Assembly (NCBI GenBank): GCA_008632985.1
Contig: QPGO01000037.1
Coordinates: 372,001-436,000 of the forward strand
Source of the DNA: Psammoneis japonica
Lineage: Eukaryota
Length of the DNA stretch: 64,000 bases
Direction of reading: 5' to 3'
The translations under genes and the position numbers were made by a program. Every line of letters starts with the position of its first letter. The stretch's first letter is position 1. This document shows, piece by piece, positions 1 to 64,000 of this stretch. The notes beneath the pieces were generated by a model. That model saw nothing but the letters and a program-made list of their open reading frames with translations, had not been told where the DNA came from and searched no databases.

Positions 1-344
1 CCAACCCGCCTGCAAGCAAACTCGGCCCAGTGCAGGATTGCAGCCCTTGCGCAGGCCCGCACTTCGAAACCAGTTGGGACACTCCACCAATGGCTTCCAA
101 AGCTGCAGCCTTTGCACCCCGCAAACCATGTGCTGCCAACCTCCATGTGTCGACTGCTGTCACCCTTCACGACCTTCGTCAGGGAAGTGATGGAGATGAC
201 AACTTGCTTCTCGTATCTCCTGATGGGGAGCCTCCTTTTCCCATCATTGAATCTGTTCACAACAGTTCAACCAGTTCATCAGATGGGGAGTTCAGGACAT
301 CCAAGCAGCTTTGTTGTCTTTCGATCCTCCAAGCATCGCACCAC

Positions 345-872
345 AAGATGAGGCCTCCTGATTGGATGCCCCAAGTCTCACACCTTGAGACCAGGCCTCC
401 TGACTGGATGCCTCAAGTCTCGTGCCTTGAGACCAGGCCTCCGGATTGGATCCCTCAAGTCTCGTACCTTGAGACCAGGTCTCCTGATTGGATGTCCCAA
501 GTCTCGCACCTCGAGACTGGGCCTCCTGATCGGATGCCTCAAGTCTCGTACATCGAGACTGGGCCTCCAGATTGGATCGTCCATGTCTCGTGCCTCAAGA
601 CTCGGCCTCCGGATTGGATCCCTCAAGCCTTGCGCCACAAGACTCGGCCCCCCAATTGGATTCCCCAAGTCTCGCACCTCAAGACTTGGCCTCCTGATTG
701 GATCCCCGAAGACTCGTGTCACAAGACTGGCAAGTCCTTTTGGATTCCAGAAGTCTTGCAGCATGGGACTGGTTGCCCCAATCAGACATCTGCAGTCTTG
801 CACCACAAGATGTCTTGCTCCAATCTGATCCCCAAAGGCTTGCACCTTGAGACTCGTTCCTCCAATTGGATC
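345..872 (+). repeat. 42-bp tandem array, about 12-13 copies (14-aa unit RPPDWIPQVS[Y/H/C]LET on +)
   Basis: The unit start gagacc/aagact recurs at 387, 429, 471 ... 849, and copies degrade toward the right. Confidence 0.92.
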
Positions 873-1729
873 AGTCTCTCAGGAGATGCAGCTGAGCTTG
901 CAATCGGATTGGTGGAACACAAGACCACTGCTTGTGCCTTTGAACTCATGCTTGCTCTGTTCCCCAAGTCGTGCAAACGCCATGCCACCCTGCTTGGGCA
1001 CTGCTCTGTTTTTCTGGCAGCAGCCCAGTGTGGCAACCATTCCAAGAACCAACAGACGGCTGTCATTCTTTATGACCTTTGCTCAGGGAGTGAAGGTGAT
1101 GTTAACTTGTTTGCATTGTCCTGCAATGTTGCCCCGCTGTTCAACATTGTCAACCAGACCAAGCTTTGCTCCTTCCATTGCAAGTGCGGATGTGGAATCC
1201 CACAAGATCCCAAGTGTGCCTTGAGCTTTGAAAAGCACAATGGCATCTGCAATTGGGGAGACACAGCTCATCTCAAGATGACCCACTTGGAGAATGCAAC
1301 GTTGCTCCAGGATCTTGATCCTTTCTTGTCTCCTCATGTTTTGGTGCTTTGACTCCAAAGTTCTTTGGTCAATCCGAAGTTGAATCTGTTTCTGTGACTC
1401 TTCAAGCAAACTGGGGAGTGACAGGATTTGAACAGGATTTGGGTGCGCGCGAAATGTCGCACGCTGTTTAGTTCACCGCGCACAGTTTTGTGTGCTCTTC
1501 AGTTCTGCGCGTGCGTGCGATGCAGTTTGCTTTCGAGCCACTTCTGCTCACAAGAATGATGACAGCAGCCCGATTGTGCCAACTTGCACATCTTTTGGCT
1601 CCTGTGACGGTCTCTGAGCGGAGACTCATCTGCCATTTAGACAGCAGCAAGGAGTTGTTGTTTGAATTCTTGCCGTTTGCCTTCAATTTCTGTCAGTCCA
1701 CCCGAATCACAACAAACCCTTCCACATTG

Positions 1730-2480
1730 ATCATGCAAGATGGAAAGCTGGTGGTGCGTTGGTCACAGAAGCTCAGTGCAGCGCAGCAAAATCATTCAGC
1801 CATCAAGAAGGAACTTCTCGGGGCGGCAATGTGTTTCAAAGAATTCCGTTCTATGTTGCTTGGAGCTGATTGCGCTGTTTTGCTTGTCACAAAAATCTCA
1901 CCTTTTGCATGTTCAATTCTCAACAAGCACTCAGGTGGAGGCTCTTTTTGGAGGACTTTGCTCCAACTTTTGAGCATGTTGATGGCAAGGACAACCTGTC
2001 AGCAGACTGCTTCTCGCAATTGCCACGCATGGATCCACCAATGGAAGGGAAGTGCACTCCAAACAAGGACAAACTGATAGATTTCAAGGCGATTGACACT
2101 GCCATGTTGCCTCATGAAGAGGAACTTGACAACACAGACTGTGTGTCTTATTTTGCCTGCTGTCGTGAAGAGCCATCTGAGTTCCATTGTTGATGATCCT
2201 GAGCTGTGTGAATCATTCTTGAACTGTCCCTCACTTGATGAAATGCAAAACCCAACAACCATGCAACAAATCCAGGAGCATCAATTTGTTGATGTGGAGC
2301 TGAACAACATGCAACAACAATGCCCGGAACAATTCATTGTTGAGCATGTGAACCAGCGTCCTGTGATTTGTTGCCATGCTCATCCCAATGTTCCTCCAAC
2401 ACAGTTGAAAATTTGCACCCCTCTGCTGCTTTGTTGCATGATGTGATCCGATGGCATCATGGGACATTGGGACATGTCTT
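1730..2480 (+). pseudogene. Ty3/Gypsy pol relic: RNase H end, linker and start of the integrase H2C2 zinc finger
   Basis: Frameshifted motifs SQKLSAAQQNHSAIKKELL..MCFKEFRSMLLGA, HKNLTF, ALRWRLFLEDF..TFEHVDGKDNLSADCFSQLP and IRWHHGTLGH match the Gypsy consensus (AQxNYSxxEKELL, TDHKNL, RWxLxLxxF, IxYxxGKxNxxADxLSR, WYHxxLxH). Confidence 0.85.
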
Positions 2481-2858
2481 CTGCATGCAGCGCAGAAAGT
2501 TCAACGCTCTTGTCGCTTTTAAAAAACTGTCTCTTCACCTTTGTTGTTGAGCGCATCGTCACCAAATCCATTTGCAATATGCTTCGAAGCAAACACACCC
2601 AGCTGGTGTGGATGGATCATCTCGATGATTGCCGCGAAGAGCTGGAGGACACGACCCCCAACTTGCATCAAAAGCAGCGTCAAGCGTGCTCTGCTCGGTG
2701 GCGCAGGCCGCGATACTACAGCCACAGGAAAACATACAAAAGCGTGCCATTCAGGAATACACCTTTGGAAAGTGTTTGACTTATCCGGTGTGACGACTTG
2801 ATAGAATAACTTGTAGTTTGAGATTCTACTTCCCTACGGTTAACTGACACACACTGGA

Positions 2859-4784
2859 TTACTCGTTTTGACGAAGCGCTTTCGCAATAAGAACCTTCTC
2901 TTCATTGCTTGGTGGGCTTGAGCCTTCCATAAGCATCATGTAACAACCGACAGTTGCAGAGAGCGACTCTTGTCGACCTTCCGTTGCGAAGGACGGCTCT
3001 TCCACGAACTTTTGAATCACTGGAAGAAGAGCTCTCGAGCAAGGTCGCCTCTTCCGAGGTGTTGGCTTTGCAACGTCGCACCAAATTTCCAAAACATGAC
3101 ATGACCATATGACGGATGATGAAATCTCAGGCAGCGGCTTGCTTGTCAGTCGATTTAAGTGCGCGACTGCTGTACCCTGAATTACGTCACTAGTTATCAA
3201 CTCATGTTGCAGTAGGGTTGTATCGTCCGCTGATGACAGAACTGCGACGAGTGCTGGTAACAATGACGCCGTTGCTGCATCTATATCATCACTTTGTGAT
3301 TCTATCTGAGTGAAGCGAAGAGCCGTTTTGAGCGCAGTCAATGTTGGTTCCACCTCGTGCGGCAAATCTTCAGTCATTTCTGGTAGCAAAGCACCCATAA
3401 CACGGCATGAACAGATGCTGACGGTGTCGCACTTGTGACTCGTTGACTTGTCGTCAAAGAGTAACCAGTACTCAAGCGTGGCGTGGAGAGCATCCCTGAG
3501 GGAATGGCGCACATGAAGCAAAGAATCGGGATTCAATGGCAGCACCTCACCACCACGTTCTTCAATCTGTACCAACTGAATCATAAATTCCATTGCAGCC
3601 ACTATTATGCGACCACACGCTTCCACAATGACAAAAGAATCACCTGTATCAGAAGCGTCGTTGTGTGGATGTTGCTCCAGAATTAAACCAAGCTGAATTC
3701 GCCATTCTCCGGAGGCCATTCTCAAAAGCCCACATACACTTGACGCACGACCCAAGTCTCCGGATGAAGATGCGCTGACAAACAACCATTCCCAGCCACA
3801 TTGGTCTACAAGAGATCCAAGCACTTCCCACGCCATGGCGCGTCGTCCTCCAACTATGGGGGTGTGTTTCCCAGAATCCTCTTGTGTCGCCACCGTTGCA
3901 AAAAGTATCTTAATAAGTGATGTGACAGCCTCGCTGTTCCTATCGTTCAAAAGCCATTGAGAAAAGGAGACCGACAAAGTTTGTGATGATGCTATGGCGC
4001 CGGTACATGAAAGAACAACTCCATACCAATCTGTTGTCGTCGAACCAGTCTGCCCACAAACGCAAAACTTGATCACCAGCCCATAAAATTCCGGGACTTC
4101 ATTGTTGTGTAGGCATACAATAGAGCCATGTCGCTGCATCACAGAAGCAACAGTAGCATTCCATTGGTCATCCAAACTCGCACTCTGATCGTGAGTGTAT
4201 ATCGCCTCAAGAGTCTCTCTCACGAGCTGCCAATCGCTTGAGCCTGGCTTAGATGTGAATCTCGCAGTATCTATTGCATTCTTCCCCAATGTCCGAGTTA
4301 TCTCAAAGCGATGCCAAATGCTTGAGATGGCGCACTCGACCGTTTTTGAAGCGCCACTGTTTGTTTTCTGTAGGAGAGAGGCGTCCAAACAATCACCCAT
4401 GGTAGAGACCAACTCCACGTCCACAAGTTCCACCTGTGCGCAGTCCATGCGAACCTCCAATGCTCGCACGAGAGCTTGCAAAAGTAATTCTAACTCGTCC
4501 TTGTCTTTCAGCCACTCAGAGGAGCATTTGGAAAGAAACGCAAGCACGGCCCGTACAAACATTGATTCATAATTTTCACCGCCGCTCGCAAGAACGCGAA
4601 TCACAAAGGCGTAAAGGACTGGATATGACTTACATAGCTCGTTCAGTCTATTGCTATCCTGAACGCGTGTAAGGAGCACCACAGAGACCATAAGCCGTTC
4701 GCTCGAGAAATCGGAGCCAGCAGTGTCCTTCTCGAGGCCCTGCAACAGCGCCTCCACCTTGCGGACAAGAATAGTATCATCCAT
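2859..4784 (-). CDS. Neurochondrin-like ARM-repeat protein, single exon
   Basis: Intact ORF of about 640 aa. Segments ERLMVSVVLLTRV, FVIRVLASG, LLRMASGEWRIQL, VRHSLRDALHATLEY and SCRVMGALLPE follow the order of neurochondrin-family blocks. Confidence 0.6.
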   Translation of the reverse strand: MDDTILVRKVEALLQGLEKDTAGSDFSSERLMVSVVLLTRVQDSNRLNELCKSYPVLYAFVIRVLASGGENYESMFVRAVLAFLSKCSSEWLKDKDELELLLQALVRALEVRMDCAQVELVDVELVSTMGDCLDASLLQKTNSGASKTVECAISSIWHRFEITRTLGKNAIDTARFTSKPGSSDWQLVRETLEAIYTHDQSASLDDQWNATVASVMQRHGSIVCLHNNEVPEFYGLVIKFCVCGQTGSTTTDWYGVVLSCTGAIASSQTLSVSFSQWLLNDRNSEAVTSLIKILFATVATQEDSGKHTPIVGGRRAMAWEVLGSLVDQCGWEWLFVSASSSGDLGRASSVCGLLRMASGEWRIQLGLILEQHPHNDASDTGDSFVIVEACGRIIVAAMEFMIQLVQIEERGGEVLPLNPDSLLHVRHSLRDALHATLEYWLLFDDKSTSHKCDTVSICSCRVMGALLPEMTEDLPHEVEPTLTALKTALRFTQIESQSDDIDAATASLLPALVAVLSSADDTTLLQHELITSDVIQGTAVAHLNRLTSKPLPEISSSVIWSCHVLEIWCDVAKPTPRKRRPCSRALLPVIQKFVEEPSFATEGRQESLSATVGCYMMLMEGSSPPSNEEKVLIAKALRQNE

Positions 4785-5047
4785 TGCCGATTCTGTGCTA
4801 CTTCCTACTTCCAGCAACGCGTTTCTCTAATTTGAAATTATCTCATTAAGTTCATAAACCTGTCTGTCTCTGATTCTCAGGCGCTTCTGGTGAATGCAGG
4901 TACTTTCACCGGTGCAACAAATTGAAAATTGGAACTAATGAAATCTCCTCATCGCATCATGCATCATGCATCATGGTCAACACTCAACACCCAACACGCT
5001 GGTCGCGTTCGAGGTCAGAGGAAACAACTCGGTTGACGGACGGATGG

Positions 5048-5357
5048 TGATAGGAAATGGGTAAGAACTGGGTACTCGCCTGAGAGTGTCTTGGGTGATC
5101 AAGTCCGTGCACTGACAGGAGAGAGTAAGCTAGAGCCTAATCTAGAAACAGTACCTTGCGATGATGCTTTGTCTAGAAGTTGTGAGAGATTCTGAGCTAG
5201 TCTCAGAATCGACATGGCTGTCAGAACGGATAGATTCCGACAGGTTGTTGAAACACTCCGAAAGATCAGTGAATTTCAGTCACAAACCCGACTGAACACA
5301 TGTGCTGTCTTCGAACATGAGGTTCCAACATAAAAGGGTCATGTGGGATCCCTGTCA
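5048..5357 (-). repeat. 3' LTR (310 bp)
   Basis: Direct repeat of 12630-12939 with 10 substitutions and no indels, from tgatagg to cctgtca. Confidence 0.97.
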
Positions 5358-5370
5358 CCCCCCTTGAACC
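5358..5370 (-). other. Polypurine tract
   Basis: Minus strand GGTTCAAGGGGGG directly abuts the 3' LTR. Confidence 0.8.
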
Positions 5371-5394
5371 AAATGAGGGAAGATGAGAAGGGGC

Positions 5395-8300
5395 TCATGA
5401 CAGCATGTGTGCAGGCAGGCGCCACAGGACACGGTCGACCATGACCCAAATTTTGTCTGCACATTGAGTTTTGGTGAGGCAGTCCGCCAATTGACTTTCC
5501 GCGGGAACCCAAACAAGCAAGTGATGACCGAGTCGCTGCCCTTCACGGACATGTTGGAAGCGTCGCTCAACATGTCGGGTTCGTCAAGTTTGTTGGTCGT
5601 TTTGGGCCATTTGGACTGCGGCTTGGTTGTCCAACATGAGGATTGTGGGAGTGGTGGACAGTCGCTGGGAGTCAATGGAGCAGTGGCAAGTGCCAAGGAA
5701 GGTGAAGTCGTGGGCCAACATGCGCAGGTGAGCGACAGCCACAGCGCCAGTGCAGGCTCCCATCCACTCAGATTCGGCAGTGGACATTGCGACAGGGGTT
5801 GGGACAGTGGAATTGGCTTCCACTGTTGCCCCATTGAAGCAGACCATAAATCCAACGGTTGACTTGGCGGTGTCCGGACAATCCTGCCAGCTGGCATCGG
5901 TGAAGACCACAAATTCAGAATGACTGATGTTGTGAGCTTCGCAAATCGCGTGAACAGGGCTCGCGGTGGGATCAGAATAAAATTTGATGGCGAGGTCTTG
6001 ATGTTTGCGGAGACAGCCAAAAAGGTGGACGAGAGCATCAAAATCCTTCATGCCAGGGTTGGTGCAAGCCTTTGCAAGTTTGCAGGTGATCCAGAGAATG
6101 TCAGCGCGAGTGTTGCAGGCGAGATAAAGGATGGAGCAGACAGCGGATCGAAAATGGAGACCAGGATGCTTGTTCGCGATTTGCTTGGATTCGGCGGTGT
6201 CCTTGGGTTGATTCGCTTTGGAGTGCACATGGTCAACGGGGGCTGGGGCATCCTGAAAGCTGGGGCTGCCCCAAGGCGAGATGGGAGCAAGGAACCGCTT
6301 GAGGAGATTGCGCACATGTTGATGTTGGTCGAGAGAGAAGGAGCCGTCGGAATGTCGGTGAATGCGCATCTGCAAGAACCAGGCAACGTCACCGTTGAAT
6401 GTGATGTTGCACCTGGATCGTGTGAGATTCTCAAAGTCCTTTTCGACTCTATCGTGAGACCCAAAGTAGATGACATCATCCGTGTAGAAAATGAGCTTGA
6501 GATGTGAGCCGTCGGGGAAGTGCTTGGCAAAGAAGGTGGGATCTGCCTTGGAATTGGTGCATCCTTGGGCAAGCAAAAATTCGGAGAGCTCGGTTGACCA
6601 CCAAAGACCGCTGCGGATGGTCCCGTGCATGCCTTTCTTGAGACGGAGGGGTGCACCAAAATATTCAGCAAATTCAGGAAAATGTTGCTTCAGAATCGGG
6701 TCGAATCGAACAAATGGGCGGCCGCGAGCGGGGGCTTGAAGGCAAGCACCGACGAAATCACCATTCTTGACGTGTCGTTTGGCCTTTGCTGCAAAAGCCA
6801 GGAAGAGCTTGATGGCACGAGAGGATGCGTTTGGTGACCAATTGTCGTCATCGGCTGATTTGCGTTGCATGTCGCCGCGCGCACAGTGTCGAGCCTTGAG
6901 TTTCTCCAGAGAGCCGTCGGATTTCTCCTTGGCACGTAGAGCAAGTGTGGTGCCGATGATCTCATCGTCTGGACGGGGACATTCATGAAGAGCAAAAGTT
7001 CCATTGTCCACGATGAGGTTCTTGAGCTCAGATCAGACGGCACGAAGCCAGGCATCGCGAATCGCAGGAGGTTGTCTGAGGATGGCTCGAAAAGAGCGGG
7101 GAACGGGTGAGCAGTCATCAATGGGAATTGAAGAGGTGGCCTGGACGGCTTCCAAGGCCTGTTGCAAAGGATCCGGGCATTTGCACCAATTGCAGTCAGG
7201 CCAAGGAGATTTGACGGAGGCGCTGCACGCAGATTCCATGGCGAGCGAGTCGTCGAAGAGAGTTTGTTCGAGGAGATTGACTGGGGGAGTGGAGGAGGTT
7301 ACAGCGTAGAGTTGCTCCTCGTCCGCGAAGCGTGCGGAAGTGCGGAGGCCAGCGTTGGTGCGAGTGGATCGTCTGAGACCGGTTGTAGCGGGTGCAGGGG
7401 ATGGTGGCGCTGAATTGGATTCATCGGATTCCGGAGGCGCTTCGGTGAGAGTGGAGGAATGAGGGGGTGAGTCAACGTCAAGGAAATCTTGAATGGCACC
7501 CGCATGTTCATCCACCGGAATCTCGTCGCATGTCTTGAGGCCAGAGGCGTCGTTGGAGATGTTCCGGATCGGGAGTGCACCAGAGAAGGGGACGTGGTCG
7601 TGCACGAGTGATGATTCGAAAAGTTCGTCGAAGACAGCATCATGCGCTGCAATCAGATTCTTGGTGCCGATGCCCTCAGGAACATGGATGAGGCAGCCAG
7701 CCTGGTTTGGTGCGAAACCTACATGAATGCCACGAGATCGACGTTGAATCTGTTGTTGGGTGGTGGTCGGGCAACGAGTTGCCGGGTTGAGAGGTTGGCA
7801 TCTGTCAAAAGTGACGGGACATCCAAAGACCCGAAAATTGCCAATCTTTGGAAGTCTGTTGAATGCATGGCAGTGCGGTGTAGCCAGGGAGCCATCAGGG
7901 AGCCACGTGCCTTTGGCTGGGAGAACATTCAGGATGGCGACGGCATGGACAAATGCATGATGGCAGAAGTGTGCCGAGAGTCGTGCGTTGACAAGGAGGC
8001 AACGAATCATCCGGCTTGCGACTTGCCACATGCGTTCCGCGACCCCGTTCTGCTCCTGGTGACGTGGAGCGGCAACATCGACCTTGATTCCATTGTCTTC
8101 ACCAAAGGCAAGAAATTCGGAGGACAGAAAGTGTGTTGCGGAGTCCGCGCGGATGAAGTTTATTTCTTGGATTTGTCCCTGGGATTGCACTTCGGTCATC
8201 CATGATTTAAAGGCGGCGATGATGTTGCCAGATGATGGGCTCTCGAGGCCACGAACACCGCAGTGGTGTCCTTTGTGGGTTGCCAAAAAGAGGTGGCAGG

Positions 8301-11300
8301 GAAAAGACGTTTTTGGGGTGAGTGCGACTGTGTGAGGGTTGGGAATTATGTCCACAAACACACGTGAAAATGTGTGTGTTGGTTCAGTTGGGTCACACTT
8401 GACGCGGTTGCGCTTTCGGGAGATGGCGATGCGCGCGTTGTCGAGACAGTCGTCAGTCCCGGGGGCAACATGGCAGTCGCGCCAAACTTCGCCAACTGTG
8501 CCCGCCAAAAGGCTCTGAGAGGAGCGACAACCGAAATGGCGACCTGCAAGGTCAAGGTCGATTGCATGTGTCGTTGGTTTCGATGAGCCTTGGGCGTCGG
8601 TTGCTTCCGTCAACGGGAGGTCGGAAGTGGGTTCCGGTTCTGTGGCAGCTGTGACATCGTGACAGGAGCGCCTGTGACGGAGAATCGGGAAGCTGAATGT
8701 GTGTCCGTCGCCAAAGTCAAGTGTCGTGATGTTGGCAGTGATTCGGACATTGAAGAGTTCATTGGCCGTGAAGGAGGGTGCCGAAAACAAGTTCCGGTTG
8801 AGGCCGGGGATGCAATGGATGCGATCGAGAACAAGGTTGACCGGATGTCCTTGGTCGTCTTGAAAACGGAGGGTGACGGATCCAACTTTCGTGGCATGAA
8901 TGGTGGTGCCGTCTGCAACAACAACAGGGACGTGACAGGAGGTGCTGTTGTCAAGTGAGTCGTGACGAACGAAATGGGAAGAGGCACCAGAGTCGACAAA
9001 CCAACTGCTGATGTCCGTGAGGTCGGAGTCGCGGGGCAGTTGGTGAGGTCGGCACTGGTTGGGATCGTCGGCCATGCAGGCAATTTGAACGTGACAGTCA
9101 GCGGTGTTGCATGAGAAACGGGGGATGGTGTGGACCACATCGACAGAGTCACAGCTGAGATCAGATGTGATGGAGTCGATGTCATCGTCAGAGATTGCAG
9201 TGTGCCCGGATGCGTAAGATGCCGTGGTGAAAGCGTCGTGGAAGTCGAAGCAGACTGGTGATTCCTCGGGAGAGTTCCCGGGGGGCGGTTCATCAAAAGG
9301 GCAGGCCGTGGCATCATCCGGTTCGCATGGGCGACGGACCAAAGACGGCACAGTGGATGATGATTCCGTGCTGGAGTCGCAATCATGATGTTCAAGGGGC
9401 GGAGGACCAGCAGAGTGCGAGTTGGCGGAGAGAGTGTCGTTGCCATCAATCGAAGAGATGTCATCGAGGAGGTCCTGGAGAGTGATGGCAGGCACAGTTC
9501 CATGAGTGGAGGAAGATGCGATCGAGTCACTCGTGGAGCAGCAGGCAGATGAGTCGTCATCAAAGGAGACGTGGCGTGGTGCCAGGGTTGGGATAGAGTC
9601 GGAAGAGGAGGGACAACAGGAGTGAGTGTCCTCCATGTCAGCTCGAGTAGCGCAGAAAATGATTTGGTCCTTCCGGGGAGGTGCCTTTGCGCGGCAGTGC
9701 ATGGCAGGTGCAGTGGCTGCGAGAGTGGTCTTTTTGGAGTCCTTGGCAAGTTCGGGACAGTCGGGACAAAGGTGCCCCTTTTTTTTGCATTGACAGCACG
9801 TGACTTCGCTGAGGTCGCGAGGAGGTTTGGTAGCAGGTTGATCTTTGGGTGTGCCCTGCTTCAGATCACGGAGCCGAGAGCGACAGACGGAGGCGTTGTG
9901 GTTGCGTTTTCCACAGCAGTCGCAGATCTCGGTTGCGTTAGGTTGGTTTGGGCGACGGTGCTGCTGTTGCTGTCGTTGTGCATTCCGAGGAGTGCGTTTG
10001 ACGGTAGCAAGGTGAGCATGGTTGTTGTGAGAGCGGGAGCGGGAGCCATGCGAGAGCCGATCACGATGCTGTTGGTTGTGATGCTGCTCGTCGATGTCAT
10101 AAAACGTTTGCCGGATGTCCTTAAATCGAGGAGCGGTGGCAGAGGAGAGACGAGCAGCAGTGCGAAATTCGGATTCGAATTGCTTGATGGCAGCGTCGTA
10201 GCGGGGATGGCTGCCCATTTGGCCGAGAAAATGGGCACTGACATCCGCATCAGTCTTGACGGGAAGGCCGGCGTTCTTGTAGCTCCGGAGTTTTCGTTCA
10301 AACCGTTGGATGGAGCTGCTGGCGGACTCGTCCGAGTTGCGAAAGACTTGGAGGTAGTCGTTTGAGCAGTGGTTGCTGTGTTCCTGAGTGATGGGCGCAC
10401 AGCGTAGCTGGAGTTCTTCGAGAGCAAGTTTGCCGGAACGCGATCCAAGGTCAGAAATGTCAGATTGGTGCGTTGCGTCCACATGCGTCCAGAGGAGAGC
10501 ACAGAGGGCGCTGTTGGCATGGTCTGGAAGTGGGCGGAGAGGGACAGAGGGAAAATTATCGAGCACACCATTGAATTCCGGAAATGATGCGAAGGTCCCA
10601 CGTAAGTCATTCAAGAATGCATAAAATTTTTGTCGTCGTGTGTGCGGATTCTGATGGTGCTTCAGAGTGCGCAAATTTGTGTGGGATGCATGCTTCATCA
10701 GTGAATTCGACAAGGATTCCGAGGTGCGCTCGCTGGCGACATGAGAGAAAACAGTGTCGTCGACTGATGAGTGGTGGGCGGACGGGCAAGCGGGGTGTGG
10801 TCGTGGGGTGAGGGCAAGGCAGAACATGAGTTCCAAGTAAAGGGACTCGGCTTCGCGCATCATGTCCTGAAAACGACGAAGTGCTAGAGTGCTTGCTTCG
10901 CAGGCAGGGTGTCGACGAAGGAGGTGCTCGAAAGACGTTTTTGCCGAATCGACAGTGTCGCGAAGCTCAACGGCACGTTCATTCTCACGATGGAAAAACG
11001 GTGCAAGAGCTTGTTGGGTGTCGAAGAGAGCCTCGAAGGTGACGAGACGAACCTGGACGTTGATGTCTTGGTCGACGGATGGGGCAGATGCGTCAGAGGT
11101 GTCGGGCGAAGCTGGAGAAGGTGAGTCGACTGCAGGAGTGTGAGCAGGAGAGGCAAGAGCCTCATCAAGTGCTCCATCCATTTCGTTTGACATGGGAGCA
11201 ACAACATCAAAAAGCGGTGTCGCGGAGGTTGATGACGGGTCGACATGGGAGAGAGCAGGAGTGGCTTGATCCGTTGGAGATGAAAGCGGGGGGAATTCCT

Positions 11301-12471
11301 CAGGGGACCCCAGTGGTGCAGTGACAGTGGGAGTGGGTGGCGGGTCGTCAGCAATGGGTTGAGACCCCCCTTGAGCTGATGCACCGTGCTCATCGTCGGA
11401 GTGTACGGTTTCAACGGTGACATAGATGAAGTGATCCGAAGAGGGGTGCGGAGGCTGCTGCGGGCCACTGTCTTGACACTTTCTTGTTTCAGGCTGAAAA
11501 AAAAAAAAATCAGCGTCTGGATGATAAAAGGGTTTAGAGCGGGACATGCCGTGGCGGAGACGGTAGGATCGTAGGGCATGGTGTTCCTGGTTGGGAGTCA
11601 TCCGGAGTGATTTCCGCGAGCGTGAGTTGGTTCGACGTTTTCGGGGGCGCGGCCGAGAAAAGTGAGCAGAGGGCGCGGGGTCATCGCGTGCGGAAGGTTT
11701 CGGAATGCGGTCATGCAAAGTGTCCAAATCGACATGTAAAATGTCAAGGGATGTGTCGACATCTGTCAATTGGTCGTGGATCGCGCGGTCACAGAGATTG
11801 TGCTCGGGGTCGAAAAACTCGGATTCGTCGTGAGTGGCTTGATCCAATGACGTGTCAAGTCGAGCACGAGAGTGCTTGATGACGCGAAAGTTGGAGTAGA
11901 GCTTTTCAGTCTCGGGTTGGAGACGATCAACGCGGGCCTGGGCCTGAGCAAGACGTTCGCTGAGAGCGGCGCGGACGCCAGCTTTGACACGAGAGAGACG
12001 GAGCTCGTCAGGTGTAGGCCGAGCAGGAGCCGGGGTGCGTTTGACCGAAGCAACAGAGCGACGAAGAGCGCGTTGGGTACGATGGCGAGCGGTCTTGGTG
12101 CGCTTGCGAGTCAGCTGCGAAACAGCATGAAGGGTCCTGGGCAAAGTGACGGGTTTGCCGTTGCGAAGGCCACGAACAGATGAGCGAACACGGCGCTCAA
12201 AATCCACAGTGTCGGTAGAGCTAGAGAGCGTGCGGTGGATGGCACGTTGAGAGCGACGGGTGGAGACCTTGTTGTGCCTGGGGGCCTGCTGCGAGGGCTT
12301 GGAAGGCGGCTTGGAGCGTGGCGCAGATGTGCGCTTGATGCAACGGGTGGTGGGGTGGTGCACGCCCTGGGTCACGCGACGAGAACGACGACGACGTGCG
12401 GTGTACATGCCAGCATGCTGGACAATGGAGCCAGCATCAACATTGTGACAACGGTCACGAGGGTCGGCCAT
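5395..12471 (-). pseudogene. Single-frame Gag-Pol polyprotein with two in-frame TGA stops (7033-7035, 5584-5586) and many Tyr-to-His/Cys changes; start codon uncertain
   Basis: ORFs 7033-12684 and 5584-7011 and the tail to 5395 share one frame. The stops sit at Arg positions (WLRAV*SELK, QT*RTRHVERRF), consistent with CGA-to-TGA. Confidence 0.9.
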
Positions 12472-12611
12472 GGGGACGTCATCGACGGAGCGTCCGTGGA
12501 CCGTAAAAACTTCATGCGAAGAAAGTGCGTGCGAAGACGGCTTGGGAGAGGAAGCATTGCGAGACGCATGAGCAGCGCTCGGCTTGAAAGAAGCGGTCGT
12601 GTTGGACTGAA

Positions 12612-12629
12612 CCGGAAGCATTGCAACCA
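12612..12629 (-). other. Primer-binding site (priming tRNA not identified)
   Basis: Minus strand TGGTTGCAATGCTTCCGG begins immediately after the 5' LTR, and TGG is complementary to tRNA CCA. Confidence 0.7.
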
Positions 12630-12939
12630 TGACAGGAAATGGGCAAGAACTGGGCACTCGCCTGAGAGTGTCTTGGGTGATCAAGTCCGTGCACTGACAG
12701 GAGAGAGTAAGCTAGAGCCTAATCTAGAAACAGTACCTTGCGATAATGCTTTGTCTAGAAGTTGTGAGAGATTCTGAGCTAGTCTCAGAATCGACATGGC
12801 TGTCAGAACGGATAGATTCCGACAGGTTGTTGAAACACTCCGAAAGATCAGTGAATTTCAGTCACAAACCCGACTGAATATATATACTATCTTCGAACAT
12901 GAGGTTCCAATATAAAAGGGTCATGTGGGATCCCTGTCA
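12630..12939 (-). repeat. 5' LTR (310 bp), retains the TATATATA box at about 12879-12886
   Basis: Direct repeat of 5048-5357, from tgacagg to cctgtca. Confidence 0.97.
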
Positions 12940-13101
12940 GATGGTCATTCAGGGCAATATGTATGTGGACAGAGGTTTCTGTCACAAGTCATCAGGGCAT
13001 AAGTCTTCTTTCCCGCGCTTTTCACTGTTTCACATCCACATGCCCCCTTTTATTCTGCCAAGTCGTCGGGAGCCTTTTCGTTGTGAATACACCTCGACAC
13101 C

Positions 13102-13775
13102 ATGAGAAACCTACATGACGTGTTACAGTGCCTGGTTTTGCTTATCTTGTTGCCGTTTGGGAAGGCCTTGAAGCTCAAATCACCAGCCTTTTCAGATGGA
13201 GAATCCATTCCGCCTCAATTCACAGCAATGGGAAGGGATGTTTCGCCTCCTTTGCAGTGGAAAAAAGCTCCACAAGGAACGACAAGTCTCGCACTTACTG
13301 TGGATGATCCTGACGCGCCAGTGAGTTTCTGCTTTTGTAATACCGTCTGCCGGTGACCCGCACGAAGCATGCCCCTGTTTTCTAGCCAAACTGAGAGCAA
13401 CAGAGATTTGGTCTCATGTATTTTGAATTTCTTTTCATGTTTCAATTACTGTAGGATCCAGAACATCCAACTCGCGTTTTCGTTCACTGGGTGTTGTACA
13501 ATATCCCTTCTGATGTTCATGAACTGCGACAAGGGTGTTCAGCAAATCAGGGAAAATGCAAAATCCCCGGAAGCGAGGGGCTAAACGATTGGAACAAGGT
13601 TGGATACATGGGTCCAGATCCCCCGATTGGTCGGCATCGATACCATTTCACATTGTATGCGCTCGACAAGGCTTTGGATGAATTCAGTACTCCTCCGACA
13701 AAGTTTCAATTACAAGCTGCCATGGAGGGACATGTGCTTGGAGAAACTAGATTGATTGGCACCTTTCAGAAGTGA
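13102..13775 (+). CDS. PEBP / YbhB-YbcL family protein with signal peptide; intron 13321-13454
   Basis: Motifs LKLKSPAF, SPPLQW, LTVDDPDAP|DP..FVHWVLYNIP and GYMGPDPPIGRHRYHFTLYALD. A GTGAGT...TAG intron joins the frames. Confidence 0.93.
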
Positions 13776-14389
13776 ATCAAACTACAGTCTACCTGCTACA
13801 TAAAGTACACATCCGATTATCGAAAAGTTTTTTGCGAGATCAATTTAGAATAGGCTTTATTTCTATAGTAAAAATGGATTTATCAAATCTCAAGCGCAAC
13901 GACGACTGGAATGCTATTTGTGGGCGCGCGGGGTGTAGCAAGTAAACGCTGAGAAGGTGCTTGTCTATTCATCCTTCTCCTCACTGATTCGCTGGATTGG
14001 GGTGGTATGCTATGGTTCGATCTCTTGAGGAGGTTCGACAGAAGATAAGAATCGACATTTTTCTAGAGTCCGGGAAGATCTCTAAGGTTACCGTATCACC
14101 AACCGAGGAACTTCAGTGTATGATCACTTGCACTAACGAAACAACATGACACCGATTCAGTCGAAGTATTCGACAACGATGACACCAAAACATCCAAACA
14201 TCACACCGCAAGCTGGAAGCAAACTCAAACATAGAAGTATTTACGCCATCAATCAGCACTCTAAGCTTCTCTTTTCTTTAGAGAGATCCTATGGTCAAAC
14301 GCTGCTTTGTTTATCGAATATAGTGTCAAAATGGAGGCCTAGCTAACAGCGTCGTTGTAACGAGTAACGAGAGACGAAAAAAACAGACG

Positions 14390-16200
14390 ATGAATTCAGC
14401 CTTTCGCTCCGCACCTCCCTCGACAGCTGCGGCGGTGGCGGCAGTTTCCGCTGGCGCCGTACTTGCCCTTAGCCACGTGTCGACCATTGCAGAAGCCAAC
14501 GCAGAAAAGTTATCTTCATCGTACAAAATCGAAGCAGATCTGATGGACAAGATCGCGTCGAAATCGTATATTCAGCAACGAAATCCAAATCCAGACAAAC
14601 TACCGAGGGGAGTACCGAAAACTATGAGAATTCTTGCCATTGACCTTCCACAGATGCGTGAGGCGTTTGACGGAGAATGCCGAGTGAACTTGAAACGGGT
14701 ATTTCCTGGTGAGTGACGACATCACCTCTAAGAATTCCGTTCTTACGGCTTCGCCGAGACGAAAGCTCGCCTTTTTCAAAATCTATGGTACTTCTAGCAT
14801 CACCAAACATTTCGTCGGGATTGCCTTGGCTTCAAACATTTCTCACTCGTCTGTTTTCTGACCTTTTAAAGATGGTATTGCTCCTTACAAAGTGATTCGT
14901 CAAAAAGATAAAGACTCTGCTCGTACTGTGGAGATTATGCAAAAGTCGCTGGCAAAGTCAGTTGTGAGGTGTCGAAAGGCCAAATCAAAACGTGTTGGTG
15001 TGGAGCTGTTGGAAGCTAGTGTGGCCGAATTGAACCCTCACAACCTTAGAAAGACCCATCAGTTTGGTAACTATACTTTTGACCCCGGTAAATTTGCCAG
15101 ACACCAGACAGAAGTTGGATCCCCCGCCAATCCCGACGACGAGGAGGAAGACGTGAAAGATAACCACAGGGGTAAGTCAAATAGACAGAACGCACCAGTG
15201 CAAATGGTGTTGGCCACTGAGGAAGATGAGCTAGATGCTCCTTGGAACCAATATGCCTGGATCGAAGAACTTGAGTCAAGGGTAAGAAACTATTCTTCTT
15301 GTCCCTTTCTGGCGTTCTACAAGCTGACAAGGGCCTCTATGTCGATTGTAGGTTTCCGGCCTGGTCCGTTTCGAGTCAGCCATGGAACGATCGTCGCGCT
15401 TTTCTCGTTTGATTTTCGGAAACGTGTATCGGCACGAGGTCCCATCCTCTCGAAGATTGTACGAGTGGTTCTTGCCCCGCTTCTTTCAACGTGATCCCTC
15501 CGGTGTGGACGGCGATGGTTTAAATTGGGCTTCCAACAAACCACATGCCGTCATTGCAAACGGCGCCGCCATGCAGCGAGTGCCCGGTTCCATGAAGCTC
15601 TTGGCCGATGTATGCAGGGAGGCAGACGTGCCACTTTACATCATTCAGGACCCACGCGCCTGGGGAGAGAATACGCACAGTGATTTACCAGGAGCACTCA
15701 AAGACATGCGACAGACCATCAAGGGACAAATTGTTGCCGCTGTACTGGAAGAACAGGGCGGCGCTTTTACTCGGGGACGAATCGTGGGACAGCTTGAAAC
15801 CGATGCTCGATGGCAGGCAAAGGAGTTGCAGCGAAAAGCCCAGCAAGCGATTCGGGACGCCAACGAGAAGTACATCAAAGGACGCGAGAATGATTGGCGA
15901 AAGTTGGACGCAGAAGGACTAAAGGAACGACTCGCAGAGCACGGGGTCATAATTTTGAGGGAGGAGGACAGCCTTGCAGCAGTTGACGCCAAGAACAAAA
16001 AGGCAGGCTGGCTACGCCGGGGTAACAAGAGTGTTCCCAAGGTCGGCTTTGACGCTACAGAAGGAATGATCCAACTTTCGAAAGAAGTGGTTATGGTTGC
16101 CAAAGATAGTAAAACAACAGAAGACCACCACGCAAGATCGGACGCGACGGCAGACAACGAGTCTAAACCGGCAGAGGCCAACGGTGTCACTACAACATAG
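14390..16200 (+). CDS. Hypothetical protein, 3 exons (introns about 14709-14871 and 15282-15351)
   Basis: Three ORFs are joined in frame by canonical GT-AG introns. There is an N-terminal hydrophobic stretch and no recognised domain. Confidence 0.75.
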
Positions 16201-16311
16201 TTGCTACTCACATAGTTAAAATTCGGCTAGTTGAACTCTTTGATTGGCAATTGCGCCAAAAAGCTATTTTACAATACTACACAGCATTGCTAGCAAAATG
16301 CGTTGGAAAGT

Positions 16312-17877
16312 CTAAGAAGCTTCAACCACTGGCGTCGAAGGTCGCTTTTTCTTTCTGGTTGAAACTTCCTCCCACACCTCTTCCGTCTCAACAGGAGGGG
16401 TCGATGAAGCATACTGTTCCTCTTCCTTTTGGAGCTTCAACGCAAGTGCTGCGTCGTCGATCGTATCATTTGTATTGTTATCAGTTTTCATTGCCTCTTT
16501 CACCGGCGGGGGAATCTTTTTCTTTTTGGATTTCTTTTTCTTGTTTCCATTAGCACGTTTCTGGGGCGCCGCTGCTACTGCGGCTGCTGTTGGCTGCATG
16601 TTTTCCTTTGCTTCCAAAGCAGGGGTAGCGCCAGTGGCAGCCTTGGCAGTGTCATTCGCCACAGGGGCCTTCGTAGCCTCCGGTTCAGGCTTAGCTGACT
16701 CTTCAGCAACAGGAACCTTGGCAGCCTCCGGTTCGGCCTTGGCTGAATCATCTGCAGTCTGCGGGGCTTTGGCGCTGTCAGATTCCTCTACATGAGTCTC
16801 CACATCGGTAGTAGCAGAAATCTCCGGTTTCGGGGAATCGTCCGGCTTTTTCGTCTCTGCCTTCTTCTTATTCTTATCACCGCCAGCCCCGACCGTGTGC
16901 CATCCTTCGTCACTCGGTTCTTCCTTGAGTGTCTGCCAGCCCTGCGAATCGACACGCATATCCTCGGGGCGTAGCTGCTTTTCCTCGGATACATTAGCCA
17001 TGCGGTCCTCTTCCGACTGCGCAACATGCTCTGTCGTCGACGAGCCATCCGTAGACACCGAATCCGGTGATTCGTGCAATCCTTCGTCGTTCTGCCCATT
17101 GTTGGCCGATGGCTTTCCGGTCGTCTTTTTGTTGCGAGCCCGCTTCTTGGCATTCGTCTTTTTCTTTGCAGTTTTCGTTTCCGCCAAGGGTTTCTCCAGC
17201 TCCTCCGAGACAAGTTCCTCTTCGATGGGAGACATTTGCACAGACACACGCTTCTCTTCTACTGGTTGAGAAACGGTCTTTGATTTGGCCTTTCCTTTCG
17301 ATTTCACGTTCTGTTTTTTTCCCTTTTGTTTTCCATTTTTGCGTCCCGTTCCTCTCTCAGCCACCACCTTTTTCGGTTTAGCGGGTCCAGCGAGACTCTT
17401 TCGTAGCTGATAAACAAGAACACCCAAGAATAGTAGCACAATGATCCATTGGACGACAGGAACTCCCTTTTCCATTTGTGATTTCAAATAGTCCGGGTGT
17501 CTAGCTGATTTCGACCTTTTAGCATAACCCCTACTAGGCTTGTCTCCCTTTTTGGGCGGGTCAGCCTCCACTTCTGGTTCCTCGTATAAAGCCCGCAACT
17601 CGTCTTCGTCCATTCCTTCATACTTCACGTGACTAGGGAGACGTCCGCGTCTCGACCTAGAAATGTGGTTGATCCTCCTCTGTTGTTGCTGCTGCTCCTG
17701 ATCTTTTTGGTTACGATTCGTTTGCTTTTTGACTCCATCCTTGGGAGGCGTCGTCATTTTGTGTCCGTCGTCCACCTTGATATCCAGAGACGACATGGGC
17801 CTCGCACGCTTCTTCTCCGTCTGAACGGGGCCGTCCGAGTCAATGGGTTTCTTGTTGTTGTAATTGTTAAGCCTCAT
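16312..17877 (-). CDS. Single-pass membrane protein with a long Lys/Glu/Ala-rich disordered tail
   Basis: 521-aa ORF with the TM segment VPVVQWIIVLLFLGVLVYQL followed by basic low-complexity sequence. Confidence 0.8.
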   Translation of the reverse strand: MRLNNYNNKKPIDSDGPVQTEKKRARPMSSLDIKVDDGHKMTTPPKDGVKKQTNRNQKDQEQQQQQRRINHISRSRRGRLPSHVKYEGMDEDELRALYEEPEVEADPPKKGDKPSRGYAKRSKSARHPDYLKSQMEKGVPVVQWIIVLLFLGVLVYQLRKSLAGPAKPKKVVAERGTGRKNGKQKGKKQNVKSKGKAKSKTVSQPVEEKRVSVQMSPIEEELVSEELEKPLAETKTAKKKTNAKKRARNKKTTGKPSANNGQNDEGLHESPDSVSTDGSSTTEHVAQSEEDRMANVSEEKQLRPEDMRVDSQGWQTLKEEPSDEGWHTVGAGGDKNKKKAETKKPDDSPKPEISATTDVETHVEESDSAKAPQTADDSAKAEPEAAKVPVAEESAKPEPEATKAPVANDTAKAATGATPALEAKENMQPTAAAVAAAPQKRANGNKKKKSKKKKIPPPVKEAMKTDNNTNDTIDDAALALKLQKEEEQYASSTPPVETEEVWEEVSTRKKKRPSTPVVEAS

Positions 17878-18668
17878 TGTAGTGCTTTCTTCAAATAATA
17901 GTATAGTCTAGCTACTGCCTTTGCACGCAAGAAACACGAAAAACAAAAAAAGGTTAGAACAAAGTGTGTGCTGTGTCAATCACACCACACGCAAACGCAG
18001 TGTTGACACGATCCCCGCGCGACTCTGCGCGTACGCGCGATGACAGGCAGCTACACGTGTTTCTCGTAGGATCGCACGTAGACGATCTTTCTCGAGCAAC
18101 CATGATGGACGCGGTGCCGGAATCAACAATGTCCGTCCAATTCACATTCAATCCATCAATGACCGACACGAATCAATCAACCAAAGGCATATACAATACG
18201 GCATGCGGCGCAAAGAGCAACAAATGAACGACATGGAGCGTCCTCACCTGCAGGGAAAGGATGTCTTTGTGATTTCGGCGCGGTGCGAGTTATGTGTGCC
18301 GTGCTTTGCCAGCGTGGTTTCATGCGCTTTGATTTCACGCACAGAAAATACAGCTTTCACGTATGTAGGATATACGTAGATTCGATACCAATTCCAAAGA
18401 AATCCACGTCAACCTGATCTGAAGACTCTGAATAAAATGACGGAGGGAGTTCGCCTTCGCGGCGTAGAATCCTACGTCAAACCTGGTACTAACTGCATTC
18501 GTTCTTCGATTTTCGAAAACGCTCGCTCCAAGCGCGGCTCTCCGGTCTTGCCTCCTTCGCAAAAACAGAACAACAAATCACAAAATCAACAACAACAACA
18601 TCAAGTACAAGTAGTCCATGAGTTCAACCAAATCTTATTGTTCATAAGGTGCTTATCCTAATATCATC

Positions 18669-19664
18669 ATGGACGACAGAGACGATCCATATGACGTCTT
18701 GGGCGTTTCCAGAGATGCGTCCGAATCTCAAATCAAAGCAGCGTATCGAAAACTCGCGTTGCGTCATCATCCCGACAAGCAAACCTCAGAAGCGGCCAAG
18801 GCAGAAGCGACGGCTCGTTTTGCCAAAATTAGCAACGCGTATGAAGTGTTAAGTGATGTAGAACGACGACGTGAATACGATTCGCCTCGTGCGTTTCGAC
18901 ACGACCATGATGGTGTTTTTCGTCACTCGTTCCACGATCCGTTTTCCGTCTTTGCTCAAGTCTTTGGAGAAGAGTTTGGTTCTGTTCCTCGTTCTGGCTC
19001 GCGTCGTCGCAGTACTGATCCTTTCCAAGACACTTTCTTTCAGGATCCATTCAATGTAGGAGGAAGTATGTTTGGGGGTGGAATATTTGGTAGTGGCATG
19101 TTTGGAGGAAGAAGCATGTTTGATCAAATGGACCAACAAATGAGACAACACGAGGAAATGATGCGTCGAGGCCAGAACCAGTCACAGTCCGGCAATTACT
19201 ACTATTCTAGTAGCAGCAGCAGTACTTTTGGAGGAAACAGAGCGGGCGAATCTGTCACGACAAGCACTCGCACGATTAATGGCAAGACTCAAACCGTGAC
19301 TGAGCGTGTCATTACCAAACCAGATGGTACGGTCGAGCGCCATGTGGAAACTTCTGGGGACGAGGACTTTCCTGCGCAGATTGATCATCCCTTTTTCAAT
19401 CAGTTACCCAACAGCAACACGAACCATCGTCAGTTGGAACACAATGCGACCGCTCCTCAGGAAGAAGCGGCAGGCGCACCCAAGAAACGACGATTCTTCA
19501 GTAGGCGCAGTTCCAAGAAACATCATGGCGAAAGAGACGATCCTGACTCGACGGGTCAGTCGGGCCCCCATCATCACGATATTGAATATTGCTCTCTATT
19601 ACGAGAATTGTACGTTTTAGGAAGCTCACCCATGCTGTCGAGGAAGTCTATACTTAATTTTTAG
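18669..19664 (+). CDS. DnaJ/Hsp40 protein (DNAJB6/8-like); 3' end uncertain
   Basis: J domain DPYDVLGV...YRKLALRHHPDK...AYEVLSD, an FxDPFxVFxxVFG motif, a G/F/M-rich linker and an S/T-rich beta region. Confidence 0.92.
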   Translation: MDDRDDPYDVLGVSRDASESQIKAAYRKLALRHHPDKQTSEAAKAEATARFAKISNAYEVLSDVERRREYDSPRAFRHDHDGVFRHSFHDPFSVFAQVFGEEFGSVPRSGSRRRSTDPFQDTFFQDPFNVGGSMFGGGIFGSGMFGGRSMFDQMDQQMRQHEEMMRRGQNQSQSGNYYYSSSSSSTFGGNRAGESVTTSTRTINGKTQTVTERVITKPDGTVERHVETSGDEDFPAQIDHPFFNQLPNSNTNHRQLEHNATAPQEEAAGAPKKRRFFSRRSSKKHHGERDDPDSTGQSGPHHHDIEYCSLLRELYVLGSSPMLSRKSILNF

Positions 19665-19694
19665 TAGATATCATTGAGTAGGTTACGTTAGCGT

Positions 19695-20097
19695 TTAATA
19701 ATCAGAAGCGTAACTGCCACGTAGCAGCAGCGAAAAAAGAAGAGAGATGAGAACACCTGGGATAAGAGTGGAACCAGCTGAGCAAAGGCGTTCTGTGCAT
19801 CCAGAATAGACACTGCGTGTAGCCGCACAGTAATCGCCTTCAAACCAAATACATGACTTGCTAGTGTTTGAACGGCAACGGGGTATCAACACACTCTGTG
19901 CAGTCCTTTATGCTCCTGCATGCTTCATTGTCAGACCGTATTGTCTCGATCGAATTGCAGCTTTCTTCGGGAGCGTCGTCATTGAACACAAACCCACAAG
20001 AGACGACGGATTCGCAGCGCTCGGTTTGAGCTGACATTACAGAAATCATCAATAAACAGCTGAGCGTCACACTGAAGCCTCTCAATGTCAGTGCCAT
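19695..20097 (-). CDS. Small secreted Cys-rich (PSI-like) protein with a C-terminal hydrophobic anchor; one frameshift near 19875
   Basis: Signal peptide MALTLRGFSVTLSCLLMISVMSA, the pattern C..DCTECV...CIW...C across two frames, and the C-terminus LIPGVLISLLFSLLL. Confidence 0.55.
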
Positions 20098-21471
20098 TGT
20101 TGCATTAAGCTAAAGAGAAGACGGTAAAACCATGACAGACATCAAAAAATCCAAAACCAAAACTCGTCAGTCTTGCTTCGCGCATGTTTCCCGCCAAAGA
20201 ATCAGGACGAGGGACGGACGTCGTATCCTTCTCTCATTTTTGGCAAAATCTCGACGGATGCACGAATGGCATTTATGGTATGGTGAGGACGACCTCTACA
20301 GTATACACTAAATACTAAATAGGGCCTACGATATTACTGTAATAACAATGACCCGAGGCTCTAGTACCGGTAGAGAGATTCAATAGGTTACTTCTAATTC
20401 ACTAACACTTCAGAAAGGCGGAGCCAAGAGAGCAAACTGCGAAATGAATCGAGCTTGTTTGTTGTTGCAGATCCATGGTTGGTAGCTCGACACTGATGAG
20501 GAGCCTTCGATGCGCATCACGGCAGGTTTAGTCATCCACTTGCAACGTCTTGCAGCATGTCATTTGCAACGTACCGTGTTGAAACATTGCCAGATTTAGT
20601 AGAATCAAGTGAGTCACCCCACATGCCTCATTGTGTCCAAATCCTTGGCCTCATTCGAATCAGAATTTGAATGATTATGTGGCAAGAACAACGACTGAAA
20701 TGTTGTCACATAAAACAGCTGTCGGCGAGAATTGTGCTTAAATAGCTCTTCAATTCGTTTCGAACGGGGAACCGACTGAATCAGGGCAACAGAAAAGTGG
20801 CGCCAAAACGCCACCTGTTTTCGCAGTGACGTCGATCTTATGTAAATGACGTTATCTTATTTAACCGTACTTGATGTTACGAACTCTGACTACGGCCAGC
20901 CACGTTGCTACGAAATTTTGTACCAAAGTTCACGTAGACATCGATAACACGTATGTGCACCATGAACAAGAGCAAAATGTGGCATCCATCGCGGTTATCA
21001 AACACACCACCACAGGACCGCGTCACTAAACTCACGAACTCCTTCTGCTACTGACTACTCAATTCTTCTGCACTCGAAGGACAAGCTTCTCATTTGAGAA
21101 ACTGAACCACTTGTGAAGGTCACTCGTAGACCAACACGGCAAAACTTGAGGCTGGCCTTTTTAATATAAGCTTGCATTCATCAGGTATGAAAACTGGGGC
21201 GATTGTCTGATCTGAATCTGCACAACTTGTCGGGCTAATTGGTACAACACAGAAAATGGCGTTTCAGGCTGCAACTTGAAAATCTGGTTCCTCTCGCGAT
21301 CAAAGTGCCCTGCGAGTTTTTGCTTTTTGGAGTATCTTCTTTATGCACGCTTTTTCACATTTACTTACGCGTCGTTTCGTATTTGTTCTTTTGCTTGCGT
21401 TGATTGACAAACAGAATAGAATTCTTATCGTGGTGACTAGAATTGAAAAACCAGAAAAAAGAAGCAGAAAG

Positions 21472-23156
21472 ATGATGCAGGGACGCTTTGTACTTGCGGC
21501 TGCGGTGCTATCAGCATTGTTCTGTCCATCGGAAGCATTTACGGTCCCACACACTTCGGCTGGTCTTCGACTAGTCAGAGATCCGGCAATGAAACAGCTG
21601 CCCATGAGTAGCACACACGGTTCTAGGTCATCTCGTAGATACATGTCTGCCGTAGCAAGCGAGAAGGGCGTGAAAAAGAAGCAAGAAAAGTACCGCCCCA
21701 ACCCTGTGGTTGTATCGGCTGAAGCTGAGGCTCTGAGCCACTCCTCTACCACAATGAAGCTCGCTCCCAGTTATGAATTGTTCCAAATGTTAACAGAAGA
21801 AGAAGGAGGTATCATCCCTGAGAAGATGAATGGCAATGCCCTACGAGACGCAACTGCTCTCAAGGTAGGGAATCCAGACACCATCGATGGCCTTCAGCTT
21901 TCGGACTACAAGGGCCTTGGTGGTAAAAAGAAAATCGAAGATCTTCCGATCCGTTCAAGATGGTCGAGAAGGAGCTAAAGCCATTCTCTGACTCTATTAA
22001 AGAGCTGGTTTCGACCGATCAGCCTATCCTCTCCATGGCTGCAAAGCACTTTTTGAAAAGAGACACGGAAAGCGCTTCCGACCCACAATTGTGCAACTCG
22101 TGGCCAAGGCTGTGGCAGCTGCCACCCCAGAGCAAATGTTTTCGGAAGACGTCGAGTCTGCGAAGGAACGGAACAAGAGCATTCTAGTATGGAGAAAGTT
22201 GGTGGTGTTGCTGGATGGGAATGGAGTGGTGCGTCTGAGATAGACGTTGAAGGTGGTATCGTCACTCAGAAGAATCACCAGGGGTCAGAAGTATGGAGGA
22301 GACAGGCCCAGCTCGGTCAAATTGTTGAAATGATTCACGTGGCATCCCTGATTCATGACGATGTATTGGATGAGGCTGATACACGTAGAGGTGGAGAGGC
22401 TGTGCACAAACTTTACTCAAACAAAGTTGCCGTTCTGGCGGGCGACTACCTTCTTGCCCGTGCTTCTGTCCTTTTGGCCGGTTGGAAAACACTGCCGTGG
22501 TGCAAATAATGGCAACCGCACTTGAGTCACTTGTTGCAGGTGAAATCATGCAGCTCAAGAGTCCACCGGAGTCACTGTTGGAGATGGAGAGCTACCTTCG
22601 CAAATCGTATTACAAGACTGCATCGCTTATTTGCTACGCTTGCCGATCAACCGCGTTGTTGGGAGGACATGCCTACGGATCTATCGTTGCCACGGCCTGC
22701 GAAGAATTCGGCTTTCACCTTGGACTGGCGTATCAGATTCAAGATGACATTCTCGACTTTACGGCAGCTGCCAATGTTTTGGGAAAGCCAGCGCTCGCAG
22801 ATATGGACCTCGGTCTGAGCACTGCCCCTATCCTTTACGCCGCACAAGAAGAACCTAAACTGCGAAAGCTGGTAATGAGGAGGTTCAAGAAGAAGGGCGA
22901 CAAGCAAATGGCGCTTGAAACATTGTACAAGAGCGACACTGCAATGGAAAGGCCAGAGATTTGGCGAAATTCCATGCGCAGGTATGCTTTTTAGTTGGCA
23001 TTTTCGACTTATTGTTTCCCACTTCCTTTTACTCACATGATGACGTCTTTCTTTGACCTTCAGAGAGCTGTCGATGCACTTTTGCGTCTTCCCCAGTCAG
23101 AGGCACGCGATGCCCTCGTGCGGTTGACACATGCCGTCATCACTCGGCAAAAGTAA
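21472..23156 (+). CDS. Plastid-targeted long-chain trans-prenyl (solanesyl-type) diphosphate synthase; several frameshifts; intron about 22982-23063
   Basis: Signal peptide with SEA|F, then EMIHVASLIHDDVLD, RRG, NKVAVLAGDYLLARAS, SYYKTASLI and LGLAYQIQDDILDF. Confidence 0.9.
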
Positions 23157-23603
23157 TACTACGGAAAGTGTTCTCATCAAGAATTTCTCAGCCCGAAACC
23201 TTTGGTTCCAAGAGGAGCCTACAACACGCACCCACATCATTCACCGCAACCGAAAGCCATTATACCTGGATCATCATGACAAACAAATAAATGATAGAAA
23301 TGGTTTCTTACCAGTACTAGTAGTTTTGCTGACGAGGCGGCATATGATAGAAATGGTTTCTTTGTTCGCCAGAGCATCATTGGGCGGACTTATACAGAGA
23401 GCAAATGATTGAAACAATGTGGGCGGATTATTGTAAAGTATTTCTAGGTACCAAATGTAGATTAATGTGCCGGATAGTTGAAGTGCCGGAATATGCCTCG
23501 TTGTACGGTGTCAGCAGCGCTTGTATCGTGTATGTTTTTGGTCTTGCTTTTAAAGCAGTGTAGCATCATCTTGGGTTGAAAGCATGTTTCAACTCAAACT
23601 AAA

Positions 23604-24302
23604 TTACCTGCCCTCGTCTTCAATGTCAACATCAATAATCGTGCCCTGTCTTCGTCGCTCATCCTGCCGCTTTTGTTCAGCGGATGTTGGGTTTCTACTA
23701 GCACCCCACGAATCATCAAAGAATCCACCCATAAAGGGATCGGTTTCTTCAAAGATGGATCTGCTCGTACGACCTCCAGATGAGACGGCCTCGATTCCCG
23801 TCTTGTCGGCGGATGCCTGCACCACCGTCCCACAATTCAAGCAAATGCTGGGCGACGAGTCCTTGAGAACACGAAGCGGCGCAGAGCAGTTTGGACATGG
23901 TCCCTGGATTGTATTGAAAAATTGCCAACCCTGAAATCCAGCCCAAAGAACTACCGGCGTTATAAAGGCCAAGGCGAGAAAGGAATTAACGATTGCAAAC
24001 ACGAATCCTCCAAGTGGCGAGGCGAAAAAGGCAATCACCAAGGCAACACCCAGTACGCTCGATAGCAGTCCTTTCAAATCATTGTTCCGTCCTCCACCGC
24101 CTCCAGGGGGTAAATTGTACATGTAACGACTGACGGTCTTTTGACTGTGCGACTGTCCACGGCGCATTAGCGGTGGCGGGCTAAAGAAAAGCTTGGCCCG
24201 AGGAGCAACAGACGGATGCGTATTGACACGCACTGTTGGATGGACAGTGAATCCAGAGACTGCGGCAACAACCAGGAGCACACATAAAAGTAAGCTCTTC
24301 AT
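23604..24302 (-). CDS. Plastid-targeted membrane protein with a CxxC...CxxC zinc ribbon
   Basis: Presequence MKSLLLCVLLVVAAVSG|F, two hydrophobic helices, GPCPNC...ICLNCG and a C-terminal TIIDVD. Confidence 0.8.
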   Translation of the reverse strand: MKSLLLCVLLVVAAVSGFTVHPTVRVNTHPSVAPRAKLFFSPPPLMRRGQSHSQKTVSRYMYNLPPGGGGGRNNDLKGLLSSVLGVALVIAFFASPLGGFVFAIVNSFLALAFITPVVLWAGFQGWQFFNTIQGPCPNCSAPLRVLKDSSPSICLNCGTVVQASADKTGIEAVSSGGRTSRSIFEETDPFMGGFFDDSWGASRNPTSAEQKRQDERRRQGTIIDVDIEDEGR

Positions 24303-24710
24303 TTTAGGCTGTGGTCTTCTCGAATAAGAGGGGTCGGTTGTTGGTGTGGTAGTAGGGTAAAGGTATGATGTTGTTGTTAGTGTCAGGTAGCTGGTGTTGG
24401 GTGTCAAGTTGCATTCAGCATGTTGGGATGTTGTGTTGGTCGTGGGCCTTTGGTCGTTGGTCGTCGTTTGAAGTTGGCGGCAAAAAGATGGGAGAGAAAA
24501 TTGAAGAAGCCTCCACGTGTAACTAGGACCCACTTTATATACATTCCTGTATGCATGTATATAATCCATCTTTGCTTGTGCATTGAAAAATTATTGAACT
24601 TCAGCTTTGTTTAAAAAATATTAAATATGAAGGTATTCAAAATGCATATATCCATAAATTCGAAAAGAGAAAAACATTGAGAAGAGCGATCGAAAAAAGC
24701 GATTTTGACC

Positions 24711-25874
24711 ATGATGTCGTCGTCGGGTAAGTATCTCCCGCCTGTGCTGCCAAAAGCATCTGTCGCTAGTGCTGCGGCTTTGTATGCAGGCTCAAAAGTG
24801 AGTGCAGCTACGGAAAACACGGCAATAGAATCTGAGGCTGCAAGACAACGTAGACTTGAGGAAGAAGAAGCCGCCAGTCGACGATGGACAACGATTGTTG
24901 GCGGTGTAGGTTCCGCCGCAAGTGAGTAGGACAGTGTTTCGCTTTTTCGAAGCATGTTGTTGGTTATGGTTTGTCTTATACGTTTCCTTGCATCGTTCTG
25001 ACCTTAGTTATTACCGCTCTGGTGGCCATCTACATCGAGGCAAGCTTCATTGCAACCCTCGCGTTCCTGTTTCCGCTGGGTACGGCTCCTTACTGTATAC
25101 ACCAACGTCGCAAACTCAACAGGCTCCCAAGTAAGTTGCCTATAGGACCGCTATATCTATGCTCAATGCTTATGTACAGTACCCAGCTGATCAAAAATGA
25201 TTCCTTTACTTTTCTATGCTCAAGCCCTCAATCATGAAATCAATGAGATTCGAATGTATGCGAACCGCCTGTCAGCAGAAAATGATGTTCTGACGCAAAA
25301 TGTTGACTCGTTGCAAAGAGAGGTGTCTAGGTATGTGATTGATGGAGCTTTTACATTTTCAAAATCGCTGTAACTGCACTCTATTCTCACTCTAGTTTCT
25401 TGTGTTTGATGCTGCAACAGGCTGTCAGTGATGGACGATCAATTAGAACAACATGCTCAACGTCAAGGACGAGATGTAAACCAGCTTCGTCAATTGGTGA
25501 AAGAGAACGGTGAAATTATTCGCAAGCAAAAGGTAATTTTTTGACAGGTGTGTGAGTTAGTTGTACTGTCGAACAATCTTCAACTTAACTTGTGTATAAT
25601 TTGTTTGGAACAGAAATTGCAAGAAACAAAAGTCATGCAAAACCTCTTGACTGCCATTATAAAGAGTGACGGTGATTCGGACTTTCACATTAACGACGAC
25701 GAACTTGAAACGCTCATTTTACGAATGAAAAACATGCCTGGCGTCAAATTTGACGAAACCCGTCTTCGCAAACAGTTTCGTGCGAGCATGTCCAATTCTA
25801 TGGATACTCTTGCGCAGCTGACAAAGGAAGTGTTGGAGGCGGAGAAGCTTGAGTTGGCCAAGAACAACGAATAG
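24711..25874 (+). CDS. Multi-exon protein with TM hairpin, coiled coil and an EF-hand-like loop
   Basis: Several GTAAGT/GTATGT/GTAATT donors, hydrophobic VLTLVITALVAIYIEASFIATLAF, and a last exon containing KSDGDSDFHINDDEL. Confidence 0.65.
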
Positions 25875-26613
25875 TCGTGTAGCTATCCTAAACTGTAATG
25901 AATGTAAAGTGATCTTGTGCAGAGAGGTAGGGGCGGGGGGGAGAAGAGGAGCGATTTCATGCTGTTTTGTTCTGATGACGAAGTAGCATAGAGACGTGAT
26001 AAAGTTGTGGTAACGCTCAAAATGTCTTTTCGGTGTGGTTGGAAAGCTGAAGCTCGCAGCAACTACAAAGCTACACAACAACTTCATACAGGCACCGTAA
26101 CAGCCAATATCTAACCAACAGACGCGTCATTCTGATAGTGATAGAAGGCTCGTTCCCCATTGGGCGTTCAGAGTTTTGCGAATGATGATGATGATCTAAC
26201 GTCGATTGATGTTCAGTGGTTATCTTGTGCACATTTGGGTTGTGCCGATACAAGTATCATAGGTGCTTCTGACGTCTGTACAACTACCAAGTTTACGCGA
26301 TTCAGTCGACGTCTCGACTATGCAATAAATGATTCTACTCTAACTAGACAATTTTTATTATCTCAATTGATAGGTAGATCTTGGCTACTCGAACTACCGG
26401 TGACTACCACTCGTAGTTGCTAGCTTGCTGCTTTCTGTCTCTCTTGGTAGAGAGCTTTCGGTGTCTCAACTCTGAAGCTCTCTCTCTCTAAAGAGGTGGA
26501 CTAAGGTACCTCCAGTAGACTGTAGCTCTACCGTAGCACTCAGCGTGTGAGCAAATGGTTCTCTCTACTCTCTCGAGAGAATAGATCTTGATAGCATATA
26601 TAAATGCCATATG

Positions 26614-27590
26614 TTAAAACTCAATTCGCCGGAAAACAGCAGAAGACTGTCTGGGCCCATCTCCTAGGTTGCCCACCAAGTTCCAACCAGTGCCCCATAG
26701 AGAGCCATCTGTCTTGATAACCATGGAAAATGAACAGCCAGTTGCACAGAAGGCAACGTCAGACATGATCATCTCAAATTTTTGAACCCCGTCGACTGCA
26801 GTTCCGAGTCCAATGGGCCCACTTGCCCCAGCCCCCCACAACGTTCCATCCTTCTTTATCGCTGGAGTATGACGACCCCCTGCTGCGACTGAAACAACGT
26901 CAGTCAGGACATCCACTGGATCGAAAATGATGTTCGATCTCGTACCATCACCGATCTGACCACTGCCGTTGGCGCCCCAACCTGCCAGAGTTCCATCTGA
27001 TTTCACTGCCATGACCCTCGCACTCGATGTCACAACTGATGCAACAATCTCCAACAGCTTTGCCGGAGTTGACACCTCTGCTTGGTCTGGGTCCACCAGG
27101 AAAACGCCATATAGTTCATTTCTTCCCATGCCCAACAGAGTTCCATCTTTCTTCAGTATAAATGATGCTGAGTCGCCCGCAGCTACTGCGCCTACGTTTG
27201 ACATTAGCTTTTTGGGCACTTTCGCCTGCCATAGCGTCGCATCCGTTTTCACTGTTAATGCGTGGTATAAGTGCCAGCGGAAACGGCGGCAACATCACTC
27301 ATAATTTGAGTTGGTTTCAACCTCCTGATGTTGCTTCCATCACCGAGTTGATTGCTCACGTTCAAGCCCCAACCCCACAGGGTGCCATCCTTTGTGATTG
27401 CCATGTTGTGGGATTCACAAGCAGATGCTGATGTTGCGTTCGACATGACTTCCACTGGGGAAAGACGACTCTCCTCAGCTGTTCCGTCTCCCAAGTTCCC
27501 ATTGTCGTTGTTGCTGGCGCCACATAATTTCCCGTCAGACTGAAGAATCATGGAGCACCGATTGCCAATCGTGACTTGAACTGTTGTCAT
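26614..27590 (-). pseudogene. RCC1/BLIP-II repeat beta-propeller, intronless; frameshift near 27265; 5' part TpA-eroded
   Basis: Repeats of VxAGxxHxxAIKxDGTLWGWGxNxxGQLGDGT in ORFs 27255-27731 and 26614-27252. Confidence 0.88.
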
Positions 27591-28329
27591 CCGCTCTCCT
27601 TTCTTCTTCTGTCTTGACAAACCAGCATCGGCGAAACGCATTGAGGTTCTAGCTCTTGCATCAATGAATGCTTTCAAGGTGACCAAAAAACAACTGCAGC
27701 AGCCAGCAAAAGAACAAAAGATGCACCACAATCAACTTCATTGTTTCATTGTTGGCCTGCTGACATGCTTTTGTCATTGCAATCTCAGCACAAAAAAAAA
27801 AGGGTGTTTTTCACTTGCCAAGACTTGCTCACACTTTCCCCCTCTCATTGTCATGAGAGTTGATTGTTGAATCAACAATTGCAATGGACCAAGAGTTGGT
27901 TTGTCACCATCATCGACACACCAAAAGATGTGATGCCTGGGATGTTCAGGAAATTTTGACGGGTTTTTGTGGCGTGCACTTTGCACCCACAGAACCTGTG
28001 CTGCCGCCACTCATGACAAATCAATGTCAATGTGTGAGCTTCATCAAAGGTGGTAACAGTGGTTTCCACTTTCCTTTGTAAATTTTTTAATGTGCGCTGT
28101 TAAAATTGTTAACAAGCAGAATTTAAAAAATGCCAGAAAAAGTGCTCAACAAATTGAAGCCCTTTTTTGCATTTCATCTGATGTCCCAATGCCTTTTCTT
28201 TCACAAGCTTCAATCAAATGCATGCAATGTTTAATTTAATTGGAATCAAAATCTGTTTTTTGTGATGCATGGTTTGGTTTCCTTTGGATCTTGATCAATT
28301 TGAACTTGGTTTTGACTTTGTCCTCCTCA

Positions 28330-28760
28330 CTCATGTGCATGTGTCTTCGCACTTGTGCAGTCTGCAGCACTTCACGCACACACGTGACCCACCACTTCTC
28401 TTCATGTTTCCCAGATTTGCACAGCCCGTTGGTCTGCGGCGTCTTCAGTGTGTGTTTTACATGCACAATTTTCCACACATTTCACAACAGCACACCCTCT
28501 CCCCAAAGTTTGAAAAACGAGAGCGTGCGCTGTTGTGATTGACGTGGATCCTGCGTGTGGTTGCAAATCTGCAAATCGACAACCGGCCATGGTGGTGAAA
28601 GACTTCACCCCATTGGCCAATGACAGCAGCTCAACATGCGGTGACACCTGCCATCCTTCTGGTTGGTCAAGATGGGGTTTTATTTGGGCACAGCTTGAAT
28701 CATGTGATCTCAAGTGTGCTGTCATGAATCTGCCACATCCAGAATGCTGAGCTGCTGGCG
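28330..28760 (-). pseudogene. Possible AlkB-like 2OG-Fe(II) dioxygenase relic
   Basis: FMTAHLRSHDSSCAQIKPHLDQPEGWQVSPHVELLSL aligns without gaps to the AlkB F..Y..I..HxD...P.I..LSL block. In another frame, KHTL and WWVTCVR (R-x5-R after reverting TGG to CGG) follow. Confidence 0.4.
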
Positions 28761-28869
28761 TGTTGTTGTGTGTTGTGTGCACGCATGTCACAAACTTGCT
28801 TTTCTGCAGTGTTGTCATAATCGCGCATGTCAGAGTTTTGCATCCAGAATCATCATGAGCCACCATGAA

Positions 28870-29152
28870 TTGCGCTGTTCAAACAAGGCATGTGCAAAAA
28901 GAGGTGCATTGGTTTTTGATGCATTCGCTGACAACACATCCATCTTCTCCAATTTCCACATCCAGATCCAGAAAGACTCCAGGCGGTGCTTGTTCCTGCA
29001 GCTCTCAGAATCACACACATGAGGAGTTCTTTGCCACACACAACACTCTTCAAAAAAGGCATGCACAAAAAGAGAGCTTCACTTGTTTTTGATGTGTTCA
29101 CTTGCGTTGCATCCATCTTCTCCAATTTCTGTGTCCAGATCCAGAAAGACTG
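28870..29152. repeat. Direct duplication of a block of about 105 bp
   Basis: ...aaggcatg[tg/ca]caaaaagag...gatg[ca/tg]ttc...catccatcttctccaatttc[caca/tgtg]tccagatccagaaagact occurs twice. Confidence 0.85.
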
Positions 29153-29299
29153 CAGAGGCAGAGAGAGGGGAGGCAACCCATTGGAGATTGCCTGAGTTGT
29201 TGGGCTCATTTTTAAAGGCTTCCCAAGTCTCTCCACTGTTTGTGGTCAAGAGCAGGGGGGGTCGACTACAACAACTGCAGCAGCTGCCAATTCCATGTC

Positions 29300-30135
29300 G
29301 ATGGGTTGGGAACCAGAAGCAGAAGCTTCTGAACTGGCAGTGGTGGATGCACCTGCAAGCCCACGTTGCAGTTTCAATTGGTTGCTGTTGTTGTCCTGCA
29401 CTTTCTCACAAAGCATTTTACATTTCTTTGCAATGAACAAGGTGGGTCAGAGCAATGTTGCTTCACATGGTCCGGAATCAGCTTCGCAGGGTCGGGAACC
29501 GGTGGCAGAAGCAACCAAATCTGCCAAGGCAGATGCACTGGCAAGTCTGCATTGCGGCTTCAATTAGTTGCTGTTGTTGTCCTGTGCACTCTCACAAAGC
29601 ATTTTGCACTTCTTTACAATGAACAAGGTGGATCAGAGCAGTGTCACTTCACATGGTCCAGAATCAGCTTCGTGGGGTCGGGAACCAGCAGCAGAACCAA
29701 CCAAATCTGCCGCGGCAGATGCACCAGTGAGTCTACATTGCGGTTTCAATTGGCTGCTGTTGTTGTCCCGTGCACTCTCACAAAGTGTTTTGTGCTTCTT
29801 TGCAACAAACAAGGTGGATCAGAGCAGTGTTGCTTCACCTGGTCCAGAATCAGCAGCATCGATGCACTGGCATGTCCATGTTGCCATTCCTCTGGGTTGT
29901 GTTGGTTCATCTGTGCAATGCTCTCACAATGTGTTTTGCTCGTTTTGGCAATGAATGGAGTGAAACAGAGCAGCGGCACTTCAAACAACAAAACGACAGC
30001 TCAGCGGCACTGGGTGCACTGGCAAGTCCATGTTGCCTTTCCTGTTGGTGGTGTTGGTTCATCCACACTGTGCTCTCACAACGCATTCTGCACTTTTTTG
30101 GCAATGAACAAGGTGGCTGCAAGCAGCGGCACTTG
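29300..30135 (+). repeat. 186-bp tandem repeat (3 copies plus 2 shorter diverged copies), each an exon-plus-intron module
   Basis: Anchors at 29355/29541/29727 and 29431/29617/29803. Each unit has a donor-like site, a ctcac branch-like motif, a pyrimidine tract and AG, then VDQSSVTSHGPESAS..EPAAEPTKSAAADAP. Confidence 0.8.
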
Positions 30136-31269
30136 ATGAAAGTGAGCTGCAACTGCTGCTGCAGACTCCAGGGTGTTGTTTCCGTCGGCGTCATTCAATT
30201 TAAATGTGGACAACAAAGTGGAATGTTCATGGTGCAGTGCAAATGATTTTAATTCACAGGTTTTGCAGGGATGGAGGGTGGGCACTCTCACAGGGAAAAC
30301 ATGCCCCTGTTTCTCAGTGAAAAACATTTTTTCTCATGGAGAGGGGGGTCTGATCCCACAGCACAAAAATGTTGATCTGTCACAGTTGACATGTCATTGC
30401 CAGCTGCACAACTGACAAGGTTTGAAACTGTAAAAAAATCATCCACAAAAGGAACAAAAATCACAATGAAAAGATGTGTGATGATCACTGCATTGCGTGC
30501 TCTGATGTTGTTGCCAAAGAATGACAGAATGCTTCAAAAGAGCAACAAATGTTCATTTTCCATTGCACCACCAACTTTGTAGCATCAACAGGCCACTGGG
30601 CATGGCAGATGAGGCAGAGTTGAGAGGCTCATCATTGAGTCATCTTTCAGGCTGCATGGTTGCTGGTGTGGGTGGCAATGACATGCCATGGCCAGAAGCA
30701 GGTTTTGTGCATGTGGCCATGATGGAAGCCAAGGAAGAGGAGGCAGTGGTGACAGTGATGCAAGACATGGCTGAGTTGATGGTCACAATGTCACCAGCAT
30801 GGATGCTCAGAGAGAAGTTGTCAAATGTCCTGGCAGATGGCAGATTGAGATGACCGCAACAGCACAGTCATGGTGAATGACAAAAACTGCATCACCACTC
30901 CACCTGAGATGCACACCACTGCCAAGCTTTTTCTTTGTGCCAGTGCTCTTTTGTGAGATGCACAGCAAGAAAAATGTTTTTGACAACCATGATGAACAGC
31001 TCCTTGACTTGCAGGGGACAATGCAGCACTTTTTGCAAACAAGCAGAAGCAGGGCTCTTGAGGGAGCACACACAAAGTTGGAAACAAATGAACAGATGCT
31101 GCACTTGTCAGCTCAAAAACAACAGCCCATGAAGCAACTGTGGCTCAGCAACAAAACAGCAGCAACACAGAAACAAAGGAACACAGAGAGTCAAAGCAAG
31201 CAATGGCTGCACATGCCTTGAGCGATTGTTGCAAAGCAGCATTGCAGCCCATGTTTATCCTGAGTCCCA

Positions 31270-32120
31270 ACCACCAGCATTGTTGATTGTTGCATTTCAA
31301 CATGTGCAAAAGGAGAAGCAGCAACTGTCAAGATGTGCAGAGCAGCAAGTCTGAGACACCACAGAAGCAATGGGAAGAGAGAGAGAGTCAAAAAAATTGC
31401 CACTCATGCCTTGAGTGTTGTGAAGTGGCACCACCATCATCATGCCATCCTGATCACCAGCATTTTTTGTTGTTAAATTTTAACCATGCAAAGGAAAAGT
31501 GGCAAATCTCAAGAGATGGAGCAGCAAATCTAAGACACAATGGAGACAAAGGGAACAGAGAGAGTCAGAGCAATGCTCGATCACACCTTTGGCACCATTT
31601 TGAAGTGGCATTGCTGTTGTCACCCCATTTGATGCCATCTTTGATGTTGGCCCAAATGATGCATTGTGCAACACCTGAGCCACACAAGAGGAGAAATGGC
31701 AAGTCTTGGAAACCACAAAAATGAAGGGAACTGAGAGAATTAAAGCAACAGCATGCACATCTTGAGTGTCACAAAGTGGCAACCTCCAGTGTTTTTGATT
31801 GTTGCATTTCAACATGATGAATCGCACAGCACATGAACCATGAAAGAGCAGAAATGGCAAGTCTTGGAAGCCACAGAAATGAAGGAAATGAAGAGAATTA
31901 AAGCAATGGCTGCAGTGTTGCAGTTGCACATGTTCATCCCAACCATCAGCCAGCATTTCTGATTATTTCATTTAAACATGGTGAACAGAGCAGCACCTGA
32001 ACCAGGCAGAAAAAAAGCTGGCAAAGCTCAAAACCACAGAAATGAAGGGTGGGGAGAGAGCAAAAAACCGGCTGCACACATCCCTTGTGCTGGAACTTGT
32101 TGAGCACAGACATGAAAGCA
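31270..32120. repeat. Degenerate tandem repeat, about 5 copies of roughly 160-200 bp
   Basis: The motifs aaatggcaagtcttggaa.ccaca.aaatgaagg..agagaattaaagcaa and gattgttgcatttcaacatg recur. Confidence 0.7.
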
Positions 32121-35100
32121 TTGTGAAGAGCAGTGCAGCCATTGCCACATTTGTTCTTTGACAAAAACTGGCCCATTTTGAGCTGTTCAGCACCTGAATG
32201 CTTGGAAAGAATGGCGTTGCTGCAAATGCCTGAAGAAGCCATTGAGAACTTGAACATTGCACACAGTGGCACCACTGTCATCACTCATTGTGGTGGCCTT
32301 GCCTTGCAATGAGCTCTGTGTCCAAACAGAAGATGCAAACTCAAACACAACATGTGCAAACAGTTGTCACCTGAAATGTGCAAAAAAGAAAAAAGCACAG
32401 AAATGCTGCACATGGAAAAGGTGCATTTTTGCTTGCCTGGTGTGCTGTGCTGACTCTGTTGCTGCACTGTGTTTTGCTGTCATCAGCATTTGAAGTGTGT
32501 GCCACCTGCACTGCCAGAATGACTTGCAAGAACCATGGCACATCGATGGTGGACATGGGTGATTGACTTGTGACACATTGAAGCAGCCAGGCTTGTGTTT
32601 GCATTGACAGATGCTGCCAGAATCACATTGTGGCATTGACTTGGATGCAAAGCAGTGCTGTTGAGTGTTGAGTGATTTGATGTTGTTTGTCAGCTCTCTG
32701 GTGCTCATCCTGCTGAATTCTGCACAGACAAAAACCAGGCATCACACCCCGGTGCTTCACACATTCCTTCCAGAGCTGAAGCAAACCCCTCAGTGGAAAG
32801 CTGGGGGCTCCCTGAAAAGTGTTTGGCAAAGAACAGGTTGTGCACAACTTTTGTGCAGTGATCAACAAATGCTGCATTGTTGCAGCCCAGCACCACAAAT
32901 CCACATGGCAGACCTGGGGCACACACTGGCAGCAGGCTCCCCAAACTGAAAAGGGCGCTTGCCTTTTGCCATGGCATGGTCAAGCCCATCAGGTTGTCAA
33001 CACCAAATTGCAAGCTGAGCTGGCAGTTTCTTGCTTTGGCCATGCAGCTCAGCCAGTTGGTGCAAAAAACTTTTCACTCAGAGTGGGCTCTTAGAAGACT
33101 CTCCTCTGTGAGCTGACAGCAGAAGCCAGCAGCACACAAACACAGCACACAAAAGTGTGCACTGCTTTTTTGTCATTTCAGGTTGCAGTGTGCTGTTGAG
33201 CCTGTTGCAAATTGTGATAACTTGGCTTTGTTGCAATGACGTCCCATGCATGCTGCTGCATTCTCCCAGTGCTGGCTGTCATTTGAAACTCAAGTCGCTG
33301 AAGTGACAGATGGGCAAGTGAAAAAGCACCTGTCTTTGATGCATGGGGTGAAACAAAACTCAGCAGCTGAGCTTCACATGCACACACTGCTAAATGAACA
33401 ACCCAAAGCAAGGCTTGAAAGCAACAATGCAGTCAAACAAAATGACTCTTGCATGAAAAATGAGTTTGTTTGCAAGCTCAAAATGAGAAAAGTGCCAGAG
33501 TCAAAAAAGCAATGAAGAGGCAACCTGACAACATGTGTGCAGCGGGGGGGGGAGGGGGCATCTGTTCTCATGCGTGTGCACTGCCTGAAGCAGCCAAAAG
33601 TGAGCGCAGCTGAGCAAACCATGGTGGTGGGATCTGAGGCTGCAAGACAACACAAATTTGAGAAAGAACAAGTCAAGAGCCAGCAGCTGGTGGAGCCCTT
33701 TGGTGCGATGCTTCTCTTTGTGGGATGAGACATGGAACACAGGTCCAACTGTGTGCATCAGAGTGATCTTTCAGGACATTGCAGTGGGTTGGAAGGCTGC
33801 CATGATTGGAGCCAACAACCAAGCTGGCACATCTCTGCTCAAGATGGAACACAGAAAGAGCAGCAGTGGTGAGACAATGATGCCATGGTGGAAAAAGATG
33901 ACAATGTTTTCCCAACATGCCTGCTGTGTTGGAAGTGCTTCATTTGGCAGTCAAGTGCTGAACAAAACCATGGATGGCAAATTTTCAACTGTCTCTGAAC
34001 CATCATCTCTCCTGTGGCCAGCTTTGCTCTGTGCAGCATCTGGACACACCAGCAGAGTGGAAAAGTCTTTGAGAGGAAGGCAGGCAAAGAACATCAACAT
34101 TGACAGTTTTGCATTCTTCCGGTGCTCTTGCTTTGCAACTGCCTTTTCAATCACTCTTTTTGGATCTGCGTTTGAGTCTCTTGCCTGATCTGTCATGGTC
34201 TCCAAGTGATGGGCAAGTCTCAGTGCTGCCAACATGTGAAAAAGCATGCTCAAGCTCCACTTTCTGCATCTGCCTCAGCAACATCTGCCTGTGCTGCAAT
34301 GAATCAAGCCAGTTGTGTTGATGTGAGCATTTGAAAAATGCTCAGCAAGGCAGTGACTTCTGTCTGTGCAGCACATGAATCACAGAAGGCTTGGACACCT
34401 GCTTGTGAACCTGAAGCAAGGCTCTGTTCCCTCACCCATTTCTGTTTGAGCCTGACTCAGTTGTCACCACTCCTGACATCACAAGTGGTGCCATCAAGTC
34501 CAAGAAATCATCTGCACAAAGTCAAAAGACAGGTGTTTGAGTGATTTTTTTTGTGCTCTTTTTCTGTCTCTGCTCTTTGCTCCTCTGAACATTGCCAGTG
34601 TTGCCACATTCTCCAGGTGTGAGCTCCCTGTTCCATCACTCTTTTGTGCTCCAACAGCAAGTGGGCAATCTCAGCCTTGTTGATCAGCAAGATGCAAAAT
34701 TTGTGTCAGATGTCTGAGCCATCTGAAAAATTCAAATGGAGAAAAAGCAACTCCAATGATGTCTTGCAATCCTGTTGCTTCTTGTCTTTTTATCATGCCC
34801 TTGAAATTAACCAAGTTGCCTTGAGCACACTTGTCTGCAAGCAAACCCCCAAGAAAGAGAGTTTTTTTACAGTGCAGTGCAGCCATGGCTGTCTCCATCT
34901 GGAAGGCACCATTGCAAAACAGGAAACAAATCTGTTTGGCTTTGGCAATTTGACAACCATTGACAAGCTCAAGGCTCATGAGATCAGATGTCCAACCCAA
35001 GTCATTGAACCAGTTGTTTTTCCAATGCTGTTGCATTTTTTGTGTGTGCTCCATCATGGGTGCATCTGTTTTTTGTTGTTTCCCCCTTTTCAATGTGCAG

Positions 35101-38100
35101 CCCATCCATGGTTAATTCTGTTTGTGTTCCTTTGCAAATTGTTGCTGTCTGCAGCTGATCTCTGTCATCTTCTGGCATTCCTTCTTCTCTGGTGTCCATG
35201 CACTCCCAGATTCCTTTGACCAAACTTCATTGCACTTGTTGGTGTCCTTGGCTCAATCTTTGCTTGGGAGTGCATTTCCAACTCTTGGTGTGCCTCTCCA
35301 GCCCTTGCTTGTTCCAACCATGATTCCTTCTTGCTTGCTTTCCTTTTCCCATGCTTCACTTTGCATCAGGAATGAGCCCCTCCTCTCTGTCTTCCTTCAC
35401 CTCTTCCTTTGCTTTGCTGTGCATTTGAGCCCACTTGTTCCAGTTGTTCTCCAACACAAGCATGCTGAATGTCTCATTGGCTGCAAACACCAGCTTGTTT
35501 GAGCAACTGTTCTGTTTGTGAACCCATGCTTCCACATCATCTTCTCTGCCACAATTGGCAGAAATTGGCAGGTGAAATGGCTTTGGGCACAACTTTGTTC
35601 CTTCCCTCTGGCATTTCCTCTGGAGATGTCATCTTGTTGTTTTCTGCTTGTGGGCTCATCTTGTCATGATCCATCATCCACCCTGAGCACACACAACACA
35701 CAAAGCACCAGTTGTCAGCTCTTTTCCAGCTCTCAGTCTGCAGCACACTCCATTTGTCACTTGCAGAAGAATTCTTTCTTCAGTTCCCTGATTGCATTGT
35801 TCCTCTTTCTTGTCATTTGCCTTCACACCTTCTTGTTTGACATGCATCCCAGATTCTCACTCTCTTCTCTTGTGGCAAACTGAGCTCAAACACAACTGTT
35901 GTTGTGACCCTTCCATCATCTTAAGGTCCTTTTATTCAGAAACTTGCACTGCCAAAACAGTGCATTGTTGCAGCAGCTCTCCCAAACAATCTTGTCCCTG
36001 TTGCTCACCTCATCATTGCATTGCTTTTTCTTTCATTTCTTAGTTGCAATGTCATCTTGTTCTTCCATTGCAGATGCAGAGAGAGCCCACCCATGACAGC
36101 TGATTTGCCATTTTGTTGTGTCGCTGTTGACACCAATGTGCTGTTCTGCAGCAGAGCCAGCAGCTCTTGCCCCTGCCATGCCCACCACAAGCCACAATTT
36201 TGGGGAGTCAAGCCAATTGCTGTGCACCTCACATTGACAATGTTGGTCACCTCATGTCATTGTGGGTTTGGGTGCGGCCCACTTGCTGTCACTTGGCTTG
36301 GCATGGTGTTGTGTGCGTTTTGACTTTTTTGCAAAAAAGTGTGATTCATTCACGGATGCATGCCTTGCACCTGCTGTTTCAATGCATTTCTGCATTTGTT
36401 CTCTTTGTTTGAACATCTGGTGAAATTTCTCATTGGCACAAAATTTTGCAACATCACCTGATTGTCTGCTGATGATGATGCACACATTCATTGCACATGC
36501 ACTCCAAGCTTTCAATTGTCTGCCCTTCCATCACACCATGGGTGGTCTCTGCCAAAAAGACTGTGCTGTGTCAGCACAAGCAACAAACACCCCACAGTGC
36601 ACCAGCATGCATCTTTTGTGCTGTCCACCTCCTCAAGACTCTCACAGACCTTTTCTGACCTTGGCAGGCCTTTCCTTGTGGAGAGTTGTGTGCAGCCACT
36701 TAAGCTGACATTCTTTGAGGGGCTTGTCTTTTTGGTTTGGTGCTGTGACAACACAGTGCTTCTTCCCACATGTGTTTTCATCTGACATCAACAGATGATG
36801 ATTTCACTCTTCAATGTCTTTGGTGTCTTGTTTTGCCAAGATTGCATGCTTGGTGGGGGCCTTTTTCTTGTTGACCAACCACTTGCAGATGTGGCCTCCA
36901 CGTTGTTTGTAAAATTTTGTCACACCTGTCTGGGATCCATGATCATGCTGTGCAGCAGCATCAAGTCTGCACAATCCTTTCTTTTCATGTGGGGGGTGCA
37001 ACTGGTGTTTCTGGCTCCATCCCTTTTTTGGTTTCTGTGGATGGATGCATGATTGTGTTGTTTGGCAATGCATTGAGAAAGTCCAGCTGATGATTTTGTA
37101 ACCACTCTTTCCTGCTCCATCCTCCCTTTTGTTTGTTTCCACTTGCGCACCTTCAGTTTCCTTTTGGTGCTTTCCAGTCAGTTCTCTCTCTCTGCATGTC
37201 TTGTCAGCAGGGGCAACTCCTTCATTGAACATGTCTCTTCATTCCTCAGGCAGGTTTGGATCAATTTCATCCAGAACACCCACAGAGGACAGCCAGAAGA
37301 AGTCAACCAAGTTGGCTTTGTTTGCTTTCCCAGCTGAAGCAGCGGAGTCTTTGACATTTGTGTTGTTTTGGTTGTCTGCAACTGCACTGTTTGTGTCTTT
37401 GCTGTGTCAAAAAAATCAATGGAGAGTTTGCTGCTGTCCATGAAGAGCTCAACTGATGTCGACGCTGTCCGGCAGAGCTCTTCTCTTCAATGTGAGTGAC
37501 ACCTTGGACTCACAGCCTGTGCACAGTGAGGAGTCCACACCATCCAGCTTAAGTTGCTGATGTGGTGCACCTCATGTGCAAACATGCATGGGCAAGTTTT
37601 GTCACCCACCCAAAGATTCTCTCACTGTGACAAGCCACCATGACATCCTCACCTCTCACAATGACAATGCACACTTTTTCACAATGAATTCTGGGGGTTG
37701 TGCCTCCCAGCAAGTTTGCTCTGAAGTGTCACCTCAATCACTGCAATGCAGCAATCAATGCATCAAGTGCTGCTTTGGAAGAATCTTCTGCTCCTCCTCC
37801 TGTGAGGTGTGTTGAGCCAGGCATTGCCTCAAAAAATGGAAACAAGAATGACAAATTCTTTCTTGACATCACCTTCATGGAGGACCGCTGCTCAATGGAT
37901 GTCAATGAAGAGGGTGATGGTGCAAACACTTCTCAGTTGATGTGCAACAACAACAAAATTGCAGGATGTCAGCTTTCCTTCCAACATGGTTTCTTGCCAT
38001 CAGAGCTGGAGCTTTGTTGCTCCAGAAGGATTGTGTTGAACAAAAGAGGCCAAGACAAACCAGCAATTCTTCTCATTCCACCAGACGAGTGGCAACCAGG

Positions 38101-41100
38101 TCCAAGTGGAATGTCGTCCATGTGTTCTCTGGAGAAGACTCCAATGGTGACTCACAAAGCACTTTGATGCCCCACATGAACTTCTCCTCTCCCTTCTGAC
38201 AATGTGCTGCAGAGGAGGACAGTGTCAATGAAGAAGGTTGGTCTCTGCCACTGTTCTCTGAAGCAATGCATGACATGGCATTTTTTGCCACCCAACAGCT
38301 CAGACCATGTGGTGTGGTCCCCACCTCAAATGGAGAACAAAACGGTGAGCAAATTGAAAGATGCATCAAACCCATTGCATGGTGCAATCCAAGCAACATG
38401 GATTGACTTTGTCAACCCAGAAAGACTTGCTGCAAACAACTGGGCACAGCTGATGGAAATGTCATTGTGCTTTCATGCATGGACAGAGAGGCAAGATGGC
38501 TTCTGGAGCACCAATGACAAAACAGAATGGGAGCTCAGGCAGCAGGCAAAGGCATCTGAATCCATTGCTGTCATGATGCAAGGCATTCTGGTGTGCCCCC
38601 TCAAATCAAAGTTGCCCAAAAGACAGGAACATTGAAGTTTCATCAAGGCAATGGGTGGGATCTTCAAAAAAAGAATTGGGTCTGGGTCACAAGTCCAAAA
38701 ATGCCTTTCATGGTTTGCAACCCAGACAGAAAAAAACTCACAAGGCAAGATGCTTGCCACAGCCACCAGGTCATCTTTTGGCTTCTGCTTGATGGCAGAG
38801 AATGCAAACAAAAATGACAAAGGCAGTGGCACAAAGTTCTGACTCATTTTCCTGGAGCCCATGCACTCCGTGTTGTGTGAGTGTCATGTGTGAACATCAG
38901 GGGGATGCTGAGACTTGGGCACATGCAAAACAGGAATGGCTCTCCAAAACGGGGACTTGCTTGAGCTTCCAGGAGCAGTGGTGACAAAGTGTCATGCAGC
39001 AGAGTGCTGTGAGAATGCATTGCTCTGCCTTGAGTTGTGCACAGTCAGAGCAACCAAGAGACAGACATTGAAGTTGTTGGGCAAGGAAGTCTGGGCTCAT
39101 CCAAGGTGCCAGTCTGGTGAGTCACAGTTGTCAAGGCAGAGAGCATCAGATTTTGGGGATGGCTGTGGGCTTTTTGTTGAACACAGGTGGAGAAAAGACT
39201 GGGTGAGCCCCTCACCTCGAAGCACCAGTGCAGCTGTCTTCTCTGGAGAGACACCAACAAGTTCAAGTCAACCATCTGAGAACAACATGCAGAGAGGCAC
39301 ACACAGCAGATGGCAATCCCATGTTTGATTTTGTTGAGGCATCCTTGACAAAAAAGAAGATTCTTGTGTTTGAAAATCACGGCCCAACTCTCAGGGATGA
39401 GAAGCCAAGATGGGGCATCAAAACACAGCAACAGACTGGAAACCCCGACTGAATTGTTGAGCAGGGTCCCCCCAAGCTGCACCAGGAGGGCATCAAGTCA
39501 AGATTGTGCGCACTTGGAGAACACAAGAAGACACAGCCATTGAGAGACAAGCAATGGCACAAGACTGGGCACATGAAGTGTGCAAATGTGCAGTTTGGAT
39601 GGAGCTGTTCACAGATGCTCATGTCCTCAGAGAGCAGCACAAGCAATGGATGAATGTCAGGGAGTGCAACACTGACAAGCAAAACTTCAGTTTTCAATGT
39701 GGAGTTGTGCAAATGCACCTGGACAAATCTAAAAACAGAAGGACAGCCCAGCTGCCCAGAATGGAGAAGTTTGTGCTCTGCCTGATGAAAGCAACATTGA
39801 AGCCACACCTGTTGGGACCTCCAATGGTTGACATAGAGCAAAGACAAGCTGGTGGTCTCTTCCTCTCCTGAGGTTGTTGAGCTTTGTGCAAAAAAGATTG
39901 TTGAGTTGACCAGCGCGCCAGCCATTTCCCTGTTTTTCAGAGGAGCATGCCTTTTCAAATCAACAATGGAAGTGCATTCTCCACCAGAAGGAACAGTCTG
40001 ACAAAGGCCACCTTTCACCTCAGTCACTTTTCCAATGTGTCTTGGGTTGGCAGAAATGACTTCAATGAAAGAGCCTTTTGTGACAAACAGGTTTTGACCT
40101 TGACAAACTGTGTCAAAGCAGCAACTGTCTGAGTCAGTTTTGCACTGGATGCAGCGCACCCCTTGCAGATGCAGTTTTTGCCACCATGGCAAGTGACAAT
40201 TTCTTCTGTTCTGTTTGCAAGTGTGGCACAGATGTTTTTCATTGCATTTTCAACAGTGTGATTGATTGTCTTTTTGGAGTGCAGACTTTCAGGAAGCATC
40301 TGAAGCATCCATTCCATCGTTGCCTTTGTGTTCTTGGCAATGATGCCTGCAAGATTGATGAAGCAGAAAGGCAAAAATTCAATGGCCAAGATCACCACCC
40401 CCCCACCAAATCTTGACTGGAAAGAACAAGAACATCACACATCTGGAAACACTGATTGTGCCATTCCTTGCATGGTGGCAGGACAAATGGACAATGCTGA
40501 GAGAGCATGATGCGATGTCAGCAGCTTTCTCTTCTCTTGACAAAATTTTGCATCAGTTTTCACAATGGTTGGTCCAACCAAGCAACTCAGATGTAAATCC
40601 CTGAGAGATGATGGGGACTCAAGTGGTTGTGCTGCTGCAATGCTGCTGTGCATGCCACCACAAAACCGTGTGGCTGGGAACGTGCAATTCCCCAGGCACA
40701 GAGCAGGAAAACAGCAGGAAGGAAGAAAGGAAAGACAGGGAGCACACATGGATCAACTCATCCATGGCACCAACTGACAAAAGAAGGTGCCCAAACAGAT
40801 CAAGGCTGCACTTCATCTTGATTGCTTCATGCTGAGGGATGCATTCATCAGCCATTGCACTGCTTCTGACATGATCCAAACCAATGAGCTTGCAAGACTC
40901 TGGCAAAAAGCTTCAAGCATCCCAAACGGCATCTGCGCATGGTGAGTGAATGCTTTCCAATGACACCTGCAGATCATGTTTGCTTTGCATGTGACCTGTG
41001 GTGGCTGTCCATTGCAGCATTTCAACATCACTGACAGCTTCTTGAATCAGCAAGATGACGGATGTTGTTTTGATTTCTTGTGAGGCACTGTTGCACTTGT

Positions 41101-42437
41101 TGAAGTGGCAGCCCAGAAGATTGTCAATGTCAGTGTTGGCAACATGTGGCAAAGGAACACAACAGTCAGGAAAGACAGTTGGGTTGTTGTGGTCCATCAA
41201 AAAAATTCTGGAAGAAAACCAAAAAACATCCTGAACTCACTTGGCGCAGTCAGAAACTCTGAAAAATGCAAAAAGCACAAGAAGATCATCCACTGGTGGC
41301 ACACATGACCAATGGGCACCCCATCACAGGAATTTTTACTTCCTGTGCATTGAGTGGAAGTGCTGCCACAATCCTTGTGCATGCCCAGGAGCAGCTGACA
41401 CTTGGTGCCGGCAAAGGAAGAAGAATCTTTGTCACACTCTAAATCAAGCAACATGTCTCATCTGTTTTGCATGCACCAGCATTTGAGCTCAACTTGTCAT
41501 GGAAGGGTTGCCCAATGGAAAAACGAAAAACCTGCATGGACCCCCCCTCTCCTCATCTCTGAAGTCAAGCTGCGCCAGCAGCACCAACTCCATGATGATT
41601 GTGTGTCAATGGATTGGGGCTGGGCTCTTGTGGGCTTTGTTGCACAAGACAACTTCCAGCTTGCTGTTTGACAATCTTTGGAACAACAACTCATGGCTCC
41701 ACATCTTGAACAAACTGGAAGAGATGAATGAAAGTGTGCGCGAGGCAGCGATTGGCTCGTGGTGTCCTTGTCTGTTTTTGCGGCATGCTGGCATTTGGGC
41801 TCAACTTGTCATCAACAGTTTGTGCAGCCTCAAGGAAAAAAAACAAGAACACCAGGATGGGTAAATGGATGATGATCACTGTGCCAGCACCCCAATCCTC
41901 TGGGTGTTCCAACCACTGTCTTCGCAGAGTGACGGCTTCTGCCATCACCTTGGTGTTGTGAGCAGGTGCAGCACACCAATGGCACCTTTTCCCCCTTGGC
42001 AGTCTTTCCATCCCGTTTCTCTTGCTCTTTTTTCCCTTCTTGATGTTGACCAGTGAATGAAATTCAAAATGGGCACAGCATCTATCTTGCCTGACGGCAA
42101 GTGTGGAGGTGTCCAAATCGGCACAAGAAGGTCGCCCGAAAAGATTTTTTGGAATTACATCACAACATTGCCCCTATGACGTGTTTTGTGTCATTCAGAA
42201 AACAACGATTTACGTTTAAGGGAATTCCGAACTCATAACGGTCGCAAACGCATTTCCATTAAGTAAAACAAGAGTACACTCATGCCGTTGCATTGCGTGC
42301 GTCGATGCAATCAAAGAATTCCGACATGCATGCGTGCCGGTACGGTAGGAACTTTTTTTAGCGAGCGCGTGCCGATGGAATGTGCCATCATTTTTCTCTC
42401 ACTTTTTTCCTTTTTCATTTCCCACGACCAAGTTCAC

Positions 42438-44613
42438 ATGGTTGGTCGTCCCGTTGTTGTTCTCTTAGCAACGCTTGCCGCTGTTGATGGGCACCAGTTT
42501 CTCCCAGCTGGTGTCACATGCAGCTCCCAGTTCTTCTCGCCGGAGACGGCGCTAACCATCCCAAACCCGGAAGTTTCGTGGGCGAGCTTTCGCATTTTCA
42601 CATGTGGTACGTATTACGTAAATCGGGCAATTGCGTGACTTGAACGAATTAGTATTTCCTCTTTCCTAATACAAGATGACCTTTTTTGCAATCGATATAG
42701 ATGAACCTATCTTTTGGCTCGAGGCTCAAGCGGTTTACGCCGATCAGCCACTCGCGTTTACCGTATCTGTTCCCGTTATTGAACGATTCGAAGATTTGCG
42801 TCTTTCCGTAGCATTCATGGGCCCGTCGCTTCCCGCCCTACCCGATGATTTGGACGTACCCGAAGAAGTTAGATCCTATAGTGCAAATACGGGTTCAGGC
42901 GCCGTGCTCTTTACGTCGCCCGAAGATCAGACTTCATGTGATCATCTAACTGCCGAGTTGATGATTGAGCACAGTATTGTTGAAGGTGATCGATGCGTTT
43001 TTCATGAGTATTTCAGTGACAATAGTCAGTGGGTTCTCATTGATGATACAATCAAGGCTCCCGAGGTGAGTATAAACAGCACAAAATGCCGAAACGTAAT
43101 GAATTGTTGAATCAAGGCGCGCTTACCTTTATTCATCATGCGCTTGTTCTCCACAGCCTGGACTATACAAGATCGCAGTGTTTACAGAGGGGGGCGAAAC
43201 GGGTAAGGCTACATTTGCATGCTGCGATTTTCCTGAAGATTTTGTAACCCCATACGATATTCCCGAGCCCGAGTGTCCCTTCTGCGGTACATCACAAGAA
43301 GAGAACCCTGCGTGGCTGTCGCATTTCTTCGAGCAGAAGTCAATGGAAGAGTATGCTGGTTTTCCGCAAGCCACCCGCTGCGAAAATCCCAATTCATTCA
43401 ATATCGAGCCTGCGGTTGGTCAGTGCCCCCCTGAATCTGAAGAACCCATCGAAAATCAGCCCGCCAGCTGTGTCTTGGGTTGTGGTGCAAACGGTGAATG
43501 CCACAGCCACAATGTCTTTGGCGAGTGTACACACGCCCTTGAATGGGATCTAGTGCCAAAGTTCGGAGAGGCCACAGTATCCCGTGTTGTTATCTTCAAA
43601 GGTGACAAGATCCGGTTTAAATCCGATTCTGTACATAATCTCTTTGAAATGGCAAATGAACCATTCTTGAATGCGTGCGACTTCACTGACGCGACGGCGC
43701 TTGCCAATACGGAGGAAACAGTAGTTGGTCACACGATTACGTTCGACCAAGCAGGCACATTTTATTTTACATGCAGTATCGGTTGTGTGGATGCTACGGG
43801 CCTTCCCGTAATACAGACAGAAGTAGCTAGGGAAAGGACGTCCGACTCAGAGTTGTGCCATTGCAACATCAGCCAACGCCTCACGGTCGAGGTTAAGGAC
43901 AGCTCAGAAGGTCTCCGGTGCCACGATCACGCTCAAGAAGAAACAGAAGAGAAGACGAGTCCATCTCTGACGTGTCCTGAGGGACAGTTTTCTGCATTCC
44001 TCATCGACAGTCCAGATTACGGGGCGATGGATGCGACCGAATGCGCAGAATTCTGTAGCGTAGAGATCGCCTTGCAGTTCATGGAAGGTGCTGCGCGTGG
44101 TGCTTGTGCTAACAGTGGCTACACACACAGCCCTGTGAAGAAGCAAGTAATGGTCCCAGGCGCTCCTGTGTCTCTGGATGTCATCGTCGCATCCAATGTG
44201 GAACCTTCGACGTGCCACTGTCACTCGTATGAGGAGATTGCTTGTCCCGAAAATGAGGCACCCGATGACACCCTGTACGACGAGCACATTCAGAGATTGA
44301 AGAGTTTTGTACGGGTATCTTGGACGGATCAGAGGACAACTGTCCTTACAGATGCTTCCAGCCTATGGAAGTGCTCCACCTGCACTACCTTGAGTGCGAA
44401 TCTCGAGAAGTCGATGCCACCTACCTGGCCGTCAATGCGACGCAGAAATGCCACATTGCCGCGAGAGCTCCACCTGGTGCAGATTGCCCTGTTGTCACTC
44501 TCGGACGGGACTCGGGTAGCGTTGTCCTTGGAGAAAACTCTGGCGCCGTGCACCGTAATGCGTGGTCGGTCTTAGGCTTGATGTCGTTGATCGTGACTCT
44601 CGTTTGCTCGTAA
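42438..44613 (+). CDS. Secreted or surface Cys/His-rich protein with a cupredoxin (plastocyanin-like) domain; 2 introns and a frameshift near 44295
   Basis: Signal peptide ending AVDG|H, cupredoxin pattern FKGDKIRF..VHNLFEM...CDF...ITFDQAGTFYFTCSI...HC..QRLTVEV, motifs CHSH, CHDH and CHCHS, and a hydrophobic C-terminus. Confidence 0.75.
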
Positions 44614-45640
44614 TATTGTACATTGTCAAAGTTTTTGTTGAATACTCCTTTACTCGTAATCTTGTAAATTGTTATAGTTCTTTCTTGAAATGATATGTTA
44701 CCTACACTCTATCTAACTAGCCTTGTAGTGAAAATCAGGTTCTATCCAGAATTTGGTACTTCTATCTTGCTCCTACAGAAATCTCCTTTGCTTTGATGAC
44801 AATCAGAGTTTTTGGATTTGTTCCTTGTCTCAAGGAGAAATGCGCAGGCTCCGGTGCAGGTTTCTCCACGACACGCGAGTGTCTCAAGGACAGTGCACTA
44901 CTTTTTCAAACAAGAAACAAAATCCACACTTGTTCGCAAACTGACGGTGTGGATAGAAAGGGGGTGGGGGGAAAGCAAGTGGGGGGATTTCGAAGGTGCA
45001 ACGTGCAACACCACTAACTATCCTTGTTTAGGGCCCTCTAGTGCTCTCACTCTCTAAGGTGCTCTCTAGACTTTTGTGAGCTCGCTTTCCTGTGCTCGCT
45101 GTATCGACAGCGATCTTTCAACGATATATTATATATTTTATTTATATTACCGAATAACAGTATTTTCGTTCTTTTTTGCCTCACAATTTTCTTTTGCGTT
45201 AGGCCACAATTTCACGAAGGTCGCCGCAAAAGGTTCTACATTGTTCAGCCTTTTTCATCAGCCGTGATCCAAAGCTTTGGCCATCTGCAAAAAGTGAGTG
45301 TGATGATTATTCATTGAATTGCTTGTTCGCTCAACAATCGTGGCCGTTGTGTCACTGTTGGTCATCGTGCGGTCAATCGCTGAAAATTCGCCGATGGTTC
45401 TTTTATGCAGAAAGCCGTTAACGTCCCGAACACTAAATATTTCCAAAAAATCCTGGCGAACGCGTTCCATCTCCCCGCGTCGTGTTCAATGCCGTTTGCG
45501 CTTTCGCTTTTGCATTTTTTCGGCAAGAGGTTTTTCCTGACAGTTTTCGACCGCACAACGCAACAACAATGGTTCTCTCTCTCTGCGGGGCATATTGACA
45601 GTCCCTATCATTAGTTTGTTCATCTAGCTCACCCATCATC

Positions 45641-46858
45641 ATGTCTTGTGATATTCTTCCCGATTTCGATCTGGTCTGTGTGAAAATGGATTCCAGTTTT
45701 CTGTTTGAACCATTGCATTCCATGCCTCCGAATACCGCTTCAACAACAGACACGTTGTCGTCTCTCGGCCAACACAGACCGCTCCACGAAGAAGCTGCCA
45801 ACCCCTACAATATTCTTCAGGTTCGGCGTGATGCAACACCCTCGGAAATTAGAGAATCCTACAAGAGACTCGCACTCTGGCATCATCCCGGACGAGTTAT
45901 TCACAACTGCGACGAAGAACGAAACAGACGAGCACAAGTCTTTGAGATTCTCGCTGCAAGCTATGAAACACTCATGGACAATGACGTCCGAGCTCGTTAC
46001 GATAACTTGAGAGAGCATAAAACACTTACAATGGGCCAAGTTCATGTGGGAGGGCGACTGTTGACTACAGTCAAGTCTGGGGGAACAGAGAAGCAAGCCA
46101 CGGATGCTTGGAACGACTGCTTTACTCCCAAGCCTCCGCCGTCACCCAAAAAACGACGGTATCAGAATCCTAGGGAGGACTGTGACTACTTTGAAGACGT
46201 ACATGCAGCCATTCCTGCTCTGGCAACTGCCAGTAGCAGCTCATCGCAGGAACGGGTACATTGGTTCAATGGCCCGTTGGCCACCATGTACCAAGCACGC
46301 AATTTCATGCCCTTTACAGACCCAATCGATGTGTTTGAAGAAGTGTTTGGAAGTCGCATTTTTCATGAGCCTGCAACAAAAGACTCATTGTCTGACTCTA
46401 CAGCTCGGTTGCCACTGCGATCACCCACTCGATCATCAGCGTGGACGGGTTCCACCACGACGAAACGCGATGGCACGATTGTTTCCACAACGACGCGTGT
46501 CTTGTTTGATCGTAAAATGACACGAACCGAAATCACCACGTTTGATCCTATAACAAAACGACGGCATACGCGTGTCACAGTCACGAGCGAAGAATTGGAA
46601 CCACCGTTGTCGCAAGAGTTAATTGCAGCGGCAGTGCCGGGTGCCTGCGAGTGTGTGTCTTGTGGTAACCACAACAATATGGACGTGGTGGAGGATGAAA
46701 TTCGGCAAGACCTACAAACATGTGCCAGTAGCAGCAGTGCTGATTCTTCGTCTTGTGAGAAACAGAACGATGAGAGTTCAGCAAGAGAAGTGTATTCTTT
46801 TGATTACTGGACAGTTTGTGGCGTTTCGCCATGTTGTGCAACTCTCTTTCCCGTGTAG
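45641..46858 (+). CDS. DnaJ-like protein with HPG in place of HPD
   Basis: NPYNILQV..ATPSEIRESYKRLALWHHPGR...ASYETLMD..RARYD and FTDPIDVFEEVFG. Confidence 0.85.
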   Translation: MSCDILPDFDLVCVKMDSSFLFEPLHSMPPNTASTTDTLSSLGQHRPLHEEAANPYNILQVRRDATPSEIRESYKRLALWHHPGRVIHNCDEERNRRAQVFEILAASYETLMDNDVRARYDNLREHKTLTMGQVHVGGRLLTTVKSGGTEKQATDAWNDCFTPKPPPSPKKRRYQNPREDCDYFEDVHAAIPALATASSSSSQERVHWFNGPLATMYQARNFMPFTDPIDVFEEVFGSRIFHEPATKDSLSDSTARLPLRSPTRSSAWTGSTTTKRDGTIVSTTTRVLFDRKMTRTEITTFDPITKRRHTRVTVTSEELEPPLSQELIAAAVPGACECVSCGNHNNMDVVEDEIRQDLQTCASSSSADSSSCEKQNDESSAREVYSFDYWTVCGVSPCCATLFPV

Positions 46859-47024
46859 TAGTGAACATTCAATTGATAGGGCGTTTCACTTTTGATGCCC
46901 CTATGTGTCTCTAGATTGCACGGCACAAACAAAATTAATAGCATGAAAGTAGAACAACGTGCATGTTGTAGCAAATACTTCTCCCTATAGGACGTCTAGA
47001 GTAGAGTCCAGGGTTAGAATAATT

Positions 47025-48508
47025 TTACACTGGCGCATAGCTGCCGCCATAACTCACGACAGAGGGAGTATAGCTCTCTGCCGCTTGGTTTGGATTTCCC
47101 TTCATTTGTTCTCTCAAGAGTCGTTGTGGTGTGCTGTAACCCATGACTCTGTCGTAGTCATCAAAAATGGGATCCACCGGAAAGGGCCACGTATAGAGCG
47201 GCCCAATGCCAAAGACATCCTTGAGTGGAATGGGTTCCTCGTCCGACATACCCATGGTGTTGTTGGCCTTTTTCTTGAGTCGATCAATTGTACCAATTCC
47301 CGTCATGAGGCCGTAGCAAACATTCATCAGCATGGAACTTGTAAACATAAAGGCTCCAAAGGACAACAAGGTCATGACCCGAACGAGCTGTACCAAAACG
47401 ACTGTAAAGGTGCATTCTTCCGTGGCGCAGAAAAAGTAGTTCCATCCCAACAGTACCAGTGAAAACACGGAACATGTCCAAGTGTAAATGAGAAAGAGCA
47501 AAAAGTGTTTCATATTGCCGGCGCCGACGCAATTGTTCATCCACGGGCAGTGATCTAGAGTAGAGCGGGAGCAAGCATACAAATATGGTTGGAATTTGTT
47601 ACTCCCTTCGAAACCAAAAGAAGGAAGTGACACGGAAAAGCATACTTACGGTCCATTCTTGATATACATCGATTACAAATTCTGCAATGATGAGAACACG
47701 GAGGCTTAAAGGTCTGACATTGACTGCACATGCTAAGTTTCTCTTGTCTCCGTTGCATTTCGGTAGGAACAGCACTAGCTGGCACCGTACCGGGTTCCGT
47801 CAAGGACGTCTTGGCATGACACGCTAACGCCAGCGTACAAAACACATTATACCACATGGACAGAGACACTGGAATGCCTCCTGTTTGTGCTAAAAAAGTA
47901 ACAGTGACTGCCGAGTATCCCATCAAGAACCACACCAAAATTGCCATGATGGTTCCCGCTTGATCATCGGTATTCATCCAAATTCCACTTTCTTCGGTTG
48001 TTCCTAAACTACAAGACCACGATGAGTCATTGAAATCGTCTCGGTAATACAAGCCATTGGGGCCCTCGTCGACTTGTATGGCCGATGCAGAACAACCGCA
48101 CATTCGCAACCAAGAATCAAGCGAACCATTGCCGACGCCTCCTTGTTGTTTCTTTTCGTATTCATCATCAAAGCCGTTTGGTCCAGAGACCGATTCTAAA
48201 TGAACTGGTGGTTGATTCTGTGTAAAATAAGAACAAATAAAAATAAGCAAGGGTTTCGATAAATTCACATTCAATCGCACTCATGCCGCCAATCGGAACA
48301 AATGAAAATAAGCACGAGATCGATAAATTCACTCTTCACCGCACTGTGCAGACAGACATCATCATAACACTACTGCCTCTTACCGGATCATCACGATAGG
48401 GAGCATCACCGCCAATTCGTCGTTGTCTTGTTCCTCCCATGAGCGGTCCCATATCGTGTCATGGGCCGAATAGCCGTGTGGTGGCGGTGTTTTTGCTGGA
48501 CTCATCAT
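47025..48508 (-). CDS. DHHC palmitoyltransferase, 3 exons
   Basis: CSQCQTFKPPCSHHCRICNRCISRMD|HHCPWMNNCVGAGNMKHFLLFLIY across an intron, with flanking TM helices. Confidence 0.95.
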
Positions 48509-49071
48509 GGTGGCAAACACGTTTTTTCAAAGCGCAAACAATGCGTGTGTGTTGTCGGTACGGAACGAAAACAAAATGAATGTATCCAATGATGAGATTT
48601 TTTATCATAGATTAACTATCGAACAATTAGAACAAAATTTAACGGTCACTCCCAAATTTATCCGACGGACGAGTACGGACGCCGCGCCGCCTGACGATGA
48701 ACGGACCATGCGCGCGAACCAGCAGATGATATCAGAGTTAGTATCATACTCTAGTATAGTAGAGTGGTGAAACCGGTGAACGAGGATCAAAACGCCCCAC
48801 TTCGAACGCTGGAGTCGTCTACCTCTAGAAATGCTGGAGCATATAGCAGGCTCCAATTAGAACAGATGTAAGAAAAATGTCTGTTGTCAAATTTTCCAGT
48901 CCAACTGCCACAATTTCCAAGCTCCACTGTTTACAATTTCCAACCTTGCAAAATCATCCGTACCACGCAGATTTATCCCATCACATAACAAAGCTATAAA
49001 CAAAGATTGTCCGTGGTATATAAAGAAAAATTCATGAAATGTTACGTTCTACTTTTTCGCCTCGACTTGCT

Positions 49072-50030
49072 TTATGCGGATGCTTCTTCTGTAGCAGCAG
49101 GAGCAGGAGCTTCAGCCTTTGGCTTGGGTCCACCCGTTGTGAGACGAATTCCAACCAAGCGCTGCTCAGCGTCAATTTTGACAACATCGGCTCCAACGTT
49201 GGGTCCAAAAAAGGTTTCGTACTTTTTCACACGACGCTCGTCGGCCCACATTTTGTAGGGAGTATCAACTGACTGCCACACCATGGTAAAGGCCAATTCG
49301 CCGTCGTCTGTCTTTTCTTCACGCAATTCTTGGAGTTGCGGATACGCCTTGCCCGGAACGACCAATCCGAGCTTTTTGACCGTTGTGTCGAGATGGGCCT
49401 CGTCACCGTATCTGTGGCGAGTCACATCTTGCTTGATTTTTCGAATGGTTTCCGTAGCCTTGGCTTCAAACACGGATTCCGCACCAGGGCCGTAAAGCAA
49501 GGAACCGGGTCAATCTCGGCATACTTCAAGGCGGCACCCGCCAAGAAAATGGGAATACCGTACACAAATCCAAGTCCGGACACGTTGAGGCCCTCCGAGT
49601 CGGTGGAAGGTATTCAACAAAGGAAAGGACCGTCACTAGGATACCAGCAGCAATGACTAGGTTACCCAAGGAAAAACCACGAATCTCAAACGGAGGTTCG
49701 CCGGCATTGTTGACACCCGCGCCACCAATCATGGCACTCTTGGGAGCAACCCAACCCTAAAAAAGTAGAGGAACAAGAAGTAGAAATTGTGAGAAACAAA
49801 AAAGAAAATCGCATAGAATTGTAATTATGCGTTACAGACATTAATATCCGATTCCTTTTGTGATGACTTACATCTTCCTCGTCAGCCATAAAGAGACGGC
49901 TCGTGGGAAATCGGGTAAAGGCGGCATTCGTAGTGGCGACACCAGCAGAGGGAGGAGCAAAGGCAACGACGCTGGAGCACGACAAGAGCGTCGATGCCAG
50001 TGAAAGCACAAGAGCAATATTCTTCGTCAT
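49072..50030 (-). CDS. APE1: Plastid thylakoid protein of the DUF2854 / APE1 family; one intron and frameshifts
   Basis: Presequence ..SSVVA|FAP, then FSLGNLVIAAG, GFVYGIPIFLAGAALKYAE, QDVTRHRYGDEAHLD and YETFFGP. Confidence 0.8.
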
Positions 50031-50442
50031 GGCTGCGATTCGAGTTGTTGTGAGTGTTTTGTGTGGAGTATAATAAGCGATGGCGACCAAATCAGAGACA
50101 ATGTCGGCAACAGAACCACGCAAGAAAATTGACATCACGCAAAAATTGAAAATCGCAACACGCAAAAGATACCAGCACGGTGGATTGCGTGCGTAGAAAT
50201 TTGTACTGGACGCTACGTGGGATCCTGGATGACGTGTTCAATGTGTGATCTTGTCCGAACATACCGTTTTGAAGTGCCCGTTTACTTCACTCTTTTTCGA
50301 AACGAATGAAGAATAGGTACAGTAATCCCTTGCTACTAGCTAGAAGTAAAGTACTTGCTACCGATGCTACAGTAAATGCATCATCATCTGTAAAGAACTT
50401 CTCTATTGTCTTAATTTTAACAGCTGTATAGCGGATCCTTCA

Positions 50443-52329
50443 TTACACTTCCGCCACATCACTAGGAATGTAGGCGGCTTGATAGTCTCCAACGGAACTC
50501 TCGTTGGTGCCTCCCGCACTTGATGGCGCAGGCGTGCCTTCGTACAACGCTCTCCAATTTTGACCCTGATGAACCTCGTCTAGAATGAGACAAAAGCAAC
50601 ACACAAGACAATCCCGTTCCAGAACCGAGTTGGTTTGCAAATCTAACGAGCCATTGTGAGTCAGTAGCGAGAAGCAGAGCGAATCCTCGACGCCCACCTT
50701 GTTGACGAGCGCCATGGTTCGTTTTCCGACATCTACATACAAGACATTGGGTAGAGGTATTCTATGGAGCGAGCCCCTCATCATGGTCATGTTCACTCGA
50801 CCCGACGCTGGGTCTTTGATTTTTCGGAGTGATTCCGTCTGCCACGTGACGTAATTCCTGGCCATGTCGAGCTTGATCCACACTCGTTTCGGTAGGCTCT
50901 GGACTCCGTGCGCAACCATGCGAATGCCTCGGCCTTGCAAGCGTTGCATCGTTTCCCACACCATAGCGTCGGGTGGTACACGCGTACCGGTTGGATGCTT
51001 GGGTGATGTTGGAGTTGGAGGAGCACTGAGACTCTGTGTGGGTGTTGACGTTAATCTCGGTGGCGTTCGGGGTGGAGTTTCGTATGCGTCTCTGCTTTTT
51101 CTTGTAGGTGTGGAAACCCGGGGGCGTGTAGGTGTCGAATCTCTGCTTTTGCTTCTTGGTGGAGAACCCTTCTTGAGTGTACCAATGGCTGATCCGCCGC
51201 TAAAGTCCTCGGTGTACTGTTCGGCGGTGAGTCCACTGTCTTTGCTAAACTTGGACTCATTGGTAGAAACAGTTCCGCTGTCTCCACTCCGCCTGGATGG
51301 CCTTGACGAGTCAACGCTGCGTGCTGCTCGGATTCCACTCTCCCCAGTGCGTATGGACTCTCGAGAAACGTCGAGACTGCGCGAAGCAATGATTCCACTG
51401 TCATCTCGGCTTCTAATCGATGGCTTGGAAGTGTCGTCAACGCTGGCATCTCCTTCTTCGTCTATTTTCGTAGCTCTATATTGCCAGCTACCCTTGGAGA
51501 GTGCATTGGCGAGTGCATCAACGTTTTGTCGCACTTCGGTTGATCCACTAAGAATGCTGCGGCTGGCTCCAATTCCGCTGTCTTCTGCTCCACGGTATTC
51601 CGAAGTCGACGAGGTCACATCCGATTGCAACCCGATGGATGTCGATCTGGAGGACACTTCTGACCAACTGTATGCTTGTTTTCCCCGTGTTCTTGCATCC
51701 TTCAACTGCTGCAGCAACAATTGTCGTCTGACTTCGCGCTTCACTTTTTGTTCCTGCATGGTTCGCTCGGATCGTTGCAGCGGAACCGGTTCTAAACAAC
51801 TACTGCTACTACCCGCAGCGCTGCTTGCCATAAAGTCATACTCGTAATTTGGATCGCCACTCGATGCCACGGAAACCGCTTTTCGATGTATTGATTTTGC
51901 ATACCGTCTAGGATACGCCTTGAAGTAGTGTGCTTTGAATCCTTTTGGTAATATCAGGTAAACAACCCATAGAGCAACAGAAAGTGCCAGAACGGACGTG
52001 TAGTGCAGGTGAAGACTCGAAGCAAATTCGTGATAGGCATATGAAAGGCTGTAGCCGCTTCGCAGACCACTTGTACCACCAGAGGTTTCTGTTGATGACA
52101 CACTTGACGTTGCAGAAGATGTTGTTGTTGATGCAGTAGCCCCTCCCGAGTTGTTGTTGGTATCATGAGGAGGCAAAGGCGGTGGCCGCCTCGAGTTTTG
52201 CAGCGGTGAAAGCAAAATCAAGTCCCCATTGCCTCGTCCTGTTTCCTTCAAATACCGCACCATCTCTTCTGTTCGCACCTCTGGCGGTGTTTCGCCCGCT
52301 CGACGGCGGACAAGGCCGCGACGCGTCAT
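50443..52329 (-). CDS. Single-pass membrane protein with a Ser-rich linker and a C-terminal PH-like domain
   Basis: TM segment VLALSVALWVVYLIL, and a C-terminal RVWIKLD..VTW...VDVGKRT...CFSLLT..SLDLQTNSVLERD pattern resembling PLC-type PH domains. Confidence 0.75.
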   Translation of the reverse strand: MTRRGLVRRRAGETPPEVRTEEMVRYLKETGRGNGDLILLSPLQNSRRPPPLPPHDTNNNSGGATASTTTSSATSSVSSTETSGGTSGLRSGYSLSYAYHEFASSLHLHYTSVLALSVALWVVYLILPKGFKAHYFKAYPRRYAKSIHRKAVSVASSGDPNYEYDFMASSAAGSSSSCLEPVPLQRSERTMQEQKVKREVRRQLLLQQLKDARTRGKQAYSWSEVSSRSTSIGLQSDVTSSTSEYRGAEDSGIGASRSILSGSTEVRQNVDALANALSKGSWQYRATKIDEEGDASVDDTSKPSIRSRDDSGIIASRSLDVSRESIRTGESGIRAARSVDSSRPSRRSGDSGTVSTNESKFSKDSGLTAEQYTEDFSGGSAIGTLKKGSPPRSKSRDSTPTRPRVSTPTRKSRDAYETPPRTPPRLTSTPTQSLSAPPTPTSPKHPTGTRVPPDAMVWETMQRLQGRGIRMVAHGVQSLPKRVWIKLDMARNYVTWQTESLRKIKDPASGRVNMTMMRGSLHRIPLPNVLYVDVGKRTMALVNKVGVEDSLCFSLLTHNGSLDLQTNSVLERDCLVCCFCLILDEVHQGQNWRALYEGTPAPSSAGGTNESSVGDYQAAYIPSDVAEV

Positions 52330-53608
52330 GGTCGTGTGTGGTGTTCATGTGTCATGAGCGAAAAATTCATTACTTAGGGCTCGTTCGCCGATGAAAATAT
52401 ATATGTTATGAATATTTATTACGCTAAAAATTCCGCATTCATGGTATCATCTTTGTTCAGCGACGCAATACTGATAAAAAGCTACTCAAGACTCTGTATA
52501 CGTGATCGAATAAAATATTCTTTAATTTTTCCCGGAATGCTTTTAGTACCGGTATCAAACTTGGGTTGTCTTGCTACTGTAGCAGGTAGGTTCGTTCGTT
52601 ATCGTTCGGTTCGTACCGTACGATGTAGTTATCAAAAGTGGTGCTTGTCGGGGTGAGAAGACCTGAATGGTTGCCTTCAATTAACTAGGGGGTGCAACAC
52701 CGTACTAACACTTTATGAGCAGTATTCACAATCGGCAACAGGGTGACATCGCAATGCCGCTTTTGCGCGCGGTAGTGTATCTAGGAACTGCCGAGCATCA
52801 ATCAAGAAGTAGTGATGAGAGCAACACCAGTTGGAGTGGATGAGCAACCAGTAAACTACTTTATAACATACTATCATGACCTTTCAATCGACGGGTGGCT
52901 GTAAAGTTGTGTTCTCTAAGGATATTTATGGATTACTACAGGGAAGGTCACGAAGTCCATGCTGTTGAAACATAGTTCTTTTGTGCTTCTTGAAGATCAT
53001 CGCCGACCTTTCGACGAATGATGCAGAAGCAACTACCGAAACCACACCGAGTTATGGTCTAGCCTGCGTGAAAGTTACGGCTGTTGCGGAATGGGCTATA
53101 GTTGATGCTGAGGTCGTATAGCTATCTGTTTTCCCAAATAATGACAATCCCAAATTTTTAACAAAGCAACAACAGGAAGACTTTGGGAGATTTCTTTTTA
53201 CTCGATTGGCATTACTGTTGAACTGGTTCATCAATTTTTGTGTTACCCTTCCTTGCAGTCGGTCATTGTGGATAATACATGGGCTTTGTGCTGTTTCGTG
53301 TGCATTCATCTTGCTGCAATCGTAATGACTGCTTGAGCTTTTAGGGCCTCAAAACCAAGAACCGAACAATTCGCGGAAAAAGTGAATGCTAGTCATTCGG
53401 ACGCACGATTGGATAGCTGTAAATGTCATTTATACGTAGGAATCAGTATGAATGAATATGACAAATTGATTTTTCTAAACCTATACGCTACGAATAGTTA
53501 CATACTCCTGATAATTATTATGGCGGACAAAGCGCGCTGAGTGAGGCGAGGCCAACACAAATTGTGGAGAATTTTGCGGAAGACCGCCATTAGACTGGAA
53601 CGATTTGT

Positions 53609-55942
53609 ATGATGTACCATTTGGATGAGTTACCGTGCGTGACTAGAGCCTGCTTCTGTTGTAATGAAGAGATCGGTTGCGGCGTTTGCCGCTCCTTTCC
53701 TGTTTCTTCTGGCCCCGTCCTATCACGTAGATGCGATGGAGGTGAGTTCATTCTTGAGCGTTTCGTGACAACATGTTGCTCGGCTTCAGATTGTCCCTCA
53801 TCAAAGGCGACTCGTGCCTCACCGTTGTCATTGCTTGACGATCCTACAATGTTAAAGCTGGGTGCATGCTGTGACGTCTCGGGAGGATCATGCTCTATTA
53901 CCAATGTTGATCAATGCTCTTCCAAGGGTCACAGATTCGGCGGTGTTAACAGTGTTTGCGACTCTTGTCCTGCGCCATCTGGTATCCCATCGGCTATTTC
54001 GCACAGCCTGCAAATGAATAAAACTTCCGAAATTACCCAAATGATAAGAGCCCTTGATGGCAATGCTGGAGCATGCTGTGTCGTGGGACAAGGATGCACT
54101 TCTGCCTCTGAGCAGATTTGTGCGAGTCAATCAGGTTACTTCGTGGGCATTGGGACATCGTGCTCGATCGGAATCTGCCCATTGGAAGGCGGATGCTGCC
54201 TTCCAGATAATGGAGGATGCGTCATGAAAAAGAAGATAAGCTGCACGAGGCTTGGAGGTGTGTATCAGGGTCTCCTTTCTTCCTGCGACTCGCTGACGTG
54301 TCGAAGCGGTAGCGCTCCAACGCCAAAGCCCCCATCAACCCCGAGACCTACAGGAGCTTCTATCACACAGTCCCCAACTATTAGTCCGGCAACTCCGACT
54401 CCCGCTGTCTCGCTCGGGGCCTGTTGCTTAGCAAACACCGGGACTTGTGTCGAGGATGTTACTAAAGAAAATTGTGACAATGCTGGCGAATTCCAGGGTC
54501 CTAACAGTGTCTGCGAAGAAGATACTTGTAGAATGTCTCCTCCAGACCCAGATGTAGGGGCTTGTTGCGCCATGGACGGTAAATGTAGGTACCCGACTTG
54601 GTGGTTTGAATCCAAAATATTTTGGTCGACTCTAACCATTCCATTGTGATATCGTTCTTAGGCTCTGAGCTTGTCGCACAGGAATGTGCTTCTAGCTCTG
54701 GAAGATTTGAGGGTCCAGGCACCATGTGTCAATTGACTCAATGCTCAGCCACTCCAAATCCCACCCCAACTCCAGATCCCAAACGTGGTGCATGCTGCCT
54801 CGATGACGGACGGTGCCTCAACCTTCGACCAAACATTTGTAACAATAAATTGGGTGACTTTCATGGCAAAGGTACACAGTGCCTGCCCAACAAAGTATGT
54901 CCGCCTAAACGAGCACAACCGACACCAAGCCCAACCAAGCCCGCAAGTCCCAATGCTCTTGGAGCTTGCTGTTCACTTGATGAAGGAACTTGCAAGGTGG
55001 TAAAAAAGAAGTTCTGCGACAGAGGTCCTGGAAACTTCTTGGGCGAAGGCTTGACATGTTCAAGGGCGAATTGCCCTGTTATTGGTGGGTGTTGCCTTCC
55101 TGGAGGCAAATGCAAACACACCAAGAAAGCGTACTGTGTTACTGTCGGAGGAACCTTTCTTGGCTATGACACACGGTGTCAAAACTTTACGTGCTCAAGC
55201 AGTACCCCAAGTCCGACATCATCTTCACAGCAAAGGACATCGCCTCCGAGTCCTACAATTACATCGCCTCCAACGCGGTTTCCCACAATACCCGTCACGC
55301 CTTTTCCCACATCGGCTCCGACCAAACGTCCGACATCTCCTCCGCGAGTTGACGACAATCCCGGTGCTTGTTGCCTTGCCAAGGACAAACTCTGCATTAT
55401 TGCTAGGGAGCAAAGCTGCACCAGACAAGGAGGCAGGTTTGGGGGTTCAGGTAGTGTTTGCTACAGAAACTTGTGTCCAGAAGCCTACGGCGCGTGTTGC
55501 CTAGAGAACAAGAAATGGTAAGTTCTCTTGCCTCGAGACTTTGCTTACGCAACTTTCGCTTCCTCACAATTGCGTTTGTGTGATGCATTTCATTATTAGT
55601 ATTGTAACGAGAGAAAAATCATGTAATGCGAAGGGAGGTGGTTTTGCCGGTTTGGGTACCGAGTGCCGATTCAACACCTGCCCTCTCGATGACCCAACTA
55701 GACCAGGGGCGTGTTGCTTCCCAAGGAAATGCGAAACCTTTGATCGTACAAGATGTGCCATTAAGGGAGGAATATTTGGAGGTCCAGGTACAAATTGTGA
55801 CACTGATACTTGCCCAGGTGCGTACGGAGCATGCTGCGTGCCATCCGGCGAATGCCAGATATCACAGATCCCCTTTTGTGATGGTCAAGCCGGTAGATTC
55901 TTTGGCTTGGAATCAAAATGCGAGGACGTCTATTGCCGATGA
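53609..55942 (+). CDS. Extracellular-type protein with about 12 GACC Cys-repeats and PT/PS linkers; introns 54585-54661 and about 55518-55599; 5' end unresolved
   Basis: Repeat G[A/G]CC-x4-6-C-x7-C-x3-GGxFxGxGTxC-x4-C, with frames joined by GT-AG introns. Confidence 0.85.
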
Positions 55943-56181
55943 TAACAGCCTTAGAAGCCGATAATACCGCAATCTGCGGCGAAGATTATATTGAGTTATT
56001 CTGTACACATACCACGATATCTTAGAAAAGACAGCCTGCAACAGTTTTGCTGCTCAACATCAATACCCGTAACCCGTTTTAAAACATTACATATTGACAC
56101 GAGAGAAAATAGACACTAGAAGGCAAGACAGTACTTTTTTTTGATACGGTTGTTGTTCACACGCATCCAAAATAGGGGAAA

Positions 56182-59002
56182 TCAGCTGTCTTCTCGTAAC
56201 CGCTCTATGAGAACAGATTTGTTCCCGCTGACCTTCAGTCCCCTGTTCCTCAGCTCGTCCTTGAGTTGTATCACAGTCATGCTTTCGAAGTCGTCTTCGG
56301 CTTCTTCTGCGCCATCGTCTGTTTCGATTCCGGCTTCATACATTTTTACGGCCTCGCGGGCGGCTCTCCCTAGAGCTTCCAGGTCGGGTTCCTCCACATC
56401 AAGCATTGCTTCCTCTTCGCCATCCCCCTCTTCCTCGTCTTCCGCGAGATCATCTGTTTCTCCTCCTGCTTCGAACATTTCTACGGCCTCGCGGGCGGCT
56501 CTCCCAAGAGCTTCCAGGTCGGGTTCCTCCATATCAAATATAGCTTCCTCTTCGTCACCCCCCTCTTCCTTTTCTTCTGCGAAATCCTCTGATTCTCCAC
56601 CAGCTTCGAACCTTTCTACGGCCTCGCGGGCGGCTCTCCCAAGAGCTTTCAGGTCGGGTTCCTCCATATCAAATATAGCTTCCTCTTCACCCCCCTCTTC
56701 CTCTTCTTCTGCGAAATCCGCTGATTCTCCTCCAGTTTCGAACATTTCTACGGCTTCGCGGGCGGCTCTCCCAAGAGCTTCCAGGTCGGGTTCCTCCATG
56801 TCAAATATAGCTTCCTCTCCGTCACCCCCCTCTTTCTCTTCTTCTGCGAAATCCTCTGATTCTCCTCCAGCCTCGAAACTTTCTACAGCCTCGCTAGCTG
56901 CTCTCCTGTCTTCATCCCCCGGCCACGTCCAGCCATCGTCTTCTTCTTCGTCCTTCAATTGGGCCGCTTCGTAGTTCTCCAGGGTCTCGACAAGTTGCGC
57001 TTTCCGTCCCGAAACTGGCAAACCCCTACTCTTTAGCTCTACTCTCAACTTTGCAACGGTCAACTTGGACCAATCAGTAAGTTCTACTTCGTCGTCGTCG
57101 TCCGCAGAGCCAACCATCTCATCTGCCCATGCCTGTCTTTGCTCCTGTTTTTGAACATCAGCCACTGATACACCTGCCTCGTAAACTTCCACAGCCTCTC
57201 GTGCGAGTCTTCCCATCTCCTCCATATCAACATCTTCGTCATCTCCGGCAACATCCTCGCCCTCGGCGAGCTCCTTGGCCAAACTTTGAGCAGCATCCCA
57301 ATCGGCTTTCTCCTCGGGCTCAAAGACTGCTTCATCGATTCCTACAATCTTACCATCCTCTAAATCTTGAGCCAGACGAATGGCTTCTTCCCAGTCCTCC
57401 TCTTTTTCATCAGCACTAGCTTCTTCCGCTTGGCGCGCCTCTTCTGCCAGCCTGTCTTCTTCTTTTTGCTGCGCTTCCTCTGCGAGCCTTTCTTCTTCAG
57501 CTAGACGCGCCTCTTCTGCTCTCCGTTCTTCCTCCTCAATACGAGCTTCCTCTGCTAAAAGAGCCTCTTCAGCAAGTCGCTCTTCTTCAGCTAGGCGCGC
57601 TTCTTCCGACAGACGCGCTTCTTCTGCAAGACGCTTTTCCTCGGCTATCCGAGCCTCTTCCGCTAGTCGCGCTTCTTCTGCGATACGAGCCTCTTCTGCT
57701 AGGCGTTCTTCTTCGGCGACCCGAGCTTCCTCCGCCAGACGTTCTTCTTCCGCAACACGAGCTTCTTCAGCAACGCGGGCTTCTTCCGCTAGACGCGCTT
57801 CTTCTGCAAGACGCTTTTCCTCGGCAATCCGAGCCTCCTCTGCTAGACGTTCTTCTTCGGCGACCCGAGCTTCCTCCGCCAGACGTTGTTCTTCTGCGAT
57901 ACGAGCCTCCTCTGCCAGACGTTCTTCTTCGGCGACCCGAGCTTCCTCCGCAAGGCGCGCTTCTTCTGCTAGACGAGCTTCTTCTGCTTTCTCTGCAGCA
58001 ACTCGTTTTTCCTTTGCCAGCAGAGCCTCCTCCGCAGCCGCAAGCTGATCTAACTGTCTTTCCGTGGCTTCTACTACAGCATCAACATCATCGCGCACGT
58101 TCTGATAATCCAAATCAATAAAGTTCTCTTCTGAACCCATCTTTATCGCTTCGACAGTGGTCGAGACAAAACCTTTGGTTGCGGCACCAATCTTGGTACC
58201 CGCATCTGTATCTTTGTAAACACCCATGGCTTTTTGAGAAACTTTTGAAACGACATCTCCAACTGCTCGGAGAGCATCGCCGCCCACTCCGGGGGAGATT
58301 GCGACAAACGCGGCAAGCACACCGGCGGCGGCCACTAGGCTCAAGTCTAGTCCAGATGATAAGGCCAGTACGGCAGCCGTCAACACAGCTCCACTAATGA
58401 CATCGCCAGGAACTTCTTTTTCAATTTCTGGACTCAAGAGGGGATCCTAATGCCGATTGAAAAAAGATGTTAGCCGAAACAACACATAAATATACGCGAG
58501 ATAGAATACGAGGATGAACTCACCACCACTACTTCCTTTACGGATTCAACCACCTTGGCAATCTTTTCTTTTGATTCTTTATTAATCACAGGCTGCGCAA
58601 GAACCGGCGTTGCTTTCTCCTCTGGAGGCGAAGGCTCTTCATCCACTGTTGACAGAGAGGCTTCCTCGTCCTCTTCTTCTGATTCAGGAATAGACAAGGC
58701 ATCGACAAAGAAAGGCTGGTTAATATCTCTTGGTGGGGGCTTTTCAGGTGGATGAGGCCACAGTTTTACCTCACCGCCAATTCCCAAAGCATTCCTTAGC
58801 CTCTCGGTAGCTTCATCGTTTTCTTGAGCAAAAGAAATAATTCCAGTGTTTCGACCACCGAAGAAAAATGTCTTCTTCTCGGTAATAAAATATTTGAATA
58901 ACGAATTGATCTCTTCTGCTTCGAACTAGAAAAGGGAGATAATGCCACTACACACGCCAAGGAGGACCAAGCCACAACAAAAGGGGTAGGTAAAAGCCTC
59001 AT
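56182..59002 (-). CDS. Acidic repeat protein with two SAP domains, EEARLA/EEERLA repeats and a signal-like N-terminus
   Basis: SAP motifs WSKLTVAKLRVELKSRGLPVSGRKAQLVETL and FESMTVIQLKDELRNRGLKVSGNKSVLIERL. 18-bp repeats at about 57420-57990, repeats of about 120 bp at about 56340-56890, an intron near 58450-58520 and a frameshifted 5' part. Confidence 0.8.
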
Positions 59003-59283
59003 GGTGGCTTGCCTTTTGCATGTGCCAACGGTGTCGCAGTTTGGCGATGGCCAATTTGATCGTTTCATTTTGGGTGTCAGATTGAGCCTGCGTAGAAATC
59101 TGGTACTGACTCACGTAGAGCGCAACGGGAAGATCTCCGACGACGAGCAAACTTCAACTGAAAATCAAAAAATGAGCTTGACGTCATTATGGCGTCATCA
59201 CGTTTTGGTCGATTGAATCAAAAATCACTGCCGATCTGAGTTGGAACGGGTTCTTCAACAAAAAAATGTTGCAACTAACGACC

Positions 59284-60672
59284 ATGGCGTTCCGGCTTCT
59301 CCTTCTCGTGCTCCTTTGTTGTTTGGTGAGATGGTCCTTTTGCTTCTGTCCGCAGCTATCAAAATCACAGAGTACTGTATCAAGATCTTTTCGCAGACGT
59401 CTATCTTCCACGCAGTTCTCGGGGTCACATTTCAGAGCTCCAAGATCGTTTCAGAGGCGCTTTTCCTCCTTGAACAGCGCTGTCGTCCCAGTACAACAGA
59501 AGAGTCCACCGCAGCTCAATGGCATCGTCAACGACGAAAGCAAATGTTGGAGAAATATGGGGATAGAATCGCGCCATTGGAGAAAAAATCAAGCAGTCAG
59601 AACTTGGCGCTCCCTCTCCTGATACTGTCCAACCTGGCGCTGTTGCTAATCTCTGTATTGAGCACAAGATTAACCCCGATGCAGGTGGTACTCATGGCTA
59701 TTTTCCCGGGGTCCATGTTTTCCTTGTGGCAGCTCCAGATATTGCATGACTGTTTGCATGGGTCCCTCTTGAAAAAGGGGGCGACTCAGTTTTTGGGCTC
59801 GAGTCGAAAAGACGTTCAGAATGCAATTCTCTTTTGGGGTTCCATGCCATCGGCATTCGGGTACTATCTCTATCTGAAATTTGGTCATTTAACCCATCAT
59901 CGTAATGTGGGTGACGCAAAACAAGCTACTTTGGAAAAACTGTTTGACTCGGACCAAATCGATTTTGAGGATGGAGATGTATTGTTTGTTGCGCATCGAA
60001 TGAAACTAAAAGGAGAGGTTGGACCCAAATTCAAGATACGTCTGCCCTTTGCCAAGGCGGCAAACGAAATCAAAATGTCCATTAGCAAAACGGGTTTCAA
60101 CTCGTGGCGTGTGGGGAAACCAATACGAAACACACTGGCATTTGCTACATCGTTCATGTACGAAAGAGCCATGCTCATGGTGAATGATGTTGTGGTGGCA
60201 CTCTCTGGAACAAACTTTTTCTTCCCAAACAAGCCACGGGAATTCCATAATGCGTGTGCATTGTATTGTCGATGCGCCCTCTTGGTTCGTGCCGCACTAT
60301 GGGCTGTTGCAGGGTGGAAGTCTCTCCTGTTTTTGTACCTGTCCGAGACGCTGTGGTCCATTCCTCCGCATCCGGCTTGCGCCATGTTTGTAACGAACCA
60401 TGGGTCGACTGTAGATGAAACAACAGGAGCATGTATCCCGTCGTCGTCGACTTATGCCGGTCGTTGGTACTCTATCTTCACGCTCGGACAAACTACCACT
60501 GTGAACATCACGACTTTCCAACAATACCATTGCATCGACTTGGAGAATTGCGGAGAATCGCACCAGAATTCTACCGTCAAGGTAACACGACAATGTGTTT
60601 CGAATCATGAAGGGAGCTTTTGACGATCCTGATTTCTATGCTTGTCTCGATGCGGGTATTGCTCTAGACTGA
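59284..60672 (+). CDS. Membrane desaturase of the sphingolipid delta-4 (DES1)-like family; frameshifts
   Basis: His boxes HDCLH, HLTHH and, after a frameshift near 60490, NYHCEHHDFP. Confidence 0.85.
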
Positions 60673-60757
60673 GGTGGCGTTAAATGGCGCGCTTGTACAA
60701 ACAAGGGGTATGCTTTAGACTAAAATAACGGTATCCTCTATAGAGAGAGAGAGGCTG

Positions 60758-63700
60758 TTAGCTGACTCTCACATAGCTACCATGCTGCTTCAGTGCTCTT
60801 TGTTCTGCTTCTCGAATGGCGCGGTCGACCGCGTCCTGTCCGGCACTTTGCTGCAACGCGGCCAGCAAACTTGCCTTTTCTAAATCCAGTTGTGCCAGCA
60901 GAGCAAGCAACTGATCTTGCTCGGTAAGCAATTCCGAATACATGGCTCGTTCCTCCTGAATCGCCATCTTTTGTTTCTGAACAAAATCGTAGGCCTCGAT
61001 AGCCAAATTAGTCTCTTTGTGTTCAGACTGGTCGCCGTCACTGACAAAGACCCATGAGTCTGGGCTTCGCGGGTATGCAGATTGAGCAGATTCTGCTTGA
61101 AGGCGGGCGATTTCAATCTTGACCTCGGCGTCGAAGTAACCACTGCGTTCGACTTGGTGCGCCTTTGCCTGTGCTTTTCTACATTTGTCCGTGAGCTCGG
61201 AGATAGCAGTCTTTGCGTCACCTTCGGATTTTTCGAGACGAATTTGAAGAGAAGAGTTCTCGCTCTTTAGCTTCTGTGTCTCTTCCCACAAAGTCGACAG
61301 CTCGCTGCGAAGCTTCTCTACAGTCGCGTAATTATCACCCGCCTCCTCGGATTCAGCGTTCTCCTCTTTCCTGTTGGCTTCCGTTCCATTACTTCTCAGC
61401 TCATTCAATTGCATCTGCAGGTCTTCCACGGATGCTTCTGCAGCTGCTCGTAGCTCCCGCTCTAGGATGACGTCCGCTTCCACTAACGAGGAATGCGCAG
61501 TCACAGATTCCCGGATATTGCGTTCGGTTTTCACTGCTTCGTGAACTGCCGCTGATAGTAGCTGCGCTTTCTCAACACGCAGCATCACCAATTCCGATGC
61601 AGGCGACATGTTTTCATTGCTAGTCTGCGCTTTCTTGATTGAATTGGTGAGCGACTCATTCTTTTTCTCACTGTCTTTGAGAAGCTGCAGAGAGCGGTCA
61701 CGCTCTATGCTAACGTGCGTCAGATCATTCCGAAGATTTTCCATTTCATCGGAGTGAAAGCGCTTGAGGAGCTCTCTATCTTCTTCGAGTGCGGCAATAC
61801 GATGTTCCATGGATTCCCTACCGGCAGACTCTGCCTCTCGGAGCTCGTCCATAGTCTGCGTCAAGAAAGCTAGGTCGGACTTTGCAGCTATGATTTCTTG
61901 CTCGCAAACAGAAGCTTGCATTCTTGAGGCAGATGCTCTTTCCTCCGCGTCCTTTTCTTTCTCTCTGGCGGCTGCAAGCTCATTCAAAGCCTTTTCGAGG
62001 GATTTTCGAAGATCTTTCATCTCCTGGCGCTCTTTTCGTCTAACTTTGTCTGCCACTTTAAATGTGACCCGTTTCATATCCCCGCCTCCGTCCGCGCTTT
62101 CTCCTTGCATTTCAAGCATAACGACAAGGTCTGCTTTCAGGCGATTGACCTCTTTTTCAGCAGCTTCTCGCGCAATCTTCTCGGCAGTGAATGCCTCACG
62201 GTCGGCCTCGACTTGTGACCTCATCTCATCGATCTGGTCACGGAGAGCCAAAGTCGCCATCTCCGCCGCTTTCTCCGATACTTCATCGGTCACCATGGAC
62301 TGCAACATTCCGTTCGCTTCCTTCAATTCTACCTCGAGTTCTCCTGCGAGATTCCTTAACGATATCTCCTGTTGCTCGAAGATCTTTCGTTCTTGCTCCC
62401 ATCTGCGTTCTTGCTCGCCCAGCTGGAGTCGAATTGCTTCGAGAGCGTCTTCGGCGTCGGACTTCGCAAATAAGGCACTTTGGAGATCAGCGTTGAGTTG
62501 GGAGCTATCCACCAAGTTCTCTTGGTTCAACCGAAGATTCCTTTCCAGCGTTTCAATGTGCTCCGCTTGAGAAGCGAGGCGAGATTCAGCTTCTGCTTTG
62601 GCAGCTTTCTCCGACGTCAGTTCTGACTTCAACACCTTGATACGTTGATCGACAACGTTTTTGGCGTGCTCCCTTTCTTCTGAGATACTGCTGTGTAAAT
62701 CCTCACACTGTTGACGCGCCTCGTCCAATTCAGCTTGGATCGATGAGACAGTTCGTCTTGAATCTTCGATATCCGACTGCAACTCCGCAATGCGAGAACT
62801 CGCGGAGGCCTTTTCGGCTTCTATTCGTCGCGTTTGACTCGCCATGATTCACGTTCCTTTTCGAGGCTGTCTGCCGAAAGCGCAGCCATTGCTTGGCTAT
62901 CTTCAAGTTCAGCCATGATTGATGTAAGAGCATCTGCAGTGTTTACTTCCATATCGTTCTCCAATCTCGCCGCTCTCTCTTCCAAGGAAGAACAGCGTGA
63001 TTCCCACTGCGAGATGGCCTCTGTTGCTTCCATCTCTTGCTGTCCAAGCTGCTCCTCGAGATCCTCGGAGCGCTCTTCCGTTCAAGTGTTTGTTTTAAGT
63101 TGTCGTGCAAGAAAAATGATGTGAGTGAACTACGCACAAATTTCAACAATACACCATTGCGCTTCACAGACTTACTCTTCCACTGATTGACCACGTCCTC
63201 AGATTGCCGTTGGATTTCAATTAGATCTGCGTTGATCGTTTCGAGCTCGTCCTCGGCTGAAGATCGAGCAACGCTCTGTTCCTTAAGCTGGCGTTGCAAC
63301 GACCCCTTCTCCTCCTCGGACGAGAGCAGCAGAGACTCTTTCGCGTCAAGCGCCGACTGCAATACTAGTAACTTACTCCGTTTCTCTTCGACTTCGTCTT
63401 TGATCTCGTTGAGTTCCTTTAAGACGTTGCCACCTTCTTCAGACATCGATTCCATCTCATTTTCCAGCTTCTCGCATCGCTCAGAGAGTTGATTACACCG
63501 TTCCTCCCATTGAGCAATAGCCACTATGCTCTCATTTTGCTGTTGTTCTAGCGACTTCGCTAGATCCGTAGCAGTGGTCTCAAGATCACTGGCTCGTTCT
63601 GGAATGTTGCAGAACACAGCGAAAAAATGTTACACAGCGCGAGCAGAAAATAACAATAGTGCTACTGTAGAATCCAATACTTACCTTGCCACTGGCGAAT

Positions 63701-64000
63701 AGCGTCCGATGCGTCCTCTTCTGCATCCTCTAACTCCTTGCGAAGCTCTAAAATAATACGCTGCGCGTCTTCGAGGTCATTATCTTTCTCTCGCATTCTC
63801 ATTTGAAGATCTTCCAATTCTTTTACCGGCATTGAAGCTTCCGATAATCGTGTCTCGAGCTGCTTACACTGTTCTTCGAAGCTTGAGCATCGAGTTTCCC
63901 ATTGTTCAATCGTATCTGCTGCCTCCTGCTGTTGATTTTCCAGTTCAGCTTCAAGTTCCGTGACCGTTGAGTCGAGTTCTTCCCGGTGTCTGTTCGACGT
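60758..64000 (-). CDS. Long coiled-coil protein, 5'-partial, with introns
   Basis: Heptad-rich ORFs 60758-62845, 62821-63033 and 62943-63617, a repeated AIxQWExRC motif, and GT-AG introns near 63080-63175 and 63600-63685. Confidence 0.8.

Follow-up and report, generated by a model that had tools for sequence, protein, structure and literature searches.

A likely TpA-specific hypermutation of chromosomal mobile DNA in the diatom Psammoneis japonica

The analysed window is a stretch of 64,000 bp from the genome of Psammoneis japonica. On its minus strand, it carries an almost intact Ty1/copia LTR retrotransposon. The two 310-bp LTRs both have TG...CA ends, with the 3′ LTR at the window-left side (5048–5357) and the 5′ LTR at the window-right side (12630–12939). 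The pentamer GATGG is found at both LTR outer ends (5043–5047 and 12940–12944) as a target-site duplication, which indicates a single clean insertion. The primer-binding site, starting with TGG, directly follows the 5′ LTR (12618–12629, minus strand), and the polypurine tract AAGGGGGG on the element strand is directly upstream of the 3′ LTR (5358–5365). An otherwise open frame of ca. 2375 codons is split by a single in-frame TGA (7033–7035) into the gag (with CCHC knuckles)–protease (Pol_BBD)–integrase part (7036–12629) and the RT/RNase H part of pol (RVT_2, 5584–7032), all on the minus strand. The TG...CA LTRs, the 5-bp target duplication, the primer-binding site, the polypurine tract, the gag-PR-INT-RT order, and the RVT_2 domain are those of Ty1/copia elements. 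The last two features are also those of the comparable CoDi-type Ty1/copia elements known from diatoms. Among named relatives, Fragilaria crotonensis proteins come closest, with 40–45% identity. An empty-site contig joins position 5042 to 12940 with six ambiguous letters, at a depth of 24 compared with ca. 60 for the flanks. Hence, the copia insertion is young and polymorphic. The sequencing runs derive from a single sample and are possibly the reads from which the assembly was built, rather than an independent confirmation of base calls.

The LTR alignment is gap-free and reveals differences at 10 of 310 positions, with no indels. The differing pairs are 5051/12633, 5062/12644, 5073/12655, 5163/12745, 5297/12879, 5299/12881, 5302/12884, 5304/12886, 5307/12889, and 5329/12911. 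Each of the ten is a transition with TA in one LTR and CA or TG in the other, exactly at the coordinates given by the initial annotation of this DNA. As a TA↔CA/TG transition is possible at just 73–77 of the 310 positions, the chance of ten out of ten is ca. 5e-7 to 9e-7, even allowing transitions alone. The 3′ LTR has TA at three of the sites and CA/TG at seven (5163, 5297, 5299, 5302, 5304, 5307, and 5329), six of the latter being in its interior-proximal U3 end. The 5′ LTR has CA at 12633, 12644, and 12655, which lie in its interior-proximal U5 end, and retains TATATATA at 12879–12886 with an adjoining TA at 12888–12889; these U3 motifs make up a candidate TATA box. The hits are clustered (P = 0.0002), and their positions are the inner LTR ends. 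A 3′ pyrimidine is present at 9 of 10 edited strand-sites versus 33 of 66 unedited ones (P = 0.02). Both T-to-C and A-to-G types had been claimed for the left LTR, and we counted three T/C-type and four A/G-type differences there, interleaved within 11 bp; in the 5′ LTR, all three changes belong to a single strand type. All nine CpGs are common to both LTRs, again in agreement with the initial annotation. Methyl-CpG decay likewise turns a symmetric YpR dinucleotide into CpA/TpG; it was rejected as the source of the LTR differences because none of these nine CpGs differs. The best reading of the LTR pair is a post-insertion process that acts on both strands and is limited to TpA.

The element interior, comprising the RT part and the gag-protease-integrase part, is nearly purged of TA. 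It has 47 TA in 7272 bp, with a TpA observed/expected ratio of 0.13 and a CpG ratio of ca. 1.0. Given this CpG ratio and the absence of CpG changes between the LTRs, the loss of TA is separate from and faster than CpG decay. TpA is equally low in all three codon phases (18, 11, and 18 observed versus 127, 81, and 130 expected), and the 2375 codons contain neither TAA nor TAG in frame, in-frame stops being TGA only. The CpA+TpG ratio is 1.18–1.44, so by joint TpA depletion and CpA+TpG enrichment the interior stands out on TpA alone. The doubly susceptible class RTAY accounts for 4 of the 47 interior TA versus 389 of 1379 TA in host DNA. The coding consequence is a shortage of tyrosine, which makes up 1.0% of the RT part versus 3.5–6.3% in 49 homologues, and 0.7–1.0% in the element versus at least 2.1% in all 49 + 146 relatives. 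Next to these 195 relatives, our element is the only Tyr-poor member; as all 195 have at least 2.1%, the TA purge is lineage-specific. The catalytic motif FYTDD is nonetheless retained in the RT. Among 834 aligned contigs, 241 match the TA-poor element at 99% identity or more. The differences between this copy and its family are 11 synonymous and 25 nonsynonymous, which looks neutral.

We then inspected the rest of the window, where the host-like parts have a TpA observed/expected ratio of 0.58. At the window edge, a truncated TA-poor block (1–2520) has 10 TA, with TpA at 0.06–0.27 and CpG at 0.45–0.67, and holds a gypsy-type RNase H fragment (1472–2077) and a 42-nt tandem array. A complex, unannotatable block of ca. 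15 kb (27300–42080) is almost without TA or CG. Specifically, positions 28001–42000 contain 49 TA and 107 CG (observed/expected 0.05 and 0.14, respectively), the latter value reflecting visible methyl-CpG decay. In this block, CpA+TpG rises up to 1.7–2.0, TA-free runs extend up to 2180 bp, and none of 52 residual TA is in an RTAY context. All 15 windows over 27001–42000 combine TpA depletion with CpA+TpG enrichment; the windows over 1001–3000 do as well, being just two consecutive ones. A Pfam scan of 40 ORFs of the 15-kb block and one homology search revealed no recognisable gene, mobile and viral ones included. TA depletion in mobile DNA concerns the copia element and the block with the gypsy-type RNase H fragment, while the 15-kb block is depleted without a recognisable gene.

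The direction of change in the coding region was examined by outgroup polarisation with 32 homologues. At the ten Tyr columns conserved in at least 70% of them, the element has Tyr in three, His in four, and Cys, Phe, and Trp in one each. It differs at 76 of the 284 columns conserved in at least 60%; among these 76, a single-step TA→CA/TG change explains 9.5 and the reverse explains none. RT residue 268 (6230–6231, minus strand) is Tyr in 30 of 32 homologues, CAT (His) in the copy at hand, and TGT (Cys) in all six further contigs of the family at this position, an ancestral TA having been lost here twice independently, once in each direction. Judged from these comparisons, TA→CA/TG is the supported direction in the coding region. 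The interpretation in the initial annotation, that TA is converted to CA/TG in repeats after insertion, therefore stands as to a post-insertion, both-strand, TpA-limited process and, by the outgroups, the TA-poor interior, the TA-free blocks, and the sequence context, as to the coding-region direction; for the ten LTR sites, we infer the same direction. A metagenome copy for polarising these ten sites was searched for and not found. The family-contig comparison lists 40 of 804 variant sites, 39 of them interior, the ten LTR sites being outside the 40; among the 39 listed, four have CA in every aligned contig and TA in this copy, and two have TA in the contigs and TG in this copy. If TA was ancestral at all ten LTR sites, the LTR TpA ratio would have been 0.78 at insertion, above the host (0.58) and the interior (0.13), and selection on LTR motifs would be needed to explain it.

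This last point bears on a RIP-like polarity, by which CA/TG would be ancestral at the ten sites and C→T changes at CpA on either strand would have made the TAs after insertion of an otherwise TA-poor element. Differences between two sequences are symmetric, the ancestral LTR TpA ratio of 0.42 implied by this polarity suits the TA-poor interior better than 0.78, and the four listed interior sites with TA only in this copy fit it. Still, we regard it as improbable on several grounds. At the LTR rate, ca. 125 new interior TA are predicted and 47 are present (P ~1e-15), although with that rate at its lower 95% bound the predicted 58 TA come too close to the observed number for a clear rejection (P = 0.075). 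In addition, ca. 4.6 in-frame TAA/TAG are predicted and none is found (P = 0.01). The outgroup steps are 9.5 TA losses versus no TA gain, with TA being ancestral at residue 268, and the old blocks are TA-free instead of TA-rich. TAY is both the class that varies in the LTRs and the class absent from the purged DNA, and under RIP-like polarity the hits would sit at the two outer LTR ends and not in one continuous domain. RIP is, to our knowledge, confined to fungi. For a host DnaJ gene and for the RT alike, every named relative comes from a diatom, which places the host among the diatoms. Fungal RIP resembles the present pattern in that it hypermutates chromosomal mobile DNA by clustered, dinucleotide-specific transitions on both strands, but it converts CpA to TpA and leaves TpA excess and nonsense codons, which is the opposite direction and footprint. 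Its thresholds are TpA/ApT of ca. 0.89 or more and (CpA+TpG)/(ApC+GpT) of ca. 1.03 or less. The corresponding values are 0.19 and 1.36 for the element and 0.13 and 1.37 for the interior, so with the lack of TAA/TAG and a non-fungal host, fungal RIP was rejected.

Editing during retrotransposition is less probable still. A deaminase would target the RNA, or else the single-stranded cDNA once strong-stop synthesis is over, and leave the LTRs unequal at integration. From the reverse-transcription scheme, editing at the single-stranded DNA stage could in principle have this outcome, and the 5′ LTR's changes of one strand type agree with it. The 3′ LTR, however, mixes opposite strand types, RNA edits would enter both LTRs, and the dead blocks are near zero TA. 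APOBEC3 (G→A) and ADAR (A→G) likewise leave deaminase-type transition signatures on retroelements, but they act at the cDNA or RNA stage with strand bias, whereas here the LTRs differ and both strands are affected within 11 bp of one of them. The expectation of one strand type per copy thus fails, and replication-stage editing by these enzymes was rejected. Furthermore, the same spectrum arises in Bigelowiella natans in chromosomal DNA during vegetative growth (Mettrop et al., bioRxiv 10.64898/2026.01.13.699255).

Marginally less probable again is a basecalling artefact, i.e., a modified base at TpA (such as 6mA or 5hmU) in silenced DNA that a long-read basecaller would misread as CA/TG. The single-sample runs may be the source reads, and 34% of the window's sampled words are absent from run X1. 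On the other hand, contigs of word depth ca. 60 reproduce the flanks with no other letter in one piece and one other letter plus a 7-base insertion in the second, and the contigs matching at 99% or more reproduce the TA-poor element. The loss of TA has a selected coding outcome, with the catalytic Tyr retained, the frame open, and the domains recognisable; residue 268 of the sister copies shows the other possible product, TGT; and a purge 87–97% complete should be well above usual miscall rates. Selection instead of mutation is the least probable alternative. By this reading, the family would avoid UpA/TpA (as RNA viruses are known to avoid UpA) to evade an RNase or some other defence that reads TA, with ordinary, unrelated mutations behind the LTR differences. 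The nearly intact element does imply selection at work on it. Ordinary mutation, however, would not yield ten of ten TA versus CA/TG differences with all nine CpGs spared, selection cannot keep the TA ratio as low as 0.05 in dead, CpG-depleted DNA that resists annotation, and the 11:25 ratio looks neutral.

With these alternatives weighed, host-imposed, TpA-specific hypermutation (TA→TG/CA) is the likely process acting on chromosomal mobile DNA in this diatom. In such a process, A:T would be changed to G:C at the A of 5′-TpA on either strand. The LTRs would have been identical when integrated and have acquired their differences since. Of the 38 LTR TA copies, ca. 10 would have changed, grouped into two or three local patches, with every TA struck once and none turned into CG. 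The hits favour T-A-pyrimidine and sit at the LTR ends adjoining the interior. Across the family history, the same pressure, filtered by functional selection, may have taken ca. 87% of the expected interior TA, pushing Tyr to His or Cys while the catalytic Tyr is retained. Nearby dead elements would represent the end state, with no TA and, via separate methyl-CpG decay, no CG. The preferred chemistry is adenine to inosine by an ADAT/TadA-like deaminase on transiently single-stranded DNA; this chemistry and a role in defence are what the pattern suggests.

The initial annotation knew of no characterised system with a TpA spectrum, a statement now outdated by the preprint on B. natans, in which integrated NCLDV and virophage DNA undergoes TpA→TpG/CpA hypermutation (Mettrop et al., 10.64898/2026.01.13.699255). 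Of the 231 de novo mutations reported there for two viral insertions, 230 are A→G/T→C, all on TpA, and such events arise in cultured lines at ca. 1000 times the background rate; an ADAT2/3 homologue is proposed as the enzyme, and the Discussion notes that ADAR and ADAT favour U 5′ of the edited A (10.64898/2026.01.13.699255). Both cases show changes between TpA and TpG/CpA only, on both strands, in an episodic or patchy manner, and accompanied by long-term TpA depletion and CpA+TpG enrichment, RT- and DDE-bearing genes included. In B. natans the changes are local to foreign or mobile DNA, and in the diatom they may be as well. They differ in the host (a rhizarian versus a diatom, i.e., a stramenopile), in the evidence (de novo mutations versus an LTR pair and composition), in the target (a single-copy NCLDV region versus a multi-copy LTR retrotransposon), and in the depth of TpA depletion (0.45 in the NCLDV region versus 0.03–0.13 here). 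Three features of the diatom case go unreported in the accessible preprint text, namely the TAY preference, the geometry at the inner LTR ends, and the co-located CpG decay; that text makes no reference to diatoms, stramenopiles, LTRs, or retrotransposons (10.64898/2026.01.13.699255). The diatom case is thus a probable second lineage and new target class for TpA hypermutation.

A broader version, to which we give only limited credence, is that the mutator is an ancient SAR-wide defence, in which a TadA/ADAT-type DNA adenine deaminase with T-A-pyrimidine preference is directed to a continuous provirus domain that extends from the 5′ LTR (U5) to the 3′ LTR (U3), and active families escape via near TA-free genomes. 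This U5-to-U3 domain coincides with the transcription unit, so that targeting might be guided by transcripts or coupled to transcription. As the mutator would never be able to create a stop codon, its targets would be disabled via missense changes of the Tyr→His/Cys type and loss of TATA-type promoter motifs.

TpA hypermutation of invading DNA has so far come from a single rhizarian alga, as described in the accessible text of the 2026 preprint. A second, much deeper footprint in a diatom, if true, would make the process widespread or recurrent in marine protists and extend it to retrotransposons. A second host would also allow the enzyme to be sought by comparison, among deaminase or base-modifying genes common to both hosts and absent from those diatoms in which copia elements show a normal Tyr content. 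The LTR pair serves as a natural clock and a map of the target in terms of clustering, T-A-pyrimidine preference, and inner LTR ends. In genomes with TpA hypermutation, LTR-divergence dating would badly overestimate insertion age. For annotation, TA-purged regions devoid of TAA and TAG fill with long spurious ORFs.

A direct-repeat search of the window returned a single pair, about 300 nt long, at 5048 and 12630. Alignment and position-by-position comparison show two LTRs of 310 bp each (5048-5357 and 12630-12939), both in the form TG...CA and both adjoined at their outer end by a GATGG pentamer. The initial annotation had described ten differences without indels, all of them TA versus CA/TG, and no changed CpG. 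This description holds in full: the ten sites recur at the same coordinates (5051, 5062, 5073, 5163, 5297, 5299, 5302, 5304, 5307, and 5329 on the left; 12633, 12644, 12655, 12745, 12879, 12881, 12884, 12886, 12889, and 12911 on the right), each is a TA versus CA/TG transition, and nine of nine CpGs are common to both LTRs. TA stands at three of these sites in the left LTR and CA/TG at seven, without significant asymmetry (P = 0.34). In the densest cluster, the left LTR reads CACATGTGcTG and the right one TATATATAcTA. With such a transition possible at only 73-77 of the 310 positions, the chance of ten out of ten is about 5e-7 to 9e-7, transitions alone being allowed. The window contains no further LTR copy and no copia remnant, and the invariant 27-base stretch of the LTR had no match in metagenomes.

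The element between the LTRs lies on the minus strand. Its reading frame, from 12711 to 5584, follows the Ty1/copia order: gag (CCHC knuckles), a Pol_BBD domain of the protease region, a part resembling integrase, and a reverse transcriptase (RT) of RVT_2 type. On the same strand, a TGG-initiated primer-binding site directly follows the 5' LTR (on the right of the window), and AAGGGGGG directly precedes the 3' LTR (on the left). The sole interruption of the frame is a TGA at 7035-7033, which separates the integrase part from the RT part. A change from TA to CA/TG cannot make it; it may come from decay of CGA, decay of TGG, or programmed read-through. Among named proteins, those nearest to the RT are from Fragilaria crotonensis (40-45% identity), unnamed best matches reaching 52%; the named relatives of a host DnaJ ORF at 18648-19664 are all diatoms (37-57% identity). 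The host is accordingly a diatom without close relatives in the databases, and not Bigelowiella.

We mapped Logan contigs from three runs of one sample, possibly the assembly's own reads, on 4000-13999. The word depth is about 60 in the flanks versus about 200-960 in the element, which hence belongs to a multi-copy family. Contigs with internal joints omit 3601 bases (6569-10171) and 3701 bases (7493-11195) of the element, which suggests that some copies of the family have internal deletions. One contig (depth 24, six ambiguous letters) bridges 5042 to 12940 and omits 7897 bases. It represents the empty site, which makes the insertion heterozygous or polymorphic, and hence young. The LTR divergence of 3.2% could hardly have arisen by ordinary mutation in so short a time, and ordinary mutation would not stay confined to a single dinucleotide.

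The copia interior has 47 TA in 7272 bp, with an observed/expected ratio of 0.13 for TpA and about 1.0 for CpG; the TpA ratio is 0.54-0.69 in the LTRs and 0.58 in host-like parts of the window. The depletion in the interior is about sevenfold in each codon phase (18/11/18 TA observed versus 127/81/130 expected), and this equality shows that it is not due to codon usage. Two further blocks are poor in TA. The left one (1-2520), cut by the window edge, has 10 TA, TpA of 0.06-0.27, and CpG of 0.45-0.67. The larger one (ca. 27.3-42.08 kb) is sharply bounded, with its right edge near 42.08 kb; 28001-42000 holds 49 TA and 107 CG (ratios of 0.05 and 0.14), CpA+TpG reach 1.7-2.0, and TA-free runs extend up to 2180 bp in sequence that is complex, not repetitive. 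The series from interior to left block to large block suggests that TA loss precedes methyl-CpG decay. Among tandem and dispersed repeats in the TA-free blocks, CA|TG doubles are the commonest difference, fitting a TA or a CG ancestor alike. When 40 ORFs of 26.6-42.2 kb and two of the left block were scanned against Pfam, nothing matched but an RCC1-like gene at the large block's left edge, and a homology search with the largest ORF of that block found no homologue. The large block could be what is left of a mobile or viral insertion after full decay.

The direction from TA to CA/TG put forward in the initial annotation is favoured by six indirect lines, but at the ten LTR sites themselves it is unproven. 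We inspected ten RT columns in which at least 70% of 32 diatom-type homologues have Tyr. The element has Tyr at three of them, including that of the catalytic FYTDD, His at four, and Cys, Phe, and Trp at one each. At 284 columns conserved to at least 60%, it differs at 76; single-step TA to CA/TG changes account for 9.5 of these differences and the reverse changes for none. RT residue 268, Tyr in 30 of the 32 homologues, is encoded by CAT here and by TGT in six sister-copy contigs, which implies two independent losses of one ancestral TAT in this family, one to CA and the other to TG. The Tyr content is 0.7-1.0% in the element, 3.5-6.3% in the 49 homologues of the first search, and at least 2.1% in 146 further representatives; hence TA poverty is not general to the copia family. 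The alignment of the protease-integrase region with 12 long homologues has 94 conserved columns, none being a conserved Tyr. At RT residue 238 (window 6320), 28 of 32 homologues have Arg and the sister copies have CGA, while this copy has CAA (Gln); CpG decay is thus present in this copy too, despite the CpG-identical LTRs.

The opposite, RIP-like polarity, CpA to TpA with CA/TG ancestral in the LTRs, is unlikely. Two observations weigh against a change from TA to CA/TG. If TA was ancestral at all ten sites, the LTRs had a TpA ratio of 0.78 at insertion, higher than that of host DNA and far higher than that of the interior. Also, among the 40 variants listed of 804, none of them at the ten LTR sites, there are 39 interior sites where all contigs differ from this copy, and at four of these listed sites the contigs have CA and this copy has TA. 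The spectrum of these 39 listed sites is mixed, with ten CpG decays, three CA|TG doubles (dinucleotides), and six transversions among others, including two sites at which the contigs have TA and this copy has TG. Recurrent TA loss makes a majority rule unsafe, so we left these listed rows out of the polarity call. They affect 36 codons, and the ratio of 11 synonymous to 25 nonsynonymous looks neutral. Selection on LTR motifs would have to account for the high starting TpA; motifs possibly under selection are a candidate TATA box at 12879-12886 (with an adjacent TA at 12888-12889) and four CTAG motifs. The RIP-like polarity, on its side, predicts a TpA excess, whereas the interior and the two TA-poor blocks show a deficit. 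CA/TG to TA changes at the LTR rate (10 of 104 target copies) would have added about 125 TA to the interior, which has 47 in total (P ~1e-15); with the lower 95% bound of this rate, 58 are expected (P = 0.075). Random changes of this kind would further have produced about 4.6 in-frame TAA/TAG, and none is seen (P = 0.01).

With TA taken as ancestral, the LTR had 19 TA at insertion; the 3' LTR has since lost seven and the 5' LTR three, with no lost site in common. Each lost TA was altered once and none turned to CG. The hits are clustered among neighbouring TA sites (seven adjacent hit pairs, permutation P = 0.0002). Those in the 5' LTR are the three TA closest to the interior, in U5; six of the seven in the 3' LTR are 28-60 bp from the interior, in U3; and the corresponding TA sites of the opposite LTR, which there border host DNA, are unchanged. 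Taken with the purged interior, these hits are suggestive of one continuous domain matching the provirus transcription unit, though they form only two or three independent patches. The base 3' of the changed A is a pyrimidine in nine of ten hits versus 33 of 66 unedited strand-sites (Fisher P = 0.02). Independent support comes from the TA that remain in purged DNA, with RTAY as the class that would be susceptible on both strands and YTAR as the class resistant on both. RTAY makes up 389 of 1379 TA in host-like DNA, our reference, but 0 of 52 in the large block (27301-42080; P = 7e-8 versus host) and 4 of 47 in the copia interior (P = 0.002); the left block has 3 of 10, too few for a test. YTAR, by contrast, rises to 27 of the 52 TA in the large block. 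The class that varies between the LTRs is the class purged in the long term, which fits TA loss and contradicts TA gain.

The conversion is symmetric, limited to TpA, clustered, and biased toward a 3' pyrimidine, and seems to be restricted to mobile or unannotatable blocks. The A of TpA on either strand may be deaminated to inosine; this would take place in transiently single-stranded patches and be followed by fixation as G. Alternatively, the T of TpA may be oxidised and then mispair, or repair may be biased. By the genetic code, a change from TA to CA/TG removes TAA and TAG and never creates a stop codon. Hence targets keep open frames and accumulate long spurious ORFs, and inactivation has to proceed via missense changes (Tyr to His/Cys, Leu to Pro, Ile to Thr/Met) and loss of TA-rich promoter motifs, as exemplified in the 3' LTR by the change from TATATATA to CACATGTG.

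Our full-text literature search yielded no paper on TpA-directed hypermutation in diatoms and just one with this spectrum, a preprint on Bigelowiella natans (bioRxiv 10.64898/2026.01.13.699255). In the portion of its text available to us, 231 of 302 nuclear point mutations in mutation-accumulation lines fall in two integrated viral regions, and 230 of these 231 are A to G or T to C, all 230 on TpA. The changes occurred in some lines only, at about 6e-7 per site per generation, and the enzyme suggested by the authors is an adenine deaminase of ADAT2/3 type. A single-copy region is among those mutated there; the repeat targeting in the title of the initial annotation stays a hypothesis. By the cluster rule in that portion (bioRxiv 10.64898/2026.01.13.699255), all 15 one-kb windows of 27001-42000 qualify. 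The same portion mentions no diatom, stramenopile, LTR, or retrotransposon. The claim that no system with this spectrum is known therefore fails; the initial interpretation is otherwise largely right, with its direction at the ten LTR sites unproven. We are probably dealing with the TpA-specific hypermutation reported in 2026, here in a new host lineage and a new target class. The preprint's figures, as far as available, give a rough rate of 1e-5 per TpA per generation (211 events / 6169 TpA / 3132 line-generations). At this rate, the 26% loss of LTR TA would take on the order of 3e4 generations, which is compatible with a still-polymorphic insertion. Misreading of a modified base at TpA is very improbable as a source of the pattern: the contigs may stem from the assembly's own reads, but those of depth about 60 differ from the flanks by 0 and 1 letters (the second piece also having a 7-base insertion), and 241 of 834 match the TA-poor element at 99% or more.

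Several neighbouring features were also recorded. Within the left block, 1472-2077 is a gypsy-type RNase H fragment and ca. 278-823 a 42-nt tandem array, whose columns have CA, TG, TA, and CG mixed among copies. Between this block and the copia insertion lies a 655-codon ORF (2859-4826, minus strand) with no Pfam match, along which TpA climbs from 0.27 to 0.54. The RCC1-repeat gene at the left edge of the large TA-free block (26614-27731, minus strand) consists of two overlapping frames, and its upstream part (27255-27731) is within the TA-poor zone, with 6 TA in 477 bp; either the process may be encroaching on a host gene, or the insertion may include this gene. A 754-codon ORF with SAP domains (56182-58446, minus strand) is probably a host repeat protein; it has a strong strand skew and tandem arrays of 18-nt and ca. 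135-nt units (57365-58009, 56279-56906).

Follow-up and report, generated by a model that had tools for sequence, protein, structure and literature searches.

TpA-specific hypermutation has recently been reported for viruses integrated into the nuclear genome of the chlorarachniophyte Bigelowiella natans (Rhizaria). According to the main text of the preprint (Mettrop et al. 2026, 10.64898/2026.01.13.699255), 231 of the 302 nuclear single-nucleotide mutations recorded in mutation-accumulation lines fell in two integrated-virus regions, and 230 of these 231 were A>G or T>C, all 230 on TpA. The target is a single-copy insert of giant-virus or virophage origin, the mutated regions are delimited and contrast sharply with their neighbours, CpA and TpG increase as TpA decreases, and mutation there proceeds at a rate that exceeds the background by orders of magnitude; in addition, low-TpA coding sequences of this organism are enriched for reverse-transcriptase domains. 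The same source states that ADAR favours U before the edited A, and its main text contains no mention of diatoms, LTRs or retrotransposons.

Other systems share some of these traits. In ascomycete fungi, repeat-induced point mutation (RIP) resembles a genome defence: it introduces dense transitions at particular dinucleotides and so inactivates transposons in situ, within sharply bounded domains; it depends on duplication, converts CpA/TpG into TpA, makes the sequence AT-rich and creates stops. In animals, APOBEC3 and ADAR carry out a deaminase-type transition hypermutation of retroelements, acting on single-stranded cDNA or RNA before integration and leaving a one-strand signature. As for the retrotransposons of diatoms, the Ty1/copia CoDi groups have a polyprotein of copia order with an RVT_2 domain, and the consulted sections of the article that describes them (Maumus et al. 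2009, PMC2806351) mention neither dinucleotides, RIP, words in hypermut- nor TpA.

The window considered here, i.e., the whole stretch of 64,000 nucleotides that was analysed, holds on its minus strand a full-length LTR retrotransposon of the Ty1/copia type, member of a multicopy family (Table 1). Its LTRs have the ends TGACAGGG...CCT(G/A)TCA and are bordered by a 5-bp target-site duplication, and the order of its domains, from the Gag knuckles through Pol_BBD to RVT_2, is that of copia elements, as in the CoDi groups, and collinear with two full-length relatives, P0050 and P0051. Both relatives have rve, zf-CCHC and RVT_2, and both share the unusual length of the polyprotein, ~2400 aa; the integrase of the element itself gave no Pfam match to rve (the integrase core) at E <= 0.01. 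Autonomous coding capacity is absent, with two in-frame TGA codons, six of nine conserved Tyr of the RT-RNaseH stretch replaced, and a protease-integrase stretch devoid of Tyr. The relatives used for comparison are metagenomic sequences and, as the nearest named ones, sequences from the diatom Fragilaria crotonensis, and the host looks diatom-like (Stramenopiles), judged on one host gene.

Table 1. Features of the copia-type element and of the window that carries it, with the peptide strings discussed in the text.
Feature	Position	Strand	Remark
Target-site duplication, left copy	5043..5047	.	GATGG (+ strand), adjoins LTR outer end
3' LTR	5048..5357	-	310 nt, TG...CA
Polypurine tract	5358..5370	-	GGTTCAAGGGGGG, immediately upstream of 3' LTR; putative role, from position
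Internal region	5358..12629	-	TpA-depleted domain, ~7.3 kb
Polyprotein frame	5395..12711	-	one frame, 2439 codons; terminal TGA 5395-5397
RNase H portion of Pol	5395..6291	-	from alignment; includes HLFGCLR and the second TGA stop
In-frame TGA stops (exactly two)	7033-7035 and 5584-5586	-	inside polyprotein
HLFGCLR	6007-6027	-	Cys = TGT
Reverse transcriptase	6292..6999	-	Pfam RVT_2, E 2.8e-16
LDQHQHV	6313-6333	-
LKKGMHG	6622-6642	-	His = CAC
FVGACLQA	6733-6756	-	Cys = TGC
Protease and integrase stretch	7552..9039	-	496 aa
GCLIHVP	7678-7698	-	TGC, CAT
RGIHVGF	7714-7734	-
TPHCHAF	7861-7881	-
Pol_BBD	8764-9003	-	Pfam, E 2.2e-10
Gag CCHC zinc knuckles (two)	9781..9924	-	CDCCGKRNHNASVC and CCQCKKKGHLCPDC
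TCCQCKK	9781-9801	-
CDCCGK	9907-9924	-	extends 4 nt beyond the end given in the initial annotation
5' LTR	12630..12939	-	310 nt; TATATATA stretch retained
Target-site duplication, right copy	12940..12944	.	GATGG, identical 5 bases
TpA-poor domain	1-2500		gypsy-type RT_RNaseH fragment inside
TpA-poor domain	27303-42156		sharp-edged

The internal region contains 47 TA in ~7.3 kb, which corresponds to a TpA observed/expected ratio of 0.13, and TA is the sole depleted dinucleotide of the 16, the other 15 lying between 0.72 and 1.38; about nine in ten TA dinucleotides of the element have been lost to CA or TG. The initial annotation had described CpG as still abundant and TpA loss as outpacing CpG loss, and both statements are borne out, since CpG stands at 1.0. 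Outside the TpA-poor domains of the window, most 500-nt segments have a TpA ratio of ~0.4-0.9. Low TpA is not native to the family, because 27 of 27 related RT loci are at a normal level (0.46-1.00, median 0.68, versus 0.10 in the RT of the element); the C-rich coding strand, being common to the relatives, is native to it. Counted per 1000 codons of RT, the element has 17 TA versus ~160 in 13 stop-free relatives, and 171 CpG versus 146. All three codon phases are affected (10.4/2.1/4.1 TA per 1000 codons, versus 55.8/50.5/53.2 in relatives) and the other dinucleotides are untouched, while in six-frame translation the density of TAA is 2.9 per kb and that of TAG 3.8, versus 17.5 and 19.8 in the background, with TGA unchanged. 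In the Tyr phase 5 TA remain versus ~27 expected, a depletion of ~80%, and in the synonymous phase 3 versus ~50; the remaining Tyr occupy the most conserved columns. The better preservation of the Tyr phase hints that part of the TA was lost while selection still operated.

The consequences for the protein are best seen at the tyrosines. Several His and Cys residues had been read as former Tyr in the initial annotation, on the basis of nine peptide strings that all occur, once each and with the codons attributed to them, in the minus-strand frame 12711-5395. Alignment to relatives supports this ancestry for most of the listed sites, goes against it for one and agrees only partially for two. 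Tyr is found in 19/19 relatives both at the His of LKKGMHG and at the Cys of HLFGCLR, in 16/18 at the final His of LDQHQHV (Phe in 2), in 12/19 at the Cys of FVGACLQA (Phe in 7/19), and in 28/35 at the His of GCLIHVP; the first His of TPHCHAF aligns with Tyr in 24 relatives, Phe in 10, His in 3 and Trp in 1. With regard to the knuckles, TCCQC has Tyr in both full-length relatives, and CDCC has Ile in one and Tyr in the other. Two candidates were rejected, namely the His of RGIHVGF (Phe in 29/35 relatives) and the Cys of GCLIHVP (Trp in 25/35). The proposed polarity stands: relatives have TAY where the element has CAY or TGY, i.e., TA was lost.

This substitution extends to the frame as a whole, in which 18 of 2439 codons specify Tyr. 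The share of Tyr in RT-RNaseH is 0.9%, versus 3.7-5.3% in 19 relatives, and in protease-integrase it is 0 of 496 residues versus a median of 3.2% in 45 relatives. Among the conserved columns of RT-RNaseH the element retains 3 of 9 Tyr versus 147 of 176 other residues (Fisher p = 0.0017), and the Tyr of FYTDD is kept; the six lost Tyr became His (four), Cys (one) and Trp (one), and leave-one-out controls on 19 relatives returned zero Tyr-to-His or Tyr-to-Cys changes in the same stretch. At 22 majority-Tyr columns the residues of the element are Y4 H4 C5 F6 L2 W1, and all seven such columns of protease-integrase are changed, five to His and two to Cys. Because a few relatives naturally carry His at some integrase sites (8/42 in the VHAV column, for example), any one integrase site taken alone says less than all the sites taken together.

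As TA to CA or TG turns no sense codon into a stop, the genetic code itself ensures that Pol is crippled by missense and that the frame stays open, which agrees with the earlier proposal of disabling by missense and not by new stops. The two internal stops had been attributed to CGA-to-TGA changes; their number is exactly two and both are TGA, so that they must come from a change outside TpA, and CpG decay is most likely their source. Where the first stop lies, relatives carry Lys, Arg, His or Glu; where the second lies, they carry Lys or Arg.

The two LTRs inform on the timing and on the boundaries of the process. They differ from each other at ten sites, all ten being TA versus CA or TG with the two outcomes mixed, and at 0 of the ~270 positions outside TA, including 0 of 9 CpG per LTR. 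In the 3' LTR, 7 of 19 TpA are lost: six of the seven sites that lie in the first 62 nt, on the side of the internal region, and one of the remaining 12. In the 5' LTR the last three TpA, all 26 nt or less from the internal region, are lost and the other 16 are all present. Taken together, inner sites have lost 9 of 10 TpA and outer sites 1 of 28 (p = 6e-7), and nine of the ten differences lie at most 62 nt from the internal region, with the TA-less form always on that side. Ten differences that are exclusively at TpA and clustered inward imply a TpA-specific, domain-limited process acting on DNA after the LTRs had formed, confined to the internal region and at most ~60 bp of each LTR. The term TpA erosion used earlier is apt as regards loss, but the loss has the form of a hypermutation restricted to a domain, with the greater part of each LTR left intact, and not of a slow decay. 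From the LTR counts, the per-site rate at the LTR edges is estimated to be at least a few hundred-fold above ordinary substitution, an indirect figure compared with the rate measured in B. natans.

On these grounds, we consider it probable that the internal region was hypermutated at the DNA level in a TpA-specific manner, TA becoming CA or TG. The changes are split roughly evenly between the two strands, and the process acted on the internal domain once the LTRs existed as separate DNA, turning Tyr codons (TAY) into His or Cys and erasing TAA and TAG, with new stops impossible. By analogy with B. natans, the process may be a host-directed defence of the same kind, and its chemistry would most likely be the deamination of adenine in 5'-TA on either DNA strand, with A becoming inosine and being read as G; the chief chemical alternative would be a mutagenic modification of thymine in the palindromic TpA. 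Repetition alone is an unlikely cue for targeting because the LTRs, equally repeated, are spared, and the target is probably chosen via chromatin state or RNA from the element body.

The likeness to B. natans covers the exclusive involvement of TpA, which yields TpG or CpA according to the strand, the accompanying rise of CpA+TpG, and the confinement to delimited regions, of foreign origin there and a transposon here. The two cases differ in host, diatom-like here and a chlorarachniophyte there, and in target, here a multicopy LTR retrotransposon with spared LTRs, in that polarity is deduced from protein conservation instead of new mutations being observed, and in the degree of depletion, the TpA ratio being 0.45 in the NCLDV region of B. 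natans and 0.13, near saturation, here. Compared with RIP, the direction is opposite, with GC increased, stops removed and repeated sequences (the LTRs) left aside; compared with APOBEC3 and ADAR, both strands are involved and the LTRs of one copy differ.

Among other explanations, the one with most substance, although we regard it as unlikely, is that the parent RNA itself carried the TpA-poor body, the result of earlier rounds of the same host process on ancestral copies. A defective copy would then have been mobilised in trans by intact relatives, its LTRs would have remained TA-rich since they are needed in cis, and only the ten LTR-edge changes would be local. The slightly better retention of Tyr-phase TA favours this possibility, as do the data from read run X1, which is possibly the sample behind the assembly of the window: the family is multicopy over a range of divergence, the 871 read pieces that match the element comprising 240 at >=99% identity, 294 at 95-99%, 219 at 90-95% and 118 below 90%, and at five sites among the 40 best-supported differences TA is present only in the window copy, all others having CA or TG. 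Some TA losses are thus shared among copies, and part of the loss may go back to parent copies that had themselves been mutated. Nevertheless, a sequence that lost Tyr invariant in 19/19 relatives and has two in-frame stops is not autonomous, the LTR-edge pattern shows that the process operated at this locus itself, with the internal domain as its target, and in the same comparison three single sites and two TG-versus-CA pairs are cases in which the window copy alone has lost TA. At another 13 of the 40 differences it is a CpG that has decayed in the window copy; TpA loss is hence not the sole process at work.

Editing before integration, either A-to-I in the RNA genome or deamination of minus-strand cDNA as by APOBEC3, appears very unlikely, because it predicts one coding-strand outcome, and His (CA) and Cys (TG) are found in near-equal numbers, and because changes in the RNA would enter both LTRs, which instead differ at ten TpA sites; the slightly higher survival of TA in the 5' 3 kb (29) than in the 3' 4.3 kb (18) could nonetheless recall a gradient of single-stranded time. 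Some long-read methods are known to misread modified motifs systematically, and heavily modified TpA in silent chromatin might have been called as CA or TG. We hold such an artefact to be highly improbable. Of the 31-letter words sampled from the element, 58% recur in X1, where 240 pieces are >=99% identical to it, and with a changed site every ~23 nt few would match if the reads lacked the changes, although X1 may not be independent of the assembly; moreover, mixed-strand miscalls should yield some Tyr-to-Arg (CG), and none was seen in the RT-RNaseH or protease-integrase alignments. Finally, many genomes show a mild deficit of UpA, as does the background of the window, and the family could avoid it for reasons of RNA stability or codon usage while its protein remains functional. 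This view is the hardest of all to credit: the non-synonymous Tyr phase is heavily depleted, conserved Tyr are replaced, the related loci all have normal TpA, and the integrase lacks an rve match.

A broader reading, which we put forward tentatively, is that a DNA-editing defence is at work in diatoms, directed to particular loci, which changes TpA into TpG/CpA in transposon bodies and spares LTRs, either shared with Bigelowiella or convergent. If so, a stop-free hypermutation immunity, in effect a reverse RIP, would occur widely across the SAR supergroup and would be guided by chromatin or element-body RNA and not by sequence repetition. The signature is rare, with integrated viruses as its recently reported setting in B. 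natans and an LTR retrotransposon in a diatom-like host as its setting here. Within the window, the copia body is one of three sharp-edged TpA-poor domains (Table 1).

The element is a full-length Ty1/copia LTR retrotransposon on the minus strand, and the coordinates of its parts are collected in the table, together with those of the other TpA-poor domains of the window. In its frame, Pfam recognizes RVT_2, the reverse transcriptase of copia type (E 2.8e-16), and the beta-barrel domain of Pol (E 2.2e-10), and integrase-core and zinc-knuckle families are absent from the matches at E ≤ 0.01. Two proteins of full-length relatives, P0050 (2484 aa) and P0051 (2627 aa), both carrying rve, zf-CCHC, and RVT_2, align collinearly with the frame at similar length, and for this reason the unusually long polyprotein is considered a family trait. 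About 900 codons precede the Gag knuckles (9925–12711, minus strand), which is unusual in a copia element; this long part is common to both relatives, and no known domains were found in it. The closest named relatives retrieved by database search come from Fragilaria crotonensis, and tblastn with seven relatives found no second copia copy in the 64-kb window.

Features of the copia element and of the further TpA-poor domains in the window
Feature	Position	Strand	Remarks
TpA-poor domain	1–2500		10 TA in 2500 nt; CpG 0.3–0.56
Target duplication GATGG (+ strand)	5043–5047, 12940–12944		5 identical bases outside both LTRs
LTR pair, direct repeats	5048–5357 (3′), 12630–12939 (5′)	−	310 nt each; TG start, CA end
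Purine run GGTTCAAGGGGGG	directly before 3′ LTR	−	
Single reading frame	12711 to 5395	−	2439 codons, between LTRs
In-frame TGA stops	7033–7035, 5584–5586	−	sole interruptions of the 12711–5395 frame
Terminal TGA	5395–5397	−	end of polyprotein frame
TpA-poor domain	27303–42156		14.8 kb; TpA 0.00–0.21, CpG 0.00–0.51, CA and TG about 1.3–2.4

The initial annotation held that TpA is lost from this element faster than CpG, and the observed/expected ratios bear this out, with TpA at 0.13 and CpG at 1.0 in the internal region, and TpA at 0.09 across 5395–9920. TA is the sole depleted dinucleotide among the 16 in the internal region, where the next lowest stands at 0.72, and the 500-nt windows outside the three TpA-poor domains mostly have TpA of 0.4–0.9. 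Relatives do not share the depletion: 27 related reverse transcriptase (RT) loci on metagenome contigs have TpA of 0.46–1.00 (median 0.68), compared with 0.10 for the RT of the window. Neither can codon usage or selection on the RNA explain it, because the non-synonymous phase is depleted as well: in the three codon phases the window has 10.4, 2.1, and 4.1 TA per 1000 codons, against means of 55.8, 50.5, and 53.2 in 13 relatives. The latter were drawn from the 16 of the 27 RT loci that lack an in-frame stop, omitting L010, whose composition is near-identical to that of L009, and the short L025 and L027.

The direction of the change can be read from the protein. Nine peptide strings had been quoted as carrying His or Cys in place of conserved tyrosines; each occurs once in the frame, with the codons as given, and we judged them against aligned relatives. 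A tyrosine origin holds for LKKGMHG, FVGACLQA, LDQHQHV, HLFGCLR, the His of GCLIHVP, the first His of TPHCHAF, and TCCQC. It does not hold for the His of RGIHVGF, which aligns with Phe, nor for the Cys of GCLIHVP, which aligns with Trp, and CDCC is ambiguous, with two relatives reading Ile and Tyr. In an RT-RNaseH alignment of 19 relatives (43–53% identity to the window protein), Tyr is kept at three of the nine columns where at least 80% of the relatives have it, the other six reading His (4), Cys (1), and Trp (1), while other conserved residues are kept at 147 of 176 columns (Fisher p = 0.0017 vs Tyr). Leave-one-out controls with the 19 relatives kept such tyrosines at 7/7 to 9/10, with zero Tyr-to-His or Tyr-to-Cys changes. 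At the 22 majority-Tyr columns, the window reads Y4, H4, C5, F6, L2, and W1; its RT-RNaseH contains 0.9% Tyr against 3.7–5.3% in the relatives, and His and Cys are higher.

The protease-integrase part (496 aa), searched against 1.84 billion representatives, gave 4265 matches at E ≤ 0.001, and the 45 with E ≤ about 1e-30 were aligned. The window has no tyrosine in these 496 aa, against a median of 3.2% in the relatives, and all seven majority-Tyr columns are replaced (His 5, Cys 2). The controls are less clean here, as the pooled relatives keep 89 of 114 conserved tyrosines with 12 Tyr-to-His/Cys events, and His occurs naturally at these columns in a few integrase relatives (in one column, 8 of 42). 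Three integrase relatives, P0243, P0262, and P0236, have very low Tyr and high His and Cys (for P0243, Tyr 0.3% and His 5.9%), and could represent hypermutated copies from other data sets. Overall, the observation made in the initial annotation is confirmed, and its interpretation as TA loss is supported.

The two LTRs of one element are identical at the time of synthesis. Here, 10 of the 310 positions have diverged, each with TA in one copy and CA or TG in the other; the nine CpGs and the other roughly 270 positions are unchanged. The form without TA always lies in the LTR end that adjoins the internal region. In the 3′ LTR, TpA is lost at six of seven sites in the first 62 nt and at one of 12 elsewhere; in the 5′ LTR, the last three sites, at most 26 nt from the inner end, are lost and none of the other 16, so that the inner sites lost (9/10) far exceed the outer ones (1/28, p = 6e-7). 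This pattern shows that the substrate was DNA already made by reverse transcription, that the process is essentially TpA-specific, and that it targeted the body of the element, spreading into the LTRs by only tens of bases. Simple arithmetic from the LTR counts puts the rate of change at TpA sites of the targeted zone at a few hundred times that of other sites, as a minimum estimate.

Several other explanations were weighed. GC-biased gene conversion, or a general AT-to-GC bias, is rejected by the dinucleotides AT, AA, and TT, which show no depletion. Replacement of the internal region through ectopic conversion by an old, diverged copy is rejected by the 88 nt of LTR edges that look converted, which hold nine TpA changes and no others. 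Editing of the RNA genome, or of single-stranded cDNA, would place the changes before integration. The LTRs carry CA as well as TG at changed sites, and the protein shows His and Cys in roughly equal numbers, so both strands were mutated, which argues against such editing. The C-rich coding strand was also considered as a product of hypermutation and this was rejected, as the skew is native (−0.21 in the window; median of the relatives −0.17, from −0.36 to +0.18). The signature, polarity, timing, and domain limits of the hypermutation of this element are established.

The public DNA run X1, which contains 58% of the sampled words of the element, gives a view of its other copies. Contig pieces matching at 80% likeness or more number 871, namely 240 at ≥99%, 294 at 95–99%, 219 at 90–95%, and 118 below 90%, and this spread means that the family is multicopy and diverged. 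Among the best-supported 40 of 1193 variant places, three single sites and two adjacent pairs have TG in the window and TA or CA in all other copies, and five sites keep a TA in the window that other copies have lost. Losses of TA are thus partly private and partly shared among copies, and the slightly better survival of TA in the Tyr phase than in the other phases, seen in the comparison with 13 relatives, goes in the same direction. The internal depletion may combine losses that arose at this locus with others inherited from mutated parents.

Changes from TA to CA or TG convert no sense codon into a stop, and they destroy TAA and TAG. In agreement with the earlier reading that few new stops arose, only two TGA break the frame, and in six frames of the internal region TAA and TAG are scarce (2.9 and 3.8 per kb; background 17.5 and 19.8), with TGA unchanged (39.7 vs 37.4). 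The loss of TAA and TAG also accounts for a 1892-codon open stretch that runs into the LTR and for long spurious ORFs in other frames. Since the process makes no stops, the two TGA need another cause; an origin from CGA is plausible from the alignment, in which relatives have Arg or Lys nearby. CpG decay is indeed present: three conserved Arg have become Gln via CGR-to-CAR, and in 13 of the 40 best-supported differences from X1 the window has TG or CA where CG stands elsewhere.

As for the mechanism, a host activity may deaminate adenine in 5′-TA on either strand, or a mutagenic modification of thymine in the palindromic TpA might produce the same change, and recruitment to the body of the element could depend on chromatin state or RNA. 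The 47 TA that survive in the internal region are found in CTAC/GTAG in 19 cases (16% in the background) and never in ATAC/GTAT (15% in the background), which could reflect a flanking-base preference of the mutator. This context may instead be a by-product of coding and not an enzyme preference, because 18 of the survivors belong to Tyr codons on the C-rich strand.

A similar process was described in a 2026 preprint on mutation-accumulation lines of the chlorarachniophyte Bigelowiella natans, according to which two integrated-virus regions took 231 of 302 new nuclear single-nucleotide mutations; 230 of these 231 were A>G or T>C, every one on TpA, at rates about a thousand-fold over the rest of the genome and in only some lines (10.64898/2026.01.13.699255). 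Its authors report that low-TpA genes are enriched in reverse-transcriptase and DDE domains, and propose adenine deamination by an ADAT2-like enzyme; the main text of the preprint makes no mention of diatom, stramenopile, LTR, or retrotransposon (10.64898/2026.01.13.699255). Full-text literature searches found no report of TpA hypermutation in diatoms, and a term search of a 2009 paper on diatom copia elements turned up no relevant words (PMC2806351). The signature is the same in both systems, whereas the lineage and the target class (LTR retrotransposon vs integrated virus) differ, and near-saturation, protein-based polarity, and LTR sparing are new with the element. The target in B. natans is single-copy, unlike the multicopy element, and the LTRs occur in no fewer copies than the body, so repetition alone is an unlikely targeting cue.

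The element is therefore best filed as a further case of this very recently described targeted hypermutation. Until now, AT-to-GC hypermutation confined to TpA had been described in foreign DNA by a single preprint, in one alga and for integrated viruses. The same signature, near saturation, in an LTR retrotransposon from a diatom-like genome would imply that the process is no oddity of one lineage, that transposons are among its targets along with viruses, and that one genome sequence suffices to recognize it, since the direction of change can be read from conserved tyrosines. For annotation, hypermutated elements retain very long open frames and pass as intact with gene finders, although their proteins are no longer functional, and they gain GC, the reverse of the usual decay. 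LTR sparing and sharp domain edges offer a concrete handle on target choice, and some diatom species are transformable, making candidate deaminases or base-modifying enzymes directly testable.

The two further TpA-poor domains of the window are also sharp-edged. Domain 1–2500 contains a weak match to a gypsy-type RT_RNaseH fragment at about 1740–1920 on the plus strand (E 2e-5; 25.1 bits, cut-off 24.8); tandem repeats of 42 nt lie at 278–781. By eye, one of its segments reads AQQNHSAIKKELL, in which NH stands where the motif usually has Asn-Tyr; this would be a second Tyr-to-His case. CpG is nearly all lost across domain 27303–42156, which the same process may have hit earlier, with CpG decay now near completion too. 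No Pfam family was found in 27500–42200 (six frames, stops read as X), and the best match of a 290-aa ORF from this domain in an atlas search (score 0.84, low recognition) was treated as noise; 186-nt tandem repeats occupy 29298–29855. Together, the two domains suggest that hypermutation is general in the Psammoneis japonica genome, with CpG decay following more slowly, which fits the order initially proposed.

At both edges of domain 27303–42156, TpA depletion reaches a few hundred bases further out than CpG depletion, and for this reason the process may spill into a neighbouring host gene, putatively of RCC1 type. By eye, two minus-strand ORFs, 27255–27731 and 26614–27294, resemble RCC1-type repeats (DGTLWGWG...GDG). 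Of these, the upstream ORF falls within the TpA-poor zone: it has just two TA in 27303–27731, and CpG is normal to about 27640. Elsewhere, a 751-aa ORF at 56182–58437 (minus strand; GC skew −0.32, normal TpA level) contains 22 copies of an 18-nt tandem repeat at 57365–58009 and repeats of about 135 nt at 56279–56906, and appears to be a gene for a repetitive, low-complexity protein. A diatom is the most likely host, given the Fragilaria crotonensis relatives of the element and the DnaJ gene at 18669–19664, which has named homologues in diatoms only, at 57% identity or less, from Asterionellopsis, Nitzschia, Cylindrotheca, Mayamaea, Chaetoceros, Corethron, Thalassiosira, and Skeletonema.

Follow-up and report, generated by a model that had tools for sequence, protein, structure and literature searches.

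The window analyzed here, a 64,000-nt stretch of contig QPGO01000037.1 (positions 372,001 to 436,000) from the diatom Psammoneis japonica, contains a gene-free island of 14.8 kb (27303..42083) that is depleted of TA and CG, enriched in TG and CA, and bounded by sharp edges. We consider it probable that two processes, working in place on old and silenced DNA of repeat or foreign origin, have brought the island to their end state. The first would be fast and region-confined, converting TpA to TpG or CpA by A:T to G:C transitions. The second would be the slower, ordinary deamination of methylated CpG to TpG or CpA. Since both would yield the same products, TG and CA have nearly doubled and G+C has stayed steady at 47%. 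The first process points to an apparently TA-specific DNA mutator, until now reported in one unrelated alga only; this kind of hypermutation was itself described very recently, and what is new here is that its flanking motif is resolved.

Dinucleotide counts for 27301-42100 gave 53 TA (observed/expected ratio, o/e, 0.05) and 127 CG (o/e 0.16), alongside 1686 TG (o/e 1.82) and 1697 CA (o/e 1.85). A preliminary description of the sequence had placed "on the order of 50" TA in 28-42 kb of a ~15-kb island and several per line in the DNA around it. The counts bear this out, and the TA o/e lies far below that of the flanks (0.05 vs 0.58). The flanking segments 13001-27000 (570 TA, o/e 0.59; 765 CG, o/e 0.98) and 42101-64000 (831 TA, o/e 0.57; 1292 CG, o/e 1.01) have, when pooled, a TA o/e of 0.58, a CG o/e of ~1.0 and TG/CA o/e values of 1.11-1.16. 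The GC fraction is unchanged (0.468 in 27301-42100 vs 0.47-0.49 in the flanks), AA, AT and TT are undepleted (AA o/e 1.23-1.25 vs 1.17-1.22 in the flanks), and there is no TC depletion (o/e 0.98-1.00). At the left edge, the TA count drops from 15 in the 500 nt ending at 27302 to 2 in the 500 nt after it; at the right edge, it rises from 2 in 41600-42100 to 13 in 42156-42553.

The losses and gains balance. In the island, a deficit of 525 TA plus 722 CG (1247) stands against a TG+CA excess of 1303, and in the core 975 dinucleotides were lost and 995 gained. The near equality of the TG and CA counts indicates that both strands are affected. This quantitative balance argues against a native or selected composition, in which DNA of foreign origin, or of a particular class, would avoid TA and CG for functional reasons without ever having been mutated. 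TA is indeed under-represented genome-wide, as its o/e of 0.58 in the flanks attests, but the core is non-coding in all frames, and this explanation is also contradicted by observations described below: LTRs that diverge at TpA only, Tyr to His/Cys replacements at conserved columns, tandem units among which CA-versus-TG differences are in excess, and a paralogous flank sequence that has TA at sites occupied by TG or CA in the island. We regard it as largely refuted, with very little chance of being correct.

In the core of the island (30401..41300), the CpG has decayed as well: 27 TA (o/e 0.03) and 49 CG (o/e 0.08) remain. Near both edges, where the TA o/e has dropped to 0.2 or less, CG is retained: on the left its o/e declines from 0.61 to 0.32 across 27.3-30.2 kb, and on the right it is 0.21 in 41-42.1 kb. 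The preliminary description had noted CG as rare in the core yet retained at both edges where TA is gone, and had suggested that TA loss runs ahead of CG decay; both points agree with these values and with a copia element in the same window, whose LTRs differ at 10 TpA and 0 CpG sites and whose interior has a TA o/e of 0.13 vs a CG o/e of 1.01. With apparent age the CG o/e falls: the young copia element is at 1.0, a gypsy fragment at 0.47 and the core at 0.08. Judged by composition, the core carries the signature of methyl-CpG decay, a CG o/e of 0.08 with TG/CA excess. CG decay accounts for ~58% of the TG/CA gain (722/1247) and for none of the TA loss. The CG-retaining left edge may be younger DNA instead of a sign of spreading, because it coincides with a high-copy repeat at 27.9-30.9 kb.

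This repeat section (27900..30900) has a summed contig depth of 1398-6252 vs ~55-64 in the single-copy flank; its TA is gone (o/e 0.06-0.14) and its CG partly kept (o/e 0.15-0.47). Across 30.9-41.7 kb, the 18 bins have depths of 52-284 (52-122 in 14 of them) vs 53-64 in clearly flanking bins, and most of the core is low-copy at an identity of at least 80%. A tandem array of ~186-bp units with 72-79% identity between units occupies 29303..30134, with shorter arrays also present at 28875-29155 and 31163-32048. Comparison between tandem units shows CA versus TG as a double difference 49 times, against 2-9 times for each of the five other double-transition classes seen. A ~100-bp stretch of the island (33595..33694, + strand) is paralogous to 24793-24888 in the flank; the 3 TAs of the flank sequence all read differently in the island (TG, TG, CA), and 3 of its 5 CGs read TG or CA there. 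The core has no recognisable protein family: translation of 12 frames with stops written as X yielded 0 Pfam families, and ORFs of at least 90 aa gave sub-threshold protein-family matches only. ORF and all-frame protein-family searches found no retroelement protein in the island domain.

Two further TA-poor domains lie in the window, at 1-2300 and 5048-12939, and the host ORFs between the three domains have a TA o/e of 0.5-0.8. The first (1..2300, + strand) is a fragment of Ty3/gypsy type that carries RT_RNaseH and includes a 42-bp tandem array, at an intermediate stage (TA 0.07, CG 0.47). The second is a complete Ty1/copia LTR retrotransposon (5048..12939, - strand; RVT_2, Pol_BBD, LTRs and target-site duplication) that appears to be young and to have been hit by the same process. 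It has 310-bp LTRs with TG..CA ends, a GATGG target-site duplication, and frames of 1892 and 482 codons that are still open. The LTRs, one low copy (5048..5357, - strand) and one high copy (12630..12939, - strand), are expected to have been identical at integration and have presumably diverged since. They differ at 10 positions, all 10 being TA in one LTR and CA or TG in the other, with 0 differences elsewhere and no transversions; the low-copy LTR has CA or TG at 7 of these sites, including the TATATATATAC box, and the high-copy LTR has CA at 3. No difference falls at a CpG, despite 9 CpG per LTR. On the + strand 6 differences are T/C and 4 are A/G, each singly unpolarised without an outgroup, and both kinds occur inside one LTR. 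With TA dinucleotides covering ~12% of the LTR positions, 10 of 10 would arise by chance with a probability of ~1e-9 by hand calculation. Per base, 10 differences in ~84 TA bases vs 0 in ~536 others give a ratio above ~20, a lower bound calculated by hand from the 95% bound on zero.

The LTR changes are clustered, as expected of patches: one run of 11 bp holds 5 of them and one of 23 bp holds 3. They could in principle come from error-prone patch repair, in which methylated heterochromatin is repeatedly excised and resynthesised by a polymerase-eta-like enzyme that, at WA motifs, puts G opposite T, much as antibody somatic hypermutation proceeds in its A:T phase. Polymerase eta makes A-to-G errors at WA, preferring TA, which would suit this explanation. 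We nevertheless consider it improbable: AA is undepleted in the island, the LTR changes are 10/10 at TA without transversions, a single 11-bp cluster contains changes of both strand types, and the removal of 98% of susceptible TAs would have taken very many patches, whose collateral errors are absent from the young copia element.

Since the TA o/e is 0.54-0.69 in the LTRs vs 0.13 in the copia interior, most of the interior loss may be older than this insertion, or the interior may have been struck harder. The former possibility would accord with editing before integration, by an ADAR-like enzyme on retroelement RNA or by deamination of single-stranded cDNA, the TA-poor state then being inherited. 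ADARs prefer a 5' U, and ADAR-type RNA hyper-editing changes A to G on the transcribed strand only, tolerates 5' U/A and is fixed before integration. The 5' U preference also appears in the Discussion of Mettrop et al. (bioRxiv 10.64898/2026.01.13.699255). Editing before integration is, however, very unlikely here, as the LTRs, identical at integration by expectation, differ at TpA only and with T/C and A/G in the same LTR, the island has equal TG and CA with AA unaffected, and its domain holds a host-type RCC1-like ORF and no retroelement protein. ADAR-type RNA hyper-editing in particular does not fit the symmetric strands, the intact AA and the two change types within one LTR of a single element. 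The LTR divergence, the inclusion of the RCC1-like ORF and the low-copy core instead point to action on integrated, resident DNA.

The reverse transcriptase (RT) of the copia element bears on the direction of change. It contains 1.0% Tyr, 5.0% His and 3.3% Cys, vs 5.6%, 2.3% and 2.1% over the aligned columns in 32 homologues. Tyr makes up 3.5-6.3% in all 49 RT homologues, and none of these 49, which come from other diatoms and metagenomes, has a Tyr-poor RT. Every organism named among the listed matches is a diatom, in keeping with a diatom host. At 10 conserved-Tyr columns the window copy keeps Tyr in 3, has His in 4 and Cys in 1; other conserved residues are kept (H 2/2, C 4/4, D 14/14, G 16/17). 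Taken with the CA-versus-TG differences between tandem units and the flank paralogue (3/3), the Tyr to His/Cys replacements suggest that the change ran from TA to TG/CA.

The few TAs that survive in the island are not a random sample. As many as 47 of the 53 are TTAN or NTAA, vs 541 of 1399 flank TAs (Fisher p 1.5e-13), and TTAA makes up 19 of the 53 vs 53 of the 1399. Across the 10 NTAN classes the island and the flanks differ strongly (chi-square p 3e-24), the yardstick for survival being genic flanks and not the island's original sequence. Relative to these genic flanks, the density of survivors is 0.017 for TAs with 0 protected half-sites (6 vs 858 flank TAs), 0.139 for those with 1 T/A flank (28 vs 488) and 0.867 for TTAA, with 2 protected half-sites (19 vs 53); the corresponding values for the core only are 0.008, 0.10 and 0.62. 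Because the square root of 0.017 is 0.13, close to 0.139, these densities fit two independent strand targets with the motif T-A-(not A). The bias reaches +2 and +3, with A at 62% at +1 and 51% at +2 vs 21% and 28% in the flanks. These results uphold the preliminary description, which had read the survivors as mostly TTAA, TTTA or TAAA (its example strings are all among them) and had proposed an enzyme-like flanking-base preference. The pattern fits a target motif 5'-T-A-B-3' (B = not A; V-T-A if written for T) on each strand separately. Either strand of the palindromic TA step would be struck independently, and an A run after the target, or a T run before it, would protect. Surviving TAs in the copia interior are without context bias (0.16, 0.17, 0.19). 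Among the 10 LTR differences, one of the A/G kind (GATAAT vs GATGAT) has TAA as its context, contrary to the motif rule.

The agent would probably be an enzyme, possibly guided by chromatin and serving in genome defence, and the most likely chemistry would be deamination of adenine in DNA to hypoxanthine, which is read as G. Alternatively, the same process may attack the thymine of TpA, for instance through a TET/JBP-type dioxygenase that converts T to 5-hydroxymethyl- or 5-formyluracil. As TA is palindromic, T-to-C on one strand is A-to-G on the other and the motif is equally V-T-A; the sequence gives nothing to separate the two chemistries. 5-Formyluracil mispairs with G and is mutagenic towards T-to-C, and 5-hydroxymethyluracil in dinoflagellate DNA has been reported to favour TpA and TpC, both of which would suit a thymine target. 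The absence of TC depletion does not, and the only worked-out proposal in print is a candidate ADAT2-like adenosine deaminase. We therefore view thymine attack as possible but unlikely, and favour adenine deamination.

Targeting would be by domain and not strictly by repetition, ending within ~100 nt at both edges and reaching ~430 nt into an RCC1-like reading frame of host type. RCC1-repeat ORFs (26617..27731, - strand; RCC1/WD40_RLD matches at E 3e-30 in the outer ORF and 8e-20 in the inner one) straddle the left edge, and the 5' ORF (27258-27731) lies almost wholly in the TA-poor domain, with only 2 TA in 27303-27731. Because the frame is broken beside the edge, near 27270-27290, what looks like a TA-poor domain reaching into a host gene could alternatively be a dead gene fragment belonging to the island. 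A 1049-nt read-derived contig across this edge (26565-27613) shows 0 differences, and such contigs in the core show 1 difference in 806 nt and 3 in 943 nt at a word depth of ~30-55; they come from one sequencing run (depth ~30-60), maybe of the assembly's own sample, and are not independent of strain. Contigs from this run cover all 30 bins, exactly or near-exactly. A long-read base-caller that misreads modified heterochromatin bases (5mC as T, modified T as C) would affect the two dinucleotides likeliest to carry modifications, but noisy reads would not give near-exact contigs, and such an artefact is extremely improbable.

RIP in ascomycete fungi likewise consists of regional DNA-level transitions with a dinucleotide preference, cripples transposons, spills over into unique sequence nearby and produces an island of altered composition. 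However, RIP changes C to T mainly at CpA, makes TpA and lowers G+C, whereas here TpA is destroyed and G+C is the same; it needs duplicated sequence, whereas this core is mostly low-copy; and it makes stop codons, which TA-to-TG/CA changes cannot, the 1892- and 482-codon copia frames having been kept. A TA o/e of 0.05, CA enriched and not depleted, and an unchanged G+C do not fit RIP. Methyl-CpG decay of silenced transposons in plants, vertebrates and diatoms shares the age-graded CG loss with TG/CA products, but the TA loss is outside its reach and it covers only ~58% of the TG/CA gain. The ADAR/APOBEC systems of animals also produce deaminase-type transition hypermutation with a neighbour preference against selfish nucleic acids; they act strand-asymmetrically on RNA or single-stranded cDNA with AA/TC/CC signatures, whereas here both strands of integrated DNA are changed at TpA only.

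The nearest known precedent comes from the chlorarachniophyte Bigelowiella natans, whose integrated viruses undergo hypermutation at TpA only, as set out in the main text of a preprint (Mettrop et al., bioRxiv 10.64898/2026.01.13.699255); the literature searched contained no report of TpA hypermutation in diatoms. Two integrated viral regions (NCLDV and virophage DNA) acquired 231 mutations in mutation-accumulation lines; of these, 230 were A-to-G or T-to-C, and the GC-biased mutations were all on TpA, arising as new mutations in culture lines, on DNA and in a single-copy region, at ~6e-7 per site per generation, ~1000-fold above background (bioRxiv 10.64898/2026.01.13.699255). The two cases differ in host (Rhizaria vs a stramenopile), in targets (viruses vs LTR retrotransposons and unidentifiable repeat DNA), in extent (TA o/e 0.45 in the NCLDV region vs a saturated 0.03-0.05 here) and in the CpG decay superimposed here; the process was followed in lines there and is read from sequence alone here. 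The TTAA/TAA-sparing rule is a further difference, as the words TTAA, trinucleotide and flanking have 0 occurrences in the preprint's main text. In both, the changes are almost only A:T to G:C (here LTRs 10/10, Tyr to His 4 and Cys 1, and the mass balance) and fall on TpA only, giving TpG or CpA by strand (10/10 in 310 bp x 2; TG 1686 vs CA 1697). Both are confined to discrete foreign or TE-like regions (here three domains, with a core of no identified family) and affect resident DNA, including single-copy DNA (here the LTR divergence, the RCC1-like ORF and the low-copy core). Both also show low TpA with high CpA+TpG in runs of 1-kb windows: by the thresholds of the preprint (a TpA rho of at most 0.43 together with a rho of at least 1.52 for CpA+TpG, in at least 3 consecutive windows), all 15 of the 15 windows from 27001 to 42000 qualify.

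The island at positions 27303-42083 is a real feature of the window. Sliding 1-kb windows and dinucleotide tables, both computed within the window, gave 53 TA (observed/expected ratio, o/e, of 0.05), 127 CG (0.16), 1686 TG (1.82) and 1697 CA (1.85) for 27301-42100. The corresponding values for its core, 30401-41300, are TA 27 (0.03), CG 49 (0.08), TG 1259 (1.88) and CA 1268 (1.85). The left flank (13001-27000) contains TA 570 (0.59), CG 765 (0.98), TG 982 (1.13) and CA 1014 (1.16), and the right flank (42101-64000) TA 831 (0.57), CG 1292 (1.01), TG 1540 (1.11) and CA 1513 (1.13). The island G+C content of 0.468 is similar to that of the flanks. Both edges are abrupt, with TA falling from 15 in the 500 nt that end at 27302 to 2 in the following 500 nt, and rising from 2 in the final 500 nt of the island to 13 in 42156-42553. 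The preliminary description had estimated about 50 TA for this region, with CG rare in the core and persisting near both edges where TA is already gone. Its TA estimate was reproduced almost exactly, and the edges behave as it described: the CG o/e declines from 0.61 to 0.32 across 27.3-30.2 kb and is 0.21 at 41-42.1 kb, with TA almost absent from both.

The island sequence is supported by reads from a public sequencing run, X1, in which 62% of the words sampled from 25001-35000 are present. Two other runs, X2 and X3, contain almost none of the stretch, and no RNA dataset was listed as containing it. Contigs built from the X1 reads span all 30 bins of 25501-43500. The contig across the left edge (26565-27613) had 0 differences in 1049 nt, while those covering 32967-33909 and 34277-35082 had 3 in 943 nt and 1 in 806 nt, respectively. 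Sequence artefact is contradicted by specific results: exact 31-mer X1 contigs at a depth of 30-55 argue against long-read miscalls of modified bases. As X1 may be the assembly's own sample, it confirms the reads and not the strain. Summed contig depth was 53-64 in clearly flanking bins, 52-284 over the 18 bins of 30.9-41.7 kb (52-122 in 14 of them) and 1398-6252 at 27.9-30.9 kb. This contrast indicates a high-copy repeat in the left part of the island and a core that is low-copy at an identity of at least 80%. The read-derived relatives show 694 transitions versus 295 transversions.

Several lines of evidence point to conversion of TA and CG into TG and CA. Judged by the densities in the flanks, 525 TA and 722 CG are missing from the island, 1247 in total, and TG+CA is in surplus by 1303; in the core, 975 TA+CG are missing versus a surplus of 995. 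The equal counts of TG and CA indicate that both strands were equally affected. Among the 186-bp tandem units within the island (29303-30134), a CA-versus-TG double change occurs 49 times, and five other double-transition classes were each seen 2-9 times. Such an excess is what would be expected as the trace of independent hits on either strand of ancestral TA or CG. A 100-bp stretch of the core (33595-33694) also has a paralogue in normal flank DNA at 24793-24888, and the three flank TAs read TG, TG and CA in the island copy, where three of the five flank CGs read TG or CA. The balance of deficit and surplus, the paralogue and the tandem units contradict a native composition that simply avoids these dinucleotides. 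Biased gene conversion was rejected as an explanation: it lacks dinucleotide specificity, and the G+C content here is unaltered. In eukaryotes 6mA is located at ApT. Decay driven by this modification is at odds with the island AT o/e of 0.80-0.82 versus 0.87-0.90 in the flanks, which indicates that AT is not the target.

The TAs that survive in the island follow a flanking rule when compared with the genic DNA of the flanks. TTAA accounts for 19 of the 53 survivors versus 53 of the 1399 flank TAs, and TTAN or NTAA for 47 of 53 versus 541 of 1399 (Fisher p 1.5e-13); a test over all ten NTAN classes gave p 3e-24. A T before or an A after a TA was counted as a protected half-site, and TAs were classed by whether they had none, one or two. 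Survivor density relative to the flanks was 0.017 with no protected half-site (6 against 858), 0.139 with one (28 against 488) and 0.867 with two (19 against 53); the densities for the core were 0.008, 0.10 and 0.62. A model in which the strands are hit independently and TAA is resistant predicts that survival with one site equals the square root of that with none, or 0.13, close to the 0.139 seen. At survivor half-sites, A occupies positions +1, +2 and +3 in 62%, 51% and 38% of cases, versus 21%, 28% and 28% in the flanks. The suggestion, made initially by eye, that most survivors lie in TTAA, TTTA or TAAA contexts and that the mutator has an enzyme-like flanking preference is supported, both by the 47 of 53 survivors and by the graded half-site classes.

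Evidence for in-place mutation comes from a young target of the process, a complete Ty1/copia element at 5048-12939 in minus orientation, identified by RVT_2 (E 2.8e-16) and Pol_BBD domains, 310-bp LTRs with TG..CA termini and duplication of a 5-bp target site, GATGG. An element's LTRs are expected to be identical at integration. Here the low (5048-5357) and high (12630-12939) LTRs differ at 10 positions, each of which is TA in one copy and CA or TG in the other, with 7 TAs missing from the low LTR and 3 from the high LTR. On the plus strand these are 6 T/C and 4 A/G differences, both kinds being present inside one LTR. There are zero further differences across the 310 bp, and zero at the 9 CpG of each LTR. 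Roughly 12% of LTR positions lie within a TA. By hand calculation, 10 out of 10 would then have a chance probability of about 1e-9, and bases within a TA changed at more than about 20 times the rate of the other bases. The T-A-(not A) rule is followed by 9 of the 10 changes. Editing before integration is contradicted by these results, as copies expected to be identical when inserted differ only at TA. Patch repair of the polymerase-eta type is likewise contradicted, as all 10 changes are transitions at TA and AA is not depleted in the island. The changes are clustered: in the TATATATATAC box (5297-5307 versus 12879-12889), which is probably the TATA element of the LTR, all five adjacent TAs are altered in one LTR and the other LTR has kept them intact. 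Conversion of all five suggests a burst-like, locally processive action.

The direction of change, away from TA, is indicated by the protein encoded by this element when its homologues serve as an outgroup. Its reverse transcriptase (RT) frame contains 1.0% Tyr, 5.0% His and 3.3% Cys, versus 5.6%, 2.3% and 2.1% for 32 homologues over the aligned columns. Tyr content ranged from 3.5 to 6.3% in all 49 RT homologues found, none of which was a Tyr-poor relative. A search of metagenome contigs for relatives of this RT gave 55 pattern matches, of which 0 were confirmed. Tyr is shared by at least 70% of homologues at 10 columns, and there the copy in the window has Tyr at 3 (one being that of YxDD), His at 4, and Cys, Phe and Trp at 1 each, while retaining conserved His (2/2), Cys (4/4), Asp (14/14) and Gly (16/17). 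Replacement of Tyr by His or Cys corresponds to TAY becoming CAY or TGY, an exact match to TA loss. The element contains frames of 1892 and 482 codons in the same phase, split by a single TGA at 7033-7035. Conversion of TA to TG or CA is unable to create a stop, so these open frames are uninformative about activity. In the longer frame, roughly the first 1100 codons are of low complexity, without a match to any Pfam family. The LTRs have a TA o/e of 0.54-0.69 versus 0.13 for the interior. The LTR pair has 9 TAs in common and 10 lost from one copy, a per-TA loss since insertion of about 0.36, which implies that most of the interior loss is older than the insertion or that the interior was hit harder. 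Surviving interior TAs display no context bias, which would fit survival by selection, for instance on Tyr codons, over enzyme preference. It is possible that this lineage has been cycling under TA-loss pressure, retaining cis-acting LTR sequence and a few indispensable Tyr.

We consider that the island is best read as chromosomal DNA on which two processes have been superimposed: a fast mutator, restricted to domains, that would convert TpA to TpG or CpA at a T-A-B motif (B being any base except A), and a slow decay of presumptively methylated CpG. Adenine deamination would be the simplest chemistry; it is indistinguishable in sequence from thymine oxidation. The window contains two further TA-poor stretches, and the three together form a series, from the copia region at 5001-12000 (TA o/e 0.15, CG 0.98) through the gypsy fragment at 1-2000 (0.07 and 0.47) to the island core (0.03 and 0.08). 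Such a progression would follow from TA loss reaching saturation well ahead of CpG decay. The series, together with the TA-free edges that bear CG, supports the initial proposal that TA loss extends beyond or precedes CpG decay, although the CG-retaining left edge, being a high-copy repeat, may just be younger DNA.

In April 2026 this signature was described for integrated viruses of Bigelowiella natans (Mettrop et al., bioRxiv 10.64898/2026.01.13.699255). According to the main text of that preprint, 230 of 231 mutations in integrated NCLDV and virophage DNA of mutation-accumulation lines were A-to-G or T-to-C, all on TpA, at ~6e-7 per site per generation, and an ADAT2-like deaminase was proposed as a candidate. 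By its thresholds, 15 of 15 one-kb windows of 27001-42000 qualify. The island is hypermutation of the same kind in a different major lineage, the diatoms. It adds to the B. natans case a resolved target motif, in-place proof from an LTR pair and a saturated end state; the flanking rule and CpG, both found here, are not mentioned in the main text of the preprint. RIP is a functional analogue of opposite chemistry, making TpA where the process here removes it. Our literature search, whose coverage excluded most subscription journals, returned no diatom report, and the preprint was the only match.

Because a TpA-only DNA mutator was first reported in 2026, in one rhizarian alga, a saturated diatom signature would show that the system is not peculiar to one lineage and would narrow the enzyme search to genes common to both groups. 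The flanking rule, with TAA spared and strands independent, is a biochemical prediction binding any candidate deaminase or dioxygenase, and the LTR-pair difference spectrum offers a simple assay that needs only an assembly. For annotation, a long open frame in such an element should not be taken to mean that it is active, and a "protein" poor in Tyr and rich in His and Cys should raise suspicion. A natural editor that targets the adenine (or thymine) of TpA in double-stranded DNA would interest base-editing research. More tentatively, and as a joint claim that we regard as somewhat less probable than its negation, diatoms and chlorarachniophytes might share an old genome defence that edits double-stranded chromosomal DNA at 5'-T-A-B-3' in silenced domains. 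Its bursts would remove adjacent TAs together and, making no stop codons, leave deceptively open frames. The pressure would be strong enough for transposon lineages to evolve under editing, losing coding TAs except at indispensable Tyr (YxDD) and keeping TA-rich cis-acting LTR promoters. For dating silenced DNA in these two groups of algae, the ratio of TA to TG+CA would in that case act as the fast clock and CpG decay as its slow counterpart.

The island extends from within an RCC1-repeat reading frame to ~180 nt short of the next ORFs. The RCC1-like 5' ORF (27258-27731, E 8e-20) lies almost entirely inside the TA-poor domain with CG retained, and 27303-27731 contains 2 TA versus ~17 expected (p ~1e-5, calculated by hand). 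Its frame is broken near 27270-27290 (27258-27300), a phase shift within ~20 nt of the left edge, and the motif AG..H.L.VK.D..LW carries on in another frame. The read-derived contig confirms this sequence, so the break is either a genuine frameshift or the mark of a dead fragment of a gene. A Pfam scan covered 67 ORFs with a minimum length of 90 aa, and only the two left-edge RCC1 ORFs scored; the remaining 65 had zero families above the cut-off, and sub-cut-off matches to Meg, DPRP, DNA_pol_D_N, DUF7415, Saposin and zf-MYND were rejected. Twelve frames with X at stops (plus strand of 30001-34502, both strands of 34501-42104 and minus strand of 27751-34502) yielded no Pfam family at E <=0.1; the plus frames of 27751-30000 were covered by the ORF scan alone. 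The longest core ORF (39380-40249, minus strand, 290 aa) had no informative match among 1.84 billion representatives, its sole match being a tandem-repeat protein (E 3.6e-7). In a DNA comparison the island showed no similarity to either retroelement of the window, copia or gypsy. AT and GC skews reverse sign together at ~34 kb and ~38 kb, and the core is therefore probably a mosaic whose pieces lie in either orientation. At the TA-poor left end of the window, a 42-bp tandem repeat (281-856; ten overlapping 198-nt registers spaced 42 nt) sits within an open frame, 3-1349, upstream of a gypsy-type RT_RNaseH fragment (1472-2074).

DnaJ-domain ORFs flank the island on both sides (18648-19661 and 45599-46855, both on the plus strand). 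The first has 576 relatives at E <=1e-10; among the 120 matches listed, the best identity is 57% and all organism names are diatoms, including Asterionellopsis, Fistulifera, Cylindrotheca, Mayamaea and Epithemia. Among relatives of the copia RT, those with a species name belong to Fragilaria crotonensis. The window therefore comes from a diatom, one without proteins of its own in the database searched. On the minus strand at 56185-58446 is a 754-aa ORF with two SAP domains, zero His and zero Cys, whose DNA has a GC skew of -0.32 and an AT o/e of 0.55; its product is a host protein of strongly biased and probably repetitive sequence.
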